A stretch of DNA of 64,000 bases, taken from NCBI GenBank assembly GCA_018238545.1, contig JABCTC010000015.1:1-64000 (forward strand), in the 5' to 3' direction. The DNA is from Candidatus Heimdallarchaeota archaeon (GTDB lineage: Archaea; Asgardarchaeota; Heimdallarchaeia; Heimdallarchaeales; Heimdallarchaeaceae). The position numbers and the translations under genes are program-made. Each line of letters opens with the position of its first letter. Positions within the stretch are counted from its first letter, which is position 1. The notes beneath the pieces were generated by a model. That model did not search any database, was not told the origin of the DNA, and saw nothing but the letters and a program-made list of their open reading frames with translations. Shown here piece after piece: positions 1 through 64,000 of this stretch.

Positions 1-1170
1 TGCAATTAGGGGGACTAAACTCGCATTTGGAAAATCTTTCCGTATAGCATTCCTCATTGCCGTAACAAAATCTGATTTCACTGGGCTAGCTGTGCCCATT
101 GACACTATGCCTTCTTTTGCTTCAATTCTTTCAATACTTGTTTCTTCCGCGAGTTCCTTTAACGCTTTCTTAACATGAAGAACAATATAGTCATAATCTT
201 GACCAGGTAGTGTCCTAATATCTAATTCTAAAATAGCTTCTGAAGCAATTATGTTGATTTTTTTTCCACCTTGTATAATATTTGGTGATATGGTCATCCT
301 GCTCAAGCTGTGCAAAACCTTTGACATTTCAGGATTTCCTTTATTGAGGTTTTTGAGAATAATTGGAAATAGCTTTCTATTTGTGATAAACGACCTTAGA
401 ATGAAATTCATTCCTAAACCTTTAACTAAATGACTAATGTAAGTAGTATCAATAGGTATTTTGTTATCACAATAATCTGTAAGATAAAGTGTTGCTTTAG
501 ATGCTTTATGTATAGCATTATCACTTGAGTAAGGAGCGCTACCATGTCCAGGAGTTCCTTGAAACTTCAATTTTAATCCTGTTGCGCCTTTTTCACCATT
601 GATTATGACGAATTTGTCTTTACTGATCTGAATACCACCAGCTTCCGTTACAGCATACATCTTACGGTTATTGAAACTCAATTCATTGGATTGATTTTTT
701 ATCATCCAATCAGCTCCCCACATCCCTCCTGTTTCCTCATCTGCAACAATAAATAGAACCAAATCTCCTTTTGGTTTGAATTTTTCTTGTGAGAGCAAAA
801 CAAAAGCTTGAACTTGTGAAACAACAATGAATAGCATATCTAATGTACCTCTACCCCAAATAAAACCGTCCTTCCTTACACCTTCAAATGGATTTTCTTT
901 CCAGTCGTCAGGTTTAGTAACTGGGACAACGTCTACATGACTTGGTCCAAAAATCAATCCAGGAGCTTCTTTATCTGTACCAGGAATTACAGCTACTAAG
1001 TTACCTCTGTTTTTTGTAGATTCAAATACTTTACAGCTAACGCCCTTATTTTTCAGAAATTTTTCAATTGTATTAATTGATCTCATTTCATCCCCTGGAG
1101 GATTAACACACTTGTTCTGAATCAATTCTATAAGAAGTTGATATGTCTCTTCGACGTATTTGTTATCCAT
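1..1170 (-). CDS. M20/M25/M40 family metallopeptidase (ArgE/DapE-like), 3' end outside window
   Basis: Manual translation from ATG at 1170: MDNKYVEETYQLLIELIQNKCVNPPGDE...GPSHVDVVPV...GRGTLDM...VADEETGG...GTPGHGS (M20 metal ligands). Not in ORF track because it runs off the edge. Confidence 0.9.
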   Translation of the reverse strand, partial: MDNKYVEETYQLLIELIQNKCVNPPGDEMRSINTIEKFLKNKGVSCKVFESTKNRGNLVAVIPGTDKEAPGLIFGPSHVDVVPVTKPDDWKENPFEGVRKDGFIWGRGTLDMLFIVVSQVQAFVLLSQEKFKPKGDLVLFIVADEETGGMWGADWMIKNQSNELSFNNRKMYAVTEAGGIQISKDKFVIINGEKGATGLKLKFQGTPGHGSAPYSSDNAIHKASKATLYLTDYCDNKIPIDTTYISHLVKGLGMNFILRSFITNRKLFPIILKNLNKGNPEMSKVLHSLSRMTISPNIIQGGKKINIIASEAILELDIRTLPGQDYDYIVLHVKKALKELAEETSIERIEAKEGIVSMGTASPVKSDFVTAMRNAIRKDFPNASLVPLIA

Positions 1171-1265
1171 TCTAGTTCAACTCTAATACACTTGGATATC
1201 TATCTGCTTAAATCAATATTGGTATTTAGAACGATTTTTAAAATACAAGTTAAGCTATAAATTAG

Positions 1266-2024
1266 ATGAGCAATATTCCCCAAATTGAAAGAGAAGTTGA
1301 TAAAATAGCTGAAATGATAAAAGATTCACAATATTTAGTTGTTTTTACAGGGGCGGGAATAAGCACAGAATCGGGCCTTTCAGATTTTAGGGGAAAAGAC
1401 GGGATATGGACACGGAAAGAGAAAGGACTTCCTCCAAAACATGGGAAACACTTTGATGATGTTAAACCAAACAAAGCTCATTATGCAATCAAAGAACTAC
1501 AAGATATGAAGTTAATGAAATATCTAATTTCACAAAACGTGGATAATCTGCATATAGAATCTGGAATTGATTCTTCCCTAATATCTGAACTACATGGGAA
1601 TTATAAATTAATGAAGTGCATGGATTGCGATACAAGATTTACTAGAGTTGAACTTAAATGGGATAGAGATATTCATGGTAGAGGTTTTAGAACTGAACCT
1701 CAACAAGCCAATCATCCTGTGTGTCTTGAATGTGGTGGAAGGATTATTTCAGCTGTAGTAAATTTCAATGATCCTATGCCTGAAAAGGAAATGAAAATGT
1801 CTAAGAAACATGCAGCTAAATGTGATTTAATGCTAGTTATAGGTTCTAGTTTATCTGTTCAACCTGCATCTAATTTTCCACGAAAGGCTAAAAAAAATGG
1901 AGCGAAATTAATAATAATTAACATTGATGCAACTCCACAAGATGATTTAGCTGACATCAGAGTTGCACACAAGGCAGGAAAGATCTTACCTTATATTATA
2001 GAAAAACTAAAGAAAATACTGTAA
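1266..2024 (+). CDS. NAD-dependent protein deacylase, sirtuin (class IV / SIRT6-7-like)
   Basis: GAGISTESG..DFRG, SQNVDNLH, ELHGN, CxxC..CxxC zinc module, GSSL; short loop GIWTRKEKGLPPK instead of the helical bundle. Confidence 0.95.
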   Translation: MSNIPQIEREVDKIAEMIKDSQYLVVFTGAGISTESGLSDFRGKDGIWTRKEKGLPPKHGKHFDDVKPNKAHYAIKELQDMKLMKYLISQNVDNLHIESGIDSSLISELHGNYKLMKCMDCDTRFTRVELKWDRDIHGRGFRTEPQQANHPVCLECGGRIISAVVNFNDPMPEKEMKMSKKHAAKCDLMLVIGSSLSVQPASNFPRKAKKNGAKLIIINIDATPQDDLADIRVAHKAGKILPYIIEKLKKIL

Positions 2025-2169
2025 AATAGGCTTGGTTTCTTTTATTGCTGTACAAATTCTTTTGTTAAATTCAATATGTTTTTAATCCAATAAAGCAACT
2101 AATTATACCTATGTAGCAAAACCTTTGGGTGTGTATTTTAGACTATAATAACTTTGGTAAGGGTTAAAA

Positions 2170-4347
2170 TTGGGGCAATCATTAGAAGAAAACTATTCTC
2201 AAATAGAAGAAATGATAATTAAAGGAAATTACATTTCAGCATTAGATAACCTTGAAAAAACTGAACAAATCTCTGACATTGTTCCAGGGCAAAAATTAAA
2301 ATTTCAAATTCTTAAAGCTCGTGTTTTACTAGATTTAGGTGAGTATCAAAAGTGTCTAGTATTGTCTATAAATACTTTTCAAGAAAGTGAAAATCTCTGT
2401 GAAAGGGTGATAATGATTGATTCTAAAATCTCAATGATAGCTTCAATGAGGTATTTGGGTAAATTCAAAGAAGCGAACAATATAATCAAGGAAGCTGAGA
2501 CCTTAATTAGCGAAACAGAAGAAGCATATGAAACAGATTTGAAACTACAAGAAGCAAGACTTCTCTTCAATAAAGGTATTTGTGGCAGAGCAACAGGAAA
2601 TCAAGATATTACAGATGAAAGCCTTCCAAAAAGCATAGAAATATTCGAAATATTGCAAAATAAAACAGAATATTGCGATTCTCTTGAAGCCAAAGCTATG
2701 CATATAGATGCAAGTAAGGATTACAAACTAGCTATTGAAACCTTAATGAAAAGTTTGAAAATAAGGGAGGAAATTGGTAATAAACAAAGATTAGCAAATA
2801 CTTACAATAGGCTTGGAGTACATACTGCGAATTTAGGGTTAAATAATGAAGCTCTAGATTACTATATTAAGGGACTGGAAATAGCTAAGGAATTGAAGAT
2901 TAAAGATTTGATAGCTATATTTACTATGAATATTGGAAATATAAGTGCTAAGAAGGGACAACTAGCTGAAGCTCTTAGTTCTTATCTTGAAGCACAACAA
3001 CATAGTAGGTCAATAGGAAACAAACATATGTCTGCTGCTATTATGATTAATGTTGCTGATATTTATCTAAGAAGAGGAGAAATAGAAAAAGCATTGGAAT
3101 ATAATAAGCTAGCATTAAAGGGCTTTGAAGAACTAAATTTTAGACAAGGAATTGCAGCAATATTGAGAAATATTGGAAAAGTGTATTATACAAAAGGAAA
3201 TCTGGAATTAGCCTCAACATTTTTCAATGAAAGTTTGTCAATCAGACAAGAGCTTAATGAAATATTCAGTGTTGCAGAGATTCTGTATAATTTAGTTACG
3301 ATCTATTTGGATGAAGGTCTTCTTGAGCAAGCAAAAGATTATCACAGCCAGCTAGAAAAAATAAAAGAACAAAATTCACTCCCAATCATCAATCATTTGT
3401 ACAGTATTTCAGAAGCCAAATTGCTAAAATCAACTCCTCGACTCAAAAACCGTGTTATGGCAGAAGAGCTTCTTCTATCAATTATTGAAGATGATATTCT
3501 TAGTCATACAATTACAATTGATGCATATCTGCTGCTATGTGAATTATTACTTGATGAACTGAAATTACTAGGTGACAAAACTGTTCTTAATGAATTAACA
3601 GAATACATAGAAAATCTATTTGATATTGCAAAGGTTCAACAATCGCACTCTCTACTGGCAAAAACCTATTTGTTAAAATCTCAATTAGCTCTTATTAACT
3701 TTGAAGTAGACAAAGCTAAAAATCTCCTGAGCCAAGCTCAGTTTATAGCTGAAGAAAAGGAATTGCACGGGCTAGCTTACAACATTTCACAAGAATATGA
3801 CAACCTTATCAATCACAAAGATGATTGGATATTATTAGCTCAGAGAAATGCTCCATTAGGTGAGAGACTGGCTTTAATCACAATGAATGATGCTCTTCAG
3901 ACAATGATAGGTAACAAGGGTATTGCTCTACCAGAGATAATAAAAGAAGAACCAGTATATCTTATAATTCAGAATAATTCTGGAAAAACTATTTTCACAG
4001 AAGAATTCCAATCTCTATCTAAACTTGATGGAGCTTTAATTGGTGGATTCATCGCAGCATTAAATTCTTTTGTCCAGGAACTGTTTCATACTCCAGGACA
4101 TATTGAGCGAATAAAACATCAAGACTATACCATGGTTTTGAAGATACATGAAGGTGTATTAGTTACATATATTTACAAAGGACAATCATACTCTTCCATA
4201 AAAAAATTAAGCAATTTTGTAGATTCGCTTGCTACAACTCCTAATGTATGGAAGGCACTACAACAAAGCTTTGCATCTCCTGAAGTGTTGAGTGTGGAAG
4301 AACTATCTTCCATAAAGAAAATATCTGAAAGCTGTTTTGTACTTTAA
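2170..4347 (+). CDS. TPR-repeat protein with C-terminal longin-like domain
   Basis: Repeated TPR-like units (LANTYNRLG, IAAILRNIGKVY..G); C-terminal LIIQNNSGKTIF...LIGGFIAALNSFVQE...IKHQDYTMVL pattern; TTG start. Confidence 0.8.
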   Translation: MGQSLEENYSQIEEMIIKGNYISALDNLEKTEQISDIVPGQKLKFQILKARVLLDLGEYQKCLVLSINTFQESENLCERVIMIDSKISMIASMRYLGKFKEANNIIKEAETLISETEEAYETDLKLQEARLLFNKGICGRATGNQDITDESLPKSIEIFEILQNKTEYCDSLEAKAMHIDASKDYKLAIETLMKSLKIREEIGNKQRLANTYNRLGVHTANLGLNNEALDYYIKGLEIAKELKIKDLIAIFTMNIGNISAKKGQLAEALSSYLEAQQHSRSIGNKHMSAAIMINVADIYLRRGEIEKALEYNKLALKGFEELNFRQGIAAILRNIGKVYYTKGNLELASTFFNESLSIRQELNEIFSVAEILYNLVTIYLDEGLLEQAKDYHSQLEKIKEQNSLPIINHLYSISEAKLLKSTPRLKNRVMAEELLLSIIEDDILSHTITIDAYLLLCELLLDELKLLGDKTVLNELTEYIENLFDIAKVQQSHSLLAKTYLLKSQLALINFEVDKAKNLLSQAQFIAEEKELHGLAYNISQEYDNLINHKDDWILLAQRNAPLGERLALITMNDALQTMIGNKGIALPEIIKEEPVYLIIQNNSGKTIFTEEFQSLSKLDGALIGGFIAALNSFVQELFHTPGHIERIKHQDYTMVLKIHEGVLVTYIYKGQSYSSIKKLSNFVDSLATTPNVWKALQQSFASPEVLSVEELSSIKKISESCFVL

Positions 4348-4355
4348 GCTGTTTT

Positions 4356-5444
4356 CTATCTCCAATCAAAGTAGAAGGATTCAATTTTTTCTGGAAAATC
4401 TATATCTTCTAGTAACATCATATCTAGATGAAGCGTTTTTGGGTGAAAGATGAATTTTGCCTTCTTAAGAGGTTTAGGGTCAAAATATGGTATATATGGT
4501 GTCTGAAGTGCTATCCAACCTCTTCTCTTTGCAGAAAAACTAGCAAAATGTGCAAGTTCTTTTGCTTCTCTTGTAGTTAAACCATGTATGTGAACTATGT
4601 CCAACCATCCGCATGGGAAATGATATCCAAAACCTGCAAGATTAAACTCCCAAGCGAGGATAAAACCTTTTGCAACATCCTTTTGATTAGTATGAACTGC
4701 GCAAAGAACTACTGGTTGATCAAGTACCCACTCTAAATCCTCTTTCTTCGGTACAATAGACAGCTGATTTCTTTGAACATGCTCCATTAATAGTTCAAAT
4801 AATCTATCAGAATCTGATTTCTTGAAATTTCTAACATTATTACTTTTAACCTTGGAGACTCCTTGAATGAATTTGAATGCTTGTGCTTCATACCATTTAA
4901 CTTTGACAACTTTAGCTAATTTTTTTGCATCAAGAACCCTTATGACGAAATTCTTCATAGAAGTTACACGTTTGATAATAAGATTTCCTTTTTTTACTAC
5001 TATTCTAGATATATCATTACCATACTGTTCAGGTTCAAAAATGGAAAAACCACCAACATAACCTGCATCTTTGCATATATCATATATTTTTTCACCTAGA
5101 GCTGTTGCTATGCCTTTTCTTTGATGATCAGAATGAACACAAAGCCAAGATGGAATGACAAATTTGTAATTTTTGTCAACAATTTTCAACTCTCGGGGAA
5201 TTGCTCCTAAAAAGCCCACAACTTCATTAGTTTCTTTATGTATTGCTTTCACAAATAAATTTCTATCTCCAGAGGGTGCGCCATACATCATCCGAAATGT
5301 ATCTTCATTAAAGACTATAGAAGCTCCTTCCTCTTGGGCGGCTCCATCTTCAAGAAAAGACGAAGTTATTAATTTATTAAACTCATCGAAATCTTTGTCC
5401 TCCAAAGTGAACTGTTCTATAATATATTCTGATTTGTTTTTCAT
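4356..5444 (-). CDS. Double-GNAT acyltransferase, N-myristoyltransferase-like
   Basis: VVGFLGAIP...WLCVHSDHQRKGIA acyl-CoA motif; collinear resemblance to NMT in both halves. Confidence 0.75.
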   Translation of the reverse strand: MKNKSEYIIEQFTLEDKDFDEFNKLITSSFLEDGAAQEEGASIVFNEDTFRMMYGAPSGDRNLFVKAIHKETNEVVGFLGAIPRELKIVDKNYKFVIPSWLCVHSDHQRKGIATALGEKIYDICKDAGYVGGFSIFEPEQYGNDISRIVVKKGNLIIKRVTSMKNFVIRVLDAKKLAKVVKVKWYEAQAFKFIQGVSKVKSNNVRNFKKSDSDRLFELLMEHVQRNQLSIVPKKEDLEWVLDQPVVLCAVHTNQKDVAKGFILAWEFNLAGFGYHFPCGWLDIVHIHGLTTREAKELAHFASFSAKRRGWIALQTPYIPYFDPKPLKKAKFIFHPKTLHLDMMLLEDIDFPEKIESFYFDWR

Positions 5445-5571
5445 AATGACACCTGATAATATTAGAATCTAATGTGTTTGAACAGAACATGAATTATACT
5501 TCTCCTTTATAAGTTTTACAACTCTACTGGTATCAATGACGCTTATTTTCGTCTCTCAAGACTAATTATTT

Positions 5572-6420
5572 TTACTTCATGATAAATTCACGAATTAGAT
5601 CGACAATCGGCTTCGAATGAGTGTTTTTATTGGTCTTTAAATCAACCAGTTCTGCATTTGGTATTAGCGATGCAATCTCTCTAGTAATTTCCGTTTCATG
5701 CATCTTATCTTTACTCTCATCAACGACTAACACTTTTGTATCAATTTCAGGATAAATATTCTCATAAGTTACGGTTACAAAGTTTCTGAGACCTTTCTTC
5801 CATTTCTTTGGGTCTGCCTCGTTCCCCACACGTATGTATTTTGCAGCTTGTTCTGGGGATTCAGATTTTTTTCGTTTTATCCAGACGAAAGCCAGTTTTC
5901 TAATTATTCTAACAAAAAAAGCTGGAAGTATTAGAATCATCCAACGCATATATGCAGGAATTGGTATTTTCAATATTGGTCCTACAAAAACAGTCAATAT
6001 TGGCTGTAGATTATTATATGCAATGGTGTGCGCTATGATTGGTACGCTGGAAGATGATGCAAAAGCGATAAGTTTGTCTTCTTCTAATTCGAGTTGTCTA
6101 ATTGTTTCTTTTATGTCTTCTGAATATGCTTCCATGTCCATTTTGGCTTTCTTAATTAATTTACTTGATCCCTTTTCTCTAGATTCAAAATAAACTATGT
6201 CAAAATCTTTCATTGCATCAACCAATAATTCATCCCACCCTAAAATTATGGAACCAAAAGCAGGATTAACGAATAATGTAAAACCATTACTACTATCTTC
6301 TTTAGCATGGGTTCTCAAAATTTTAAGCTGTGATTCATCTGACATCTCAAGATAACTTTCTTCTGCATATCTCTCATATTCAGCTTGAGATAAAGTGTCA
6401 TATTTGTTTTTTTCAGACAT
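5572..6420 (-). CDS. alpha/beta hydrolase fold protein
   Basis: YFESREKGSS; nucleophile-elbow-like AFASSSS; late Asp (DKMH) and His (NTHS); ATG at 6420 preferred over track start 6432. Confidence 0.7.
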   Translation of the reverse strand: MSEKNKYDTLSQAEYERYAEESYLEMSDESQLKILRTHAKEDSSNGFTLFVNPAFGSIILGWDELLVDAMKDFDIVYFESREKGSSKLIKKAKMDMEAYSEDIKETIRQLELEEDKLIAFASSSSVPIIAHTIAYNNLQPILTVFVGPILKIPIPAYMRWMILILPAFFVRIIRKLAFVWIKRKKSESPEQAAKYIRVGNEADPKKWKKGLRNFVTVTYENIYPEIDTKVLVVDESKDKMHETEITREIASLIPNAELVDLKTNKNTHSKPIVDLIREFIMK

Positions 6421-6543
6421 TATATCAAGCAAAGCATATCTAATGTATTATTAAATTTTGCTTGAATTAGGATTGAATTAAGAATGGTTTATAAATAGTG
6501 ACTAAAATATCGTGCACACATCAAATTTCAAAGTGATGAACCT

Positions 6544-7350
6544 ATGATTTTCGATTTAATACTTCTAGCGGGTTTCAGTGAAAACGATGCTTTACTGTGT
6601 GAGAAGGAAGGAGTTACAAAAAAACCATTTTTAAAATTAGGGGATAAAACATTCATTGAGCATCTTGTTGTAAATCTCCAACCACTGAAAGGCTTAAGAG
6701 ATATTTATCTCAGTGGAATGGCAGAGAAAGAATGGAAAACTGATCTCCCAGTAATTTTTGTTGAAGATGAAGGAGATATAATTTCCAAGCTTAGAAGGCA
6801 TCGCGTAACTTATTACTCTGATAAAGAAGAACCTGATTATGTTATAGTAGTATCAGGTGATACTCCTTTGGTTACAGCAGAATCCGTTGAAAGATTTATT
6901 GAAAGATGTAAAGCAACAACAGGTGGGAAATTAACTGGGCTTTACTATATGAGTTTGATAGATCAAAAAGATATGGTCGTAAAGTTTCCAGAATCAAATA
7001 GATCTTATGCGAAATTTAGAGATGTTACATTTGCAAGTGGTGATACTCTGTTAGCAAAACCTTCAATCATAGATTCTCACGGGGAAGTTCTAGATAGAAT
7101 GGTAAATAACAGAAAATCAGTTTTTAAATCCTTAGCAGTTGTAAGTCCAATATTCGCAATTAAAACGGTTCTAGGATTAGCTTCTCTCAATGACTTGAAT
7201 AATGCAATAAACAAGAAAATATTCAAAACTCCAAATGCTTGTCTAGGAGTAATTGTTGAAGACGCAGAGCTAGGTATGGATGTAGATAAACCATTTCAGC
7301 TTGATGTTGTTAGAGATTACTATCAAAAAAATATAGCTAACAAGAAGTAG
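6544..7350 (+). CDS. Nucleotidyltransferase (MobA/NTP_transf_3-like)
   Basis: ILLAG..K.FLKLGDKTFIEH, VVSGDTPL, GMDVDKP. Confidence 0.8.
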   Translation: MIFDLILLAGFSENDALLCEKEGVTKKPFLKLGDKTFIEHLVVNLQPLKGLRDIYLSGMAEKEWKTDLPVIFVEDEGDIISKLRRHRVTYYSDKEEPDYVIVVSGDTPLVTAESVERFIERCKATTGGKLTGLYYMSLIDQKDMVVKFPESNRSYAKFRDVTFASGDTLLAKPSIIDSHGEVLDRMVNNRKSVFKSLAVVSPIFAIKTVLGLASLNDLNNAINKKIFKTPNACLGVIVEDAELGMDVDKPFQLDVVRDYYQKNIANKK

Positions 7351-7387
7351 GAACAATTTAAATAGATTATAGACCAAATAAATATCT

Positions 7388-9076
7388 GTGTTAATGATGT
7401 TTAATATGCGTTCTATTATAAAATTTAAAGTTGCTATTATAATTGCCATTCTATTCTCAACACCTTCTTTTTCATTTACTGAGGATAGTTTATCGTTGAA
7501 TGTTGATGAATTAAATATTGAAACGATATTAAATTCTATATCTCAACCAATAATCGAAGATAGTTCTTTGGTGAATTTAACCGTTCTCCATATAAATGAC
7601 ATACATGGATGGATAGAACCCCATGATGGTTATGGAGGCGCTGCAACATATATGGGTTATTTCAATCAAGAGGGTTATACTTATGATAATGATACATTCC
7701 TTCTGTTGTCTGGAGGTGACCAAAACACCGGTCCAGCAGTCGCGACTTTGAGTAAAGGGGAAGCAGTTATTGATGTTATGAACACAATGAATTTTTCAGC
7801 CGCGTGCATAGGAAATCACGAATTTGATTTTGGTGTAGAATGGTTAGAAAAGCGAAAAGAAATGGCAAATTTTCCAATTTTATCCTGTAACATCTATGAT
7901 AAAGGAACAATTGATCTAGCTAATTTTACAGTTCCTTATGTAGTTCAGAATCACGGAGGAATAAGCGTAGGGATAATAGGTTTAACTACAACTTCAACTT
8001 ATACTTCAGCGCATCCAAAAATAACCCAGTATTTCGATTTTTCGAATTTTGAAACATCAGTAAGAAAATACTATAATGATGTGATAACAGCAGGAGCTGA
8101 AATTGTAATTGTGCTAGCACATGATTCCCCAAATGTTTTGTCTTCTTTAGCTTCAGCTGTAGATGACCTAAATATATCGTTATTCTTAGGAGGTCATGGT
8201 GGGACTCCAACCATCAGTTATGTAGGCGATTCAATGGTGGCAATGGCAGGTCATTATGCTACTCAATATGCAAAAATAATCTTATCCTATGATACTGTTT
8301 CAGAGAGTATAGTGCATAAAGAAGGAATTCTCGTAAATAATGTAGAAGGAGGAGTAACCCCCGTATCAGAAGTACAACAAGTCGTAGATTATTGGGTTGA
8401 TACAATTAATGCTACAGAAATATTAACATATGCTTCAGAAGATGTTTACGATAGTTCTCCAGAAAGTGAGATCGGCAATCTAATCGCTGATGGGATGATG
8501 CATAATTTCTATTGGGATTTTAACTTTGCAGTTACAAATAGAGGAGGAGGGATAAGGGATTATTTCAGAGAAGGGGATATAACAATTGCAGATGTTGTTT
8601 CGGTTATTCCATTTGAGAATAATATACTTGAAATCACTGTTACTGGAGCAGAACTTAATGATATCATTAGATACAATCACGGATATAATGTTTATAGTGG
8701 AATTATCTACAGCTATAGTAATAATCCTTCATTTCACCTCACATCAATTAAGGTTTATGAGGCAGGAGTATTTGTGGATATTGACATGTCAAAGACTTAC
8801 ACTGGGTTGATGACTGATTATACATGGTGGGTTAATTATCAAGGTGAGTTTTCAGCTTATGACACAGGAGTTCATTATCGTGATGCCGTAATAGTTTATT
8901 TCAGGACTTTAGATGACATTTCACTCCATACTCTAGATAATAGAATTTTCTACTCTGATGACGGACCATTCGCATCAGAATTTTCAATGATGCCTCCCTT
9001 AATTTTCGGGGTTTTTATGCTATCAATAATCTTGATGAGTTATACTAAAAAACATAAAAAACGGAAACAAACATAG
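7388..9076 (+). CDS. Membrane-anchored 5'-nucleotidase / metallophosphoesterase (UshA-like)
   Basis: LHINDIHG, GGD, GNHEFDFG, LAH, GGH, NxGGIR, PFEN; signal peptide and C-terminal TM with basic tail. Confidence 0.9.
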   Translation: MLMMFNMRSIIKFKVAIIIAILFSTPSFSFTEDSLSLNVDELNIETILNSISQPIIEDSSLVNLTVLHINDIHGWIEPHDGYGGAATYMGYFNQEGYTYDNDTFLLLSGGDQNTGPAVATLSKGEAVIDVMNTMNFSAACIGNHEFDFGVEWLEKRKEMANFPILSCNIYDKGTIDLANFTVPYVVQNHGGISVGIIGLTTTSTYTSAHPKITQYFDFSNFETSVRKYYNDVITAGAEIVIVLAHDSPNVLSSLASAVDDLNISLFLGGHGGTPTISYVGDSMVAMAGHYATQYAKIILSYDTVSESIVHKEGILVNNVEGGVTPVSEVQQVVDYWVDTINATEILTYASEDVYDSSPESEIGNLIADGMMHNFYWDFNFAVTNRGGGIRDYFREGDITIADVVSVIPFENNILEITVTGAELNDIIRYNHGYNVYSGIIYSYSNNPSFHLTSIKVYEAGVFVDIDMSKTYTGLMTDYTWWVNYQGEFSAYDTGVHYRDAVIVYFRTLDDISLHTLDNRIFYSDDGPFASEFSMMPPLIFGVFMLSIILMSYTKKHKKRKQT

Positions 9077-9154
9077 TTTGAAAAAACTAATTTTCCTCTT
9101 TTTTCTTATTTCTAATGATTCATAAAGGATATTAAGATATGATAACTATTTTCG

Positions 9155-9964
9155 ATGACAATAATGAATCTGCAGACATCAGAAGTGAATCTACCAGAAG
9201 CTCTAGTTGAACGATTGAAAAGTTATCATTGGCAGAAAGTTAACATTGGTTGGTCACGTTCTGAAATCCATAAGTTAACACAATCAAAAAAACCTACTCT
9301 CTTCCTTAAAATAAATGATTATTCTGGTGATCTGTTCTTCAATAAAGAATATGAAATGTTAAAATGGTTGAAAGATAAGATATCTGTTCCTGATGTTATT
9401 TATCACAGTACCAATTCTGAATATGAATTTCTTCTACTCACTGAAATTCTTGGAAAGGTTTCATATGAAGTATTTTCGAAATCTGATATTGAAACTAATC
9501 TTAAAATCCTAGCCGAAGGTTTACAAATATTTCATGCTCTACCTCTGGCTGGTTGTCCCAACGCGTTTGATATTGATAAGCTGATTCAGTATGCTAAAGA
9601 AAGACTAGAACAGGGTTTGATCAATGATGAAAACTTTGATGTCAGATGGAAACACAAAACTCCTGATGAACTATTTAAAGACGTGAAGCGACTGATGCCA
9701 AAAGAAATTGATGAAGTAGTGACTCATGGTGATTATTGCTTACCGAATGTGTTGATAAATACTAACGAGTTGAGCGGTTTCATTGATTTAGGAAGTGCGG
9801 GGATTAATGATCGTTACTATGATTTAGCAGCTGTTTCATGGAGCATTTCCTATAATTTCGGTCAAAAATGGGTGCCATATTTCTTTGAAAAGTATGGGAT
9901 TAATAACGATGAAATTGATAGAGAAAGAATGCTTTTCTATCAAATGTTAAATGAATTTTATTAA
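9155..9964 (+). CDS. Aminoglycoside 3'-phosphotransferase-like kinase (APH(3') family)
   Basis: LFLK, VVTHGDYCLPNVLI, GFIDLG..G..DRYYDLA, C-terminal FYQMLNEFY. Confidence 0.85.
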   Translation: MTIMNLQTSEVNLPEALVERLKSYHWQKVNIGWSRSEIHKLTQSKKPTLFLKINDYSGDLFFNKEYEMLKWLKDKISVPDVIYHSTNSEYEFLLLTEILGKVSYEVFSKSDIETNLKILAEGLQIFHALPLAGCPNAFDIDKLIQYAKERLEQGLINDENFDVRWKHKTPDELFKDVKRLMPKEIDEVVTHGDYCLPNVLINTNELSGFIDLGSAGINDRYYDLAAVSWSISYNFGQKWVPYFFEKYGINNDEIDRERMLFYQMLNEFY

Positions 9965-10007
9965 ATTTGGAAAAAATATATATTCTGTAAATTATTTCTT
10001 CTAGCTG

Positions 10008-11138
10008 ATGACAAGATTTCTCAAGTATATTAACAAGGTTACAGCTGTTAGTATCCTCATTATGTTAGTGAACTTGAATATTTTAATTGTATATTCAACT
10101 AATACTTCTCCACATAAACAAAATTCAACCTTGAATTCAGAGCAAATTTTATTGTTCAATGAAACCAATGCATACGACTTCATTTCCTCACAGCTTGATA
10201 TAGGTTATCGAGTTCCAGGCACTGTAGAACATGATATTTGTGCTGATTGGATACGTGAGCAGATAGATCCAACTGTCGATTCGGTATTAACTCACAATTT
10301 TACTATTCAGAAAGAAGGTCAAGTAGCATATGAATGTCAAAATATCCTAGGTAAGTTAAACACTGATAAAGAAAAGATTGTCATTTTAGGTGCTCACTGG
10401 GATTCACGTAATGTTTCTGAAAAAGACTATATCGATAGAAACCTACCTATTCCTGGAGCTAATGATGGTGCTTCAGGGGTCGCTGTTTTAATCGAACTGG
10501 CACGAGCTCTTTCATTCTATAAAACTAACCTTACTTGCCAAATATGGTTTCTTTTTATCGATGCTGAAGACCAAGGATACACCAATGGTATGTATGGTAT
10601 ACAAGATTGGGACTATGTCGAAGGTTCACCCATTTTTGTTGAAAATATAGAAAATTTCTATGACCCTTCAGAGGAAAATTTAGAATGTTTTATCCTATTA
10701 GACATGGTGGGTGGAACTAATCTCACGTTTATAAAAGAATCAAGATCTGATGATAACTTGCACGATGGTATTTTCACAGAAGGTAGATTATTGGGTTATA
10801 ATGAATCATTTCCTGTTACTCCTATAATCATGTCGATTAATGATGATCACATACCCTTTACAGAACTAGACATTCCCGTAGTTGACTTAATCATTGATTT
10901 TCTATATGGTGACTGGACGCATCATCATACTCATTCAGATGATTTAAGCAATATCGATCCGGAAAGTCTGAAGATAACTGGACGTACCATTGAATCCTTC
11001 ATTAAAACCTATTATTCTATGGACTCTAATCAAACCTGGATAGAGAGTGATCCTGGATTTCCGTTATGGGGATATTCCTTAGTTGGACTAGTAATTATTG
11101 TGATAGCAACCGTAGTTTTTCTATATAGAAAAAAATAG
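10008..11138 (+). CDS. M28 family peptidase / glutaminyl cyclase-like, membrane anchored
   Basis: GAHWDSR, GANDGASGVAVL, DAED, LLDMVG, DDHIPF, HHT; C-terminal PGF plus TM plus RKK. Confidence 0.85.
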   Translation: MTRFLKYINKVTAVSILIMLVNLNILIVYSTNTSPHKQNSTLNSEQILLFNETNAYDFISSQLDIGYRVPGTVEHDICADWIREQIDPTVDSVLTHNFTIQKEGQVAYECQNILGKLNTDKEKIVILGAHWDSRNVSEKDYIDRNLPIPGANDGASGVAVLIELARALSFYKTNLTCQIWFLFIDAEDQGYTNGMYGIQDWDYVEGSPIFVENIENFYDPSEENLECFILLDMVGGTNLTFIKESRSDDNLHDGIFTEGRLLGYNESFPVTPIIMSINDDHIPFTELDIPVVDLIIDFLYGDWTHHHTHSDDLSNIDPESLKITGRTIESFIKTYYSMDSNQTWIESDPGFPLWGYSLVGLVIIVIATVVFLYRKK

Positions 11139-11229
11139 TTATGTCAACCTCTAATTCACTTACTGCAAATATTAATAAAGTAGAGTGTACAAGAATGATA
11201 ACAGTAAGTTGAATTTAAGAGGTTATATC

Positions 11230-12522
11230 ATGAAGGTATCTAAAGACGATGTTAAATATCTAGTTTTTGAGGGTGGAGGAGGAAAAGGCTTGATTTATCT
11301 TAGCCCTCTTCAAGCGCTCGAAGAATTAGACATATTATCTTATAAAACTATTAATGTAAATGGAAAAGATGTGTGTCGTTTAGACAATAAAAAAATCCAT
11401 GGTATTGCTGGAACTTCTGTTGGTGGGCTTACAGCTTTGCTTGTTGCTGCTGGTTTTACATCAGAGGAAATACACACTGTTTTAATAAGTGACTTAGACG
11501 AGAAGATTCTCGATTCAGTGGAATTTGGAAAGATACCAACAGTTCATACGTTAGACAACCCCAGACACATAATTAGTGACCGACCAATCGATAAAGATCG
11601 AATGCTATTTGACAGATATTGGGAAACCTTCAAACACTCGAAAATAACTTTGAAAGGTTTGGTTAAACTCCCTGTTAAAGCTTTCAAAGAATTCAATATG
11701 GGTTTTTTCTCAGGATTAGTCAAATGGTATATAGATTACGAATCAAGAAAAGTAGTGACCAAAGAACCTAAACATGAGATATTAGGCGTTATTCATGATA
11801 TTGCAAAAACCAAAACAACAAAATCTGCTATAGACATTGTTTTAGAAAACTCAGCTGACAGTATGTACAGCTTGAAATATGATCTCGGACTTTTTTTGTC
11901 TGAATCTTTAAGAGATGCAGTTGATGGATTTATCGAGTTCAAATCTGGAATTAAGAATTGTACTTTTGAGCAATTCTATAATACTTTCAAAATTGATTTA
12001 GTTCTTACTGCATTTGATGTTTCAACCAATGAGGTCTACTACTTTAGAAACGATGAAAAATGGAAAAACCTCTGTGTTGCTGATGCCTTAAGAATGTCTG
12101 TCAGTATTCCTATGGTATTCAAACCTGTAGTTATGAAAATTGAAGGTGAAAAAATCGTAACTGTTACTGATGAAATATCTTCAGCAAATTACATAGTTGA
12201 TGGAGGATTGGGTAACAACTTTCCCATTCATGTATTCGATGAAGAAGATTCTAATGAGTTAAACCCTCATGTGCTAGGTTTCAGACTCATAGCAGCCAGA
12301 CCTTTCGTAGAAGGGGAAACAACATTCTTTGGTTACTTGGAAAATATTTTTCTTTCTTTGCTTAAATTAACTTCAGAATCTCAATTGAAAAGAGAATCTG
12401 AGAGAGATCAAACCATTGATTTAGACACTGAAGGTGTGAATTTCTTAGACTTTACATTTGAGACTATCCCTGAAAAAACACTAACAGAAGCAAGAAAATT
12501 AACATTTGAGTACTTTAAATAA
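11230..12522 (+). CDS. Patatin-like phospholipase
   Basis: FEGGGGKG, GTSVG, DGG..NNFP; ATG at 11230 preferred. Confidence 0.9.
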   Translation: MKVSKDDVKYLVFEGGGGKGLIYLSPLQALEELDILSYKTINVNGKDVCRLDNKKIHGIAGTSVGGLTALLVAAGFTSEEIHTVLISDLDEKILDSVEFGKIPTVHTLDNPRHIISDRPIDKDRMLFDRYWETFKHSKITLKGLVKLPVKAFKEFNMGFFSGLVKWYIDYESRKVVTKEPKHEILGVIHDIAKTKTTKSAIDIVLENSADSMYSLKYDLGLFLSESLRDAVDGFIEFKSGIKNCTFEQFYNTFKIDLVLTAFDVSTNEVYYFRNDEKWKNLCVADALRMSVSIPMVFKPVVMKIEGEKIVTVTDEISSANYIVDGGLGNNFPIHVFDEEDSNELNPHVLGFRLIAARPFVEGETTFFGYLENIFLSLLKLTSESQLKRESERDQTIDLDTEGVNFLDFTFETIPEKTLTEARKLTFEYFK

Positions 12523-12671
12523 TGCTTCAGATTTTTTTCTTTTCTTCTTTTCCTCTTTTGCTTAAGTATATTCAGATTAATCATGAACCCCATAATGTCT
12601 CAAATAAGATTAAATTTGTTCAATACAAATTTTAAGTAAAAACTTAAGAAAGCCAGAAGCACCTAATACAT

Positions 12672-14120
12672 GTGAAGAGAATTTATGTGGGAGTTCTATT
12701 ATCAATTCCCCTTATTGTAGTTTTACCAATGTTTTATACTGCAGAGATAATCTACAGAGATTATTACCGTTATATGAAAACTGCATTTATGTTAGCTAAT
12801 ATGTTCATTTGTGCGTTTTTTGCTGCTCGATCTAAGGAACGCGATGAAAGAATTTTCTTCAGTCTTCTTAGCGCTTCCATGTTTTTTTATTTAGTAGATG
12901 GCATATTTGATATCATCTCGATTTATTCCAATTATCCAATTGACATTTATGATGCGCTTTCAGATTTAGCAGGAAATTTACCTATCCTTGCATTACTAAT
13001 TTATCGAATTATTGTGGATTTTAAACACATAAAAAAAGAAAATCGTACTACTTTACTTTTTGGATCAATAGTATCCTCTTCAGGTTTTATCTTGTTAGGT
13101 GTTGTAGTTTTAAGAGTGGCTTTATCTACATCAGATATTCCTCTAAGCGATATTTTGCTTTATCTTCCATTTCTAATTGTCAATATTTTAATAATGTCCT
13201 TACTTGTAACTCTCTATATTCTATATGTAGAAGTTAATTTTAGATACTATATATTGGTCTTGTTATCAGGCTACTTCTTTCTCTTTGTTGGAGATGTTTT
13301 TGAGTTCATGTATGCTCTTTATAAGGGGCTTAGTAATCGAATCATATCAAGGTCTATGACTCTGTTTGCATTTTCTTTGCTGTTTGTTGTACTTATTTGG
13401 ATTAATAGTAGTAATATCAGTATCTCAACACTAAGTCAAATTGAAGCAGAGAGAACGAAATACAAAAAACTATACCTCGATTTAGATGATAAATTGAAAG
13501 ATTTGCTTGTCTTAACCCAGTTCCTACGACACGATTTTGGTAATGATATTGTAGTAATTTCAAATGCTCTTGAAATCTACAAAGAAAAACCATCTATAGA
13601 TTTGATGATGATGGCTGAGAAACGTTTGAAATTAATGGAAGAAAGAATCAGTAATTTGCGAACAAGGGAAGAAATTTATTCCAGTCTTAAAACAGTTGCC
13701 ATCCCCATTACATTTATCGAAGATATTGCAAAATTATTCAAAAATGTCTCTGTTCGAATAAAGAATAGAAAAATAATAGTTAGGGGAAACCAGCTCCTCA
13801 ACTCTGTTCTATTCAATATAATTGACAATTCTTTTAAACATGGAGGAAAAAATGTCGTTGTCAAAATAGATGTTGATACTCGAGATAGTTTTGTCATTAT
13901 AAAAATTATAGATAATGGGATTGGCATGACAGATCAACAGAAAACAATCATCCGAAATCGCGTTGCAACTTTGGATGAAAATCTAGAAATTCCAGATAGT
14001 GTAGGGTTGATGTTAGCTAAAACTACAATAAATGGTATAAGTGGAGAGCTGTTCATTGAAGACAACAAACCTCAAGGGACAATAATAATTATTGAGTTAC
14101 CTCTGTTTAAGGAGAAATAA
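12672..14120 (+). CDS. Membrane sensor histidine kinase
   Basis: Multiple TM segments; H-box LRHDFGN; N-box NIIDNSFKHG; DNGIG; GLMLAK; PQGT. Confidence 0.9.
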   Translation: MKRIYVGVLLSIPLIVVLPMFYTAEIIYRDYYRYMKTAFMLANMFICAFFAARSKERDERIFFSLLSASMFFYLVDGIFDIISIYSNYPIDIYDALSDLAGNLPILALLIYRIIVDFKHIKKENRTTLLFGSIVSSSGFILLGVVVLRVALSTSDIPLSDILLYLPFLIVNILIMSLLVTLYILYVEVNFRYYILVLLSGYFFLFVGDVFEFMYALYKGLSNRIISRSMTLFAFSLLFVVLIWINSSNISISTLSQIEAERTKYKKLYLDLDDKLKDLLVLTQFLRHDFGNDIVVISNALEIYKEKPSIDLMMMAEKRLKLMEERISNLRTREEIYSSLKTVAIPITFIEDIAKLFKNVSVRIKNRKIIVRGNQLLNSVLFNIIDNSFKHGGKNVVVKIDVDTRDSFVIIKIIDNGIGMTDQQKTIIRNRVATLDENLEIPDSVGLMLAKTTINGISGELFIEDNKPQGTIIIIELPLFKEK

Positions 14121-14219
14121 CGGTAGATTATTTTTTCTATTATTTAATTGAACACAGATTTAGAATATTGTTAGTAAGATATTTAAGTGCTTAAACTCCA
14201 TTTGAAACAGGTTTAGAAC

Positions 14220-15140
14220 ATGGAATTAAAGTTCAAATGTTATCACCATGAGTCCGATTTCAATCGTGTACGGAACTTTTACATTGATAACTATGAAACT
14301 GCTTATCCATCTATATGGACATTCGAGAGATGGAATTATATGATGTATTTCGTCCGTGATATGTTTGAATTCTCTATTGAAAAAATGGAAGATGAGATAG
14401 GTTTATGGGAGGATGAGAATGGAAATATCCTAGGAATAATCACTAATGAGGCAGTAGGAAGAGGAGAAGCATTTATTCATCTTCATCCAGACTTTTATGA
14501 AAAATCTGTTCTTAAAGAAATGTTTGAATTAATTGAGGAAAAATATACAGTTGAGATAGAAGGTAAAGAGATAATCAAACTAAGAATTTTAGATGGAAAC
14601 ACAGATTTAGAAAGACATGCTAGTGAGAGAGGATATGTCAAAAAACCCGATGCTGTAGAAACAACCAGTCTCCTTCTATTGGATAAAGAATTAAAATTGC
14701 CAGAAATTCCTAATGGTTATAGAACCCTAAGTATGGCTGATGAGAATAATCTAGAGAAAAGGACACTCACATTTGCTAAAGCTTTTGGTAATTATGGAAC
14801 AAAAGATCAAGTTCAACCACATAGTTACATCGAACTTCAGAAGTGTCCTGACTATGGAAAGGATTTAGATGTTTATGCAGTAGCTCCTGGTGGAGATATT
14901 GTTTCTTTCTGTTTAATATGGTTTGATGAAAAAAACAAGATAGCTATATTAGAGCCTGTTGGTACAAATCCTGATCACAGAAAAAAAGGATTAGCAAAAA
15001 TAGTTGTTTATGAGGCAATTAATCGTGTGAAGAAGGAAGGGGCAGAAAAAATTATTGTTGGTGATGGACAACAATTTTATCTTTCAATTGGCTTCAAACA
15101 TGATTATAGAAACATAGTATGGATTAAAGAAGTGAGTTAA
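14220..15140 (+). CDS. GNAT family N-acetyltransferase
   Basis: LEPVGTNPDHRKKGLAK, FYLSIGF. Confidence 0.85.
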   Translation: MELKFKCYHHESDFNRVRNFYIDNYETAYPSIWTFERWNYMMYFVRDMFEFSIEKMEDEIGLWEDENGNILGIITNEAVGRGEAFIHLHPDFYEKSVLKEMFELIEEKYTVEIEGKEIIKLRILDGNTDLERHASERGYVKKPDAVETTSLLLLDKELKLPEIPNGYRTLSMADENNLEKRTLTFAKAFGNYGTKDQVQPHSYIELQKCPDYGKDLDVYAVAPGGDIVSFCLIWFDEKNKIAILEPVGTNPDHRKKGLAKIVVYEAINRVKKEGAEKIIVGDGQQFYLSIGFKHDYRNIVWIKEVS

Positions 15141-15168
15141 TATTACTCTCTTCCTTTTCAAATCTTCT

Positions 15169-16086
15169 CTAATAAGTTTTAAGAACTTGTTTGAATTGGT
15201 TTAGTGTTTTTGAATAATTAGCTGTCCCTTTCTCTCGATTATACGATTCTATATTTTCTTGCAGCTCTGCTACTGTTTTAACCCCAAATATAATTGAATC
15301 AGCTTGTTGTTCTAGACCATATTGAAAACATTGTGCAGGAGTTGAGGGTTCAATCAATTTCAATGAGAATTTATTTCTTCCAGTATAGTAAGCTGAATAA
15401 TTAGTCTTCTTAGTAGAGAAAGCTTTTCCTTTTAACAAGTTCTTTATTGCTATTATTGCTATCTCATTCTTTTTGCAGTATTTGATTAATCTTTGAGTTG
15501 AATCAAGAATCCCTGTAGAAAAATTTAGTGGAAACATGATGACATCAAACTGCTCTTTTTGTAAGATTTTCAAGAGAAGCTCAGGTTTGTGAGCACTGAA
15601 CCCGATAGCTTTTGCTCTTCCTTCTCTTTTCAACTCTTTTGCATAATCTAGAACTCCTCCCTTGACAATTTTTTCAAAATCTTCCATATGAGTAACAAAC
15701 TGATGCAAAGCTATGTCAGCATATTCTACATCTATTCTGTCAAGCATTCCTTCATAGGTGGATTTTATTGCTTTAAGTGATCGAGATTTTCTATGGTTTG
15801 GTCCTTTTGGACTAAAGATACTGCCTAGATGTGCTGTGAAAGTGATTTTTTCCCTTTTATCTTTGATGAAATCTTTAAACACATCATAGAAATATGGGAT
15901 GTTAAAGACTATATCATAGTGAGTTAGACCTAAATCATAAGCTGCTTCTAGTATGACCTTAGAATTCTGCTCTCGAGTCATATCATCTGGATTTTGTGTT
16001 CTAACTACAAAGTGTTCTATCCCTAAACCAAGAATACTTAATTTCACGCCATTCTTTTCTAATCTATTCATTGAAATGTGCTCCAT
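15169..16086 (-). CDS. Aldo/keto reductase
   Basis: LSILGLG, L.R..VEYADIALH, LKREGRAKAIGFSAH. Confidence 0.85.
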   Translation of the reverse strand: MEHISMNRLEKNGVKLSILGLGIEHFVVRTQNPDDMTREQNSKVILEAAYDLGLTHYDIVFNIPYFYDVFKDFIKDKREKITFTAHLGSIFSPKGPNHRKSRSLKAIKSTYEGMLDRIDVEYADIALHQFVTHMEDFEKIVKGGVLDYAKELKREGRAKAIGFSAHKPELLLKILQKEQFDVIMFPLNFSTGILDSTQRLIKYCKKNEIAIIAIKNLLKGKAFSTKKTNYSAYYTGRNKFSLKLIEPSTPAQCFQYGLEQQADSIIFGVKTVAELQENIESYNREKGTANYSKTLNQFKQVLKTY

Positions 16087-16180
16087 ATAGAACTAGATAC
16101 TTGAGATTTATGATTGTTTCTTTTCTGGTTTCTAAACAAAAAGAAAACTTAATATCTTTACATACGAGTGAACCGCTAAG

Positions 16181-16843
16181 GTGGTTGAGATTTTCTCAAG
16201 AAAAAAGAATGTTAAAAGCATGAGAGATTTGTTCATAGAGACTAGTAGTTTAACTAAATGTGCTTTTGAAACTATGAGAAATGCTGTTTTAGCGTATGTG
16301 GAAGGAAATTTTGATCTTGCGAAAAAAGAAGCTGATATTACAATAGCAACTGAGAAAAAACAGGACAGAGTAAAGGAAGAGGTTTTTGCAAGAATGTTTT
16401 CCAGAGAAACAATGGTTTTTTCAAGAGCAGACCGTATCCAAATAATTGAAAATATAGATAAAATCACAGATAAAATCGAAATTGTTGTTAGAAAATTACT
16501 TCTTTATCAAGTTGACATAAAAGCCCCTCTTAAGGAAGAAATTAAAGAGTTAGCTGAATTGAACAATCAAATTGGTAAAGAGGTGCATGAGATGGTAATA
16601 GCTGTTCTAGATGATTTTGAGAAAGCAAGAGTTCATATCACTGAGATTACAAATTTAAGAAGAAACGTTCGTGAGAAACAGTGGAAACTTCAAAAGATGA
16701 ACTATGATTATCACGATATTCAAGAAGATTTTCTAGCTTTTAGGTATACTGAGACTTTAATCAAATATTTAATGGAAACTGCTGATAGAGCAGAAATTTT
16801 TGCTGATCGTGTTTTCATACTCATTAACAAATATGCACCATAA
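16181..16843 (+). CDS. DUF47 / PhoU-like phosphate transport regulator
   Basis: EKKQDRVK, RADRIQIIENIDKITD, ETADRAE; immediately upstream of PiT. Confidence 0.85.
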   Translation: MVEIFSRKKNVKSMRDLFIETSSLTKCAFETMRNAVLAYVEGNFDLAKKEADITIATEKKQDRVKEEVFARMFSRETMVFSRADRIQIIENIDKITDKIEIVVRKLLLYQVDIKAPLKEEIKELAELNNQIGKEVHEMVIAVLDDFEKARVHITEITNLRRNVREKQWKLQKMNYDYHDIQEDFLAFRYTETLIKYLMETADRAEIFADRVFILINKYAP

Positions 16844-16868
16844 TCTAACAATTAATGGAGTAGCGAAA

Positions 16869-17882
16869 ATGGAACCCATAGTTATAATTATTTTAATTTT
16901 AATGGTAATTCTATCATTTGGGATAGGTGCCAATGATGAAACTATGGCTACATTGGTGGGGAGTCGTGTTCTTAAAACAAAATATGTAATTGTTTTAGCT
17001 GCTATCTTATCCTTTGTTGGAGTTTATTTTCTATCTGATAAAGTAGGTAAAACCATAGGTGAGAATCTTCTAGGAGCAAATGTGGAATATAGTGTAAGCA
17101 TGCTAATTGCAATTATCATAAGCACAACAATATGGCTGATAGTTGCCTCCCTTACAGGAGCACCTATCTCTACAACTCATTCAGTTGTAGGAGCTGTTTT
17201 TGGGGTAGCTATTGTTTGGAGTTTCCAGCCTGGTCAAAGTTTTTTGACTTCACTGGATTGGTCGACCTTAAGACAGGTTGCATTAGGTTGGATTATCTCT
17301 CCATTGATGGGATTCTTCGGAGCAATTTTGTTTAAATTTATACTGGATAAGTTTTTAGCATCCCAGATGAAAGGTCTAGAACGCTTAGAAAATTTTGAAA
17401 GAATCTTCGGATATGTATTGATTTTAATTGTAGGATGGACACAAATAAGCAGAGGGGGTAATGATTCAGCAAATGCTTTGGGTATAATGTATGGTTTAAT
17501 TGATTCTGGACAATTAATTGGCGATCCACTAACCATAATGTTACTGACTCTTGCAACAGGAGTTGTTTTGGCTCTAGGGATTGTAATCATTGGTAGGAAT
17601 GTCATAAAAAATGTTGGAAACAATCTTATAGCGATGAGACCTTCTGATGCGATTAGTATAGAATTGGCAACAAGCATTACCCTATTCTTAGCTACGATTT
17701 TCGGTTTTCCAATTTCTGGAAGTCATGTGCTAATTTTTGCTGTAGTGGGTGCAGGAATGATAAAAGGCGAACGCCCAAATAAAAAAGCTTTCAGGCAGAT
17801 GGTTATAAGCTGGGTGGTAACCTTCCCGGTAGCAGCTGTTTTGTCAGCTCTGATATACAGTATTTCACTCGTTATTTTCTGA
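16869..17882 (+). CDS. pit: Inorganic phosphate transporter (PiT family)
   Basis: GIGANDE, GAPISTTHSVVGA, GGNDSANA, GFPISGSH; ATG at 16869. Confidence 0.92.
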   Translation: MEPIVIIILILMVILSFGIGANDETMATLVGSRVLKTKYVIVLAAILSFVGVYFLSDKVGKTIGENLLGANVEYSVSMLIAIIISTTIWLIVASLTGAPISTTHSVVGAVFGVAIVWSFQPGQSFLTSLDWSTLRQVALGWIISPLMGFFGAILFKFILDKFLASQMKGLERLENFERIFGYVLILIVGWTQISRGGNDSANALGIMYGLIDSGQLIGDPLTIMLLTLATGVVLALGIVIIGRNVIKNVGNNLIAMRPSDAISIELATSITLFLATIFGFPISGSHVLIFAVVGAGMIKGERPNKKAFRQMVISWVVTFPVAAVLSALIYSISLVIF

Positions 17883-17898
17883 AGTTGATTTTCAAAAT

Positions 17899-18237
17899 TT
17901 ATTTAATCAAACGATCTAGCAAAAACTCTTTCTTAATTTTAATAGCTCTGATAAGTTTCTTAAGCTCTTTTTCTCCTTTATCATTTAAACAATATAAGTA
18001 AGCCACTCTTTTTCCTGTTATTTGTTCTTCTTGAAATAAAATATTTTCTTCTACCATTCTTTTCAATTCTGGGTAAAGAGTACCTGTTTTGAGCTCAATC
18101 CGTCCATCAGTAAATTCTTTAACTAAATTTATTAGTTTATACCCTGAAGATTTAGGATTGTCTCTTAAGAGAAAAAGTATCAGAGTTCTAACTATGGGTA
18201 CTGATTCTAAGATGTTTCCTTTACTTGTATTACTCAT
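17899..18237 (-). CDS. PadR family transcriptional regulator
   Basis: GYKLI, GTLYPELKRM, Y.LNDKG. Confidence 0.85.
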   Translation of the reverse strand: MSNTSKGNILESVPIVRTLILFLLRDNPKSSGYKLINLVKEFTDGRIELKTGTLYPELKRMVEENILFQEEQITGKRVAYLYCLNDKGEKELKKLIRAIKIKKEFLLDRLIK

Positions 18238-18298
18238 TATATCACGCTCAAATCGGTTAAATAGAAAGAAGAATGGGTATTATTATTTTACCCTTTAA

Positions 18299-18781
18299 TT
18301 ACAGAAGTGCTATTACTCCAAGGTACGAACTTAGGAATAATACAACAATTGCAAAAATAACATTTGATAACAGAAGTATTTTTGATATTTTGTTGCTTAC
18401 TTTCTTTTCTATCCCTTTAATCCTATCCAATATTGCACTCCTAAAAATAGCAATTAGTGCCATTAGAATGAATAGAATGTGCTTGATTGATAATAATGTA
18501 GCAAATGTACTTTCAAAGGATATGAAATAACTAGTCCCAGATGGGTCTGTAAGTTTTGTCAATAATAATCCTGTTGCCATAAGAACTACAATTGAGACAT
18601 AAGTAAATATGCTCAGTCTGTTTTGAATCTTCTTGTTGATTTGCTGAAGTTTCTCTCCTTCAAATTGTTTCTTTAGTATGGGCATTATAACAAATACTAA
18701 GAGAAGCATTCCTCCTACCCAAATTACAGTAAATAATTCATGTAGAAAGTTGATCAATGTTAACGCTATTGGAATTGCCAT
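18299..18781 (-). CDS. CopD/DUF4149-like 4-TM membrane protein
   Basis: FLHELFTVIWVGG, TG, LSIKH; four hydrophobic segments. Confidence 0.7.
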   Translation of the reverse strand: MAIPIALTLINFLHELFTVIWVGGMLLLVFVIMPILKKQFEGEKLQQINKKIQNRLSIFTYVSIVVLMATGLLLTKLTDPSGTSYFISFESTFATLLSIKHILFILMALIAIFRSAILDRIKGIEKKVSNKISKILLLSNVIFAIVVLFLSSYLGVIALL

Positions 18782-18916
18782 TTTATTTCACCATTTACGA
18801 TAGGTAGGTAACCTACATGTTGTTAATAAATATATTGCTTTACCAAAAATAATAATTAAGAATCATGAGACGTGAAGCTCAAATTAAAACGAATTTGTCT
18901 TGTAGTAATATTATTA

Positions 18917-19819
18917 TTACAGTCGATATGGTGATTCCCTCATGTGTTTGGAAAGCTCGACTAAGGAAACTATCCTATCTACTGCATCCTTTCCATAAAG
19001 ATTGTAAAACTCAGATAAATCATTATTATTTTCAAGGCTGAAAAGTATTTGATCAACAACAGCTGTTTCTCCAACCAATTCTTCCTTATCTGGTATACCT
19101 GGCAACACATCTGGGTCCGGAGGTTTATTTTGTATAACTTCTGGTATTTCAAGATGTTTAGCTATTTCTTCTAATTGACTTCGATAGATATGAATTATAG
19201 GCATAACATCCGCACAATGATCAACTCCCCATTTACAAAACGTTCCTGTCAACAATTCTGTTTTATTAGCAGCTCCAACTACCATAAGGTTATGACGATC
19301 AGCATATTGATAGATCATAATCATTCGCATTCTATGCTTGGTAACTGCATAAGCATTTCCTTTTGCAATCCAAGAATTTCCTTCTGGTTTCAGCCTAGCT
19401 TCTAAGATTTTATCGCTTGTATTCTCAAAAAATCTAGCTTTCGCATATTCAATTATTTTTCCACGTAATTTTCTAAAAGGTATTAAATGAATGGGAAGTA
19501 ATCTATACGTTTTAGATGCTCTTAGAATCGGTGTAATAGACTTTGTTTTCAACTTCACTCCAAGTTTTTTCGCTAGTAACTTAGCATGATGTTGATGAAT
19601 AGGTTTACTATCTCTCTCAGGCAAATTTAGTAGATGCACCTTATTTGCGCCTATACTACGAACCGTCAATGTTGCTGTTACTGCTGAATCCAAGCCTCCA
19701 CTCAATCCCATAACTGCTCCCTCTCGATTTAATTTTGACATTGTTTCATCAATGAATGTTTCAATATTACTGCATATCTCTGGAATATTGTGTTGAAGTT
19801 TATGTATTGTCTTTGTCAT
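18917..19819 (-). CDS. nadE: NH3-dependent NAD+ synthetase
   Basis: GLSGGLDSAV, KHRMRM, GAANKTE..TG.FCKWG, KPPDPD. Confidence 0.92.
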   Translation of the reverse strand: MTKTIHKLQHNIPEICSNIETFIDETMSKLNREGAVMGLSGGLDSAVTATLTVRSIGANKVHLLNLPERDSKPIHQHHAKLLAKKLGVKLKTKSITPILRASKTYRLLPIHLIPFRKLRGKIIEYAKARFFENTSDKILEARLKPEGNSWIAKGNAYAVTKHRMRMIMIYQYADRHNLMVVGAANKTELLTGTFCKWGVDHCADVMPIIHIYRSQLEEIAKHLEIPEVIQNKPPDPDVLPGIPDKEELVGETAVVDQILFSLENNNDLSEFYNLYGKDAVDRIVSLVELSKHMRESPYRL

Positions 19820-19987
19820 GATATAGGCACCAAATGAGTGTAACTAAATATCTCGTTAAACTCTTTTGTTTTAATGAATTAATGAGTTGCTTAAAAATTC
19901 TTAATAGATTTTTGCATTCTCTTATTTAGATGAGCTCGTCATTGCAATTCTATTTCTTTTAGTGTCGAAAAAGAAGAAAAACTGAAA

Positions 19988-20383
19988 CTAATTTTTTTTG
20001 GATGATTTTGTTTCTTTAATTCCTCCTATAATGAAGAGTATGCCTCCAATCAGAACTAAAATACCAGCAATTCCCCCTGAAATTAAACCAAATACTATTA
20101 AAATTATCCCAAGCAATACTCTATTTTTAATTGGAGTACCCATCCTTAATCTCAATTGGAGCCAATACCAAACAAAAAGTAGCACAACAAAACCTAAAAC
20201 AATCATGATAAGTCCATTTAACCATGACATTCCTGAAAAGGATAATAGTGAGAGATCACCTACAATACTAGTTATTTCAGATGCAATGGTAAGAATACCT
20301 TGAATAATTAACAAAAACCCTCCAATCAAGGAATCTATGTATCCTGCACCTGTCCAATTGATTTTGTATACAACAACAGTCAT
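19988..20383 (-). CDS. Small multi-pass membrane protein, unknown function
   Basis: Four hydrophobic Gly-rich segments, basic tail. Confidence 0.6.
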   Translation of the reverse strand: MTVVVYKINWTGAGYIDSLIGGFLLIIQGILTIASEITSIVGDLSLLSFSGMSWLNGLIMIVLGFVVLLFVWYWLQLRLRMGTPIKNRVLLGIILIVFGLISGGIAGILVLIGGILFIIGGIKETKSSKKN

Positions 20384-20463
20384 GAATGATTTATTGTAGT
20401 AATTAATAAAAATTCTACCATTGTGTTAAATTGTATACTTTATTTTACTTTGGATCATTGATT

Positions 20464-21314
20464 TTAGTTTCCAGACCATTCTTTAGGTGATATAAATGGT
20501 GGATGAACATATCTTTTAGAAATAGTAATTTTGTCAATCTGTTGATGTTCTTCATTGGTGAGCTGAGCATCAATTGCTAAATAATTATCTTTCAAATGTT
20601 CAAGACTTGTAGCTTTAGGTATAGGTATTACATTCTTGCTGATTAACCAGGACAAGCAAACCTGAGCTGGGCTTATTTTATTACTTTCTGCAATTTGTTT
20701 AATGATATTATCGCTTAACGCATCTCCGCGTCCAAGTGGAGAATAAGAGATTAGCGCAATTTTGTTAATTTCCAGATACTTTTGCATTTCTAGTTGTTGT
20801 AAGTAAGGATGGTGTTCTATCTGGTTTGCGAAAATTGGCTTACTAATTGATTCAATTGCGTCTTCCATCATTTTAATTGTAAAATTCGAAACGCCAATAT
20901 GATTGATAACTCCTTCATCAACAAGTTCACTAAATACTCCTAATGTTTTTTGTGTGAGTAACCTAAAACAAAGGCAGGGTAATGAACATACATGAGATCA
21001 ATGTAGTCTAATTTGAGTTTTTTCAAAGATTTGTAAATAGCTCTCTTAGCAGCTTTTGGTCAAAGACTTAAGGGGAAGACCTTTGTTGCTACAAATAGTT
21101 CTTCACGTTTTACAATTCCAGAGTCTAAAACCTCAGCTAATCCTTCACCTACACCTTTCTCGTTCTTATAAGCTTGAGCTGTGTCAATAAAACGATATCC
21201 CATTTTAATTCCTTCAACAGTAGAGAATTTTGCTGCTTTTGGCTTTAACATCCATGTACCTAATCCAATTGTAGGTAGTTTCAATTCAATCACAGAAAAT
21301 TTACTTAGAATCAT
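20464..21314 (-). pseudogene. Aldo/keto reductase (DkgA-like), disrupted
   Basis: IGLGTW..GYRFIDTAQAY..ATKV, then in-frame TGA (21060-21062), read-through LDYIDLMYVHYP, a 1-nt frameshift in an A-run (about 20946-20951), then GVSNF..NQIEHHP..YSPLG..IPKA. Confidence 0.85.
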
Positions 21315-21403
21315 TAATAAAAGTAATTACCCATTGGAATCTCACATAGTCTATTGAACCTAGGTGTTTTCTTGACTGAAATCTCTCTAGAGTTACAATA
21401 TAG

Positions 21404-23278
21404 ATGGAAACTATGAGTAATAAAAAATTAACAATCCTCTTTATTTTGGTTCTTTTTCTCAATTCTTTTTTAATAATCGAACCAAATATTGGTTATGATT
21501 TCAATTCTGCTTTGCAGATTGAAAAAATAGAGAATATCGATATCAACGTTGTATTCATTGGTTTTGATTCCGAATACACAATAGAACAAGGTTATGATGG
21601 AATATTAGATTCTGAAGTTGATACATTTGCCTTAATAAATTATCGATTTCCAAATGAAAAATTCCCGCATTCGATTTACAATGTCAATTATAATTTCTCT
21701 TCTTTCAGTTCTTTGGAAGAAACACAGTTTAATGCTTACATTCAAAGTCTAGCCTCAACGACATCATTAGTTGATTGGGAAGTAAATGTAACAGCTGTGG
21801 AAGAATATAGTGTAACAGGTGAATATGACGATCCGCATGATTTGTATGTACCTTGTGAGGGAAAATATATTCCAGTTGAACAAGTTGATTCTTATTTGTT
21901 TGAAAATCATTATCAAAATGTAGATCCTAATTCTGGTTATACTCTCTATTTGATGAATATGTTTCATCTAGATGATCCAGAAACCAACAGTGAACATGCT
22001 TACATCTACAATTTAGTAGATTATGACGCTGTAACATTAGACACTAATCATTTTACTGGTGATTTCGATCGAGCTACAATAGGTTGGGGAGGTGATCAGA
22101 GATATTGTTTTGTTGATATTTCTGCAATCTCTTCGAATATGCTTTTATATTCAATGCTGTTTGAAGCGAATTTAAGCAAAGTACCATCTTATACTCTTTA
22201 TGATTTAGATAACTATGCATCAACCTTAAACCTCAGTTCTAATGATGGAAAAGAAGATATGTTAAATTATATCTCACAGTGGATAAATAGCTATACAAAG
22301 AATGTGTTTCTCAGTCAAGCAATATTTGTTCCCCCGGTGAAGAGCACTTTCGATTTACCAATAGCAGTTATAAGTAATATAACAGATAAAGGCTATCCCC
22401 ATTCAAGTTTATCTTGGGGCATCTCCTCAGACCGGATATATTCCTTTATGAAGGATGGTTTTCCTTGGTTTGACTGGAACATCCCTATTGACTATTATGA
22501 ATTAGATGATTATCCAGACATCTCAGAATACTTCAGTTCAAATATACAACATGAAGAAAGAGGTTATTTTCTTGATATTGTTGATGTGATAGCTGCAATC
22601 GATGATAAACGAGATACATTCTTTGAGAAAAATGAAGAAAATACACCCCTTCCCACTTTTATCTTCTTAACAGATTATGTAGATTTTAGACTTGAAGATA
22701 CAACTTTAGGTGGTATAGCTTTAGGTGAATATCAGATTTTGGTTCGAAATCCCTCTCAAATTTTCTTCGGTGGTGATATTGATCAACCTCTAACTGGGTT
22801 AACACACACACTAGTTCATGAAATAGGTCATAATCTAGCATTAGATCATCCTCATAATACTGAATACGGCTATGGAGCAATGTTCATTGAAGACGTTATG
22901 AGCTATCAGTACACATCACATGGTTTTAGTATATTTTCACAAGACACTGTTGGTAGATTCCAGTTTAATTATCATTACCTAATAGCTAAGGACAATCTAA
23001 CAAATGTTGAAAATCAAAACCTAATAGGTTTAAACAAAGCCAATGAACTTGTTGTATCGAGTTATGAGAAGTATCTCGAAATGGATTACAATAGTGCTAT
23101 TAGATTGATGAAAGAAGCTTTGGAGATAATTAACGATCAAGATAATCCGATGAGAAATCCTGTGATTTTATCAGTAGTAATAATAGGTTGTACAGTAACA
23201 CTTTCGGTTGGAATAGTTCTAACTATCAAATATAAGTTAATTGCAAAAATTAAGCGTTTAGTTACAAAACGAACATGA
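21404..23278 (+). CDS. Secreted, membrane-anchored zinc metalloprotease (metzincin)
   Basis: HEIGHNLALDH (HExxHxxxxxH), Met-turn DVMSY; signal peptide and C-terminal TM. Confidence 0.85.
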   Translation: METMSNKKLTILFILVLFLNSFLIIEPNIGYDFNSALQIEKIENIDINVVFIGFDSEYTIEQGYDGILDSEVDTFALINYRFPNEKFPHSIYNVNYNFSSFSSLEETQFNAYIQSLASTTSLVDWEVNVTAVEEYSVTGEYDDPHDLYVPCEGKYIPVEQVDSYLFENHYQNVDPNSGYTLYLMNMFHLDDPETNSEHAYIYNLVDYDAVTLDTNHFTGDFDRATIGWGGDQRYCFVDISAISSNMLLYSMLFEANLSKVPSYTLYDLDNYASTLNLSSNDGKEDMLNYISQWINSYTKNVFLSQAIFVPPVKSTFDLPIAVISNITDKGYPHSSLSWGISSDRIYSFMKDGFPWFDWNIPIDYYELDDYPDISEYFSSNIQHEERGYFLDIVDVIAAIDDKRDTFFEKNEENTPLPTFIFLTDYVDFRLEDTTLGGIALGEYQILVRNPSQIFFGGDIDQPLTGLTHTLVHEIGHNLALDHPHNTEYGYGAMFIEDVMSYQYTSHGFSIFSQDTVGRFQFNYHYLIAKDNLTNVENQNLIGLNKANELVVSSYEKYLEMDYNSAIRLMKEALEIINDQDNPMRNPVILSVVIIGCTVTLSVGIVLTIKYKLIAKIKRLVTKRT

Positions 23279-23300
23279 GCTACAGATTAATCTTCTGAAG

Positions 23301-24161
23301 TTATATACCTGCTTTAGCTTTGAGGAACAACTCAGAGCTATTCCAAGTACTATGATAATTATTGAAGAATTTCTTCAATATTTTTTTTCCAAAAAATCTA
23401 ACTTGAGATTCATAACATTCTAATGCTTCAATTTTGAGATTTTCATATCCTTTAATAGAGTTAGTCTTTAGCTCCCACTCGATATCTAGATATTTTGCAG
23501 GAAGTAATTTCTCAATTGAACCTCCGGAAATCATTGAATTCATAACTGATGTAATCATGAAGAGTTTAAAGCTAGATTTCTCTGGTTTTTTTGTTCCTAT
23601 AGTGATTAATTTGTTACCCAAGTAATGTTTTCTTCGAATTTTTGTACTAATCATTCCATAGAAATCAACATAGAATTGGAATTTCTCGAATATTGCATAA
23701 TCAACCATATACATTAAGGAAGCTAAAAACACTTCAACATGATCAAAATGATTGCCTATTGCTAAGGGGGCATAAAATATTGCTTTTGGATATTTTTCGA
23801 TAAGCTCATCTAATACTGTTTGAATCTCAATTAAGTTAGAGAACTGTTTTAAACCTTCTGAGAGATTAATTTTGAAAACATCTGTTGGTTTCTTAAGTAA
23901 AGGTTGTCTATAGGCTCTTTCTTCTATTTCCAACCATTTGTAGTCAACACTGAGTCTGTTGAGAGCTTTTTGATCTTCCTTCTTTCTTTGATCATAAATA
24001 GCGAATTTATGAAACTTCTTAGGGATTTTTTTGATGTCAGGATTTTTTGTGAAAATTGATACAACAAGAACCTCTTCTCTCTGATATACGAGTTTAGCAA
24101 TTGTGCCTCCGCAGCTAGCTACTGCATCATCTAGGTGAGGTGAGAGAAAGATATGCTGCAT
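23301..24161 (-). CDS. PIG-L/LmbE family deacetylase
   Basis: LSPHLDDAVASCGG, R..ED, GNHFDH, K..A..CYESQ. Confidence 0.9.
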   Translation of the reverse strand: MQHIFLSPHLDDAVASCGGTIAKLVYQREEVLVVSIFTKNPDIKKIPKKFHKFAIYDQRKKEDQKALNRLSVDYKWLEIEERAYRQPLLKKPTDVFKINLSEGLKQFSNLIEIQTVLDELIEKYPKAIFYAPLAIGNHFDHVEVFLASLMYMVDYAIFEKFQFYVDFYGMISTKIRRKHYLGNKLITIGTKKPEKSSFKLFMITSVMNSMISGGSIEKLLPAKYLDIEWELKTNSIKGYENLKIEALECYESQVRFFGKKILKKFFNNYHSTWNSSELFLKAKAGI

Positions 24162-24425
24162 AGTGATTAATTATTCATTAAAATTAATAAGATTATTCCT
24201 CTTTAACTTTTATTCCAATATCTTCTGAGTTTTCTTTGTTAGTTGGTGTTTATCTTTATAGCAGAATGTCTATAACACTTAAGTTCTATCTATAACTATC
24301 TGCGGGTATTTTTAATTATAATCTATTCATTAAGCTCACCCCAACTGTTATATGTATGACTTTAAACTTTCGATAATTAAGGATAATGTGTTATTACGCA
24401 TAATAATTGTCGGACAAATTTTATT

Positions 24426-24866
24426 GTGATTGCTATGATTACAAAGAAAAAAGTTATGAAAAAAATCGTTAAGTCTGTTTGGGTTTTTAACTGGTTTAAT
24501 TCATGTGGTTTCATTGAGATAATTCCCGTTGTAGGTTCTAGGTGGGATATGGAACGTTTTGGTTTAGTTGCTGTGAATTCTCCAAGGAAAGCAGATGCCC
24601 TGTTCATAGCGGGATATCAAACACCCAAATCAATGAAAAGAGCTCAACAAATATATGAGCAAATGCCAAGTCCGAAATTTGTTTTTGCGCTTGGATGCTG
24701 TACCATGACTGGAGGAATGTATTGGGATTCTTATAACACAGTTAAACGAATAGATGATTATCTTCCCGTTTTTATGTATATTCCTGGTTGTCCCCCAAGA
24801 CCTGAAGCAATATTCGATGCAGTACACAAAGTTGTCGTGCATGTTGATGAGTTGCCAGATGAGTGA
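24426..24866 (+). CDS. NuoB/MbxJ-like Fe-S small subunit
   Basis: SCGFIE, WDMERFG, SPRKAD, LGCCTMTGG, IPGCPPRPEA. Confidence 0.9.
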   Translation: MIAMITKKKVMKKIVKSVWVFNWFNSCGFIEIIPVVGSRWDMERFGLVAVNSPRKADALFIAGYQTPKSMKRAQQIYEQMPSPKFVFALGCCTMTGGMYWDSYNTVKRIDDYLPVFMYIPGCPPRPEAIFDAVHKVVVHVDELPDE

Positions 24867-25411
24867 TGAAGATGAGTAGAAAAGATAAACAAAATAAGAA
24901 TAAATCTATTGAAGAAAAACTAATTAAAGATTTAAGCTTAAAATTAGATACCACAGTTCATTATCAAAAGGAACGAAGGTTATGGATATCAATTAATCCT
25001 GATCAAATCGTAGAAACATGTTCTAAAGCGTATGAATTGGGCTTTGAACACCTTTCAACAATATCTGTTACAGATTGGTTAGATGAAGGTAAGCATGAAG
25101 TGACGTACCATCTTTGGTCTTATTCTCATAATCATCTACTAACAATAAAAACAAAAATAGATAGAAAGAAACCTATAATTTCCTCAATTAGCTCAATTTG
25201 GGGTGGCAATGCTGAAACCTGTGAACGTGAGTGTCATGAACTATTTGGCGTAAAATTTGAAGGTAATCCTAATCTTACTCCATTGTTTCTTGAAGATTGG
25301 GAAGGTCCCCCTCCATTTTTGAAAGATTTCAATTGGCGAGAATTTGTCAAGAAGGATATGTATGACCAAAATAATCCGAGAGAAAAAGTATACTTTGAGG
25401 TGAAAAAATGA
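24863..25411 (+). CDS. NuoC/MbxK-like subunit
   Basis: HLSTISVTDW, YHLWS, ERECHELFGVKFEGNP, PFLKDF. Confidence 0.9.
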   Translation: MMKMSRKDKQNKNKSIEEKLIKDLSLKLDTTVHYQKERRLWISINPDQIVETCSKAYELGFEHLSTISVTDWLDEGKHEVTYHLWSYSHNHLLTIKTKIDRKKPIISSISSIWGGNAETCERECHELFGVKFEGNPNLTPLFLEDWEGPPPFLKDFNWREFVKKDMYDQNNPREKVYFEVKK

Positions 25412-26526
25412 CAAAAATAAAAGAACATAATGTGAACAGCGACTTCGCAATGAACTTCGGTCCAGCTCATCCAGGATCAGGAAATTTTGCAATAAAAGTT
25501 GAGATGCGTGGGGAACGAGTACTTAAAGCAACTGCTGATCCAGGATACCTTCACCGTGGGTTTGAAAAAATGATGGAATACCGGGAACCAATGCAAAATG
25601 CAGTTATGTCGGATCGAGTATGTGTTTTGGAACCATTACAATGGAATTTGGTTCATGCTGAAGCAGTTGATTATCTTATGGGTTATGAAATACCTGATAG
25701 AGCTAAACATATCCGTGTAATTCTTGCAGAGCTTTCGAGAATTCAGTCCCATTTCATTTGGTATGCTGTATTATCCTTAGGAACAGGTTTCATGACTGGT
25801 TTTAATGTCGCTATAGGATATAGAGATTATATCTTAGATGTTCTCAACCTAATCACTGGTGGGAGAGTCTATCCTGCAGGTTACATTTGTCCTGGAGGAG
25901 TTAGAAAAGATTTTCCAGAGAAAGCTGAAAATAAAATATTGGAACTACTTCCAAAAATTGACTACATGAGAAAATTCATGCTAAAAGAAAATCCAGCGTG
26001 GTTAGCACGTTTCAAGGATGTTGGCATATTAACAAAAAGGGAGGCTATTAAGTTTGGGGCAACTGGTCCAGTATTACGTGGAAGTGGAGTTGCATCAGAT
26101 GTGAGGCGTGATGATCCATATGAAATATATGATGAACTAGAATTCGAAATTCCAGTTATGGATGAAGGAGATGCTTATGCTCGTTTCAATGTTGGTATGC
26201 AGGAAATAGAAGAGAGTATGAAAATAATTACTCAAGCTATTGACCGAATACCAAAAGGGGAAGTTAAAACACCAAACCTCAAACCTACAGTAAAATTTCA
26301 ACAAGCTAAAGGAGAGATCTACATACGTAATGAACTATCTCGAGGAGAAGGTGCTTTTTATATGGTTGCAACAGGTCAGAAAACACCTTATAGGGTGAAA
26401 ATACGTGGACCCTCTTTTACCCATATGATTCCAATAGTTGAACATCTATTAACAGATGTAGATTATGCAGATGTACCTGCAATTTATTGGAGCTTATATC
26501 AGTGTCCCGCAGATGTAGATAGGTGA
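25408..26526 (+). CDS. NuoD/MbxL-like large subunit (not a Ni-binding hydrogenase)
   Basis: NFGPAHP, GYLHRGFEK, RVCVLEP, ELSRIQSH, C-terminal QCPADVDR; only one Cys per L1/L2 site. Confidence 0.9.
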   Translation: MTKIKEHNVNSDFAMNFGPAHPGSGNFAIKVEMRGERVLKATADPGYLHRGFEKMMEYREPMQNAVMSDRVCVLEPLQWNLVHAEAVDYLMGYEIPDRAKHIRVILAELSRIQSHFIWYAVLSLGTGFMTGFNVAIGYRDYILDVLNLITGGRVYPAGYICPGGVRKDFPEKAENKILELLPKIDYMRKFMLKENPAWLARFKDVGILTKREAIKFGATGPVLRGSGVASDVRRDDPYEIYDELEFEIPVMDEGDAYARFNVGMQEIEESMKIITQAIDRIPKGEVKTPNLKPTVKFQQAKGEIYIRNELSRGEGAFYMVATGQKTPYRVKIRGPSFTHMIPIVEHLLTDVDYADVPAIYWSLYQCPADVDR

Positions 26527-26527
26527 G

Positions 26528-26911
26528 ATGATAAAAATGAAATTAGGTATAATTAAAGAAGTATTCAAAAATGTCTTCACAAAACCAATGACAGTACTTT
26601 TTCCTTTTGAAAAAATTGAGATTCCAGAGCGGAATAGAGGCGAACATAGTTTTGACATTGATACATGCATTTCATGTGGAGCTTGCGCTAGAATCTGCCC
26701 GAATCTAGCAATAGAAATGATAGACGCGCCCCAGGAATTAAAAAAGAAGTATCCCAAAACCTATCCTCAGATAGATATAGGTAAATGTTGTTTTTGCGCA
26801 TTATGTCAAGATGTCTGTCCAAAAGGGTCAATTAAACTTACAACTAATGTTTTCTTAGCGACCTTTGATAAAGATGACACAGTAAGAAGTCCTATGTCAT
26901 GGAATAAGTGA
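26528..26911 (+). CDS. NuoI/MbxN-like 2x[4Fe-4S] subunit
   Basis: CISCGACARICP and CCFCALCQDVCP; N-terminal T..FPFE..RG. Confidence 0.9.
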   Translation: MIKMKLGIIKEVFKNVFTKPMTVLFPFEKIEIPERNRGEHSFDIDTCISCGACARICPNLAIEMIDAPQELKKKYPKTYPQIDIGKCCFCALCQDVCPKGSIKLTTNVFLATFDKDDTVRSPMSWNK

Positions 26912-27079
26912 AGTTGTCCTCCTTCCTTATTCCTTCTCTTTTTTTTACAAAGCTCGAAATGATATGTATATTGTTTCTCATATTTAATGAGCTATTTTTC
27001 AATAGATAACTTTTAATTGAGTAATAATTCACAATTCTTGTTTATCTTATAGACACGTTTTCAAGTTACATAAATACAG

Positions 27080-27544
27080 GTGACAAAAATGAGTTATGGT
27101 ATAGATAGAAGACCAAGTGGCGGTCGAGGGAAAGGTGGAGGTCGAAGACCAGGTGGAGGTCGAGGACAAGGTGGGAAAATTGGTATGGGATCAGGAGGTT
27201 GGTGTGTCTGCACAGCTTGTGGGCAAAGAGCTGCTCACCAGCGAGGTGAAACCTGTAATCAGAAGCAATGTTCATCTTGTGGGGAGAGGATGATAAGAGA
27301 TATAGGAACTCAAGGTTTCCCTCAACAAGTAAACTCTAGAACTTCAAATCCTATGCAGAGTAGTTTTCAAAGATTCAAAATCCCGATTGTTGATGAAGGT
27401 AAATGCGTTGGATGTTCTTTGTGTTTAAGTAGTTGCAGATATAATGCAATACACATGGTAAATGGTAAAGCACATATTCAAGAAAACCTGTGCCAGGGGT
27501 GTAAGGCTTGTATTCCCTCATGTCCTCATGGAGCTATATCCTAA
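27080..27544 (+). CDS. Ferredoxin with Gly/Arg-rich N-terminus and Cys-rich zinc-ribbon-like domain
   Basis: RGG-type repeats; CVCTACG..HQRG..C...C..CG; CVGCSLCLSSC and CQGCKACIPSCP. Confidence 0.85.
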   Translation: MTKMSYGIDRRPSGGRGKGGGRRPGGGRGQGGKIGMGSGGWCVCTACGQRAAHQRGETCNQKQCSSCGERMIRDIGTQGFPQQVNSRTSNPMQSSFQRFKIPIVDEGKCVGCSLCLSSCRYNAIHMVNGKAHIQENLCQGCKACIPSCPHGAIS

Positions 27545-27628
27545 ACGTAAATTTTTACAAAGTAATAATGATGCTTATTTGTCTTCTTGTCTTATTAGAC
27601 AAAGCTAGGTAAATGTCGTGCTTAGAGG

Positions 27629-28888
27629 TCATGATATAGGGCGAAGACACTCTATACTCACTCTGAGTGGATACATCACGTATCCTCCTACCCCGTTCAC
27701 CTTGCGTTTAGGCAAGGCTTTCGGATCGCTTTTTATCAGAATATTATATGCAGCATTAACATCAGCATTGATCAAGTGGCCTTGAGCTGAACGAAACAGC
27801 CCTCGGTGGATTCTTTTCCCTTTGTAATTTTTCCGCTTTTTAGGGAACTCATTATCCAGGAAACTGCTTTTAGAGGTGTATTGTTCAGGAATCGTCTCAA
27901 CTTTTATCCCTCGTTCTGTTCCTTTGTATTTTAGCAAATCGATGATTTTCAAGAATGGGATGGTGACGAACATCTGGGTGGTTTTTTTCCAAAAATGCAT
28001 TCCTTGTTTCCATAGCTCATTATACCCTATCACCACTTCATGTAGCCCTCGTTCCACCCACAAGTCAACCAGATACTTGGTTAATTTGTGGATAGCATCG
28101 TTTAGCTTTTTTCTCCACTTTTCTTTGAGCTTATAGTAAGCTGGACCATATTTTAGACGATTATTCGATTGCAATTGTTTTCTCTGTTGCTGACTATACT
28201 GTAGTTGTAGTTTCTTCTGTTCTTTCAGATAATACTGTGTAATTGATTTTATCCCTTTCCCTGCGTCTTTGATAACAATCGGTCTTCCTCCGAGGTTATC
28301 CACGAAAGCGGCAAGGTTGTCCATCCCTAAATCCACAGCTCCTTTTCTGGTCAACTTTTTCCTGAGATTGGGTATACTCTTGAGATAAACAAGTTCAAGG
28401 GTATAGTGAGTTCTTCGGGGAATGATTCTTACTTCTCTTAACTCTGCTTGAGCTGTTAGCCTTGTCTTGTAAGTGTACTTCACTTTCTTAGGTAACACTA
28501 ACCATCCATTGACAATACGTGCTTGTTGATTGGTGAAGATAGCTACTACTTCCCCATCCTTCTTTTTGTAGTTAGGTGGATTAGGCATGGCAAAAAACAA
28601 TGTTGGGTTCTTCTTCCACTCTTGTTTCGCTCGGAAAAAGCTCTTCCAGGTTCTAGAAAGGAGTTTGAGAGTTTGTTGGGCAACATGAGCAGGAAGGACT
28701 CTGTAGCATTCTTCCTGTTTCAACTGTCTGTCAAGATCATAGTAAAAGAGAAGTTTACTTGTTTGCTTCAAGGAGGTTTTTATCAGAAAATTTGCCCAAT
28801 TATAGAGATTTTTTGCTTGATGACAGATTCTGCTCAGTGCTGGATGATACTCCACTTCTATACGCTCTGCTCGCAGTACCTTTGCCAT
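27629..28888 (-). mobile_element. tnpB: TnpB RNA-guided nuclease, IS200/IS605-family element without tnpA
   Basis: AKNLYNWAN, QQTL, PPNYKKK, RuvC-I AVDLG, VIGYN..WKQ, EQYTSK, RuvC-III NADVNAAYNI. Confidence 0.92.
27669..27718 (-). ncRNA. Putative omega-RNA (reRNA) hairpins in tnpB 3' end; true boundaries unknown
   Basis: Hairpins GCCUUGC/GCAAGGU and GGAUAC/GUAUCC, structurally conserved with the second tnpB. Confidence 0.55.
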
Positions 28889-29124
28889 CTTTCGTTGACC
28901 CAGAGTTCATTATAAAAACTCCCGTAATATGCGCTTTAAACACTCCATTTAAACTGATACAATTGTAGCGAATATGACTACAAGACAAAAATTTATTATA
29001 AACAAAATACGTGGAATTTTGTAGTTTTATGTGTCTGTAATAAAGATTTACAAATTCTAAATTTCTGGAGTGTATCATTCTTGTAATACTTGTTTTTAAG
29101 AAGCATAAAACGGACTTATTTTTT

Positions 29125-29328
29125 ATGAAATTCTTCAACTATTTCGATGTTCCTGAAGAAGAACTCGAAACAGAAGGTGTTCTAAATTATCTTAAATCAG
29201 TTTTTAAAGAGATTGATGCACCAGAAGGTAGAATTCTTGCTTGGTATAAACTTTCCCACGAGGATAAAGGGATGAGTAGAATCTGTGCTATCTATGAAGT
29301 TAAAGACAAAATAAGAAGCGCAAGATGA
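29125..29328 (+). CDS. Small hypothetical protein
   Basis: 67-aa ATG ORF in an otherwise empty interval, plausible composition. Confidence 0.55.
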   Translation: MKFFNYFDVPEEELETEGVLNYLKSVFKEIDAPEGRILAWYKLSHEDKGMSRICAIYEVKDKIRSAR

Positions 29329-29420
29329 TGTGAAACTTAGCAAAAAATGGTTTTTCTTTATTTCATCTACAGTTTGTTTATTGTTTTTATATGAAAAACA
29401 CGCAATATTAAAGGGAGAAC

Positions 29421-29684
29421 ATGATTAGCATAAGGGAAGAAAAGAAAAGAAATCCAATAAAATTACAGAATAGATACCCTCATCTTGGAAGAGCACTAGA
29501 TCTTTTAGATTCTCAAACAATTCGCGATAGAATGATGGGTTATGCTCTCGTTACAACTTGTTTTCATCTTTGCCCAGAAGAAATGAGAGAATTTATACAC
29601 GAAAAGTGGAAGAATGAAGAGCTAGTAAAGGGGAGGATAAAAAAAGAATTTATTGAATATTGTATCAAAAAATTTGATGTTTAA
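29421..29684 (+). CDS. Small hypothetical protein
   Basis: 87-aa ATG ORF preceded by AAGGGAG; converges on the HEAT gene. Confidence 0.6.
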   Translation: MISIREEKKRNPIKLQNRYPHLGRALDLLDSQTIRDRMMGYALVTTCFHLCPEEMREFIHEKWKNEELVKGRIKKEFIEYCIKKFDV

Positions 29685-29685
29685 T

Positions 29686-30465
29686 TTAATTTTTACTTAC
29701 ATTTTCTGCGACAGGAAAGTATGTGGGATAGATTAACTTGGCGAAATTTTGATATATTTCTACACTATAATCTTTTGTTTCAATAAGAGATTCTAGTTTT
29801 ACTATTTCTGATTCAGTATATCCTTTCATATCTGGAAATGATTCAGGATCACCATAATCTAATATCTTGACTACAAATTCATCTAGTTTAGTCAGCTCAA
29901 GATAGGATTCAATTATCAGATGAATATGTGGAGTTAGTTTCTCAATAATCTCTTCTTCCTTCACAGAATTTGTAATTCTAATTACTGAAAGAATAGCAGC
30001 TCTCTTTGTTATGTAATCTCGAGCATATGCTACATTTTTGAGCGGATATAAAACATCTACATCATCTAAGTATCCAATAGCTCTTATGGCGGCATATTGT
30101 AAATCATAACCACTTTCTTCGAGCATTTTGATGAGATAAGGTTTAGAATCATAATGTTTTAGTTTACCTAATACCTCTAAGATCGTTAGTTTAGTAGATA
30201 AAGAACTTCTTTCAACGAGATCATGTAGATGAGTTAAAACCTCTTTCTTTGATTCTGGGTATTTGGAAGTAAGAAATAGTATAGAAGAAGCTGCAGCATT
30301 TCTCACATTCCATTCCGAATCTTCTAACAGCGGTAGTAGTTTTTTTACTGTTTTTGCTTTACCCTTAATCTGTTGAAATAATGCAAAGTGAACTCTGTCT
30401 AATGGAATCTCACTTTGTAATTTTTTACCCATGCCTAATCCTTTAAGGAAATTCTCAACACTCAT
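29686..30465 (-). CDS. HEAT-repeat protein
   Basis: LLPLLEDSEWNVRNAAA, LEVLGKL, LQYAAIRAIG, KRAAILSV. Confidence 0.85.
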   Translation of the reverse strand: MSVENFLKGLGMGKKLQSEIPLDRVHFALFQQIKGKAKTVKKLLPLLEDSEWNVRNAAASSILFLTSKYPESKKEVLTHLHDLVERSSLSTKLTILEVLGKLKHYDSKPYLIKMLEESGYDLQYAAIRAIGYLDDVDVLYPLKNVAYARDYITKRAAILSVIRITNSVKEEEIIEKLTPHIHLIIESYLELTKLDEFVVKILDYGDPESFPDMKGYTESEIVKLESLIETKDYSVEIYQNFAKLIYPTYFPVAENVSKN

Positions 30466-32042
30466 AATTCAAACAGTCCTTCTTTTATTAGATACGCAAT
30501 TGCACCTCTTTGTGGTTGGGTCAATTTGCGTAAATAAGTATAATCAACATTGCTCACATCAACCTTATCTTCAGATTCTTCATCTAAATCAAATTTGTAA
30601 GCGTCTTTTCTTTTAGTTACTTGAACAGCTCTTGTTACAACCGGTAAATTATACGGAGACAGAGGTTGATGTTTTGTTTTATGAACAGCGAATAGTGTTG
30701 AAACGTGAATTCCACCAATCTTCTTGAATACAATTACATCAGCAAATGCAGGAAGAATCGTCTTGAAATCATCCCTGTACAGTGCCATATGGTTATGAAG
30801 TATAACAAGTTGATCTATTCCTATTCCATAATCATTAACTTCAAAAACATATACTTTCTTTTGATCAACTTTGACATAGCCTTTGGATTCTATTCTTGGT
30901 TTTTCATCTTGTAGCTGACCGAAAGTTGAAAATTTCTTTCTATATACCTTTCTAGTATATTCATCAATGATTTTCCAACCATATGCATAAACAGACCAGA
31001 TATCTGTCCATCTACTTCGTGTAGAGTGCCATTTCTCAACAACACCTTCAGAATGCAGATTTTTATTTACCGCAAGCAAATCCTTTACTTCGTCCCAAGT
31101 GAATTCTTCCAACAGATTAATATCTGATTTATAATTGAATAGTTTGCTGAAAAGCTCTTTTTCATTTTCAACTTTGGTTTCAAGCCTTCTTATTACAGCT
31201 AAACTAAATTCACCAATGGGAGGAGCTAAAAATGATTTCAACTCATTTGGTAATTTTGGTTCTTTATCCTCAACACTTTTCTTGAACTCATAATCGCCTG
31301 ATTTTATAAGATATTCAATGCCTTTTGCTTGAACATAATGTGCAAAACCTTCATCAATTAGCTCATGCAGATGCTTTTTCCTTGATACTTTTGCTCTTTC
31401 AGATAGATAGTTTATAGCTTCAATTGAAAAATTATTGAATAGAGTATATTTTCGTGCAATTTCAGGAGGGATGTAAAAATCTTCTACACCAGCTTCGGTG
31501 AACAATCTAATTACACCAATTAAATCTTGGAAATATTGCCATGCCCAAGCATGTCCATCAGATGATTCTTTGTTTAATTGAAAAACATTGTTTGTCATTA
31601 ATTCCTTCAGAACAGTGTCTATCTGATAAAGTCTTGAGAGTATTTGTGGTGAGTTTGACTCAGTTTTTTCATTCATGTAAGCATGAGCAAAGGCATGAAT
31701 TAGCATTACTCTAAGAGTGAATTCCTGTTCTTTGTTAAGTTCATAAGAAGGAGCTGAAAGATAAATCAAAGTAGGTAGAGAATTATAGATTGTTTCTTTT
31801 CCAACTGGCAAGAAATCGTTTATACGAGCAGACTTAAGATGAGTTATTTGTTCAGCCGTCAAAATAGCTTGTGGGGTACCAGTTATTTCAATAACTCTAT
31901 TTACCGAAACATGCAAATCTGGGTTAACAAAAAGCAATGCACGATAGTTTTCAGGAGTTTCGCCTACGAGAGCTTTGAAATCGTCTCTTGCCAAATTATA
32001 AACTCGGACTATCTCATCAAATTCAGTTTCTGTTTTAAGCAT
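30462..32042 (-). CDS. Zincin-like protein with degenerate HExxH (HAFAH), probable pseudo-peptidase
   Basis: LRVMLIHAFAHAY and downstream IDEGFAHY; overlaps both neighbours. Confidence 0.55.
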   Translation of the reverse strand: MLKTETEFDEIVRVYNLARDDFKALVGETPENYRALLFVNPDLHVSVNRVIEITGTPQAILTAEQITHLKSARINDFLPVGKETIYNSLPTLIYLSAPSYELNKEQEFTLRVMLIHAFAHAYMNEKTESNSPQILSRLYQIDTVLKELMTNNVFQLNKESSDGHAWAWQYFQDLIGVIRLFTEAGVEDFYIPPEIARKYTLFNNFSIEAINYLSERAKVSRKKHLHELIDEGFAHYVQAKGIEYLIKSGDYEFKKSVEDKEPKLPNELKSFLAPPIGEFSLAVIRRLETKVENEKELFSKLFNYKSDINLLEEFTWDEVKDLLAVNKNLHSEGVVEKWHSTRSRWTDIWSVYAYGWKIIDEYTRKVYRKKFSTFGQLQDEKPRIESKGYVKVDQKKVYVFEVNDYGIGIDQLVILHNHMALYRDDFKTILPAFADVIVFKKIGGIHVSTLFAVHKTKHQPLSPYNLPVVTRAVQVTKRKDAYKFDLDEESEDKVDVSNVDYTYLRKLTQPQRGAIAYLIKEGLFEL

Positions 32043-33441
32043 GCATCATACTCTCCCTTAAAATTTGTTCTCCCAGCTTCTTTATTTGAGCAGGATCGAT
32101 GAGAATGGGTCGTGTTATACCCTTCAACATCTGTTTTGTGTGAATGAACAACTCCTTATTACGTAGAGATTCAGTTCCCATAAGGAAATAAGAAATGTTC
32201 CAATTTCTTGTTCTATCATTTTTAAGATGTTTGAAAATCCCATTGAGTTGAATCAAACAATCTATTGTTTCTGGTTTCGTTTTGGTTTGAATTTCAGAGA
32301 AGTATTTCTGCAACTCCTCATTTTTCCGATAATTATATGGAAAAGTAGGAACATTGGGCATACCGTCTGTAACTATTGTGAAGTATACATCAATATCTTT
32401 ATCCACACGTTGTTTTTTTGCGTGATCAATAGCAGTCTGAACGGCTTGAACCATGTAAGTCTTACCCTTTGCGTCAGCTGTTAGAAGGTAATTTTCCATT
32501 TTACTGTCATCATCAACGACAGTTGGGTTCTTTCTAACAGGAACTACGGCAAGTTTGAACATGTCAAATCTTTTCCTTTTTCGACGATTCAGTATTTTAA
32601 AGTAATAGTATAGACTTAAACTAGTTAAGAGGGCCCCATCTAGCCTTGACATTTTACCTTCAAAAACAGCCTTCTTCATAGATTGACTCATATCTACAAT
32701 AAGATACACAAGTGATCGTCTATCTTTTTTCACACGAATTATATCTTCCTGTTTAACAGAAGTTGGTGGTATATTTTGAGAACTCAAAATTGCGCTTTTA
32801 TAAGTCTCTCTAAGTCTTATTGTGCCCCTAGGTCTCTTTTGTACTTCATCGATAGGTGCTACTGATATTTGTTTTAAAAGAAAACGACCAAGAATCTTTC
32901 CAAGCAAATCCATAACACTTTCTCTAGAAATACGCTTCTTCCTACCAAAGGCATCGGTTATTTCAATGTCTATTATCTCTTGTAATTGGTTGAGTTTTTC
33001 TGCTAACTGATCTAAATCAACAGATCCTTCATATTTAAGATTACGAAGCAGATCTTGTATATACTTGAGAATTTCTTCTAGAGTTTGTAGCTCATTACGA
33101 TTTACTCTTTCCAATACATCTGGTAGAATCCTATCACCCATAAACCGTAGAATTTTGAGTTCGTTTAGCAAGCGTTCTTCTTCTGGAGCTGTCAAATATG
33201 TTGTCATTATCTTCTGAACAATATTCTCCATCGCCACAGCATTTTTTGCAGCAAGAGAAAGAACTGCTCCTTCACGAGAACTTCTTCCTAAATGAGGATT
33301 ACGCCATAACCTAAGTACTTGAGCAGCATCTTCAAAATCTAAGATGAATTCAACGTCTCCATATGCTTGAATAGGATCAGTGAATTCTTCTGCTGTTATG
33401 AAATTTATTCTATGGGGCATGTTATTATCTCCAATGGGCAC
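32035..33441 (-). CDS. von Willebrand factor A domain protein
   Basis: MIDAS: LIVDMSQSM (DxSxS), GKT, IVTDGMP; preceded by IRLRETYKSA helix. Confidence 0.88.
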   Translation of the reverse strand: MPIGDNNMPHRINFITAEEFTDPIQAYGDVEFILDFEDAAQVLRLWRNPHLGRSSREGAVLSLAAKNAVAMENIVQKIMTTYLTAPEEERLLNELKILRFMGDRILPDVLERVNRNELQTLEEILKYIQDLLRNLKYEGSVDLDQLAEKLNQLQEIIDIEITDAFGRKKRISRESVMDLLGKILGRFLLKQISVAPIDEVQKRPRGTIRLRETYKSAILSSQNIPPTSVKQEDIIRVKKDRRSLVYLIVDMSQSMKKAVFEGKMSRLDGALLTSLSLYYYFKILNRRKRKRFDMFKLAVVPVRKNPTVVDDDSKMENYLLTADAKGKTYMVQAVQTAIDHAKKQRVDKDIDVYFTIVTDGMPNVPTFPYNYRKNEELQKYFSEIQTKTKPETIDCLIQLNGIFKHLKNDRTRNWNISYFLMGTESLRNKELFIHTKQMLKGITRPILIDPAQIKKLGEQILRESMMHA

Positions 33442-33454
33442 TAGAAATGCCTGT

Positions 33455-35002
33455 TTAGATGTAATCTACTCTCAACAATTGCTCGTAAGATGGTCTAAGA
33501 CTCTCAATAATTGTTGCTCGAATTTTGTCTTTGTATTTATCTAAACCTTCAAACTTTACAATCAAATCTGCTAATTCATTATCACTTAATGCCTTCATCT
33601 TTGAAATATCTTCAGAGATATCTTGTACACTTATAGAAACTTCCGATTCTTTTATAGATGTTCTTAGTAGAATCTTGATTTGTTGAAGAGCATCATTGAG
33701 CATCGAAACTGGTATATCATAAGCATTCATTGTACTACGCAGCTTCTCTAAAGTTATGACATTGACATCTGTAGCTGTTTCTCTAGCTTGCAAAAGCACT
33801 GTTTCACCGATGATATTGTTCATAGTACGTAAATCGATGTGAGGATTTCTTTGTGGATCATGAATTTCATCAAGACCAGAATAGAAATCGGTACGTGCCA
33901 TACGACTTTCTGAACGAATGTCCTTTGATTTTAGGTTGCTAGGTAAAGAATTATTTCCAAGATACGCAAGAAAATCTACTGCAAGTCTGCTAACAAAATC
34001 TGTAGTGTCTTTTTCCAATTCATGTAATTGAATAATGGAAGGATTTGCTGTGATTTTTTTACTTGAAAGAACAATCTGCTCTTCAAACATATCGCGTATA
34101 ATTTGTTCTCTACTTTCAACAGAACGTGCGGGCCACAGTACTTCAGGAATACGATTGATAATAGGTTGACTTTCTTCTCCAAAGACGGTTAATGGCGCGT
34201 TAGATGTGAAGATTACAGCTCCATCAATGTAAACTGGTTCTCCTTGGATATTGTATTTAATACCCATTGGTTCTTCGAGAAAACCCATCAATGATTCTAA
34301 TAGTGTTAAGGGGAGCCTCTGAATTTCATTTACAACTAATATACCATGGGAAAGAACGCCTACCTTATGCGAAGTAGCGGCATAAGTAGTCTGAGTTTCT
34401 TTGCCAAACAACTCTTCTAAGTTTTCGACACCAGCAAGTAACATATAGAGACTTTCAGGGTCATTTCTTGGATCAAGTTGCGCTCTTCGGACTAGTGTTT
34501 TTGTTGCTTCAAGTTTTCCTAGCCTACTTACTACTTCTTTTGGAGAAATTTCAAGTATACTATTTGTATTATCTAATTGTACAGGACTACCTTCATCAGA
34601 CAAAATACCTTCGATTTTTTGTCTGCAGTAAGGACATAGAGATTGCATAACTCTAATTCCAGCAAAAGGATTTGATGGGAAGTTATTGATAATATCTACA
34701 ATGTATCCAGCGTCTTCTAGGAATGGACAACCACCGATGTGATATTTGTTGTTGTTGATTTCTCTAACGATATGGTCAAGCAACACCCTTGCAAAAAGAG
34801 TTTTGGCTTCACCTGTTGGACCTGTGATTAAGACTTTACCACCAACAGCTAATTTATCCATAACAAGTTTTTTTCCAATTTCATTACCACGAACAGTAAC
34901 GTCTTTAGAAACTCTATCACGGAACTCTGGATTCATCAATATTGAACGGACAGAATAACCAGAATAACCATCCTTCATTATATTTCCAATTGAAATTGTC
35001 AT
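33455..35002 (-). CDS. AAA+ ATPase, MoxR/Mg-chelatase-related clade
   Basis: Walker A GPTGEAKT, Walker B ILVVNE, sensor-1 FTSN, Arg finger PIINR; CPF..CPYC insert. Confidence 0.88.
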   Translation of the reverse strand: MTISIGNIMKDGYSGYSVRSILMNPEFRDRVSKDVTVRGNEIGKKLVMDKLAVGGKVLITGPTGEAKTLFARVLLDHIVREINNNKYHIGGCPFLEDAGYIVDIINNFPSNPFAGIRVMQSLCPYCRQKIEGILSDEGSPVQLDNTNSILEISPKEVVSRLGKLEATKTLVRRAQLDPRNDPESLYMLLAGVENLEELFGKETQTTYAATSHKVGVLSHGILVVNEIQRLPLTLLESLMGFLEEPMGIKYNIQGEPVYIDGAVIFTSNAPLTVFGEESQPIINRIPEVLWPARSVESREQIIRDMFEEQIVLSSKKITANPSIIQLHELEKDTTDFVSRLAVDFLAYLGNNSLPSNLKSKDIRSESRMARTDFYSGLDEIHDPQRNPHIDLRTMNNIIGETVLLQARETATDVNVITLEKLRSTMNAYDIPVSMLNDALQQIKILLRTSIKESEVSISVQDISEDISKMKALSDNELADLIVKFEGLDKYKDKIRATIIESLRPSYEQLLRVDYI

Positions 35003-35019
35003 TGTATTTTCCTCTTATT

Positions 35020-35616
35020 TTATTGATTATTTTCTTCTTCTGAAGGAAATTGAACTTTAATAGGTTGTATTTTTTCTAATAATGCTTCTTTTTCTTCCCA
35101 AGGTTTAATGTAACCCATATGGATTACTTTTTTCATCCATTTCAGAGATTCAATTAATGAATCTACGTCTGGAACCTCAAAAAGGTTCCATATACGATCT
35201 GTTAAACGTATGAGAGACATATTTTCTATTAATTCTCCTCTAGTCAAAGCTCCTTGTAAGTCAGTATTGTAAGCACAGACTGCTATAGGAAGATCGTCTA
35301 CTTCCTCGTCCCAAATAATTTTTTCCCAGAAATAATTACGCTCATGTTTAATCATTTCTTCTTTCGTTGCATCAATAAGATAGAGAATTCCTTCAAAAGG
35401 GATAAATTGTTTAGGTGCGAATTTTAGCTTTTCAGCATATGGAAGTTCATTCAAACAGCTATCAATGATAAATTCATTTAAAGAAGTATTAGAACGCATT
35501 AGCAAAACACGGTTGCGAGTTGCTGGAAGGTTGTTTCCCATAACCAATACCGATGTTTCAGGATAGCCAAGCTTTCTACGAATAGTTTGAAATGTTCGTT
35601 GGATGAAGTTAGTCAT
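35020..35616 (-). CDS. Arf-like small GTPase-fold protein with degenerate G-motifs
   Basis: GILYLIDA..., LPIAVCAYNTDLQGAL..ELIENMSL..L.DR.W, LIESLKWM parallel the Arf C-terminal half; no GKT. Confidence 0.7.
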   Translation of the reverse strand: MTNFIQRTFQTIRRKLGYPETSVLVMGNNLPATRNRVLLMRSNTSLNEFIIDSCLNELPYAEKLKFAPKQFIPFEGILYLIDATKEEMIKHERNYFWEKIIWDEEVDDLPIAVCAYNTDLQGALTRGELIENMSLIRLTDRIWNLFEVPDVDSLIESLKWMKKVIHMGYIKPWEEKEALLEKIQPIKVQFPSEEENNQ

Positions 35617-35709
35617 TGGGCTTCGCTAAAGAATTTGGAATATAAATCTTTAAATGTTTTATGAATCCGAAGGAAAAAGTTTTTGATGTTATTTTCTCAT
35701 CTCATCAAG

Positions 35710-36204
35710 ATGAAAACAGATATCCTAAATATTGTTGTAGCAGGAATCAGATGGGGAGAAAAGTGGTTATTAATTAATCGTAGTAAAGGAGATTATCAAA
35801 AGAAGTGGGCTTTAGTTGGAGGAAAATTAGAGAAGAATGAAGAATTAAAAGAAGCCATTTTGAGAGAAATTTCTGAGGAAACAGGATTAAAGGTTAAGTG
35901 GGAAGGGATTAAAGGAACGTTGAATGAAAGATTGATAGAAGTAGAGAAAGAAAACAACGTCAGGCATTTCATAATCATATTATGTCAAGTAAGTACAAAA
36001 GAAGGGAAGTTGTCTCCAATGGATGAGGGAGAGTTGAAATGGTTCACTTTGAAGGAAATTAATTCAAGTAAGAATCAGATTATTCCTTCCGACTATTACA
36101 TGATATCAGAACTCTTACTTAAGGAAAAGAAAACCAAAGCAGTTGAAATAGAGATGGTGCAGAATAAAGAAGAACTAAAGCTAACTAAAATTCATGAATA
36201 CTAA
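35710..36204 (+). CDS. NUDIX hydrolase
   Basis: Nudix box GGKLEKNEELKEAILREISEETGL. Confidence 0.92.
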   Translation: MKTDILNIVVAGIRWGEKWLLINRSKGDYQKKWALVGGKLEKNEELKEAILREISEETGLKVKWEGIKGTLNERLIEVEKENNVRHFIIILCQVSTKEGKLSPMDEGELKWFTLKEINSSKNQIIPSDYYMISELLLKEKKTKAVEIEMVQNKEELKLTKIHEY

Positions 36205-36213
36205 TACTTTAGA

Positions 36214-37167
36214 TCAGCATAGTATTTCTTTCAGTTTCTCTAAACTAATTTTCGCACCACTAATAACTAAAACTACATTTTTCCCTTCAAATTTACTCTT
36301 ATTATTGAGGTAGGAAGAAACAGTTAGAGCAGCTGCTCCTTCTATTAACATATGATGGTGCTGAAGCATCAATCTGATTGATTCTTTAATCTCTGATTCT
36401 GAAACAAGGATGAAATCATCTACATACTTCTGACAAAAATCAAATGTGATGGAGTTCTCTTCAATTCCTCCAGCTGTTCCATCAGATATTGTATCTAAAG
36501 AGTCTAAAGTAACAATTTTCCCTTGTTTTATAGATTCAAACATAATGGCAGAATTAACGGGCTGACAACCGATCACTTCAATATTTTTGTTAATGGATTT
36601 TAAATAACCGCCAATTCCGGATATCAAGCCTCCTCCACCAACAGGTACAAGGACAACATCTATATCCGCTAATTGCTCAAGAAGTTCTATTCCAATTGTA
36701 GCTTGACCAGCGATAATCTCAGAATCATTATAAGGAGAAACAAAAACTACTCCTTGTTTTAAAGAGAAATTTCGTGCATAGGTTTCAGTTTGAACACAAT
36801 CATAGCCATAAAATTCTAGATTTGTTCCATAGTTTCTGAGAAAAGTAATTTTTGCTTTTGAAGCATTTTTAGGTAGATAGATTGTTCCATCAATATCAAG
36901 TTTATCAGTAATATAGGCAAAAGCTGCTCCATGGTTACCGGAAGAAGAAGTAATAACTCCTCTTTCTCTATCTTCCATTGTGAGAGATAGTATCTTGTTT
37001 ACAGCTCCACGAATTTTAAATGAACCAGTAAGTTGCAAATTTTCTAACTTCAAATAGACCTTATTCTTGCCTTCTTTACTTAGAAATGGAGAATATTCTA
37101 AGGGTGTTTTCCTAACATAACCTCGAATCCTTATTTCTGCTTTTTTAGCCTCCTTTATGAAATCCAT
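36214..37167 (-). CDS. PLP-dependent serine/threonine dehydratase
   Basis: LKLENLQLTGSFKIRGA, SSGNHG, VPVGGGGLISG. Confidence 0.92.
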   Translation of the reverse strand: MDFIKEAKKAEIRIRGYVRKTPLEYSPFLSKEGKNKVYLKLENLQLTGSFKIRGAVNKILSLTMEDRERGVITSSSGNHGAAFAYITDKLDIDGTIYLPKNASKAKITFLRNYGTNLEFYGYDCVQTETYARNFSLKQGVVFVSPYNDSEIIAGQATIGIELLEQLADIDVVLVPVGGGGLISGIGGYLKSINKNIEVIGCQPVNSAIMFESIKQGKIVTLDSLDTISDGTAGGIEENSITFDFCQKYVDDFILVSESEIKESIRLMLQHHHMLIEGAAALTVSSYLNNKSKFEGKNVVLVISGAKISLEKLKEILC

Positions 37168-37258
37168 TGCCTCACCATTACTTTCTCAAATATTAAATTC
37201 TTTAGGATGATGAAATATAGACGATAAAATTAAGAAGTCTGTTTTACTAAAATCAACA

Positions 37259-38095
37259 ATGAAAACTAAGTCCAAAGATAAGAGTAGAACAAAAATCATT
37301 TTGCTCGGAACAGGAACACCTAATGCCGAACCCAGTCGATCTGGGTCTGCAATTGCTATTATCGTCAACGACGTTCCATATCTTATCGACTTTGGACCTG
37401 GAGTTATCCGTAGAGCAAAGGCAGCAGGAATTGCAGTCAAAGACTTAGAAACAGCTTTTCTTACTCACCTACATTCTGATCACACTGCTGGTTATCCTGA
37501 TCTCATCTTTACACCTTGGGTTTTAGGAAGAGATAAGCCACTGAGTGTTTTTGGTCCTCCAGGTATTGAAATGATGACTAAAAGCATTCTAGAAGCTTAT
37601 CAAGAAGACATAAATGAAAGGATAAATGGGTTAGAACCAATAAATCAAGTTGGTTATGAAGTTGAAGTGAAGGAGATAGAACCGGGATTAATTCATCAAG
37701 ATGGCAATATCAAAGTTGAGGCTTTTAATGTTAAACATGGTTCATGGAAGGCAGTTGGTTACAAATTTTATACACCAGATAGAACGATTGTAATTTCAGG
37801 TGATACTGCTCCTTTCGAGGAAATGATAGAAGTTTACAAGAATTGTGATGTTTTGATTCATGAAGTTTATTCTATAGAGGGTCTCAAAAACCAATCAAAG
37901 GAATGGCGAGAATATCATGTAAATGTTCATACTTCTTCACATGAACTTGCTGAGATAGCATCAATTGTAAAACCGAAATTGCTTATCCTATATCATCAAC
38001 TTCTTTGGGGGGTAAAAGAAAAAGAACTTCTAACTGAGATAAAGAAAGGTTATAATGGGAAGGTCGTTTCAGGAAAGGATTTAGAAAATTACTAG
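37259..38095 (+). CDS. MBL-fold hydrolase, RNase Z/arylsulfatase-like
   Basis: LLGTGTP, THLHSDH, SGDT, LIHE, HTS, LYH. Confidence 0.9.
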   Translation: MKTKSKDKSRTKIILLGTGTPNAEPSRSGSAIAIIVNDVPYLIDFGPGVIRRAKAAGIAVKDLETAFLTHLHSDHTAGYPDLIFTPWVLGRDKPLSVFGPPGIEMMTKSILEAYQEDINERINGLEPINQVGYEVEVKEIEPGLIHQDGNIKVEAFNVKHGSWKAVGYKFYTPDRTIVISGDTAPFEEMIEVYKNCDVLIHEVYSIEGLKNQSKEWREYHVNVHTSSHELAEIASIVKPKLLILYHQLLWGVKEKELLTEIKKGYNGKVVSGKDLENY

Positions 38096-38104
38096 TGAGT
38101 TAGT

Positions 38105-39019
38105 ATGAAATACGCAGAAGATCTAACTGAGCTGATTGGGAATACACCTCTGCTTAGACTCAAACGATTATTCCCTAATTTTGATATTTTTGGAAAATGT
38201 GAGTTTATGAACCCCTTAAGCATCAAAGATCGTCCTGTGCTTCAAATAATTGAAAACGCTGAAAGAGAAGGTAAGTTAAAGCATGGCGATGTAGTAATAG
38301 AATGTACAAGTGGAAACACTGGTATGGCTGTTGCATTTATATCTGCAATAAAGGGTTATGAAGCTGTTTTAGTTATGTCAGAAATTCAAAGTTTAGAAAG
38401 AAGACAGATACTCAAAGCTCTTGGAGCAGATTTAATTCTAACGCCGGCAGAACTAGGAACAGAAGGAGCAAGACAAAAACTAAAAGAGATTTTACATGAG
38501 AACCCAGACTATTTCTATATTGGTCAACATGTAAATCCATCAAACCCGCAAGCCCATTATTCAACCACTGGTCCAGAGATTTGGGCAGATACTGAAGGAA
38601 AAATCGATATCCTAATTGCAGGTTTAGGAACAGGTGGGACAATCTGTGGTGCGGGGAAGTTCTTGAAGGAGAAAAAGTCGAGTATTAAACTGATAGCAGT
38701 TGAACCATTTGAATCTCCTTACATCTCGAAAGGGATTTTCCAACCTCATAAGCTGATGGGGACAGCACCAGGGTTTGTTCCAAAAACATTGAACAAAGAG
38801 ATTATTGATGAAATTATTCTTGTTAAGGAAACTGAAGCTTTTGCTATGTGTCGTCAAATAGCTGAAAAAGAGGGTCTCATGGTCGGTATATCTTCTGGTG
38901 CAACATGTAAAGCTGTAGAAGAGATAACCAAAAGGGAGGAAAACAGAGACAAAGTAATTGTGGTAATATTAGCTGATACAGGACAAAGATATCTCAGTGT
39001 AGAAGAATTATTTGAATAA
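38105..39019 (+). CDS. cysK: Cysteine synthase (O-acetylserine sulfhydrylase family)
   Basis: IGNTPL, NPLSIKDR, TSGNTG, GLGTGGT, GISSGA, DTGQRYLS. Confidence 0.9.
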   Translation: MKYAEDLTELIGNTPLLRLKRLFPNFDIFGKCEFMNPLSIKDRPVLQIIENAEREGKLKHGDVVIECTSGNTGMAVAFISAIKGYEAVLVMSEIQSLERRQILKALGADLILTPAELGTEGARQKLKEILHENPDYFYIGQHVNPSNPQAHYSTTGPEIWADTEGKIDILIAGLGTGGTICGAGKFLKEKKSSIKLIAVEPFESPYISKGIFQPHKLMGTAPGFVPKTLNKEIIDEIILVKETEAFAMCRQIAEKEGLMVGISSGATCKAVEEITKREENRDKVIVVILADTGQRYLSVEELFE

Positions 39020-39344
39020 AGAAATATGGTGGGTGGATAAACATTGTTGAGGATAATGAATCCTATCACAAAGCTAGGACTGATTCGATAATTTCAATGA
39101 TACTTTCCATGTTAATTGTAGCTAGAAAGAAGAATCTAACATGATGAATACAACTTCTTTGGTGCTTTCACTTAAAGGTGTGGTAATACTGCTGCATTCT
39201 TAGTATTTGTCTGCATTTTACACCCGTAAGTCTAGGAATCAATATCTAGTACTCTTTTTCTTTTACTCAAGAAAGAGAGTTAATATCTTTCCCCCAATAG
39301 ATTAGTGGAAGAATTTAAAAAGTGTCTATGGTATATTTTACGGA

Positions 39345-41291
39345 ATGAAAGTAAGAAGAATTTTAGGATTTATTCTAATATTATATCTTACTTTAAATGT
39401 AAATGTAATAAAAACCAATAGAACAAATCTCGTTCTTCTAAAAATTGATAATCTCCAAACTCAGAGCAATGAACTAACAATATCACTTCAAACTAGTTCA
39501 CTAATTTTAGATGATGACTCAGATTTCATCGCTCTTAACTTACCCGGAAGTGGAACAGAGGGAGATCCTTATGTAATAGAAAACTATCAAATATCCACCA
39601 CCGATAGAGTACCAGGCATTGATATTCGAAAAACAACAAAGCATTTCATTATTCGAAATTGCAAAATTGAAACCGATAGCTGGGGTATTATTGTTAGTGA
39701 AATAGCACCAAATACAGCTTCAATCATGAACAATGAATTGCTAAATAATGATTACACGGCGATTAGTGTCTACAAATCCCCTGGAATTACAATCTCTAAT
39801 AATAATTTTAAAAATAATGATGAAGCCATATTGTTAAAAAAATCAAGCTATTCAGTTATTAGCAATAACTCATTTGAAGGAAATTGGGCTGCATTAACCA
39901 TATCTGGCACAGATTCATGTAATATAGAAAAGAACTTCTTTACTTCAAACGTAAACTCAATGAGTATTACAGCAGTTACAGATTTTATTATCAAGGATAA
40001 TGTACTTTTGAATAATACAAGAAATGGAATAAACCTATATTCTTCAGATAATACTTTGGTTTTGAATAATACATGTAGTGATAGTGGATGGCAAGGAATC
40101 CTAGTACGACAGTCACTATTTGTTACATTAAACGACAATTCTCTTACTAATGACGGTATTTTGATAGATAATTATTCAGCAGAATATGGTAGTCTCTCAA
40201 ATAATCAAGTCAACTCTAAAATTCTTGGTTTTTTCAACAATAAGGATGATTTAGAAATAACGGATCCTATTTATGGTCAGTTAATTCTTTTAGATTGTAA
40301 AAGGGGATATATTACTAATCAAATTCTATCAAATGCAAGTGTAGGCATCACACTCTACAATAGTGAGAAAACTATCATTATCAATAATACTTGTAATAAT
40401 AATGATGGTGATGGAATCAAAATTTATGATTCAGATGAATGCTTAGTTAGTAACAACACTTGTATTAATAATGAAAGAGGAATTAGTATTGCCAACTCCA
40501 ATTATTGTAATGTTTCGAAAAATGCCTTGGTTGGAAATTGGCAGAGCATAGAATTTCAACATTCAAATTCAGGCGAGATTAACTTTAACAAGTGTTTACT
40601 AAACAAAAACCATGGAATAACGGTGATGTATTCAGAATCTTTTTTTGTGAACAATAACAATTGTTCAGATAACCATAATATAGGCATTCAAATAATAGAT
40701 TCAAGATATTTTGTTGTGGCTAATAATTCATGTATAAACAATAATAATGACGGAATTTACGTCCCAATAGCAAGCTATTGCATTATCTACAACAATTTCT
40801 GCAAAAATAACACAAATGGCATATATGTTGGTCATTCTGGAGAAAGCTGGATACCTGAATATGTGCCTCCACCCCCAGCTGCATATTTTGAAATAGTTGC
40901 AAATCAGCTTCAAGAGAATAGAGAATACGGAGTTTATCTTGATCGAATGACAGAGGATAACAATATTCACCACAATTCATTTGTCAATAATAGTGAGGAA
41001 GGAATAGCACAAGGGTATGATAGTGGAGAGGGGAATATATGGTTTGATAAAAAGACAAATGAAGGCAATTATTGGTCTAATCATAATGGAGTTGGAACGT
41101 ATAAAATTGCAGGAGAAGCTAATTCAATTGACCAATACCCATTAATAGAGCCAAAAAATATAGAAATGCCAGAGATTCCATCAAATTGGACAACTTACCG
41201 TACTAAATTAAATCCGCAAATAATATGCATAGGAATAGTAGCATTAGTATTATTACGGCGCAGAAAATCAAAGATTAGCAAAGAAATATAA
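39345..41291 (+). CDS. Surface right-handed parallel beta-helix (NosD/CASH) protein
   Basis: Asn-rich NN..GI repeats, GNYWS, DQYPL; signal peptide and C-terminal TM with basic tail. Confidence 0.88.
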   Translation: MKVRRILGFILILYLTLNVNVIKTNRTNLVLLKIDNLQTQSNELTISLQTSSLILDDDSDFIALNLPGSGTEGDPYVIENYQISTTDRVPGIDIRKTTKHFIIRNCKIETDSWGIIVSEIAPNTASIMNNELLNNDYTAISVYKSPGITISNNNFKNNDEAILLKKSSYSVISNNSFEGNWAALTISGTDSCNIEKNFFTSNVNSMSITAVTDFIIKDNVLLNNTRNGINLYSSDNTLVLNNTCSDSGWQGILVRQSLFVTLNDNSLTNDGILIDNYSAEYGSLSNNQVNSKILGFFNNKDDLEITDPIYGQLILLDCKRGYITNQILSNASVGITLYNSEKTIIINNTCNNNDGDGIKIYDSDECLVSNNTCINNERGISIANSNYCNVSKNALVGNWQSIEFQHSNSGEINFNKCLLNKNHGITVMYSESFFVNNNNCSDNHNIGIQIIDSRYFVVANNSCINNNNDGIYVPIASYCIIYNNFCKNNTNGIYVGHSGESWIPEYVPPPPAAYFEIVANQLQENREYGVYLDRMTEDNNIHHNSFVNNSEEGIAQGYDSGEGNIWFDKKTNEGNYWSNHNGVGTYKIAGEANSIDQYPLIEPKNIEMPEIPSNWTTYRTKLNPQIICIGIVALVLLRRRKSKISKEI

Positions 41292-41431
41292 GTGTAGCCG
41301 ATACATCAATCCTAATTTTGCAAACTGTTAGAATGCCTTTGCCATTTGAGAAGCGAGGAGATTGTTACTATAATACGTCAAGGAGGTATGGTGAGATTTG
41401 AATCTCAAATCTATATTTATCAGTTTTAAAC

Positions 41432-42649
41432 CTAATTTGGTTTATAACAGAAAGGATACACCACATATCCTCCTACCCCACCCACACTCCGCATAGGAAG
41501 TGCTTGTGGATCGCTTTTCAACAAAATATTATAGGCAACGTTTACATCAGCATTTATTCGTACCCCATTTGCTGATTGAAATACACCTCTTTTGATTCTC
41601 TTTCCTTTATAGATAGTGTGTTTCTTTATTGGTTCATTATCTAAGAAACTGCATTTGGAAGTATAATTCTCTTCGATAAGTACTACTTTGATTCCTTTTT
41701 CTTCTGCTTTGTAAGTTATTTTTTCAATTAGCTCTAGAAAAGGAATCTGAACAAAAAGTTGATTGAATTTTCTTCCAAAATTTATTCTTTGCTTCCAGTT
41801 CTTATTATATCCAATTACCAATGTCCCAATACTTTTTTTGCTGCATTCTTGGATTATGAAACTACTTAGTTTATGAAGTTGATTCAACTTCTTAAGCTCA
41901 AACTTTCTCTTTAGTTGATGAAATTTCTTTCCATTCGTGCTTAGGTTAGAACTATAGCAGCGTGAAAGTTCAGATGATTTCTTATTGAAATACTGTACAA
42001 TTGATTTTATTCCTTTACCATTATCTTTGACAATAATTGGTCTAGATCCAATATTGTCTACTAAAGTTATAATGTTAAGGTATCCTAAATCGATTGCAGC
42101 TTTTCTGCTGCTTGGAAGGCTAATAATTGTTAGTTTCTTCTGATAAATAATTTCAATAGTATAACCCACACCTTTTGGAACGACTCTAACTTGCTTTAAT
42201 TGTACATCTTCATTAAATCTAGTTTTAACTGTAAAATTGACTTTTTTTGGTAACTTTAAGGTACCATCTTTGCGTATGCGGGCTTGATTTGCAGTAAATG
42301 TTGCAGTAAACTGTCCATTTGCTGATTTGTATTTAGGTATTTTTGGTTTTGTTTGACCTCTTGAAGGATTATGAGTGTATTTTTTGTTAAGTTTAAAGAA
42401 CGATGTCCAGTTTTCTCTTAATCTTCTCAATGTTTGTTGAGCTGTGTGTCCTGGCAAATTCGTATATTCCTTACTGTTTTTCATCAAATCCCAAAGATCA
42501 ATATAACTTGAAACAAAGCCTTTTTTTGTAAACTCTTGTCTTAGTAGATAATTGGCTTTATTGTACAAATCCTTGACTGAACGACATAAATTACTTAGTT
42601 CGACACTTTGTTTAACTTCAATACGTTCTGTTCGATAACAGTATGTCAT
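41432..42649 (-). mobile_element. tnpB: TnpB RNA-guided nuclease, IS200/IS605-family element without tnpA
   Basis: LYNKANY, AQQTL, RuvC-I AIDLG, VIGYNKNWKQ, EENYTSK, NADVNVAYNI. Confidence 0.92.
41454..41503 (-). ncRNA. Putative omega-RNA hairpins in second tnpB 3' end; true boundaries unknown
   Basis: GCACUUC/GGAGUGU and GGAUAU/GUAUCC hairpins, covarying with the first copy. Confidence 0.55.
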
Positions 42650-42699
42650 TCAATAACCATATAGCAGTTCGATATATAATATCAAAAATAAGTGTGGTG

Positions 42700-42777
42700 T
42701 GGTGGGGTGGGGCGGATTCGAACCGCCGACTTTCTCCACGTCAAGGAGATATCATAACCGAGCTAGATCACCACCCC
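42700..42777 (-). tRNA. tRNA-Val(GAC)
   Basis: GGGGTGG acceptor, TCTCC-TT-GAC-GT-GGAGA anticodon arm, GGTTCGAATCC, encoded CCA. Confidence 0.97.
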
Positions 42778-43137
42778 TTTTGGTAATGTTTTCGCTCGTT
42801 CTTTTCAGTTTTACTTTCTTTAAATATTTTTTGTTATCAATCTACTTAAGATAATTAACTAAAATTTCACCCTTTTTTGGAAGATGAATCAAAAACAAAT
42901 GTGTCTTGTTAAAAATGATTTCAATTAAAGACAAACATTTAACTTTTCAGTTCCATAGAGTTATGGCTTAAAACAAGAGTGTTCAAGGATGTTCAGAAAA
43001 AATTCATTTCATTCTTCTACAAAATTTATTCCAATGATTGTATTGATTCATCTAAATCGAGACAACATTTATAAAAACTTCAACGAGAGTTAAACAACGA
43101 ATAGATAATCTGTTCATACACACTCGAGTGATTTATT

Positions 43138-45744
43138 ATGGATAAAAGTGTAGCACTTTCACTTAAAATTATCGGAGCAATCCTATTATTCTCAGCAGCA
43201 TTTATACCGTTATACAGCATTGCATTTGATTCTACAACAAATGAACCAGAGCCAATAGTTGCATCAGCTACCTTCAGTATTGCAGGTGGAGCAAATGATG
43301 TCTTCTACAAGGATGGTATGATTTATATTGCTGATGCGAATGCAGGTATGCTCATTTTTAATGCATCCAACCCAACTTCCCCTAGTTTATCAGGGACTTA
43401 TACTACTGCTGGAGACAGTAAAGGAATATATGTTGAAGACGGGTACGCATATGTAACAGACACACTTACAGGATTATTGATTGTTAATGTTACGATTGCA
43501 TCAAGTCCAATATTGGCAGGATATTATAATCTCACAGGAGGAGGTAATGAAGTATACGTAAAAGATGGATACGCATACGTAACAGCTGATACAGGACTAA
43601 CAATTTTAAATGTAACAGATGTAACAAATCCAACGTTTGAAGGAAGTTACGAAACAACAGGCATAGCACAAGATGTTTTCATTTATGGGGGTTGTGCGTT
43701 TATTCTAGATGAGACAAGTCTAGTAATATTGAATGTAACAGATGTAACAAATCCAACATTTGAAGGAAATTACAATACAAATGGTGTTGCTAATGATTTC
43801 GTCATACAAGGAGGGGTTGCTTTCATTGTCGGCGAAAGTTTTGGTTTATCAATACTAAATGTAACAGATGTAACTGCACCAGTTTTGATGGGTAGTCATG
43901 ATTTAGCTGGAGATGGAGAGGGTATATTTATTGAAAATGGATATGCATTTGTCACCGATGCTGAAACAGGATTACAGATTATTTCTGTAGAGGATCCAAC
44001 AAGCCCTGAACTGAAAGCATCGTATGATATAGCAGGAGTACCCAATAGCATTTACATTGTTAATGAATACGCTTACATTGTAGACGACAGTACAGGATTG
44101 TTAATATTCCACGTTAGACCAAGGGTAAACACCGATACCGCAGGGAATCTTGTTCAAGTTATGGGTTTCAGTATTCAATATAGAACCCTCACTTACAATT
44201 CTACAGGATACTCAGCAGATGCTCAACTTCTTAGTGGAGAAGTTCCTGCTAGTGTTGTGATTCTATCTGCAATTATCTGGTTCTTATTGGTATTTGCATT
44301 ATTATTTACAGTCTTAGGTCAAGTTTTCCAAAGTGGGGGCTTTAAGTCAAGAGGTCTAACTGCAGACATTGTTGCAGTAATATTATTGCTTAGTGGATTA
44401 ATTGCGGCGATAATTGCGATGAATCGCTCGCTGTACATTTCTGCAGATACCTACGTAGCAATAGTAGATGGTCAAACAGCATTATCATCTGCACCATTAA
44501 CATTTAATCCAAATGACAGTTCTCCTTCCTTCTTTAATATTGAGTTAAACGGATCTATTGGTGCTGGTTTCTATCTATTTACTATCGGAATAATAGTGCT
44601 TGTAACAGGAATATTTTTACCTGTTAACTGGCAAAAACCAATTAGTTCTGAAAAAGTAAGAAAAATGGGAGAAACAGGCATTGTCAAATGGATAAAGAAT
44701 GTTGCTAACTTGCGTTTAACAACATATGTTGCCCGTCGTCTAATAACTCTTATTCCGCTATTTATTGCAGTTTGTGTTCTGACGTTTGTAATGGTAAGCG
44801 GTTTAGGTGACCCAGTAGCTTTACTGTTACTTGGAAAACAAAGAACTACAGAACAGGATCGAATAAATCTAACGCGAAAATTAGGGTTAGATCAACCAAT
44901 CTATGTACAGTTCATTATGTGGTTCTACAACCTCTTACATGGAGACATGGGGGACAGTTTCCAATCAGGTCAAGCAATAAACAACATGATTGGTGGTTTA
45001 GTCTGGGAAACACTAAAATTACAATTATTAGCATTTGTACTATCATTGGTTGTCTCCATCCCATTAGGAGTTTTAGCAGCTAATAATCATAACACATGGA
45101 TTGACTCAATGTCAAGCTCACTTGCATTGTTAGGACAATCAATGCCCATATTTGTCTTTGGGTTAATCCTAATCTACATCTTCAGTGGTTATGGATTAGG
45201 ATGGTTCCCAGCAGCAAAAGCTCATAGAGTACCAACACCAACACCAGTATTCAGTGGCACGAATTGGGACTTATTCTGGGGCGGAGAATGGGCAACGTGG
45301 TGGGGCAATCTCACCTTGAGACTAGGTGACTCTCTCATGCATATGGCTCTTCCAACAGTTACATTGTTGTTCAACTTCATGGCAATATATACAAGATTAG
45401 TAAGATCAACTATGTTAGAAGTATTGAGACAAGACTTTATCTTAGCCGCAAGAGCTAATGGTATATCTGAGAGAATCATTACATGGAAACATGCTTTCAG
45501 AAACACATTGGTTCCAGTCGTTACCTATGTAGGGTTGTTTTTGGCTACAGCATTAGCTGGAGCTCCTATTACAGAAACACTCTTCACATGGCCAGGACTA
45601 GGATTCAAATATGTATCAGCTATCAGTCTTCTCGACTTCCCGATGATACTCGGCACGGTAGCAATACTGACGATACTAATTCTGTTAGGGAATCTAATAA
45701 CTGATATAATCTACGTGGCGGTAGATCCAAGAATCGAATTGTAG
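43138..45744 (+). CDS. Peptide ABC permease (OppB/DppB) fused to N-terminal LVIVD-repeat beta-propeller
   Basis: About 6-7 YAYV.D...GL.I.NV..P repeats, extra TMs, then RRL..., GDP, GLDQP, RSTMLEVLRQDFILAARANG (EAA loop), DPRI. Confidence 0.9.
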   Translation: MDKSVALSLKIIGAILLFSAAFIPLYSIAFDSTTNEPEPIVASATFSIAGGANDVFYKDGMIYIADANAGMLIFNASNPTSPSLSGTYTTAGDSKGIYVEDGYAYVTDTLTGLLIVNVTIASSPILAGYYNLTGGGNEVYVKDGYAYVTADTGLTILNVTDVTNPTFEGSYETTGIAQDVFIYGGCAFILDETSLVILNVTDVTNPTFEGNYNTNGVANDFVIQGGVAFIVGESFGLSILNVTDVTAPVLMGSHDLAGDGEGIFIENGYAFVTDAETGLQIISVEDPTSPELKASYDIAGVPNSIYIVNEYAYIVDDSTGLLIFHVRPRVNTDTAGNLVQVMGFSIQYRTLTYNSTGYSADAQLLSGEVPASVVILSAIIWFLLVFALLFTVLGQVFQSGGFKSRGLTADIVAVILLLSGLIAAIIAMNRSLYISADTYVAIVDGQTALSSAPLTFNPNDSSPSFFNIELNGSIGAGFYLFTIGIIVLVTGIFLPVNWQKPISSEKVRKMGETGIVKWIKNVANLRLTTYVARRLITLIPLFIAVCVLTFVMVSGLGDPVALLLLGKQRTTEQDRINLTRKLGLDQPIYVQFIMWFYNLLHGDMGDSFQSGQAINNMIGGLVWETLKLQLLAFVLSLVVSIPLGVLAANNHNTWIDSMSSSLALLGQSMPIFVFGLILIYIFSGYGLGWFPAAKAHRVPTPTPVFSGTNWDLFWGGEWATWWGNLTLRLGDSLMHMALPTVTLLFNFMAIYTRLVRSTMLEVLRQDFILAARANGISERIITWKHAFRNTLVPVVTYVGLFLATALAGAPITETLFTWPGLGFKYVSAISLLDFPMILGTVAILTILILLGNLITDIIYVAVDPRIEL
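43609..43768 (+). repeat. Near-identical 37-nt intragenic repeat in LVIVD blades (43609-43645 and 43732-43768)
   Basis: AATGTAACAGATGTAACAAATCCAAC(G/A)TTTGAAGGAA twice, 123 nt apart; partial third copy near 43858. Confidence 0.8.
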
Positions 45745-45760
45745 ATAAGGTGGTCAAAAA

Positions 45761-46858
45761 ATGCAGAAAGTAGAAATAAAAAGACAAAAGTTCGGAGAAA
45801 CTTTGGACACTTATATGAGAGAAAAGAGACTACCAAAATCTATGGTTTGGGCTGGTTTTATTGCCTGTATATTCATTGCTATCATTGGCTTCTTTAAAAA
45901 GCTAAGACAGCTAGTTAGAGGAAAAGACACAGTAATCATATCTAAGGACGGAACATTGAGAGAGAGAAGTCCATCTCAATGGTCACTAGTATGGGGAAGA
46001 TATAAGAAAAATAGAATTGCTACACTATCAGCTATTTTAGTGATTGGTGTAATTACAATGGCTATTTTCTACCCTATCTTAATGCCATTTAGTCCAATAG
46101 GAACAACACCATTGTTCGATGCATGGAATGGAGGAGGATCTCTTTCCAACCCCAATCTTAAGTACCCGGGTGGAACAGATATTTTAGGAAGAGATGAATT
46201 CTCAAGACTATTAGCAGGCAGTGAAGTATCTCTAACTGTCGGTCTGTTTTCAAGTGTCCTATCAGTAGCCATAGGAGTTACCTTGGGAGCATTAGCTGGA
46301 TACTATAGAGGATGGACAGAAGAAGTCATCATGAGAATCACAGACATGTTCCTCGCACTACCCTTTTTAGTTATAGCAATCCTTGCTGTTTCTTTCATCA
46401 GAAGAGGAAGATTAGTATTCCTTCGTCAAATACCACAATCAATTGTTATTATTCTTGTACTAGGAATATTTGGATGGGCGGGTCTAACGAGACTTGTAAA
46501 TGCAAATACGAAGCAGATTTATAATCTAGATTATGTAAATGCTGCAAGAGTACTTGGTGCAAGTAACCGGAGAATAATTATGGTACACATTATACCAAAT
46601 ATCTTAGCTCCAATAATTGTAATTGCAACACTAAACATTGCAGGGGGAATCTTGGCAGAGGCAGGATTAACATTTCTTGGTTTAGGAAGTCCGACGACAA
46701 TATCGTGGGGGCAGATGGTAAATGATGCACAAACAGTGCTGAAAACGAATCCAGAATTAGCATTACTACCAGGTTTTGCGATATTCTTTGTAGTATTAGC
46801 GTTCAACCTACTAGGCGATGCATTAAGGGACGCACTAGACCCAAGATTGAGAGAGTAG
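45761..46858 (+). CDS. oppC: Peptide ABC permease OppC/DppC
   Basis: GTDILGRD, YVNAARVLGAS, HIIPN, EAGLTFLGLG, GDALRDALDPR. Confidence 0.93.
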   Translation: MQKVEIKRQKFGETLDTYMREKRLPKSMVWAGFIACIFIAIIGFFKKLRQLVRGKDTVIISKDGTLRERSPSQWSLVWGRYKKNRIATLSAILVIGVITMAIFYPILMPFSPIGTTPLFDAWNGGGSLSNPNLKYPGGTDILGRDEFSRLLAGSEVSLTVGLFSSVLSVAIGVTLGALAGYYRGWTEEVIMRITDMFLALPFLVIAILAVSFIRRGRLVFLRQIPQSIVIILVLGIFGWAGLTRLVNANTKQIYNLDYVNAARVLGASNRRIIMVHIIPNILAPIIVIATLNIAGGILAEAGLTFLGLGSPTTISWGQMVNDAQTVLKTNPELALLPGFAIFFVVLAFNLLGDALRDALDPRLRE

Positions 46859-47899
46859 ATGAAAATGGTAAAGCCAATACTAGACGCGCAGGATATTTAC
46901 ACTTATTTTTATACAGAATCTGGAGTGGTAGAAGCACTAGATGGGGTATCTTTTGATGTTCATCAAGGAGAACCGGTAGGAATTGTAGGAGAATCAGGCT
47001 GTGGAAAAACAGTAACAGCGAAATCAACTCTGAGAATTCTTGACAAAAACGGTAAAACAGTAGCAGGTAAAATTCTCTACAAAGGAGTAGATCTGCTAGC
47101 TCTTCCAGATTTGCAAATGAGAAAAATAAGGGGAAAGGAAATAGCAATGATATTCCAAGACCCAATGACAAGTCTAAATCCAATATTCAAAATAGATGAC
47201 CAGATGACAGAGGTAATAGCGCTACATAGAAACTGTAGTAAAAAGGAAGCGTTGGAATATGCAATAGAAGCATTGGAACAAGTAGGAATAGCAGACGCAG
47301 CAGCAAGAGTGAAAGATTATCCACATCAATTCTCGGGTGGACAAAGACAAAGGGTGCTGATAGCAAGAGCTCTAGCACTCCAACCAAGCCTTCTGATCGC
47401 CGACGAACCAACGACGGCCTTAGACGTTACCATTCAGGCTCAAATCCTCGAACTTATCAAGGATATGCAAAAGAAGCACGGTCTCGCTATGATGCTTATC
47501 ACTCACAATCTCGGTGTCGTCGCTGAAACCACCAAACGTGTTCACATCTTCTACGGCGGTCGAGTCGTCGAGTCAGGTCCAACTGAAGACATCTTCATTG
47601 ACCCAAAACACCCTTACACTCGTGCTCTTTTCGACTCTATCCCAAGTCTCGAAAAAGATAAGCATCGTTTAGCCACCATTCCTGGACTCGTACCAAGACT
47701 GATCAATCCTCCCAAGGGTTGTCGGTTTCATCCTCGTTGTAAGTTCGCTACTGAAATCTGTATGCGTGAACGTCCTCCTGATGTTATTATCGATAAACAA
47801 AAAGCTCGCCGTGTTCAATGTCACCACTTTGATGAATTAGATTTACATGTTGATGAATTGACTATGAACGAAAGAACACACATTAAAGAGGAGGCCTAA
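46859..47899 (+). CDS. oppD: Peptide ABC ATPase OppD/DppD
   Basis: [34 protein letters not shown]. Confidence 0.95.
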
Positions 47900-47904
47900 T
47901 TACG

Positions 47905-48945
47905 ATGGTAAGTACTTTAAAAGAATATGAAACAGTAGATATGTTTTCTGAATGGAATCCTAAAACCGAACCGATTATCGATCTCATCAATTTGAAGAAA
48001 TGGTTCCCCATTAGCGAGCAATCTATTCTCTTTTCCAGAGTTGTTGCTCAAATTAAAGCTGTTGATGGAGTTAATCTCTTCTTGAACAAAGGAGAAACTC
48101 TTGGACTTGTAGGTGAATCTGGTTGTGGAAAAAGCACCACCGCTAGAGTTACTGTTAAACTTGAAGAACCCACAGAGGGATCTATTTACTTCAAAGGAAT
48201 AGATATTTTCCAACCTATGACAAGGGAAGAAGAATTATCGATTAAACGACAATTACAAATGGTTTTTCAAGATCCTTATTCCAGCTTGAATCCAAGAAGA
48301 ATGGTTCTTGATCTTATCAAAGAACCTTTTGACATTCATTTTCCTGATATGACCTATGAGGAAAAAGAAACCAGAGTTCTTGAAATTCTTGCAAAAGTAG
48401 GATTAGAAGATTACCATGCTTTGCGTTATCCTCACGAATTTAGCGGAGGTCAAAGGCAGAGGATAGGCATTGCAAGAGCTTTAGCTATCCATCCTGAAGT
48501 AGTTTTACTAGATGAACCAGTAAGTGCACTCGACGTCTCAGTTCAAGCTCAGATACTCAACCTTCTCCATGATTTGCAGATAGAATTTAATCTGACTTAC
48601 ATGTTTATTGCACATGATTTGAGTGTTATCAAACACGTTTCTGACCGTGTAGCTGTCATGTATCTAGGTAAAATCATGGAAATGTCACCAACTGGAGAAC
48701 TGTTCAGAAAAACAGCTCATCCATATGCAGTATCACTTCTATCAGCAATTCCAAGACCTGACCCACGTATAAAAATGGATAGAATCATCTTAGAAGGAGA
48801 TGTTCCAAGTCCAATTAATCCTCCATCAGGATGTCCATTCCACCCAAGATGTTACAAAGCACAAGAAATATGTTCGAAGGTAACACCAGTTTTGGAAGAA
48901 TTGGACCCAAATCATTTCGTGGCATGCCACTTTCCAGAAATATAA
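47905..48945 (+). CDS. oppF: Peptide ABC ATPase OppF/DppF
   Basis: [38 protein letters not shown]. Confidence 0.95.
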   Translation: MVSTLKEYETVDMFSEWNPKTEPIIDLINLKKWFPISEQSILFSRVVAQIKAVDGVNLFLNKGETLGLVGESGCGKSTTARVTVKLEEPTEGSIYFKGIDIFQPMTREEELSIKRQLQMVFQDPYSSLNPRRMVLDLIKEPFDIHFPDMTYEEKETRVLEILAKVGLEDYHALRYPHEFSGGQRQRIGIARALAIHPEVVLLDEPVSALDVSVQAQILNLLHDLQIEFNLTYMFIAHDLSVIKHVSDRVAVMYLGKIMEMSPTGELFRKTAHPYAVSLLSAIPRPDPRIKMDRIILEGDVPSPINPPSGCPFHPRCYKAQEICSKVTPVLEELDPNHFVACHFPEI

Positions 48946-48978
48946 TTTCTCTTTTTTCTTTCTTTTTATTCTTATTTT
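48946..48978 (+). terminator. Archaeal oligo-T terminator after the ABC operon
   Basis: TTTCTCTTTTTTCTTTCTTTTTATT immediately after the oppF stop. Confidence 0.5.
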
Positions 48979-49042
48979 GTAAAATACTCTAATGGTGCTA
49001 CAAGGTAAAATATTTATCTTCTATATCTTCTGTGAACAAATC

Positions 49043-49627
49043 ATGCTAGCAAGTCAGTATTTTAAGAAACGGACCTATGGATTCAGAAGTTTTTTCCATG
49101 ATGCATTCAAAGTAATGAAAAGCTCCTCCCAAATTCGAGAAGTAATGAGATCCAGTAGAATAAGCGAACAATTCAGAGAGAGGATTATGCTGGCTGTTAC
49201 TGCTGTCTATGGTTGCATATATTGCGAATGGACACATACTAAAGCTGCATTAAGTTCTGGATGTGCAGAAGAAGAAATTGTCGATATTATGGAAAATGAT
49301 TTTGGTTCATGTGATCCAGAAGAAATTATAGCTCTAGCTTTCGCACAACACTATGCAGAAACAAATGGAAATCCAACTGATGAAGCATGGAATAAACTTG
49401 TTGAACAATATAGTAATCAAAAAGCAAATGACATTGTTTTGTTTATCAAAATGGTTACCGTGGGTAATTTGTTGGGTAACACGGTTGAAGCATTTAGAAG
49501 TAGATTCAAAGGAAAACCACCAGAAAATGGATCATTATTATTTGAATTATTTATCTATGTGTTTGGTTGGCCATTCATCCTAATTTTGAATAGGAAAATA
49601 AAGAAGAAAATAAAACGAATTGATTGA
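49043..49627 (+). CDS. Carboxymuconolactone decarboxylase / AhpD family protein
   Basis: RERIMLAVTAVYGCIYCEWTH (CxxC); ATG at 49043 preferred. Confidence 0.88.
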   Translation: MLASQYFKKRTYGFRSFFHDAFKVMKSSSQIREVMRSSRISEQFRERIMLAVTAVYGCIYCEWTHTKAALSSGCAEEEIVDIMENDFGSCDPEEIIALAFAQHYAETNGNPTDEAWNKLVEQYSNQKANDIVLFIKMVTVGNLLGNTVEAFRSRFKGKPPENGSLLFELFIYVFGWPFILILNRKIKKKIKRID

Positions 49628-49628
49628 A

Positions 49629-50669
49629 TTAATAGCCTTCATCTATATTTACTTCATTTAGAAACTCTTTTTCTCCTCTAGCAAATCTACTTATGTTTTC
49701 TATTTGTTCATCCCATCGTGTCAAAACACTGAATGGTGAGGCGGCTCTATGGGGGGAGAGAATAACATTATCTAACTCATGAAAAGGATAGCTGGAAGGA
49801 TGCTTTTCCCCTTTTTCATCGGGTTCTGGTCTATAGTCATACCAGACATCAATAGCTGCGCCTAGGATTTTCCTTTCTTTTAATACGTGATAAAATGATT
49901 CTTCATCAATCACTTCTCCCCTAGCCATATTAACAATTAACCCTTCACTACCTAACAACTCTAGCTCTTGTTTTCCTATCATATCTTTCGTCTTTGCTGT
50001 AAGTGGAACAGCTACAATAAGTGTATCAATTGCTTTCAGAAACAAAGGAAACTCTTCAGGTTTATATTGTTTAACAAGCGTAGGGAGAGGATAAGATTGT
50101 TTTTTCCAATCTCTTCTCAGGACAGAAAACTCTACATCAAATCCTGATAATAATCTATGTACCTTTCTATTAACTGCTCCATAACCTAGAAAGCCTATTT
50201 TTCTTCCTCGCAAAGGAAGGGAAACTGCTTCAGTATCTCCTTTTCGCCAATGTCCTTCTTTCATCCAATTATGATGTAAAACAACTTTGTTCGTTAAAGC
50301 TAATAAGAGAGCAACAGCATGTTGAGCAGTATTGTCAGCATTACCATGGCCATTAACTAAAGTCATAGATCGTTCTTTGGTAACTTCTTGGAACAAAGAG
50401 ATAAGATGTTGCACACCAGCACCAGGATTGATAAAAAGTTTAACTTTCTTTGCCGTTTGAAGCAACTCTTTGGTTGGTCTCCAACCCATTATTATGTCTG
50501 CATCTGGAGCTAATTTTAAAAAAGTCTCTTCCTCTGTATCAGGAGGGAAGATCAAATTAACCTGGGGATAGTCTTTCAAACCTAGAGTAAGATACTGTTT
50601 TAGTTCGTCATTTGGCTGCCAAATACAAAGAACATTAACACTCTTTTCTTTTTGCATGGTCAAATTCAA
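49629..50669 (-). CDS. D-2-hydroxyacid dehydrogenase
   Basis: GFLGYGAVN, VPLT..T, NMARG, AAIDVW, LSPHRA. Confidence 0.9.
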   Translation of the reverse strand: MNLTMQKEKSVNVLCIWQPNDELKQYLTLGLKDYPQVNLIFPPDTEEETFLKLAPDADIIMGWRPTKELLQTAKKVKLFINPGAGVQHLISLFQEVTKERSMTLVNGHGNADNTAQHAVALLLALTNKVVLHHNWMKEGHWRKGDTEAVSLPLRGRKIGFLGYGAVNRKVHRLLSGFDVEFSVLRRDWKKQSYPLPTLVKQYKPEEFPLFLKAIDTLIVAVPLTAKTKDMIGKQELELLGSEGLIVNMARGEVIDEESFYHVLKERKILGAAIDVWYDYRPEPDEKGEKHPSSYPFHELDNVILSPHRAASPFSVLTRWDEQIENISRFARGEKEFLNEVNIDEGY

Positions 50670-50750
50670 AAGAAAGTAAAGAAATAAAAACTTTTACAAC
50701 AAATGACAGGAGATTAAACGACTTGATTAAAGAAGAGAGTTAAAAGAGAA

Positions 50751-50827
50751 TGGCGCCGCTGACAGGATTCGAACCTGTGACCGATTGATTAACAGTCAAT
50801 TGCTCCACCGGACTGAGCTACAGCGGC
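50751..50827 (-). tRNA. tRNA-Asn(GTT)
   Basis: GCCGCTG acceptor, ATTGA-CT-GTT-AA-TCAAT, GGTTCGAATCC, encoded CCA. Confidence 0.97.
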
Positions 50828-50895
50828 AACTTTCTTTCGCGCTTTTTACATTTCTTGTGTTTTTAAACCTTTTTTTCTTTGTATACTAAAAATCA

Positions 50896-51588
50896 CTAAA
50901 ATTTTCTGTGTTCTTTTGAACAATGTAATCTATATTTTTTTCTAATTAGGGTAAAGACTAATATCCCAAACATTGTCGATGCTACAAAGAAGTAGGTTTG
51001 GGTTGGTGTTGGAGTAGGTTCTTCTGGAAAAGTAAATGTTTCATTATCACCATTATGGGTTATTTGAATGTCTGAACCATTAACCGCTATTTCAGATGTA
51101 AAATTAATGTAATTATGTCGTTCTTCAGAGTCATCAAGATACATCCAAACGGTGTAGTTACCATCAGGAAGAGCTTCCAAAGTATCATTCACAGAGAGGT
51201 TAATAATTAATATTCCTTCAGTTATTCCAGGATCAATAGTGTGATTGGTAAAAGCATCTCCACATGCACTTGGTCCCCATACTTGTCCAATATACTGCTT
51301 ATTCTCAAAAGATAGATTGGCATTCACAAAAACAAGACAAGTGGTATGGCTTATTATATACAAAATTCTATTTGAGGGATTAATTATCTCAAAACTGTAT
51401 TCGAACTCAAAGAAAGTCCAATTAGGGTACGGTTCTCTATAAACCAATTCTGGAGGAAGAACTATTTCTGTCATACGAGTATATATTGTATGTTCAGAAA
51501 CATCTGCGTAAGGATAAAACAAGGGAGAATGGAAAATAACTAAGATGATAAAACAGACAGATTGAAGATATTTGTACAGTTTTTTCAT
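50896..51588 (-). CDS. Secreted, C-terminally anchored hypothetical protein (beta-rich)
   Basis: Signal-like N-terminus, PTPTPT linker, TM plus RKKYR. Confidence 0.7.
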   Translation of the reverse strand: MKKLYKYLQSVCFIILVIFHSPLFYPYADVSEHTIYTRMTEIVLPPELVYREPYPNWTFFEFEYSFEIINPSNRILYIISHTTCLVFVNANLSFENKQYIGQVWGPSACGDAFTNHTIDPGITEGILIINLSVNDTLEALPDGNYTVWMYLDDSEERHNYINFTSEIAVNGSDIQITHNGDNETFTFPEEPTPTPTQTYFFVASTMFGILVFTLIRKKYRLHCSKEHRKF

Positions 51589-51707
51589 CTACAAAACTAA
51601 GTATTATTCATTATTAAATCTAATCACAAAAAAAATATTCTTTTCTCTGGCAACATTCTTAAGAAGAGTTATGTTAATTTAATCTCAATCGGTCAAGGTA
51701 ATTCCAT

Positions 51708-52376
51708 ATGGACCAAGCTGAAGTGTATAAGAGGAATTGGAACAAATATAGCCGAATTATTAGAGACGGTTTAATCTCTCATCTGGATGATAACTATGTT
51801 CGGTTAGGTAAGAAGGTGCATGATAGGACTAATCCACCTTTCCTTGCTAGTATTGTTAAGGTTGATTCTAGTCTTTGGAAGAAAATTCAGCAAATACAGT
51901 CAGATATTGATAGAATTGATTCAAGACAAGAATTTTTTCACCCAACCTATTTTCACATTACTCTAAGTGAATTTGGTTGGAAAGATCAAGTTGATTACAA
52001 CAAAATTAAACAAAAAATGGAAGATGTTCTTCTAGATTTTTCGCCTTTCAAATTGGAGATTAAGGGGTTAAATTGTTTTGAAAGGATAATTTATGCTCAG
52101 GTTTTTGATAAAAAACAAGTTTTGAGGAGTATTTACTATAGGATGTTAGAAGAGTTTCCTTTTCTAGAAAAACGTTTTCCTGAATATATTCCCCATATTT
52201 CTATAGTCAAAATTAACTCAGAAGAAGCAAAAGATGTAATAGATCAGGTTGAACATAAGTATAGAGAAGTGAGTATAGGTGAAATGTCAGTAGATAATAT
52301 CCAAATTGTTTCAGTAAGACCATACTTAAGCGTTGGAAGGATTAAGATGGAAGATAAGATAGTTCTAAGTGATTAA
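51708..52376 (+). CDS. 2H phosphoesterase (2'-5' RNA ligase-like)
   Basis: Two Hx(T/S) motifs: FHITL and PHISI. Confidence 0.85.
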   Translation: MDQAEVYKRNWNKYSRIIRDGLISHLDDNYVRLGKKVHDRTNPPFLASIVKVDSSLWKKIQQIQSDIDRIDSRQEFFHPTYFHITLSEFGWKDQVDYNKIKQKMEDVLLDFSPFKLEIKGLNCFERIIYAQVFDKKQVLRSIYYRMLEEFPFLEKRFPEYIPHISIVKINSEEAKDVIDQVEHKYREVSIGEMSVDNIQIVSVRPYLSVGRIKMEDKIVLSD

Positions 52377-52449
52377 TACTCATACAAAACAAATTAGTTA
52401 CAATCAAAATATTTTTTATATGCTTACGCTCAAAACTCTTTGCAGAATA

Positions 52450-52524
52450 GCCTCGGTAACTCAGCGGCAGAGTGATTGACTTGTAATCAATTAGTCGGGG
52501 GTTCAATTCCCCTCCGAGGCTCCA
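52450..52524 (+). tRNA. tRNA-Thr(TGT)
   Basis: GCCTCGG acceptor, ATTGA-CT-TGT-AA-TCAAT, GGTTCAATTCC, encoded CCA. Confidence 0.97.
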
Positions 52525-52549
52525 TAAACATTTTTTCTATTATTTCAGT

Positions 52550-53632
52550 TTAATAAATTGGTTTTTTTCTCATCCGTTTGATATTAAATAACACTACGAA
52601 AGCTGATATAAAAATAATGAAACTATATCCTGATGTTTCTCTCAATCTATCTAAACCGCTTATTTCTAGTATTTCTAGTCCTTCAGATGAATCTGTAACG
52701 TAAATTAGATTATCGATAACTTCTAGATCTTGAGGGCTACCAACATCAACAAACTCTCCAACTTTTTTTATTGCTGTGGGGTTAATTACGTCATAAACTT
52801 GTACTCCAGCTATTTTGTTAGCCAGATAAACTAAACTATCTTCAACATATAGATTCTCGATTTTTCCTTCCAAATCCTCTGAACTTAATAACTCTATATT
52901 AGAAGGATCAGTAACGTTCAGAAGCATTATTCCATCTTCTTTGTTTGCAATATAAGCTACTCCTTCCTCCACAGCTATGTCGTGAGCGAGCAGGTTTACA
53001 TCGTAGCTTCCTAAGACCACCATGTTTTCAATATCACTTATGTCCATTATATTCAACCAAGATCTTCCATCAACTCTGAAAATAATTGTATAAAGTATCT
53101 CCTCTTGAATGAGAACATCACTAACTCCACCTTCTTCATCATATTGTGCGATTTCAATAGGATTGGTGATATTGCTCACATCTATTATTTCTAGGCCATC
53201 ATCTACATCCGCAACATAAACAAGATTATCAACAATAAAGAGGTCGCCAACTGTTCCCCCATCATTGATTTGAGAGATTAGGGTAGGATTTGTGGGGTCG
53301 CTGATATTTAGAAGTTTCAATCCTAAATTCTCATCGGTAATATAGGCAATATCATCTTTTATCCAAAACTGATGACCACGATACAAAGGAAAACTGGAAA
53401 TTTCAGTTATATCACTTGGATCACTAATGTTAAGCAAATAGAAATCACCGCATGTTACGTATGCTATATCGTCTACAACCTTTACAGCGTAGGTATACCC
53501 TAAAAAATCAAATTGACCAATCTCCGTTATTTCTAAAACATACTCATCCGAAGCATCAATAGATAACGGATTGAGTACAAGAATTGCTAATGAGATAAAG
53601 AGTAAACAAGATTTTTTTCGGTTTAATTTCAT
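52550..53632 (-). CDS. Secreted LVIVD-repeat beta-propeller protein, C-terminally anchored
   Basis: Repeats AYV.D...GL.I.DVS.P; signal peptide; SGY plus TM plus basic tail. Confidence 0.88.
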   Translation of the reverse strand: MKLNRKKSCLLFISLAILVLNPLSIDASDEYVLEITEIGQFDFLGYTYAVKVVDDIAYVTCGDFYLLNISDPSDITEISSFPLYRGHQFWIKDDIAYITDENLGLKLLNISDPTNPTLISQINDGGTVGDLFIVDNLVYVADVDDGLEIIDVSNITNPIEIAQYDEEGGVSDVLIQEEILYTIIFRVDGRSWLNIMDISDIENMVVLGSYDVNLLAHDIAVEEGVAYIANKEDGIMLLNVTDPSNIELLSSEDLEGKIENLYVEDSLVYLANKIAGVQVYDVINPTAIKKVGEFVDVGSPQDLEVIDNLIYVTDSSEGLEILEISGLDRLRETSGYSFIIFISAFVVLFNIKRMRKKPIY

Positions 53633-53745
53633 TTTATTTCCCCATTACAAGTATTTTGATAACTATTAAATGAACAGAACTTGGAACACTTATTAATCGA
53701 ACTAACAAATCAATTTTTATAATTATTCCATTTTTTGAGGCTATA

Positions 53746-54078
53746 ATGATAAGTTTTCATGATTTTGAGAAAGTTGACATACGAGTTGGGAAAGTTACTC
53801 AAGTTGAAGATTTTCCTGAAGCAAGAAAACCATCCTACAAATTACAAATAGATTTTGGTGAGAAGATAGGTGCAAAGAAATCTAGTGCGCAGCTTGTTTC
53901 TAATTATACCAAAGAGGAGCTTCTAGACAGATATGTCCTTTGTGTTATTAATTTCCCCCCAAGACAGATAGGTCCCGTTATGTCTGAAGTTTTAGTAGTA
54001 GGTGTCCCAGACGAATCAGGTGAATGTATTTTGATCAAGCCCGACAACGATGTTCCGTTAGGTGGAAAGCTATATTGA
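53746..54078 (+). CDS. csaA: CsaA-type tRNA-binding / export chaperone (OB fold)
   Basis: DFEKVDIRVG, FPEARKPSY, KSSAQL, NFPPRQIGPVMSEVL. Confidence 0.92.
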   Translation: MISFHDFEKVDIRVGKVTQVEDFPEARKPSYKLQIDFGEKIGAKKSSAQLVSNYTKEELLDRYVLCVINFPPRQIGPVMSEVLVVGVPDESGECILIKPDNDVPLGGKLY

Positions 54079-54600
54079 AAGATCTTGTCTAGCTTTTTCG
54101 AGTATTCTTCTAATGAAATCAGATTTACTTTCAGTGTACTTTTCCCTATCAAGTTCATACTTCTTTAGCAGGGTTTGCTTCAACTTAGAATACTCTTGTG
54201 CATCTTTAGGGTGTTTTCTGAGATAATCTCTAAATAGAATATGTTTGGGCCATTCTGAATGTTCTTTTTCTACTACATGAAGATGGTGAGTTCTATAATC
54301 CTCTCCCCCTTTAACAAAAAGATATCTGTCAGGAATTCCTTGCTCACCACGATAAATATAACCGAGAGTTTTCAATGGAACGATTATTTTTACTATGTTA
54401 GACAAAGAGTTTATAGCTGCGAGAATATCAATAATTGGTTTCGAAACAATATCAGGTATTGCTGTGCTCCCTATGTGTTCAACATCAACAATAAAATCTT
54501 CAGCTGCAGAAAAAATAAGCGCAGATTCTTCTTCAAAAAGAGTTTTCCACTTGGGATTATACTTGCTTAACTTCACAACACCACGTTTTAAACCAATCAT
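54070..54600 (-). CDS. GrpB family protein
   Basis: EHIGSTAIP, KPIIDI, HHLH, LFRDYLR, Y..LK, YTESK. Confidence 0.92.
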   Translation of the reverse strand: MIGLKRGVVKLSKYNPKWKTLFEEESALIFSAAEDFIVDVEHIGSTAIPDIVSKPIIDILAAINSLSNIVKIIVPLKTLGYIYRGEQGIPDRYLFVKGGEDYRTHHLHVVEKEHSEWPKHILFRDYLRKHPKDAQEYSKLKQTLLKKYELDREKYTESKSDFIRRILEKARQDLSI

Positions 54601-54704
54601 AGTATCGAAACAAAGAAACCTATTTTTGTTTATATTTTTATCTTTTAGCTAGAAAAAAATGTATCATTGCAAAACCATAATTATCTGATGCAGCGATATT
54701 CCCT

Positions 54705-55250
54705 ATGGAAACCTCAAACATGAGAACTAAAAAGTTGAAAATTTATGATGAGCTAACCTCTAGAGTTTCCTATTATTATTCTATGCTGCAAGAAGTTAGA
54801 GAAAGATTACTAATTATTATAGACGATTTAGATGAAGAAATGCTTGATTTCACTCCAGATGAAAGAAACTTTGAAACAATCGGAACGCTTCTGTTTCATA
54901 TTGCAGCTATAGAATGGAGTTGGGTGTTCGAAGATATTGATGGGCTAGAGATGGATTATGAGAAGTTTAAACATGCATTTGCTTTGAGATCTGATGTAGA
55001 CATTCCCCAACTGAAAGGTAAGAAAAAGTTATTTTATCTAAATCAATTGAAGGAAGTAAGAGAAGAGGTATTCATAAGATTAACCAAGTTTTCAGATGAA
55101 GATTTGGATAAAATCGTTGAATCTGATACAGAAAAATTTAGTATAGAATGGATTCTATTTCATATTCTTGAACATGAAACCATGCACATAGGTCAAATAC
55201 TACTACTAAAGAGACTTTATGAAAAACAAAGTTTAGGAAGGTTTACTTAA
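54705..55250 (+). CDS. DinB family protein
   Basis: TIGTLLFHIAAIE..W, WILFHILEHETMHIGQI. Confidence 0.9.
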   Translation: METSNMRTKKLKIYDELTSRVSYYYSMLQEVRERLLIIIDDLDEEMLDFTPDERNFETIGTLLFHIAAIEWSWVFEDIDGLEMDYEKFKHAFALRSDVDIPQLKGKKKLFYLNQLKEVREEVFIRLTKFSDEDLDKIVESDTEKFSIEWILFHILEHETMHIGQILLLKRLYEKQSLGRFT

Positions 55251-55276
55251 TATATTATCATAATAATTGAAACTAT

Positions 55277-56149
55277 ATGAATCCAAAGGAAGAAATCGAA
55301 TCTGAAGTACAAAAACTGCATAATTTTGGATTATTACTAAAAAATGAATCAATTTCAGATATAAGAAACGATTTACATTCTTCAGAGATGTGGGCATATG
55401 TTTTCTGGAGAAGAAGAAAAAACCATGCTAAAAGAAATGATCCTGAGATTCAATTCCTATTTGAAAATAATCCAAAAACAATACTAGAAATTGGTACAGC
55501 CTATGGACGCGTTCTAAACAAGATTGCAATAGAAAACGAAAAACAAACTAACAAAGCAAAATTATTTGGGATTGAGATTTGTAAACACTGTGAGAAATAC
55601 TTCCAAACTTATTCAAAAAAACACCCTTTGTTAGAGAATAACACTATTCTTTTTGATGATTTCTTAAAAAACAACAATGTGTTTCAAAAACAATTTGATG
55701 TAATAGTTTTACCAATGAATACCTTCCCCAGTTTTCCTATTTCAATGTTGGATGATCTATTCTCAGCTGTTAGAAAACACTTGAATCCTAATGGTTTATG
55801 GTTTTTTTCAACCTACAAACCAAAAGCAACTGATAACAAGTTCAATTCAGAAAGTTCAACATGGAATCACAGTGGGGAGTTATTAGTAGACCTAGGCAAA
55901 GACATTATTGCTGGTGAACATTATCAATTTCCAGCAGTTAAGAAGGACTATGGAATGCGAGCAATCACTTATTTCTCATATACCAGACTAACACGAGATT
56001 ACAAATTAAAAGAAAGGATAGTTTATAGAAACACGAGGGAGTTTATTAATCCTGATGATTTGAAGAAAATAATAAGTGACTATGACTTTCATATTAAATT
56101 CATAGACACCTCAAGCCATTCAGCAGTATATTGCTTGTCAATAACTTAG
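55277..56149 (+). CDS. Class I SAM-dependent methyltransferase
   Basis: ILEIGTAYGR, FGIEI, FDVIVLP, HLNPNG. Confidence 0.85.
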   Translation: MNPKEEIESEVQKLHNFGLLLKNESISDIRNDLHSSEMWAYVFWRRRKNHAKRNDPEIQFLFENNPKTILEIGTAYGRVLNKIAIENEKQTNKAKLFGIEICKHCEKYFQTYSKKHPLLENNTILFDDFLKNNNVFQKQFDVIVLPMNTFPSFPISMLDDLFSAVRKHLNPNGLWFFSTYKPKATDNKFNSESSTWNHSGELLVDLGKDIIAGEHYQFPAVKKDYGMRAITYFSYTRLTRDYKLKERIVYRNTREFINPDDLKKIISDYDFHIKFIDTSSHSAVYCLSIT

Positions 56150-56255
56150 ACTTGTATAGTAGTAGTGGTTAGTCTATCAGTTTAACATGTATAAATTAGA
56201 ATTCCCTTCCCTTTTAACTAACCTCAAAATGAAGTTAGGAAAAACAGGTAAGTGA

Positions 56256-56576
56256 TTAGGAGCATTCAGCAGTAACTATTTCCATTAATCCCAAGATTTC
56301 TAGAAGTTTTTTTTCTAGATCTATACCGACAATGCCCGCGAGGGCTAAAGTGCTCAAAAGACTTTCGACTAGCTCATCTTCAATTGTTGGATCACATTCT
56401 AATCCTTCACAGTCATCTAAGATTTGACTGGCAAAAGCATTAAGCATTTTTTCTCCCATAATCCTACTTGGAGTTTTTGGAACGTTCATTACATCTAGTT
56501 GTTTCACACTGTTTCTGCTGTTAATGAGTTCAAGCAGTTTTCTTTGTGCTTCGTTTATTGTTACCATTTTCGTCAC
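56256..56576 (-). CDS. Small helical protein, degenerate MazG-like
   Basis: C-terminal EDELVESLLSTLALAGIVGIDLEKKL resembles the MazG tail. Confidence 0.5.
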   Translation of the reverse strand: MTKMVTINEAQRKLLELINSRNSVKQLDVMNVPKTPSRIMGEKMLNAFASQILDDCEGLECDPTIEDELVESLLSTLALAGIVGIDLEKKLLEILGLMEIVTAECS

Positions 56577-56657
56577 TTACCTTACGAGTTTTTCCTATTT
56601 ATACAGAGATAATATTTACTTATAAAGAAATCTAATATATTCAGCATTTACTACATT

Positions 56658-56771
56658 GTTCCAGTAGAAATTTGATTAATGTGACATGAGTCTGATGATG
56701 TCGTGATTCGTGGGAACTGGGGGGTCTAGCTTGAGAAAACGCCAATTTCCATTGGAAACCATGGGGAGGGG
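56658..56771 (+). promoter_or_regulatory. Candidate ORB elements (putative replication origin)
   Basis: GTTCCAGTAGAAAT (56658-56671), TTCGTGGGAACTGGGGGG (56707-56724), TTCCATTGGAAACCATGGGGAGGGG (56747-56771), next to an AT-rich tract. Confidence 0.55.
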
Positions 56772-57005
56772 CTTTTAGACGCCCTAAAGAAAAATATCGT
56801 GAGAAATGGGCTTATTGTCGGGACTCTGTGAAGGGGTTTTTGTCGGAGAATGTAATACCAGAACAATATTTGTGAATCAGAAATTTTCCGATTTTCCAAA
56901 TAAAAGACGTATATTTGGGAGAAATACAAGATACTGCAGGATTTTTCTTTTTGTATAGAAACTTTAAAAAACTCAAGATTAGAACTCATCCTAATCGTTT
57001 ACAAA

Positions 57006-57134
57006 GGGCCGATAGTTCAGCTGGAAGAACGCTTCGCTTGCAAGAACTAAACTAGTTCCAAGTTCCGAAGAGGCCTCGGGTTCAAGATTCAGTTTCTTGT
57101 GGGAAATTGAGTGAATATCCCGATCGGTCCACCA
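57006..57134 (+). tRNA. tRNA-Ala(TGC) with two BHB introns (37/38: 57043-57064; 59/60: 57087-57117)
   Basis: GGGCCGA/TCGGTCC-A-CCA acceptor; CTTCG-CT-TGC-A|C-CGAAG; TCGGG-TTCAAG|T-CCCGA; both junction pairs form bulge-helix-bulge. Confidence 0.93.
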
Positions 57135-57206
57135 TCCTTTTTTTTATGACTTTATATTCTGACTTATATTATATTCAATAATGAGAAAAACGTAGTTTGA
57201 TAATAA

Positions 57207-59711
57207 ATGATGAATGATGGTAAATCAATAAGTATAGCACCAAGAGATCAACAAGTTAGTTTAGCATCATATTCAAAGATTATCTCACAACAAAATCAGA
57301 TGGCTAGTATCTTTACAGATAAATTAGTCAAACAACTAAGTTTGTCATCTAAAAGCTCACTAGATGACTTTGTAAAAAACTTGAAAAAACTAGTTGAAGG
57401 CAAGAATTTTGGTAAAAATAAACTAAAAAACATAATTCCAAAAAGGAAAGCTAAAGAAGTTATTGACAAAATATTAATGCTTAGAAAACAAGATGGTGCA
57501 ACAAAAGAACTCTTCATAACTTTTATACTCATGATTTTGGGAGATATTGAAAAGAAAACTAAGAATCGTACAATAAAATACTTAGTAGATTATGTTGACA
57601 GGTCTAACATTGTAGCGGGTTTTGGTAAAACGCATGGAAGAAGGCAGGGGTTTGATATTCTCATTATTAAGATGAACAAAGAGAAAAATATGGTTTCAAG
57701 TATTAGTTTTGGAGAACTAAAATACAGATACAATTTAGAAACAATATTAAGCCGAAGTCAATTACCATTCTCTAAAAGTAGAAAGAAGAAAATAAAAGAG
57801 TTAAAAGAGAATAAGCTAGGTCCATATCTAACCTTTGATAACTCATTAGAATATCTACCAGACACAGGCTTCTCTTTCAATTCCACTTACAACAGAGGGA
57901 ACGATCTAATAATCAAAATGACGAGTTGGGATAAACATATTCATGAAATTATTGCAAGTGATAACACACTCACGTTAAATAATAAAATACTTACAAAAAA
58001 ACTTCCAAATGGAAAACTATTCTATCAAGCACTTAAGGAGGCTATCCTAGAACAAGCATACTTAGAAGCATTGTGTGAAAATGGATTAATCTTTGATGAA
58101 GAAGGAAAAATCAAGACTGAACACATATTTAGCTTTATAGAAAAAGGTTTCAAAATTAATATAACTTCAGAAGATTTTGAAACACGCAAATTATACCAAA
58201 AAGATGAAACCGGGAGATATGTCACATTTAATCTTGTTAATAGAATTAATGACGAGTTTCCAAGTATTCTAAAAGAACATAAAGATAGATATAAGGTATA
58301 CATATCTGAAGGATCTGTAAATGCATTTAGTATTTGCAAAGAAAGTCACAAAATTGTTACATCAGAAGATTATTACAAACAAAACAAACAGAAGTTAATT
58401 GCAGAGATTAAAACTCGCTTCATTAATGATTTTAGGGATTTTAAGCTTCTTTCACAATGGAAAAATATAATTGAAGTTGAAGCTGAGATTAGAAGTGATC
58501 TCTTATTTGTTACAAGTTCTCCAAAAGAAACACCAAATAGAAATGGATGGAGCATCTGGGAAAATATGAAAAGAGGAAAAGAAGAAAATTTACTTTTTGG
58601 ACCAGATAGAGTTTATCAATATGCTCTGAAACCACCAATAAGCAATAAATTAGCTTTGAAGAGCAAATGGTTTTTAGAATTAAATGAAGTATTTGAAGGT
58701 AAAAAAACAGATGTAAGAAAACAGGGGAAAAAACACAAATTATCAAGACTAAATAAGAAAAAAGAGGGGGATGTTTGTAGAAGTTATAGGGAATTGCGTA
58801 AAAGATGGCACAAATCAGGTTATCCAAATATATGTAATTATGGTAAAATAAATCCCGAAAGCCTCTTTGGATCAGGTATTAGCAACAAAGTAAGCATTGC
58901 TACTGAATGGTCGAAGCTTAAAATAGGGAAGGAGTATAGAGAAGAAAATCGGATTGTAAAAATTAAATCAATATTTGTAGAACCTGACAGTTTCCATGAC
59001 AGTTATTTAGATTTCCAGGTTGTATTGATCCAAAAAAATGGTTCAAATCAAAAATTGATTTTAGAAGAACTAGAATCGAAGCCTCTAATTATCCATGATA
59101 TTACAATACCAAAACAACACACTAGTTTATTTCCTTATCCAACAGAGAAAGTGAGAAATAGTAAACTAAATACTTATTTTAGAAGAGGTTTTGTGGATAG
59201 AAACGTCTTAGAAAAAACCTATCAAGTTCTGAATAGAAGTGAATTTGTTTGCGACAGTGATAGATTAGTCTTAGATGACCTTTACGGGATATGGGATTCT
59301 AATCTATCAAAAAAGGGAAAAGTAGAAGTATTATTCAATTCAATTGAAGCTACAATTCTTCTGATAGAAACATTAAAAATAATGGAAAACCTAACTAAAC
59401 ATTCTTTTAAACGTTTGAAATCAAATAAAAAACTTCTAAAACATTTCAGAATTTCTTCAAGATTTCCGTTTTATATTACTTCATGGAAATCTTTCAAAAA
59501 ACATTATGGGTTTGGTTTAATATCAAAAAGCACGTCTAACCACAAGAAACTTGTTGTTTATGAACTTCTAGGTGATGATTTACTTAATTTCCTTGTATTG
59601 ATAAGAACAAGGTTAGATATGATGTTAAAATATTACAAGGAGTATAGATGGACAAAATCAGTTAAGAAAATAACAAGGGAACTTAAACAGTTTTTAAGAA
59701 AACACGATTGA
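57207..59711 (+). CDS. Large basic hypothetical protein with putative N-terminal PD-(D/E)xK nuclease motif
   Basis: 834-aa Lys-rich ORF; GATKE ... QGFDILII ... FGELKY. Confidence 0.6.
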   Translation: MMNDGKSISIAPRDQQVSLASYSKIISQQNQMASIFTDKLVKQLSLSSKSSLDDFVKNLKKLVEGKNFGKNKLKNIIPKRKAKEVIDKILMLRKQDGATKELFITFILMILGDIEKKTKNRTIKYLVDYVDRSNIVAGFGKTHGRRQGFDILIIKMNKEKNMVSSISFGELKYRYNLETILSRSQLPFSKSRKKKIKELKENKLGPYLTFDNSLEYLPDTGFSFNSTYNRGNDLIIKMTSWDKHIHEIIASDNTLTLNNKILTKKLPNGKLFYQALKEAILEQAYLEALCENGLIFDEEGKIKTEHIFSFIEKGFKINITSEDFETRKLYQKDETGRYVTFNLVNRINDEFPSILKEHKDRYKVYISEGSVNAFSICKESHKIVTSEDYYKQNKQKLIAEIKTRFINDFRDFKLLSQWKNIIEVEAEIRSDLLFVTSSPKETPNRNGWSIWENMKRGKEENLLFGPDRVYQYALKPPISNKLALKSKWFLELNEVFEGKKTDVRKQGKKHKLSRLNKKKEGDVCRSYRELRKRWHKSGYPNICNYGKINPESLFGSGISNKVSIATEWSKLKIGKEYREENRIVKIKSIFVEPDSFHDSYLDFQVVLIQKNGSNQKLILEELESKPLIIHDITIPKQHTSLFPYPTEKVRNSKLNTYFRRGFVDRNVLEKTYQVLNRSEFVCDSDRLVLDDLYGIWDSNLSKKGKVEVLFNSIEATILLIETLKIMENLTKHSFKRLKSNKKLLKHFRISSRFPFYITSWKSFKKHYGFGLISKSTSNHKKLVVYELLGDDLLNFLVLIRTRLDMMLKYYKEYRWTKSVKKITRELKQFLRKHD

Positions 59712-59849
59712 TAAATATAACAGAAATTATTTCCTGCTTAGTCCTCAATTTTCGTTTTTTATTTAATTGATTTTTCCTGCGTTCTTGATTACGTTGTTAA
59801 TGTATAGGAAAAGATTTTTGATTTAGAGATATTAAAATACTTTACCCAT

Positions 59850-60788
59850 ATGATTTCCGTAGTTATCCCTGTTTACAATGAAGAAGGAAATGTCATTCCG
59901 CTACATACTGAATTAAAAGAAGTTCTCTCTTCTCTTTCACAAAAGTATGAAATAATCTTCATTGACGATGGATCAACTGACAACACACTAGCAAATCTCT
60001 GTTCATTGTTGGAAGAAGGAGAGAGGAATTTGAAAATTATACAGTTACGGAAACGATTTGAAAAAAGTGCAGCACTTGTCGCAGGTTTCAGATTAACAGT
60101 GGGAGACATTATCATAACACTTGACGGAGACGGACAAGATGACCCACATAACATACCACAGCTCCTTGAGAAGCTAACAGAAGACATAGATGTTGTATGT
60201 GGGTGGAGGTATAATAGAAAAGATTCTTTTCTTTTCAAAAAACTACCTTCCTGGATTTATAACAAACTTAACCGTGCATTCAATAAAGTCAATCTGCATG
60301 ACAACGATTGCATGCTTCGTGTTTATCGAAAAGAAGCTATATCAGAAATTGTTCTCCTTGGAGGAGATCACAGATATATTCCAGCTATCCTTCTTAATAG
60401 AGGTTTCAAGTTTGCTGAAGTAAAAGTTAATCATCGTAAAAGGTATAGCGGGAAATCAAAATATGGTGTTAAGAGAATATTCACAGGATTCTCAGATCTT
60501 ATTACTTTTCGGTTTCTTTTCAGATATGGGCATCGTCCCATGCACTTATTCTCAAGCATGGGTATTTTATCAATACTTCTCGCCCTTGCTTCTGGAATAT
60601 ATTTGTTAGTCGTAAAATATGCTTATGGTGAGGATATAGGCACAAGACCACTGCTTCTTCTAACAATTCTCCTTGGTGTTGCAGGTTTTCAGTTTCTCTT
60701 TACGGGTTTTCTCGCTGAACTCATTGTAAGACAAAAAACAACCGCTTCTTCACTTTATAGCATAAAAAAAGTGCATGAAAATAAGTGA
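59850..60788 (+). CDS. GT2 polyprenol-phosphate glycosyltransferase (DPM1/ArnC-like)
   Basis: SVVIPVYNEE, IDDGSTD, LDGDGQDDP, R..GKSKY, two C-terminal TMs. Confidence 0.92.
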   Translation: MISVVIPVYNEEGNVIPLHTELKEVLSSLSQKYEIIFIDDGSTDNTLANLCSLLEEGERNLKIIQLRKRFEKSAALVAGFRLTVGDIIITLDGDGQDDPHNIPQLLEKLTEDIDVVCGWRYNRKDSFLFKKLPSWIYNKLNRAFNKVNLHDNDCMLRVYRKEAISEIVLLGGDHRYIPAILLNRGFKFAEVKVNHRKRYSGKSKYGVKRIFTGFSDLITFRFLFRYGHRPMHLFSSMGILSILLALASGIYLLVVKYAYGEDIGTRPLLLLTILLGVAGFQFLFTGFLAELIVRQKTTASSLYSIKKVHENK

Positions 60789-60808
60789 AAGAAGATTGAA
60801 CAAAAGAG

Positions 60809-61858
60809 CTATAATTCATAGTTTTGTTTCTTTTTCCTTCTTATAATAAGCACAAATATTCCCCCGACCAGTGCGGGTATCAGCATATTGAATACAGTTT
60901 GGATGATTGAAGCGCTAAAAGCATATTCCGATTGTATCAACAAACTATAGTAGACTAAGAAAGTAATAGTAAAATCTCTGATTCCAATGCCACTCAAGCT
61001 AATTGGTAGCAAAGAAACAATAGCTGCTATAGCCATAATACCAATTATTGCTAGAGTGTTCTGAAAACTCATTACTGTTGAACTCAAAGAAAAGATAAGC
61101 AAACTCACTTGAGTGCCTAACAGAATCCAGAAACTGAAAGAAAGAAATGAAAGGATGGAATAGCTTCGCAAATTAAAGGAACTAAGATGGGAGTAATAAC
61201 CCTCAATGTACTTTATTGCTTTTGGTTCATTCTCTTCTCCTTCAATGTTTTTCTTTCTCCTTAATCTCACAAGCAGAAAAACAATTTTCTTGATTATTTG
61301 TTTATTAAACGTAAAAAAGACGATAATAGCAACAATAGCCAACCCTCCTGCAATTCCCCATTTGATAATGTTCCCTAATCCAGCAAAATAGAAAGGTAAA
61401 GCAATGATACTGAAAACACCTATACTTATCAAGTCCATTACACGATCAAGGATTACACTGAAAACGCTAGATGATTCTTTTGTATCTGTCCATTTTGAAA
61501 GATAAAGGGCTCTAAGAACATCACCAATTTTTGCTGGAGTCACTGAAGCACCAAAAGAACCTATGAAAATAAGCTGAAGAGTCTTCCAAAAACTGATGTT
61601 AATGTCAAGTTTCCTGAGAATATACTTCCAGCGAATAACCTTGATGAGGATCATTAGGATAGAGATAAAAAATGCTACAAGTAATATCCAAGGATCGATT
61701 TGTATAATCGTTTCTACAAATGTTTTAGGGTTTACATAATATATGAGATAAGCTAGAAGGCATAGGGTAACCAATATTGCGGCGACATTCCTTATAACCC
61801 GAAAAGATTTGCTTGCTATTATCTGGCTAATTAAACCATTTTTTCCTCTTTCATCCAA
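60809..61858 (-). CDS. UPF0104 / lysylphosphatidylglycerol-synthase TM (flippase-like) protein
   Basis: KVIRW, TPAKIGDVLRA, DRVMD, LPISLSGIGIRD. Confidence 0.88.
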   Translation of the reverse strand: MDERGKNGLISQIIASKSFRVIRNVAAILVTLCLLAYLIYYVNPKTFVETIIQIDPWILLVAFFISILMILIKVIRWKYILRKLDINISFWKTLQLIFIGSFGASVTPAKIGDVLRALYLSKWTDTKESSSVFSVILDRVMDLISIGVFSIIALPFYFAGLGNIIKWGIAGGLAIVAIIVFFTFNKQIIKKIVFLLVRLRRKKNIEGEENEPKAIKYIEGYYSHLSSFNLRSYSILSFLSFSFWILLGTQVSLLIFSLSSTVMSFQNTLAIIGIMAIAAIVSLLPISLSGIGIRDFTITFLVYYSLLIQSEYAFSASIIQTVFNMLIPALVGGIFVLIIRRKKKQNYEL

Positions 61859-62820
61859 CTGTAAGCATCCTCAAACATTTCTTTGAGTCCAAACTTGGGC
61901 TTAAAACCTACAATTTTCTCTAGTTTTGAGATATCGTATGTTCTGGTTGTTGAAAATTGATGGACTCTTCTTCTTGTAATTTTGGGTTTGGATTTGGTTA
62001 TCTTAGCTACAAACTCACTTAGTATTGCTAAAACATATGCTGTACCAAAACCTATTTTGAGAAAGCTGGGTTCTTTGTTACAAACCTTTCCAAGCATTTC
62101 GAAAATCTCTTTCACTGAAGAAGAAGAACCTGCAATGTTAAATGCCTCTCCGTTTGCTTTCTCCTCTTTACTACAAGCAATAAGAGCTTGAGCTACATCG
62201 CGGTGATGGACGAAAGAGAGAAGAGCTTTCCCACCCTTGATTAAAGGTATTTTCTTATCATTTAGAAGGAAATAGAAAAGCTTGGGAGTCATTTGCCTAT
62301 CTCTTGGACCAACAATATAGGGAGGACGAACAGCACTAGCAAAGAAATCGTGCTCTTTTGCTTGTTTGAAAACCTCTTGTTCAGCATACCATTTGCTAAG
62401 ATGATAGGGGTTAGAACCTTTTTTAGGATAATCTTCCTTGATAGGTTCTTTATAGGTTTGATAACCAAAAATACCAACAGTACTGACATGTAAAAACTTC
62501 TTACCGCCATTTTTCACAAATGCCTCAAGTAGATTTTTTGTGCCTAGTTGGTTCACAGTATAATATAGATCATCGGGTACATTTTCTCTTGCCTCACCTG
62601 CAGCATGGTAAACAATATCCACACCCTCAAGAGCTGTCTCAAGCGAGAGTTTGTCTGTCAAATCTCCTTTAACAAAAGAAAAACCCATCTTCTTAAGATG
62701 TTCAGGTGGTTCATCAGAACGAATGAGGATTTTGATATTTGCTTTCTTGTTTTCCAAAGCTACTTCTTCAGCAATAAAATACCCAACGGCACTAGTTGCA
62801 CCAGTAACTAATATAGTCAT
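61831..62820 (-). CDS. NAD-dependent epimerase/dehydratase (extended SDR)
   Basis: ILVTGATSAVG, GDLTD, VYHAA, VST, YHLSK (YxxxK), RP..IVGP. Confidence 0.9.
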   Translation of the reverse strand: MTILVTGATSAVGYFIAEEVALENKKANIKILIRSDEPPEHLKKMGFSFVKGDLTDKLSLETALEGVDIVYHAAGEARENVPDDLYYTVNQLGTKNLLEAFVKNGGKKFLHVSTVGIFGYQTYKEPIKEDYPKKGSNPYHLSKWYAEQEVFKQAKEHDFFASAVRPPYIVGPRDRQMTPKLFYFLLNDKKIPLIKGGKALLSFVHHRDVAQALIACSKEEKANGEAFNIAGSSSSVKEIFEMLGKVCNKEPSFLKIGFGTAYVLAILSEFVAKITKSKPKITRRRVHQFSTTRTYDISKLEKIVGFKPKFGLKEMFEDAYSWMKEEKMV

Positions 62821-62945
62821 TATTGTCGTTTGCAGATAAGTAAGGTAGTATATATTTTTTTAGACGTACAATTTTGCATGAAGTCAAAAAAAATTAACTT
62901 CTGAGGAAGCGAAACGCTTTTTTAAGCAAGTTTTGATGTTGACTT

Positions 62946-64000
62946 ATGATTAAGGTTTACAATACACTCTCGAGACAATTGGAAGAATTTGAGACAATTG
63001 AACCGGGTGTTGTACGCTGGTACAACTGTGGTCCTACAGTAAATGGGTTGATGCACCTAGGTCACGCAAGATCAGCGGTAGCTTTCGATATAATCCGCCG
63101 TTACCTTGAATACCGAGGATACAAGGTCCGCTATATCATGAACTTCACAGATATTGAAGATAGAATGATAGAAGTAGCAACAAATGAGAAAAGGTCTGTG
63201 TTAGAGGTTGCGGAAGAGTATTTACGAGGATTCCGAAGAGATATGAGTGCGTTGAATCTAAAAGAGGCTACAATAAATCCAAGAGCTATGTTGCACATCA
63301 ATCAAGTGATAGAATTTATCCAAAAATTAGAAAAGAAAAATTATGCTTACGAAAGCAATGGTGATGTATACTTTGATGTGAAAAAATTCGAAGAGTATGG
63401 AAAACTATCAAACCAGAAACTGGATAATATTCTGCAAGAAGGAACAGAAGATGCGAAAAACCCCAACAAGAGGTTTGCAGCAGATTTTGCCTTATGGAAA
63501 AAGAAGAAGCCAGGGGAACCATATTGGCCATCACCATGGGGAGAAGGAAGGCCAGGTTGGCACAGTGAATGTGTACTTATGTCTAGTTTATACCTTGGGG
63601 AAGTAATTGATATCCACAGCGGTGGTCAAGATCTTATTTTTCCTCATCATGAAAATGAAATCGCTCAAGCTGAAGCTCTTAACAACAAACCATTTGTCAA
63701 TTATTGGCTCCATAATGGTTATATCAACATCGATAAAGAAAAGATGAGCAAATCGCTTGGTAATTTTACTAATATTATTGATTTACTAAAACAATATTCT
63801 GCAGATGCTGTTAGAATATTCATTGCACAAACCCATTATCGTAGTCCTATTGATTTTACAGAGGATATTATTGATCAAGCACAAGCTACTGCAAACAGAC
63901 TGTTTGAGATATTTCTTTTAGTAAAATGGTTTTCAAAGAAAGAAGATACTGATAGTTCATTAGTAGAAATTGATAATGAAATGCTAAAAACTGTTGAACA
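62946..64000 (+). CDS. cysS: Cysteinyl-tRNA synthetase, 3' end outside window
   Basis: Manual translation MIKVYNTLSR...YNCGPTV...HLGHAR...DFALWK...SPWGEGRPGWHSEC...DLIFPHHENE...KMSKSLGN. Confidence 0.96.
   Translation, partial: MIKVYNTLSRQLEEFETIEPGVVRWYNCGPTVNGLMHLGHARSAVAFDIIRRYLEYRGYKVRYIMNFTDIEDRMIEVATNEKRSVLEVAEEYLRGFRRDMSALNLKEATINPRAMLHINQVIEFIQKLEKKNYAYESNGDVYFDVKKFEEYGKLSNQKLDNILQEGTEDAKNPNKRFAADFALWKKKKPGEPYWPSPWGEGRPGWHSECVLMSSLYLGEVIDIHSGGQDLIFPHHENEIAQAEALNNKPFVNYWLHNGYINIDKEKMSKSLGNFTNIIDLLKQYSADAVRIFIAQTHYRSPIDFTEDIIDQAQATANRLFEIFLLVKWFSKKEDTDSSLVEIDNEMLKTVE

Follow-up and report, generated by a model that had tools for sequence, protein, structure and literature searches.

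A cluster of five genes in the 64,000-nt stretch of Heimdallarchaeal DNA analysed here (the window) raises the question of whether it encodes a molecular machine that has no known counterpart. Public records list all five proteins as hypothetical, save for one "MoxR-like ATPase" label, and an NCBIfam search of the operon proteins returned nothing informative. The earlier note took the cluster for the best candidate for an undescribed system in the window. This did not hold for the core, which is PrkA-YeaH-SpoVR-like; it holds only for the variant and its two accessory genes. Our preferred reading, to which we assign a probability of about 0.6, is that the operon encodes a Heimdallarchaeia-specific, highly diverged PrkA(YeaG)-YeaH-SpoVR(YcgB) module with a built-in adaptor and a role in stress or starvation turnover.

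Table 1. Genes of the operon, with positions in the window and the basis of each assignment
Gene	Product	Length (aa)	Position	Strand	Basis
1	Arf-fold pseudo-GTPase	198	35020..35616	-	Pfam Arf, AF2 model
2	PrkA/Rv0958-related AAA+ ATPase	515	33455..35002	-	motifs, hhalign, tree
3	VWA/MIDAS protein	468	32035..33441	-	MIDAS, hhalign; YeaH/YhbH position of triad
4	SpoVR/YcgB-fold protein	526	30462..32042	-	structural match
5	HEAT-repeat protein	259	29686..30465	-	Pfam HEAT_2, complex prediction

The genes had been described as co-oriented on the minus strand with gaps of 17 and 13 nt followed by overlaps of 8 and 4 nt, and recomputation from the open reading frames gave the same values. The 13-nt gap, however, stands only with the open reading frame start at 33441; the VWA gene probably starts at the ATG at 33420 (the methionine of MPHRI), which is used by most orthologues and gives a 461-aa product and a 34-nt gap. 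The five-gene order is kept in all 23 complete Heimdallarchaeaceae loci, and genes 2 to 5 lie together in all 17 assessable loci of more distant Heimdallarchaeia, as expected of a conserved operon. Since the order is preserved down to approximately 50% AAA identity and every gene is single copy in the window's genome, the arrangement is not due to chance, and the operon is genuine. Across genomes, the genes for the pseudo-Arf and HEAT proteins occur with the core, including where the pseudo-Arf gene has been relocated. Its apparent loss from one family (f4) was rejected, as a more divergent copy lies approximately 5 kb away in two of the three genomes. No operon was found outside the class Heimdallarchaeia in a search of 300 Asgard genomes, and within the class its other large family yielded none (0/22). 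In a further family (f6, probably Gerdarchaeales), a roadblock gene lies 3' of the operon. No TATA position 5' of the operon proved cleanly conserved, and a sigma-70 promoter scan scored below chance, a model that does not apply to an archaeon.

Pfam analysis of the AAA+ protein revealed a match to Sigma54_activat (E = 2e-5) and none to AAA_PrkA (PF08298). The atypical Walker A (GPTGEAKT), Walker B (VVNE) and Cys-bearing insert are as previously described and are conserved across a 24-sequence alignment, in which Walker B residues N225 and E226 are invariant (24/24) and the three cysteines C92, C123 and C126 occur in 23 sequences. Sensor-1 (N268), an Arg finger (R284) and a sensor-2-like residue (R392) also were located. 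Profile comparison by hhalign gave 96 to 98% against PrkA and 37 to 51% against bacterial Rv0958-type proteins, the latter rising to 97% after addition of the archaeal P0149; with alignments of equal size, the match to PrkA was the stronger. A PrkA profile search of the genome ranks the operon AAA+ first; its own profile found no match among PDB sequences. The global alignment with PrkA runs over 468 columns, whereas the local alignment ends at residue 291 and covers the AAA+ module only. In the phylogenetic tree, the Heimdall AAA clade joins PrkA with weak support (73/81) and is excluded from the Rv0958-type clade (100/100); deeper branching is weak, and the MoxR and CoxD types form the outgroup on a separate branch (95/94). 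The Nonomuraea, Nocardia, Tsukamurella and Thermomicrobium proteins aligned with the AAA+ were presumed to be Rv0958-type from their likeness. Like the MoxR/VWA chaperones (NorQ/NorD, CbbQ/CbbO and RavA/ViaA), the operon pairs an AAA+ with a MIDAS-bearing VWA partner, and the mechanism is likely to be similar; unlike them, its Walker B reads NE rather than DE, and the AAA+ resembles the MoxR and CoxD-like ATPases encoded in the genome over approximately 50 columns around Walker B only. Judged from its sequence, the AAA+ is PrkA-related with Rv0958-like traits.

The VWA protein falls below the Pfam cut-off for VWA_2 (E = 0.0017) and gives no match to PF04285 (DUF444/YeaH). Its MIDAS (D250-x-S252-x-S254, T328 and D359) is invariant in 28 of 28 sequences, so the motif is indeed intact. 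It lies nearer to Rv0959-type proteins (hhalign, 84 to 95%) than to YeaH (10 to 33%), although Rv0959-type VWA proteins are 650 to 700 aa long. The resemblance to the Rv0958/Rv0959-type pair (annotated as magnesium chelatase or sigma-54-interacting regulator) that the earlier note drew stands in part: the AAA N-terminal motif, the VNE Walker B, the Cys-bearing insert, the adjoining VWA gene and the VWA match all are of this type, but the core follows the PrkA-YeaH-SpoVR architecture and the AAA+ branches elsewhere. SpoVR-fold, Arf and HEAT genes were not found in the two annotated Rv0958-type loci examined.

The product of gene 4 has no Pfam match in the window, and none of 30 members passes the cut-off for SpoVR (PF04293). 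Its predicted structure, however, matched SpoVR/YcgB in the Atlas over the whole length (residues 7 to 523; TM 0.53/0.57), the TM of 0.53 being a comparison of two predicted models and barely over the fold threshold. A search of BFVD returned a 617-aa protein (E = 5e-5), which we take from its length to be the phiLo SpoVR; the structural match thus comes from two libraries. Ordinary gluzincins match residues 1 to 350 only, and Foldseek gave no match at E <= 0.001 in a PDB copy that holds no SpoVR or YeaH structures. Further inspection revealed an N-terminal gluzincin domain with HAFAH and EGFA motifs that lacks the catalytic Glu, followed by a C-terminal beta/alpha domain. At the site of this Glu (position 117), all 40 sequences have A, S, L or T; its lack is normal for SpoVR, a family itself devoid of it. 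All three metal ligands (H116, H120 and E231) are retained in 26 of the 40, and ligands have been lost from most Kariarchaeaceae-type sequences, which keep the operon. Matches to SpoVR profiles are weak (hhalign, 5 to 18%; E = 0.001 to 0.008), and the best sequence alignment falls on the E-x(22)-EG[FW]A and KDES/KSD motifs. The earlier note was right in calling this protein a dead zincin, a Glu-less gluzincin fold being borne out by the structure match; it overlooked the SpoVR/YcgB fold, so the protein is not an orphan. A literature search for SpoVR together with zincin found nothing.

The SpoVR fold of gene 4, the PrkA-related AAA+ and the MIDAS-intact VWA protein together suggest that the core is a very divergent PrkA-YeaH-SpoVR-like triad, a very distant cousin of PrkA/YeaG (PF08298; SpdA), YeaH/YhbH (DUF444, PF04285) and SpoVR/YcgB (PF04293/PF24755). 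As in that triad, the order is AAA+, VWA and SpoVR fold, the AAA has a Walker B without Asp and an insertion that follows Walker A, and the third gene encodes a gluzincin that lacks the catalytic Glu, carries EG[FW]A further downstream and has a C-terminal domain of SpoVR type. In contrast to it, the operon proteins match none of the three Pfam families, the N-terminal half of the VWA protein differs, the third-gene metal ligands vary, two genes are added, and occurrence here is limited to Heimdallarchaeia and one metagenomic relative. Compared as single sequences by hhalign with E. coli YeaG, YeaH and YcgB, the operon proteins gave no significant match, and profiles were required. Of 300 Asgard genomes, one has a canonical SpoVR above the Pfam cut-off, and no operon-bearing genome does; a literature search for Heimdallarchaeia with PrkA found nothing.

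It is also conceivable, if rather improbable, that the AAA+ and VWA proteins are an Rv0958/Rv0959-type (chelatase- or MoxR-like) chaperone for one client, either gene 4 (metal insertion or removal) or the Arf-HEAT dimer, and that the SpoVR likeness reflects a shared gluzincin scaffold only. The Rv0958-like AAA motifs and VWA match fit this explanation, as do Atlas feature neighbours in Mg_chelatase/AAA_5 clusters and the joint retention of the three gene 4 ligands. A shared scaffold, however, does not account for a SpoVR match that covers both domains, the Rv0958-type loci examined lack a SpoVR-like third gene, and the operon persists where the ligands are lost.

The two accessory proteins set the operon apart from the bacterial triads. 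Gene 1 was proposed to encode an Arf-like pseudo-GTPase, and both the fold and the loss of the GTP motifs were upheld. The window protein matches Pfam Arf (E = 7e-7), as do 22 of 29 orthologues, and its AF2 model is closest to the Asgard HodArfR1 (8oul; E = 3e-9, TM 0.63). G1 (GxxxxGKT), G3 (DxxG) and G4 (NKxD) are absent from 30 of 30 aligned orthologues and present in the genome's own ArfR-like proteins. The pseudo-Arf shares with Asgard ArfR and eukaryotic Arf-Arl proteins the fold (HodArfR1 8oul and GerdArfR1 8oun; TM approximately 0.6) and the pattern of the sequence over the C-terminal alpha4-beta6-alpha5; in the window and in Heimdallarchaeaceae, it also has an N-terminal amphipathic helix that lacks Gly2. 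It differs in its lost P-loop GKT, DxxG and NKxD, in a shortened switch region and in conservation concentrated on the back side, where the invariant W97, L135, R137 and D140 lie opposite the nucleotide site.

Complex modelling of the pseudo-Arf with the HEAT protein gave a confident predicted interface, with a score of 0.84 against 0.00 for the best control; in a benchmark, the same mark was attained by 58 of the 80 solved complexes and by 2 of the 110 mismatched pairs, and, since a solved Arf1-adaptin HEAT complex exists, part of the score may come from memorised likeness. The runs shared at least 91% of contacts, with a partner pLDDT of at least 63. Within the pseudo-Arf, conservation peaks at the predicted interface (permutation P = 1.5e-4). 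On the HEAT side (R55, E97, D121, Y124 and R155), conservation was not higher overall (P = 0.28); for polar residues only, P was 0.04. The HEAT protein matches Pfam HEAT_2 (E = 4e-13) and falls below the cut-off for Adaptin_N (E = 0.003), with no specific adaptin similarity. As Arf1 does on the HEAT trunk of AP-1 gamma-adaptin, the pseudo-Arf is predicted to use the face opposite the switches; unlike Arf1, it is nucleotide blind, and its partner is a short prokaryotic HEAT_2-type protein whose likeness to adaptins is that of generic repeats. Because the predicted binding is through the most conserved surface of the pseudo-Arf, the modelled pair probably is an adaptor, and it may offer a simple case, from a prokaryote, of an Arf fold that holds a helical solenoid. 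In the papers on Asgard Arf proteins that were searched by term, neither operon partners nor physical partners of these proteins were found.

The N-terminal helix of the pseudo-Arf is amphipathic and basic (hydrophobic moment, 0.64 in the window protein and 0.5 to 0.8 in Heimdallarchaeaceae), and that of the HEAT protein is likewise amphipathic and basic in 27 of 27 orthologues (0.38 to 0.69). Nucleotide-coupled helix release cannot apply to the pseudo-Arf, as the nucleotide motifs are absent. These helices make membrane targeting of the complex plausible on sequence grounds. One tentative proposal, which we regard as possible but doubtful, is that the pseudo-Arf-HEAT dimer, joined by the back-side face that Arf1 uses on AP-1, is a membrane-peripheral adaptor that brings the PrkA-type AAA+/VWA/SpoVR machine to membranes. 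The earlier note's view taken at its strongest, a proto-coat-like membrane machine with the pseudo-Arf as permanent anchor, the HEAT protein as coat or adaptor and the AAA+/VWA pair remodelling or disassembling the assembly or membrane-protein clients, is unlikely. Such a machine would agree with both helices, with the membrane binding of Asgard ArfR proteins through the same helix (10.1101/2024.02.28.582541), with the back-side interface, the side on which Arf1 contacts gamma-adaptin (PMC5540999), and with the f6 roadblock gene. However, the pseudo-Arf helix is truncated in 4 of 6 f6 sequences and less pronounced in those of the Kariarchaeaceae type, amphipathicity is usual for the first helix of a HEAT protein, the operon HEAT protein has a length of 259 aa and a sub-threshold Adaptin_N match, no conserved membrane or coat gene lies nearby, and the system was not found in the second large family of the class. 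It is very improbable that the core works as a kinase or in signalling and that the pseudo-Arf and HEAT proteins are the outputs it regulates. Older annotations make YeaG a protein kinase, and a signalling pathway has been suggested for the triad (10.1101/072470), but the AAA is approximately 130 aa shorter than PrkA (515 versus approximately 640 aa) and locally similar in the AAA+ module only, B. subtilis PrkA was reported as a non-kinase (PMC9512850), and highly purified B. anthracis PrkA had neither protease nor kinase activity (PMC13001217).

We return to the diverged PrkA-YeaH-SpoVR module. In bacteria, yeaG, yeaH and ycgB are co-fit in six species (10.1101/072470), and E. coli YeaG is required for starvation-induced bulk proteolysis (PMC13684143); the lack of protease activity in highly purified B. 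anthracis PrkA (PMC13001217) counts against the reading. The archaeal triad probably uses ATP to drive protein remodelling or turnover; the earlier proposal of an ATP-driven remodelling complex is supported to this extent. Following the VWA-MIDAS adaptor mechanism of MoxR/VWA systems (PMC9976466), the AAA+ would form a ring on which the VWA protein sits, the MIDAS metal would grip an acidic patch of the client, and ATP hydrolysis would remodel or unfold it. The peptidase-like cleft of the SpoVR-fold subunit would bind polypeptide rather than cut it, given that the catalytic Glu is missing and the metal ligands are lost in one lineage. In the modelled pair, the pseudo-Arf would hold the HEAT solenoid as a constitutive scaffold with no GTP switching, and the dimer most likely would select clients or position the machine, possibly at a membrane through the two amphipathic helices. 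If YeaG is a guide, the module would likely serve proteome turnover in stress or starvation.

The distant metagenomic relative of the triad (locus L095) has 11 helical proteins with a common C-terminal tag encoded downstream. No relatives of its AAA were found in viral contigs, and none of its gene 4 homologue in the protein collection. Homology between the C terminus of the HEAT protein and this tag was rejected, the score lying at the shuffled median.

The PrkA/YeaG-YeaH-SpoVR module is widespread, and YeaG has recently been linked to bulk starvation proteolysis. SpoVR as a Glu-less gluzincin, together with divergent triads that carry accessory solenoids, points to ways in which clients may be bound and chosen. 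Asgard Arf proteins are known for membrane binding; the pair, if correct, would give an Asgard protein of Arf fold a physical partner, and its predicted, conserved interface bears on the origin of Arf-solenoid pairs and is directly testable in vitro. If the adaptor does act at membranes, archaea closely related to eukaryotes would have coupled a bacterial-type proteostasis module to Arf-solenoid targeting in the manner of eukaryotes.

Profile comparison matched the operon's AAA+ protein to PrkA at 96 to 98%, and a search of the genome with the PrkA profile ranked this protein first, though narrowly. The earlier note had likened the AAA+/VWA pair to Rv0958/Rv0959. The likeness holds for the Walker B motif, VNE being identical in Rv0958-type proteins whereas PrkA has a hydrophobic residue at the Asn position, and the VWA protein is nearer to the Rv0959 type than to YeaH. 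The AAA+ profile match to bacterial Rv0958-type proteins was 37 to 51% and reached 97% once an archaeal intermediate was added. A small AAA tree set the Heimdall sequences apart on a branch shared with two metagenomic relatives (98/95); this branch joined PrkA at weak support (73/81). The core (AAA+, VWA and the SpoVR/YcgB-fold protein of gene 4) thus makes up a third lineage within the PrkA/Rv0958-related group, with the architecture of the prkA-yeaH-spoVR triad. The core proteins fell outside the triad families in Pfam membership tests; the core would work like the triad, yet it is not classed as canonical. Only one of the 300 Asgard genomes had a canonical SpoVR scoring above the cut-off, on contigs of phage-like appearance. 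Literature searches found no paper connecting PrkA to Heimdallarchaeia or zincins to SpoVR.

Within the Asgard genomes searched, canonical prkA-yeaH-spoVR genes were confined to two loci (L088 and L089, contigs C418 and C578 of genome G290), where they lie beside phoH on short contigs that look like phage or contaminant DNA, and one SpoVR there carries an intein-like insertion. In the Thermus phages phiLo and MN1 (L132 and L133), spoVR adjoins a PrkA-like gene labelled "serine kinase"; phages therefore carry the triad as well. Another locus, L076, encodes an apparently archaeal AAA protein, P0149 (VNE Walker B, AAA_PrkA match), a DUF444-like VWA protein and a 216-aa third product, and looks intermediate between the PrkA and Rv0958 types.

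The Walker A lysine, Walker B glutamate, sensor-1 N268, R284 and R392 of the AAA+ protein are all invariant, so the ATPase is probably active although Asn replaces the usual Asp in Walker B. In P0055, the AAA protein of genome G029, serine replaces all three insert cysteines together, which suggests that the insert forms a dispensable structural metal site. The VWA MIDAS, described earlier as intact, proved invariant in orthologues. In NorQ/NorD, a single VWA protein sits on the AAA+ ring, its MIDAS grips an acidic patch of the client, and ATP hydrolysis remodels that client (PMC9976466). The operon's AAA+ protein gave only short profile matches to the MoxR and CoxD types. That the operon encodes a dedicated chelatase-like chaperone is a possible but unlikely reading.

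The five minus-strand ORFs, with spacings of 17, 13, -8 and -4 nt, and the motifs quoted in the earlier note are present in the window. Each gene has one copy in the genome, which by its relatives belongs to Heimdallarchaeaceae, Asgard archaea. Unrelated genes flank the operon, namely a divergent Nudix gene on the upstream side and, downstream, a TnpB gene of IS605 type. TnpB has many genome copies at 75 to 94% identity, which suggests a recent expansion of the family. Between the pseudo-Arf and Nudix genes, a CATAA-x-ATT-x-TTAAA element about 35 to 48 nt 5' of the pseudo-Arf start, and CGAA-x-CCC just 5' of its ATG, are conserved in Heimdallarchaeaceae.

Coordinates of features in the window and at related loci
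Feature	Sequence	Coordinates	Orientation	Remarks
ORF, 154 aa	window	27080-27544		Gly/Arg-rich N-terminus, Cys-rich motif, C-terminal 2x[4Fe-4S] ferredoxin-like pattern
IS605-family TnpB gene	window	27629-28888
VWA gene start in most orthologues	window	33420	minus	ATG; preceding gap then 34 nt
Gap between pseudo-Arf and divergent Nudix genes	window	35617-35682		66 nt
IS605-family TnpB gene	window	41432-42649
AAA-VWA-SpoVR-fold triad and 11 genes for apparently helical proteins	L095 (Logan SRR26786796_97554)	928-17906	co-oriented	57% GC
AAA (P0149), DUF444-like VWA and third gene	L076	1140-4609

The five-gene order recurred in all 23 complete Heimdallarchaeaceae loci; five further loci, broken by contig ends, held nothing contradicting it. 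Across 20 Heimdallarchaeia genomes at greater distance (51 to 65% AAA identity), AAA, VWA, gene 4 and HEAT were contiguous in 17/17 assessable loci. The pseudo-Arf gene lay immediately upstream in 13/20 and two genes off in one; the others have it at a different place in the genome. One distant locus (L070) retains VWA, gene 4 and HEAT in divergent orientation to AAA, and two others have AAA alone within the stretch examined. A survey of 300 Asgard genomes gave AAA in 50 and gene 4 in 49 of them, and every such genome belongs to one of five Heimdallarchaeia families. Neither gene turned up in the remaining large Heimdallarchaeia family (0/21), probably Hodarchaeales, or in the other classes searched. 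Pseudo-Arf and HEAT match this pattern (53/82 each). An FKBP-type prolyl isomerase gene adjoins pseudo-Arf upstream of the operon in both Kariarchaeaceae-type loci tested (L049 and L052). In family f6, probably Gerdarchaeales (L060-L065), a co-oriented gene of 133 to 136 aa lies directly downstream of HEAT, and its product matched Roadblock/LC7 in two of three tested (E values of 7e-6 and 0.002). Roadblock/LC7 is a classic partner fold of small GTPases.

The 198-aa protein has the predicted Arf fold, with Asgard HodArfR1 as its top structural match, and GKT, DxxG and NKxD are missing from every aligned orthologue, unlike the genome's own ArfR-like proteins, which retain all three. Its conserved positions cluster at W97, W102 and residues S134-R141. 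Modelled as a complex, it and the HEAT protein scored 0.84 (best control, 0.00), a value reached by 58/80 solved complexes and 2/110 mismatched pairs; runs shared at least 91% of contacts, with partner pLDDT of at least 63. The predicted interface coincides with the conserved pseudo-Arf surface (permutation P = 1.5e-4), opposite the switches. HEAT residues at this interface comprise D121, which is invariant, and the conserved R55, E97, Y124 and R155, though enrichment is weak (P = 0.28 for all residues and 0.04 for the polar ones). Because Arf1 contacts the gamma-adaptin trunk of AP-1 via its C-terminal back side (PMC5540999), the score may partly reflect likeness to that solved contact; the predicted interface supports pseudo-Arf-HEAT binding at the level of a prediction. 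Each of the two proteins starts with an amphipathic helix, shortened in several f6 pseudo-Arf sequences; Asgard ArfR proteins are reported to require such a helix to bind membranes (10.1101/2024.02.28.582541). A membrane proto-coat machine is an improbable reading. In two papers on Asgard Arf proteins, term searches turned up neither operons nor gene neighbors.

The remotest full-length AAA match, P0141 (E value of 6e-20), lies on the metagenomic contig L095 beside VWA (99%) and gene 4 (96%) homologues in the order of the operon. Eleven complete, apparently helical proteins of 179 to 730 aa follow, Pfam-less or unannotated, all ending in a common C-terminal tag of about 40 residues that terminates in R-x-R-R-F-Y(G). 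Pseudo-Arf was not recognized at this locus. The retained triad order and the tagged proteins suggest that what is conserved as a unit is the triad, with helical accessory proteins serving as exchangeable adaptors or clients; the tagged proteins may be an interchangeable array of these. Homology of the tag to the tail of the operon's HEAT protein was tested and rejected.

A role in a kinase pathway is highly improbable; B. anthracis PrkA purified alone had neither protease nor kinase activity (PMC13001217), whereas ATP-dependent proteolysis had earlier been reported for B. subtilis PrkA (PMC9512850). Since yeaG, yeaH and ycgB behave genetically as a single unit (10.1101/072470) and E. coli needs YeaG to degrade protein in bulk upon starvation (PMC13684143), stress-linked protein remodelling or turnover is the operon's most likely role, and this overall reading has a probability of roughly 0.6. 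By the NorQ/NorD precedent, the AAA+ ring would bear one VWA protein whose MIDAS holds an acidic client patch, and ATP hydrolysis would remodel the client so held. The SpoVR-fold subunit would contribute a noncatalytic peptide-binding cleft, and the pseudo-Arf-HEAT dimer would choose clients or location.
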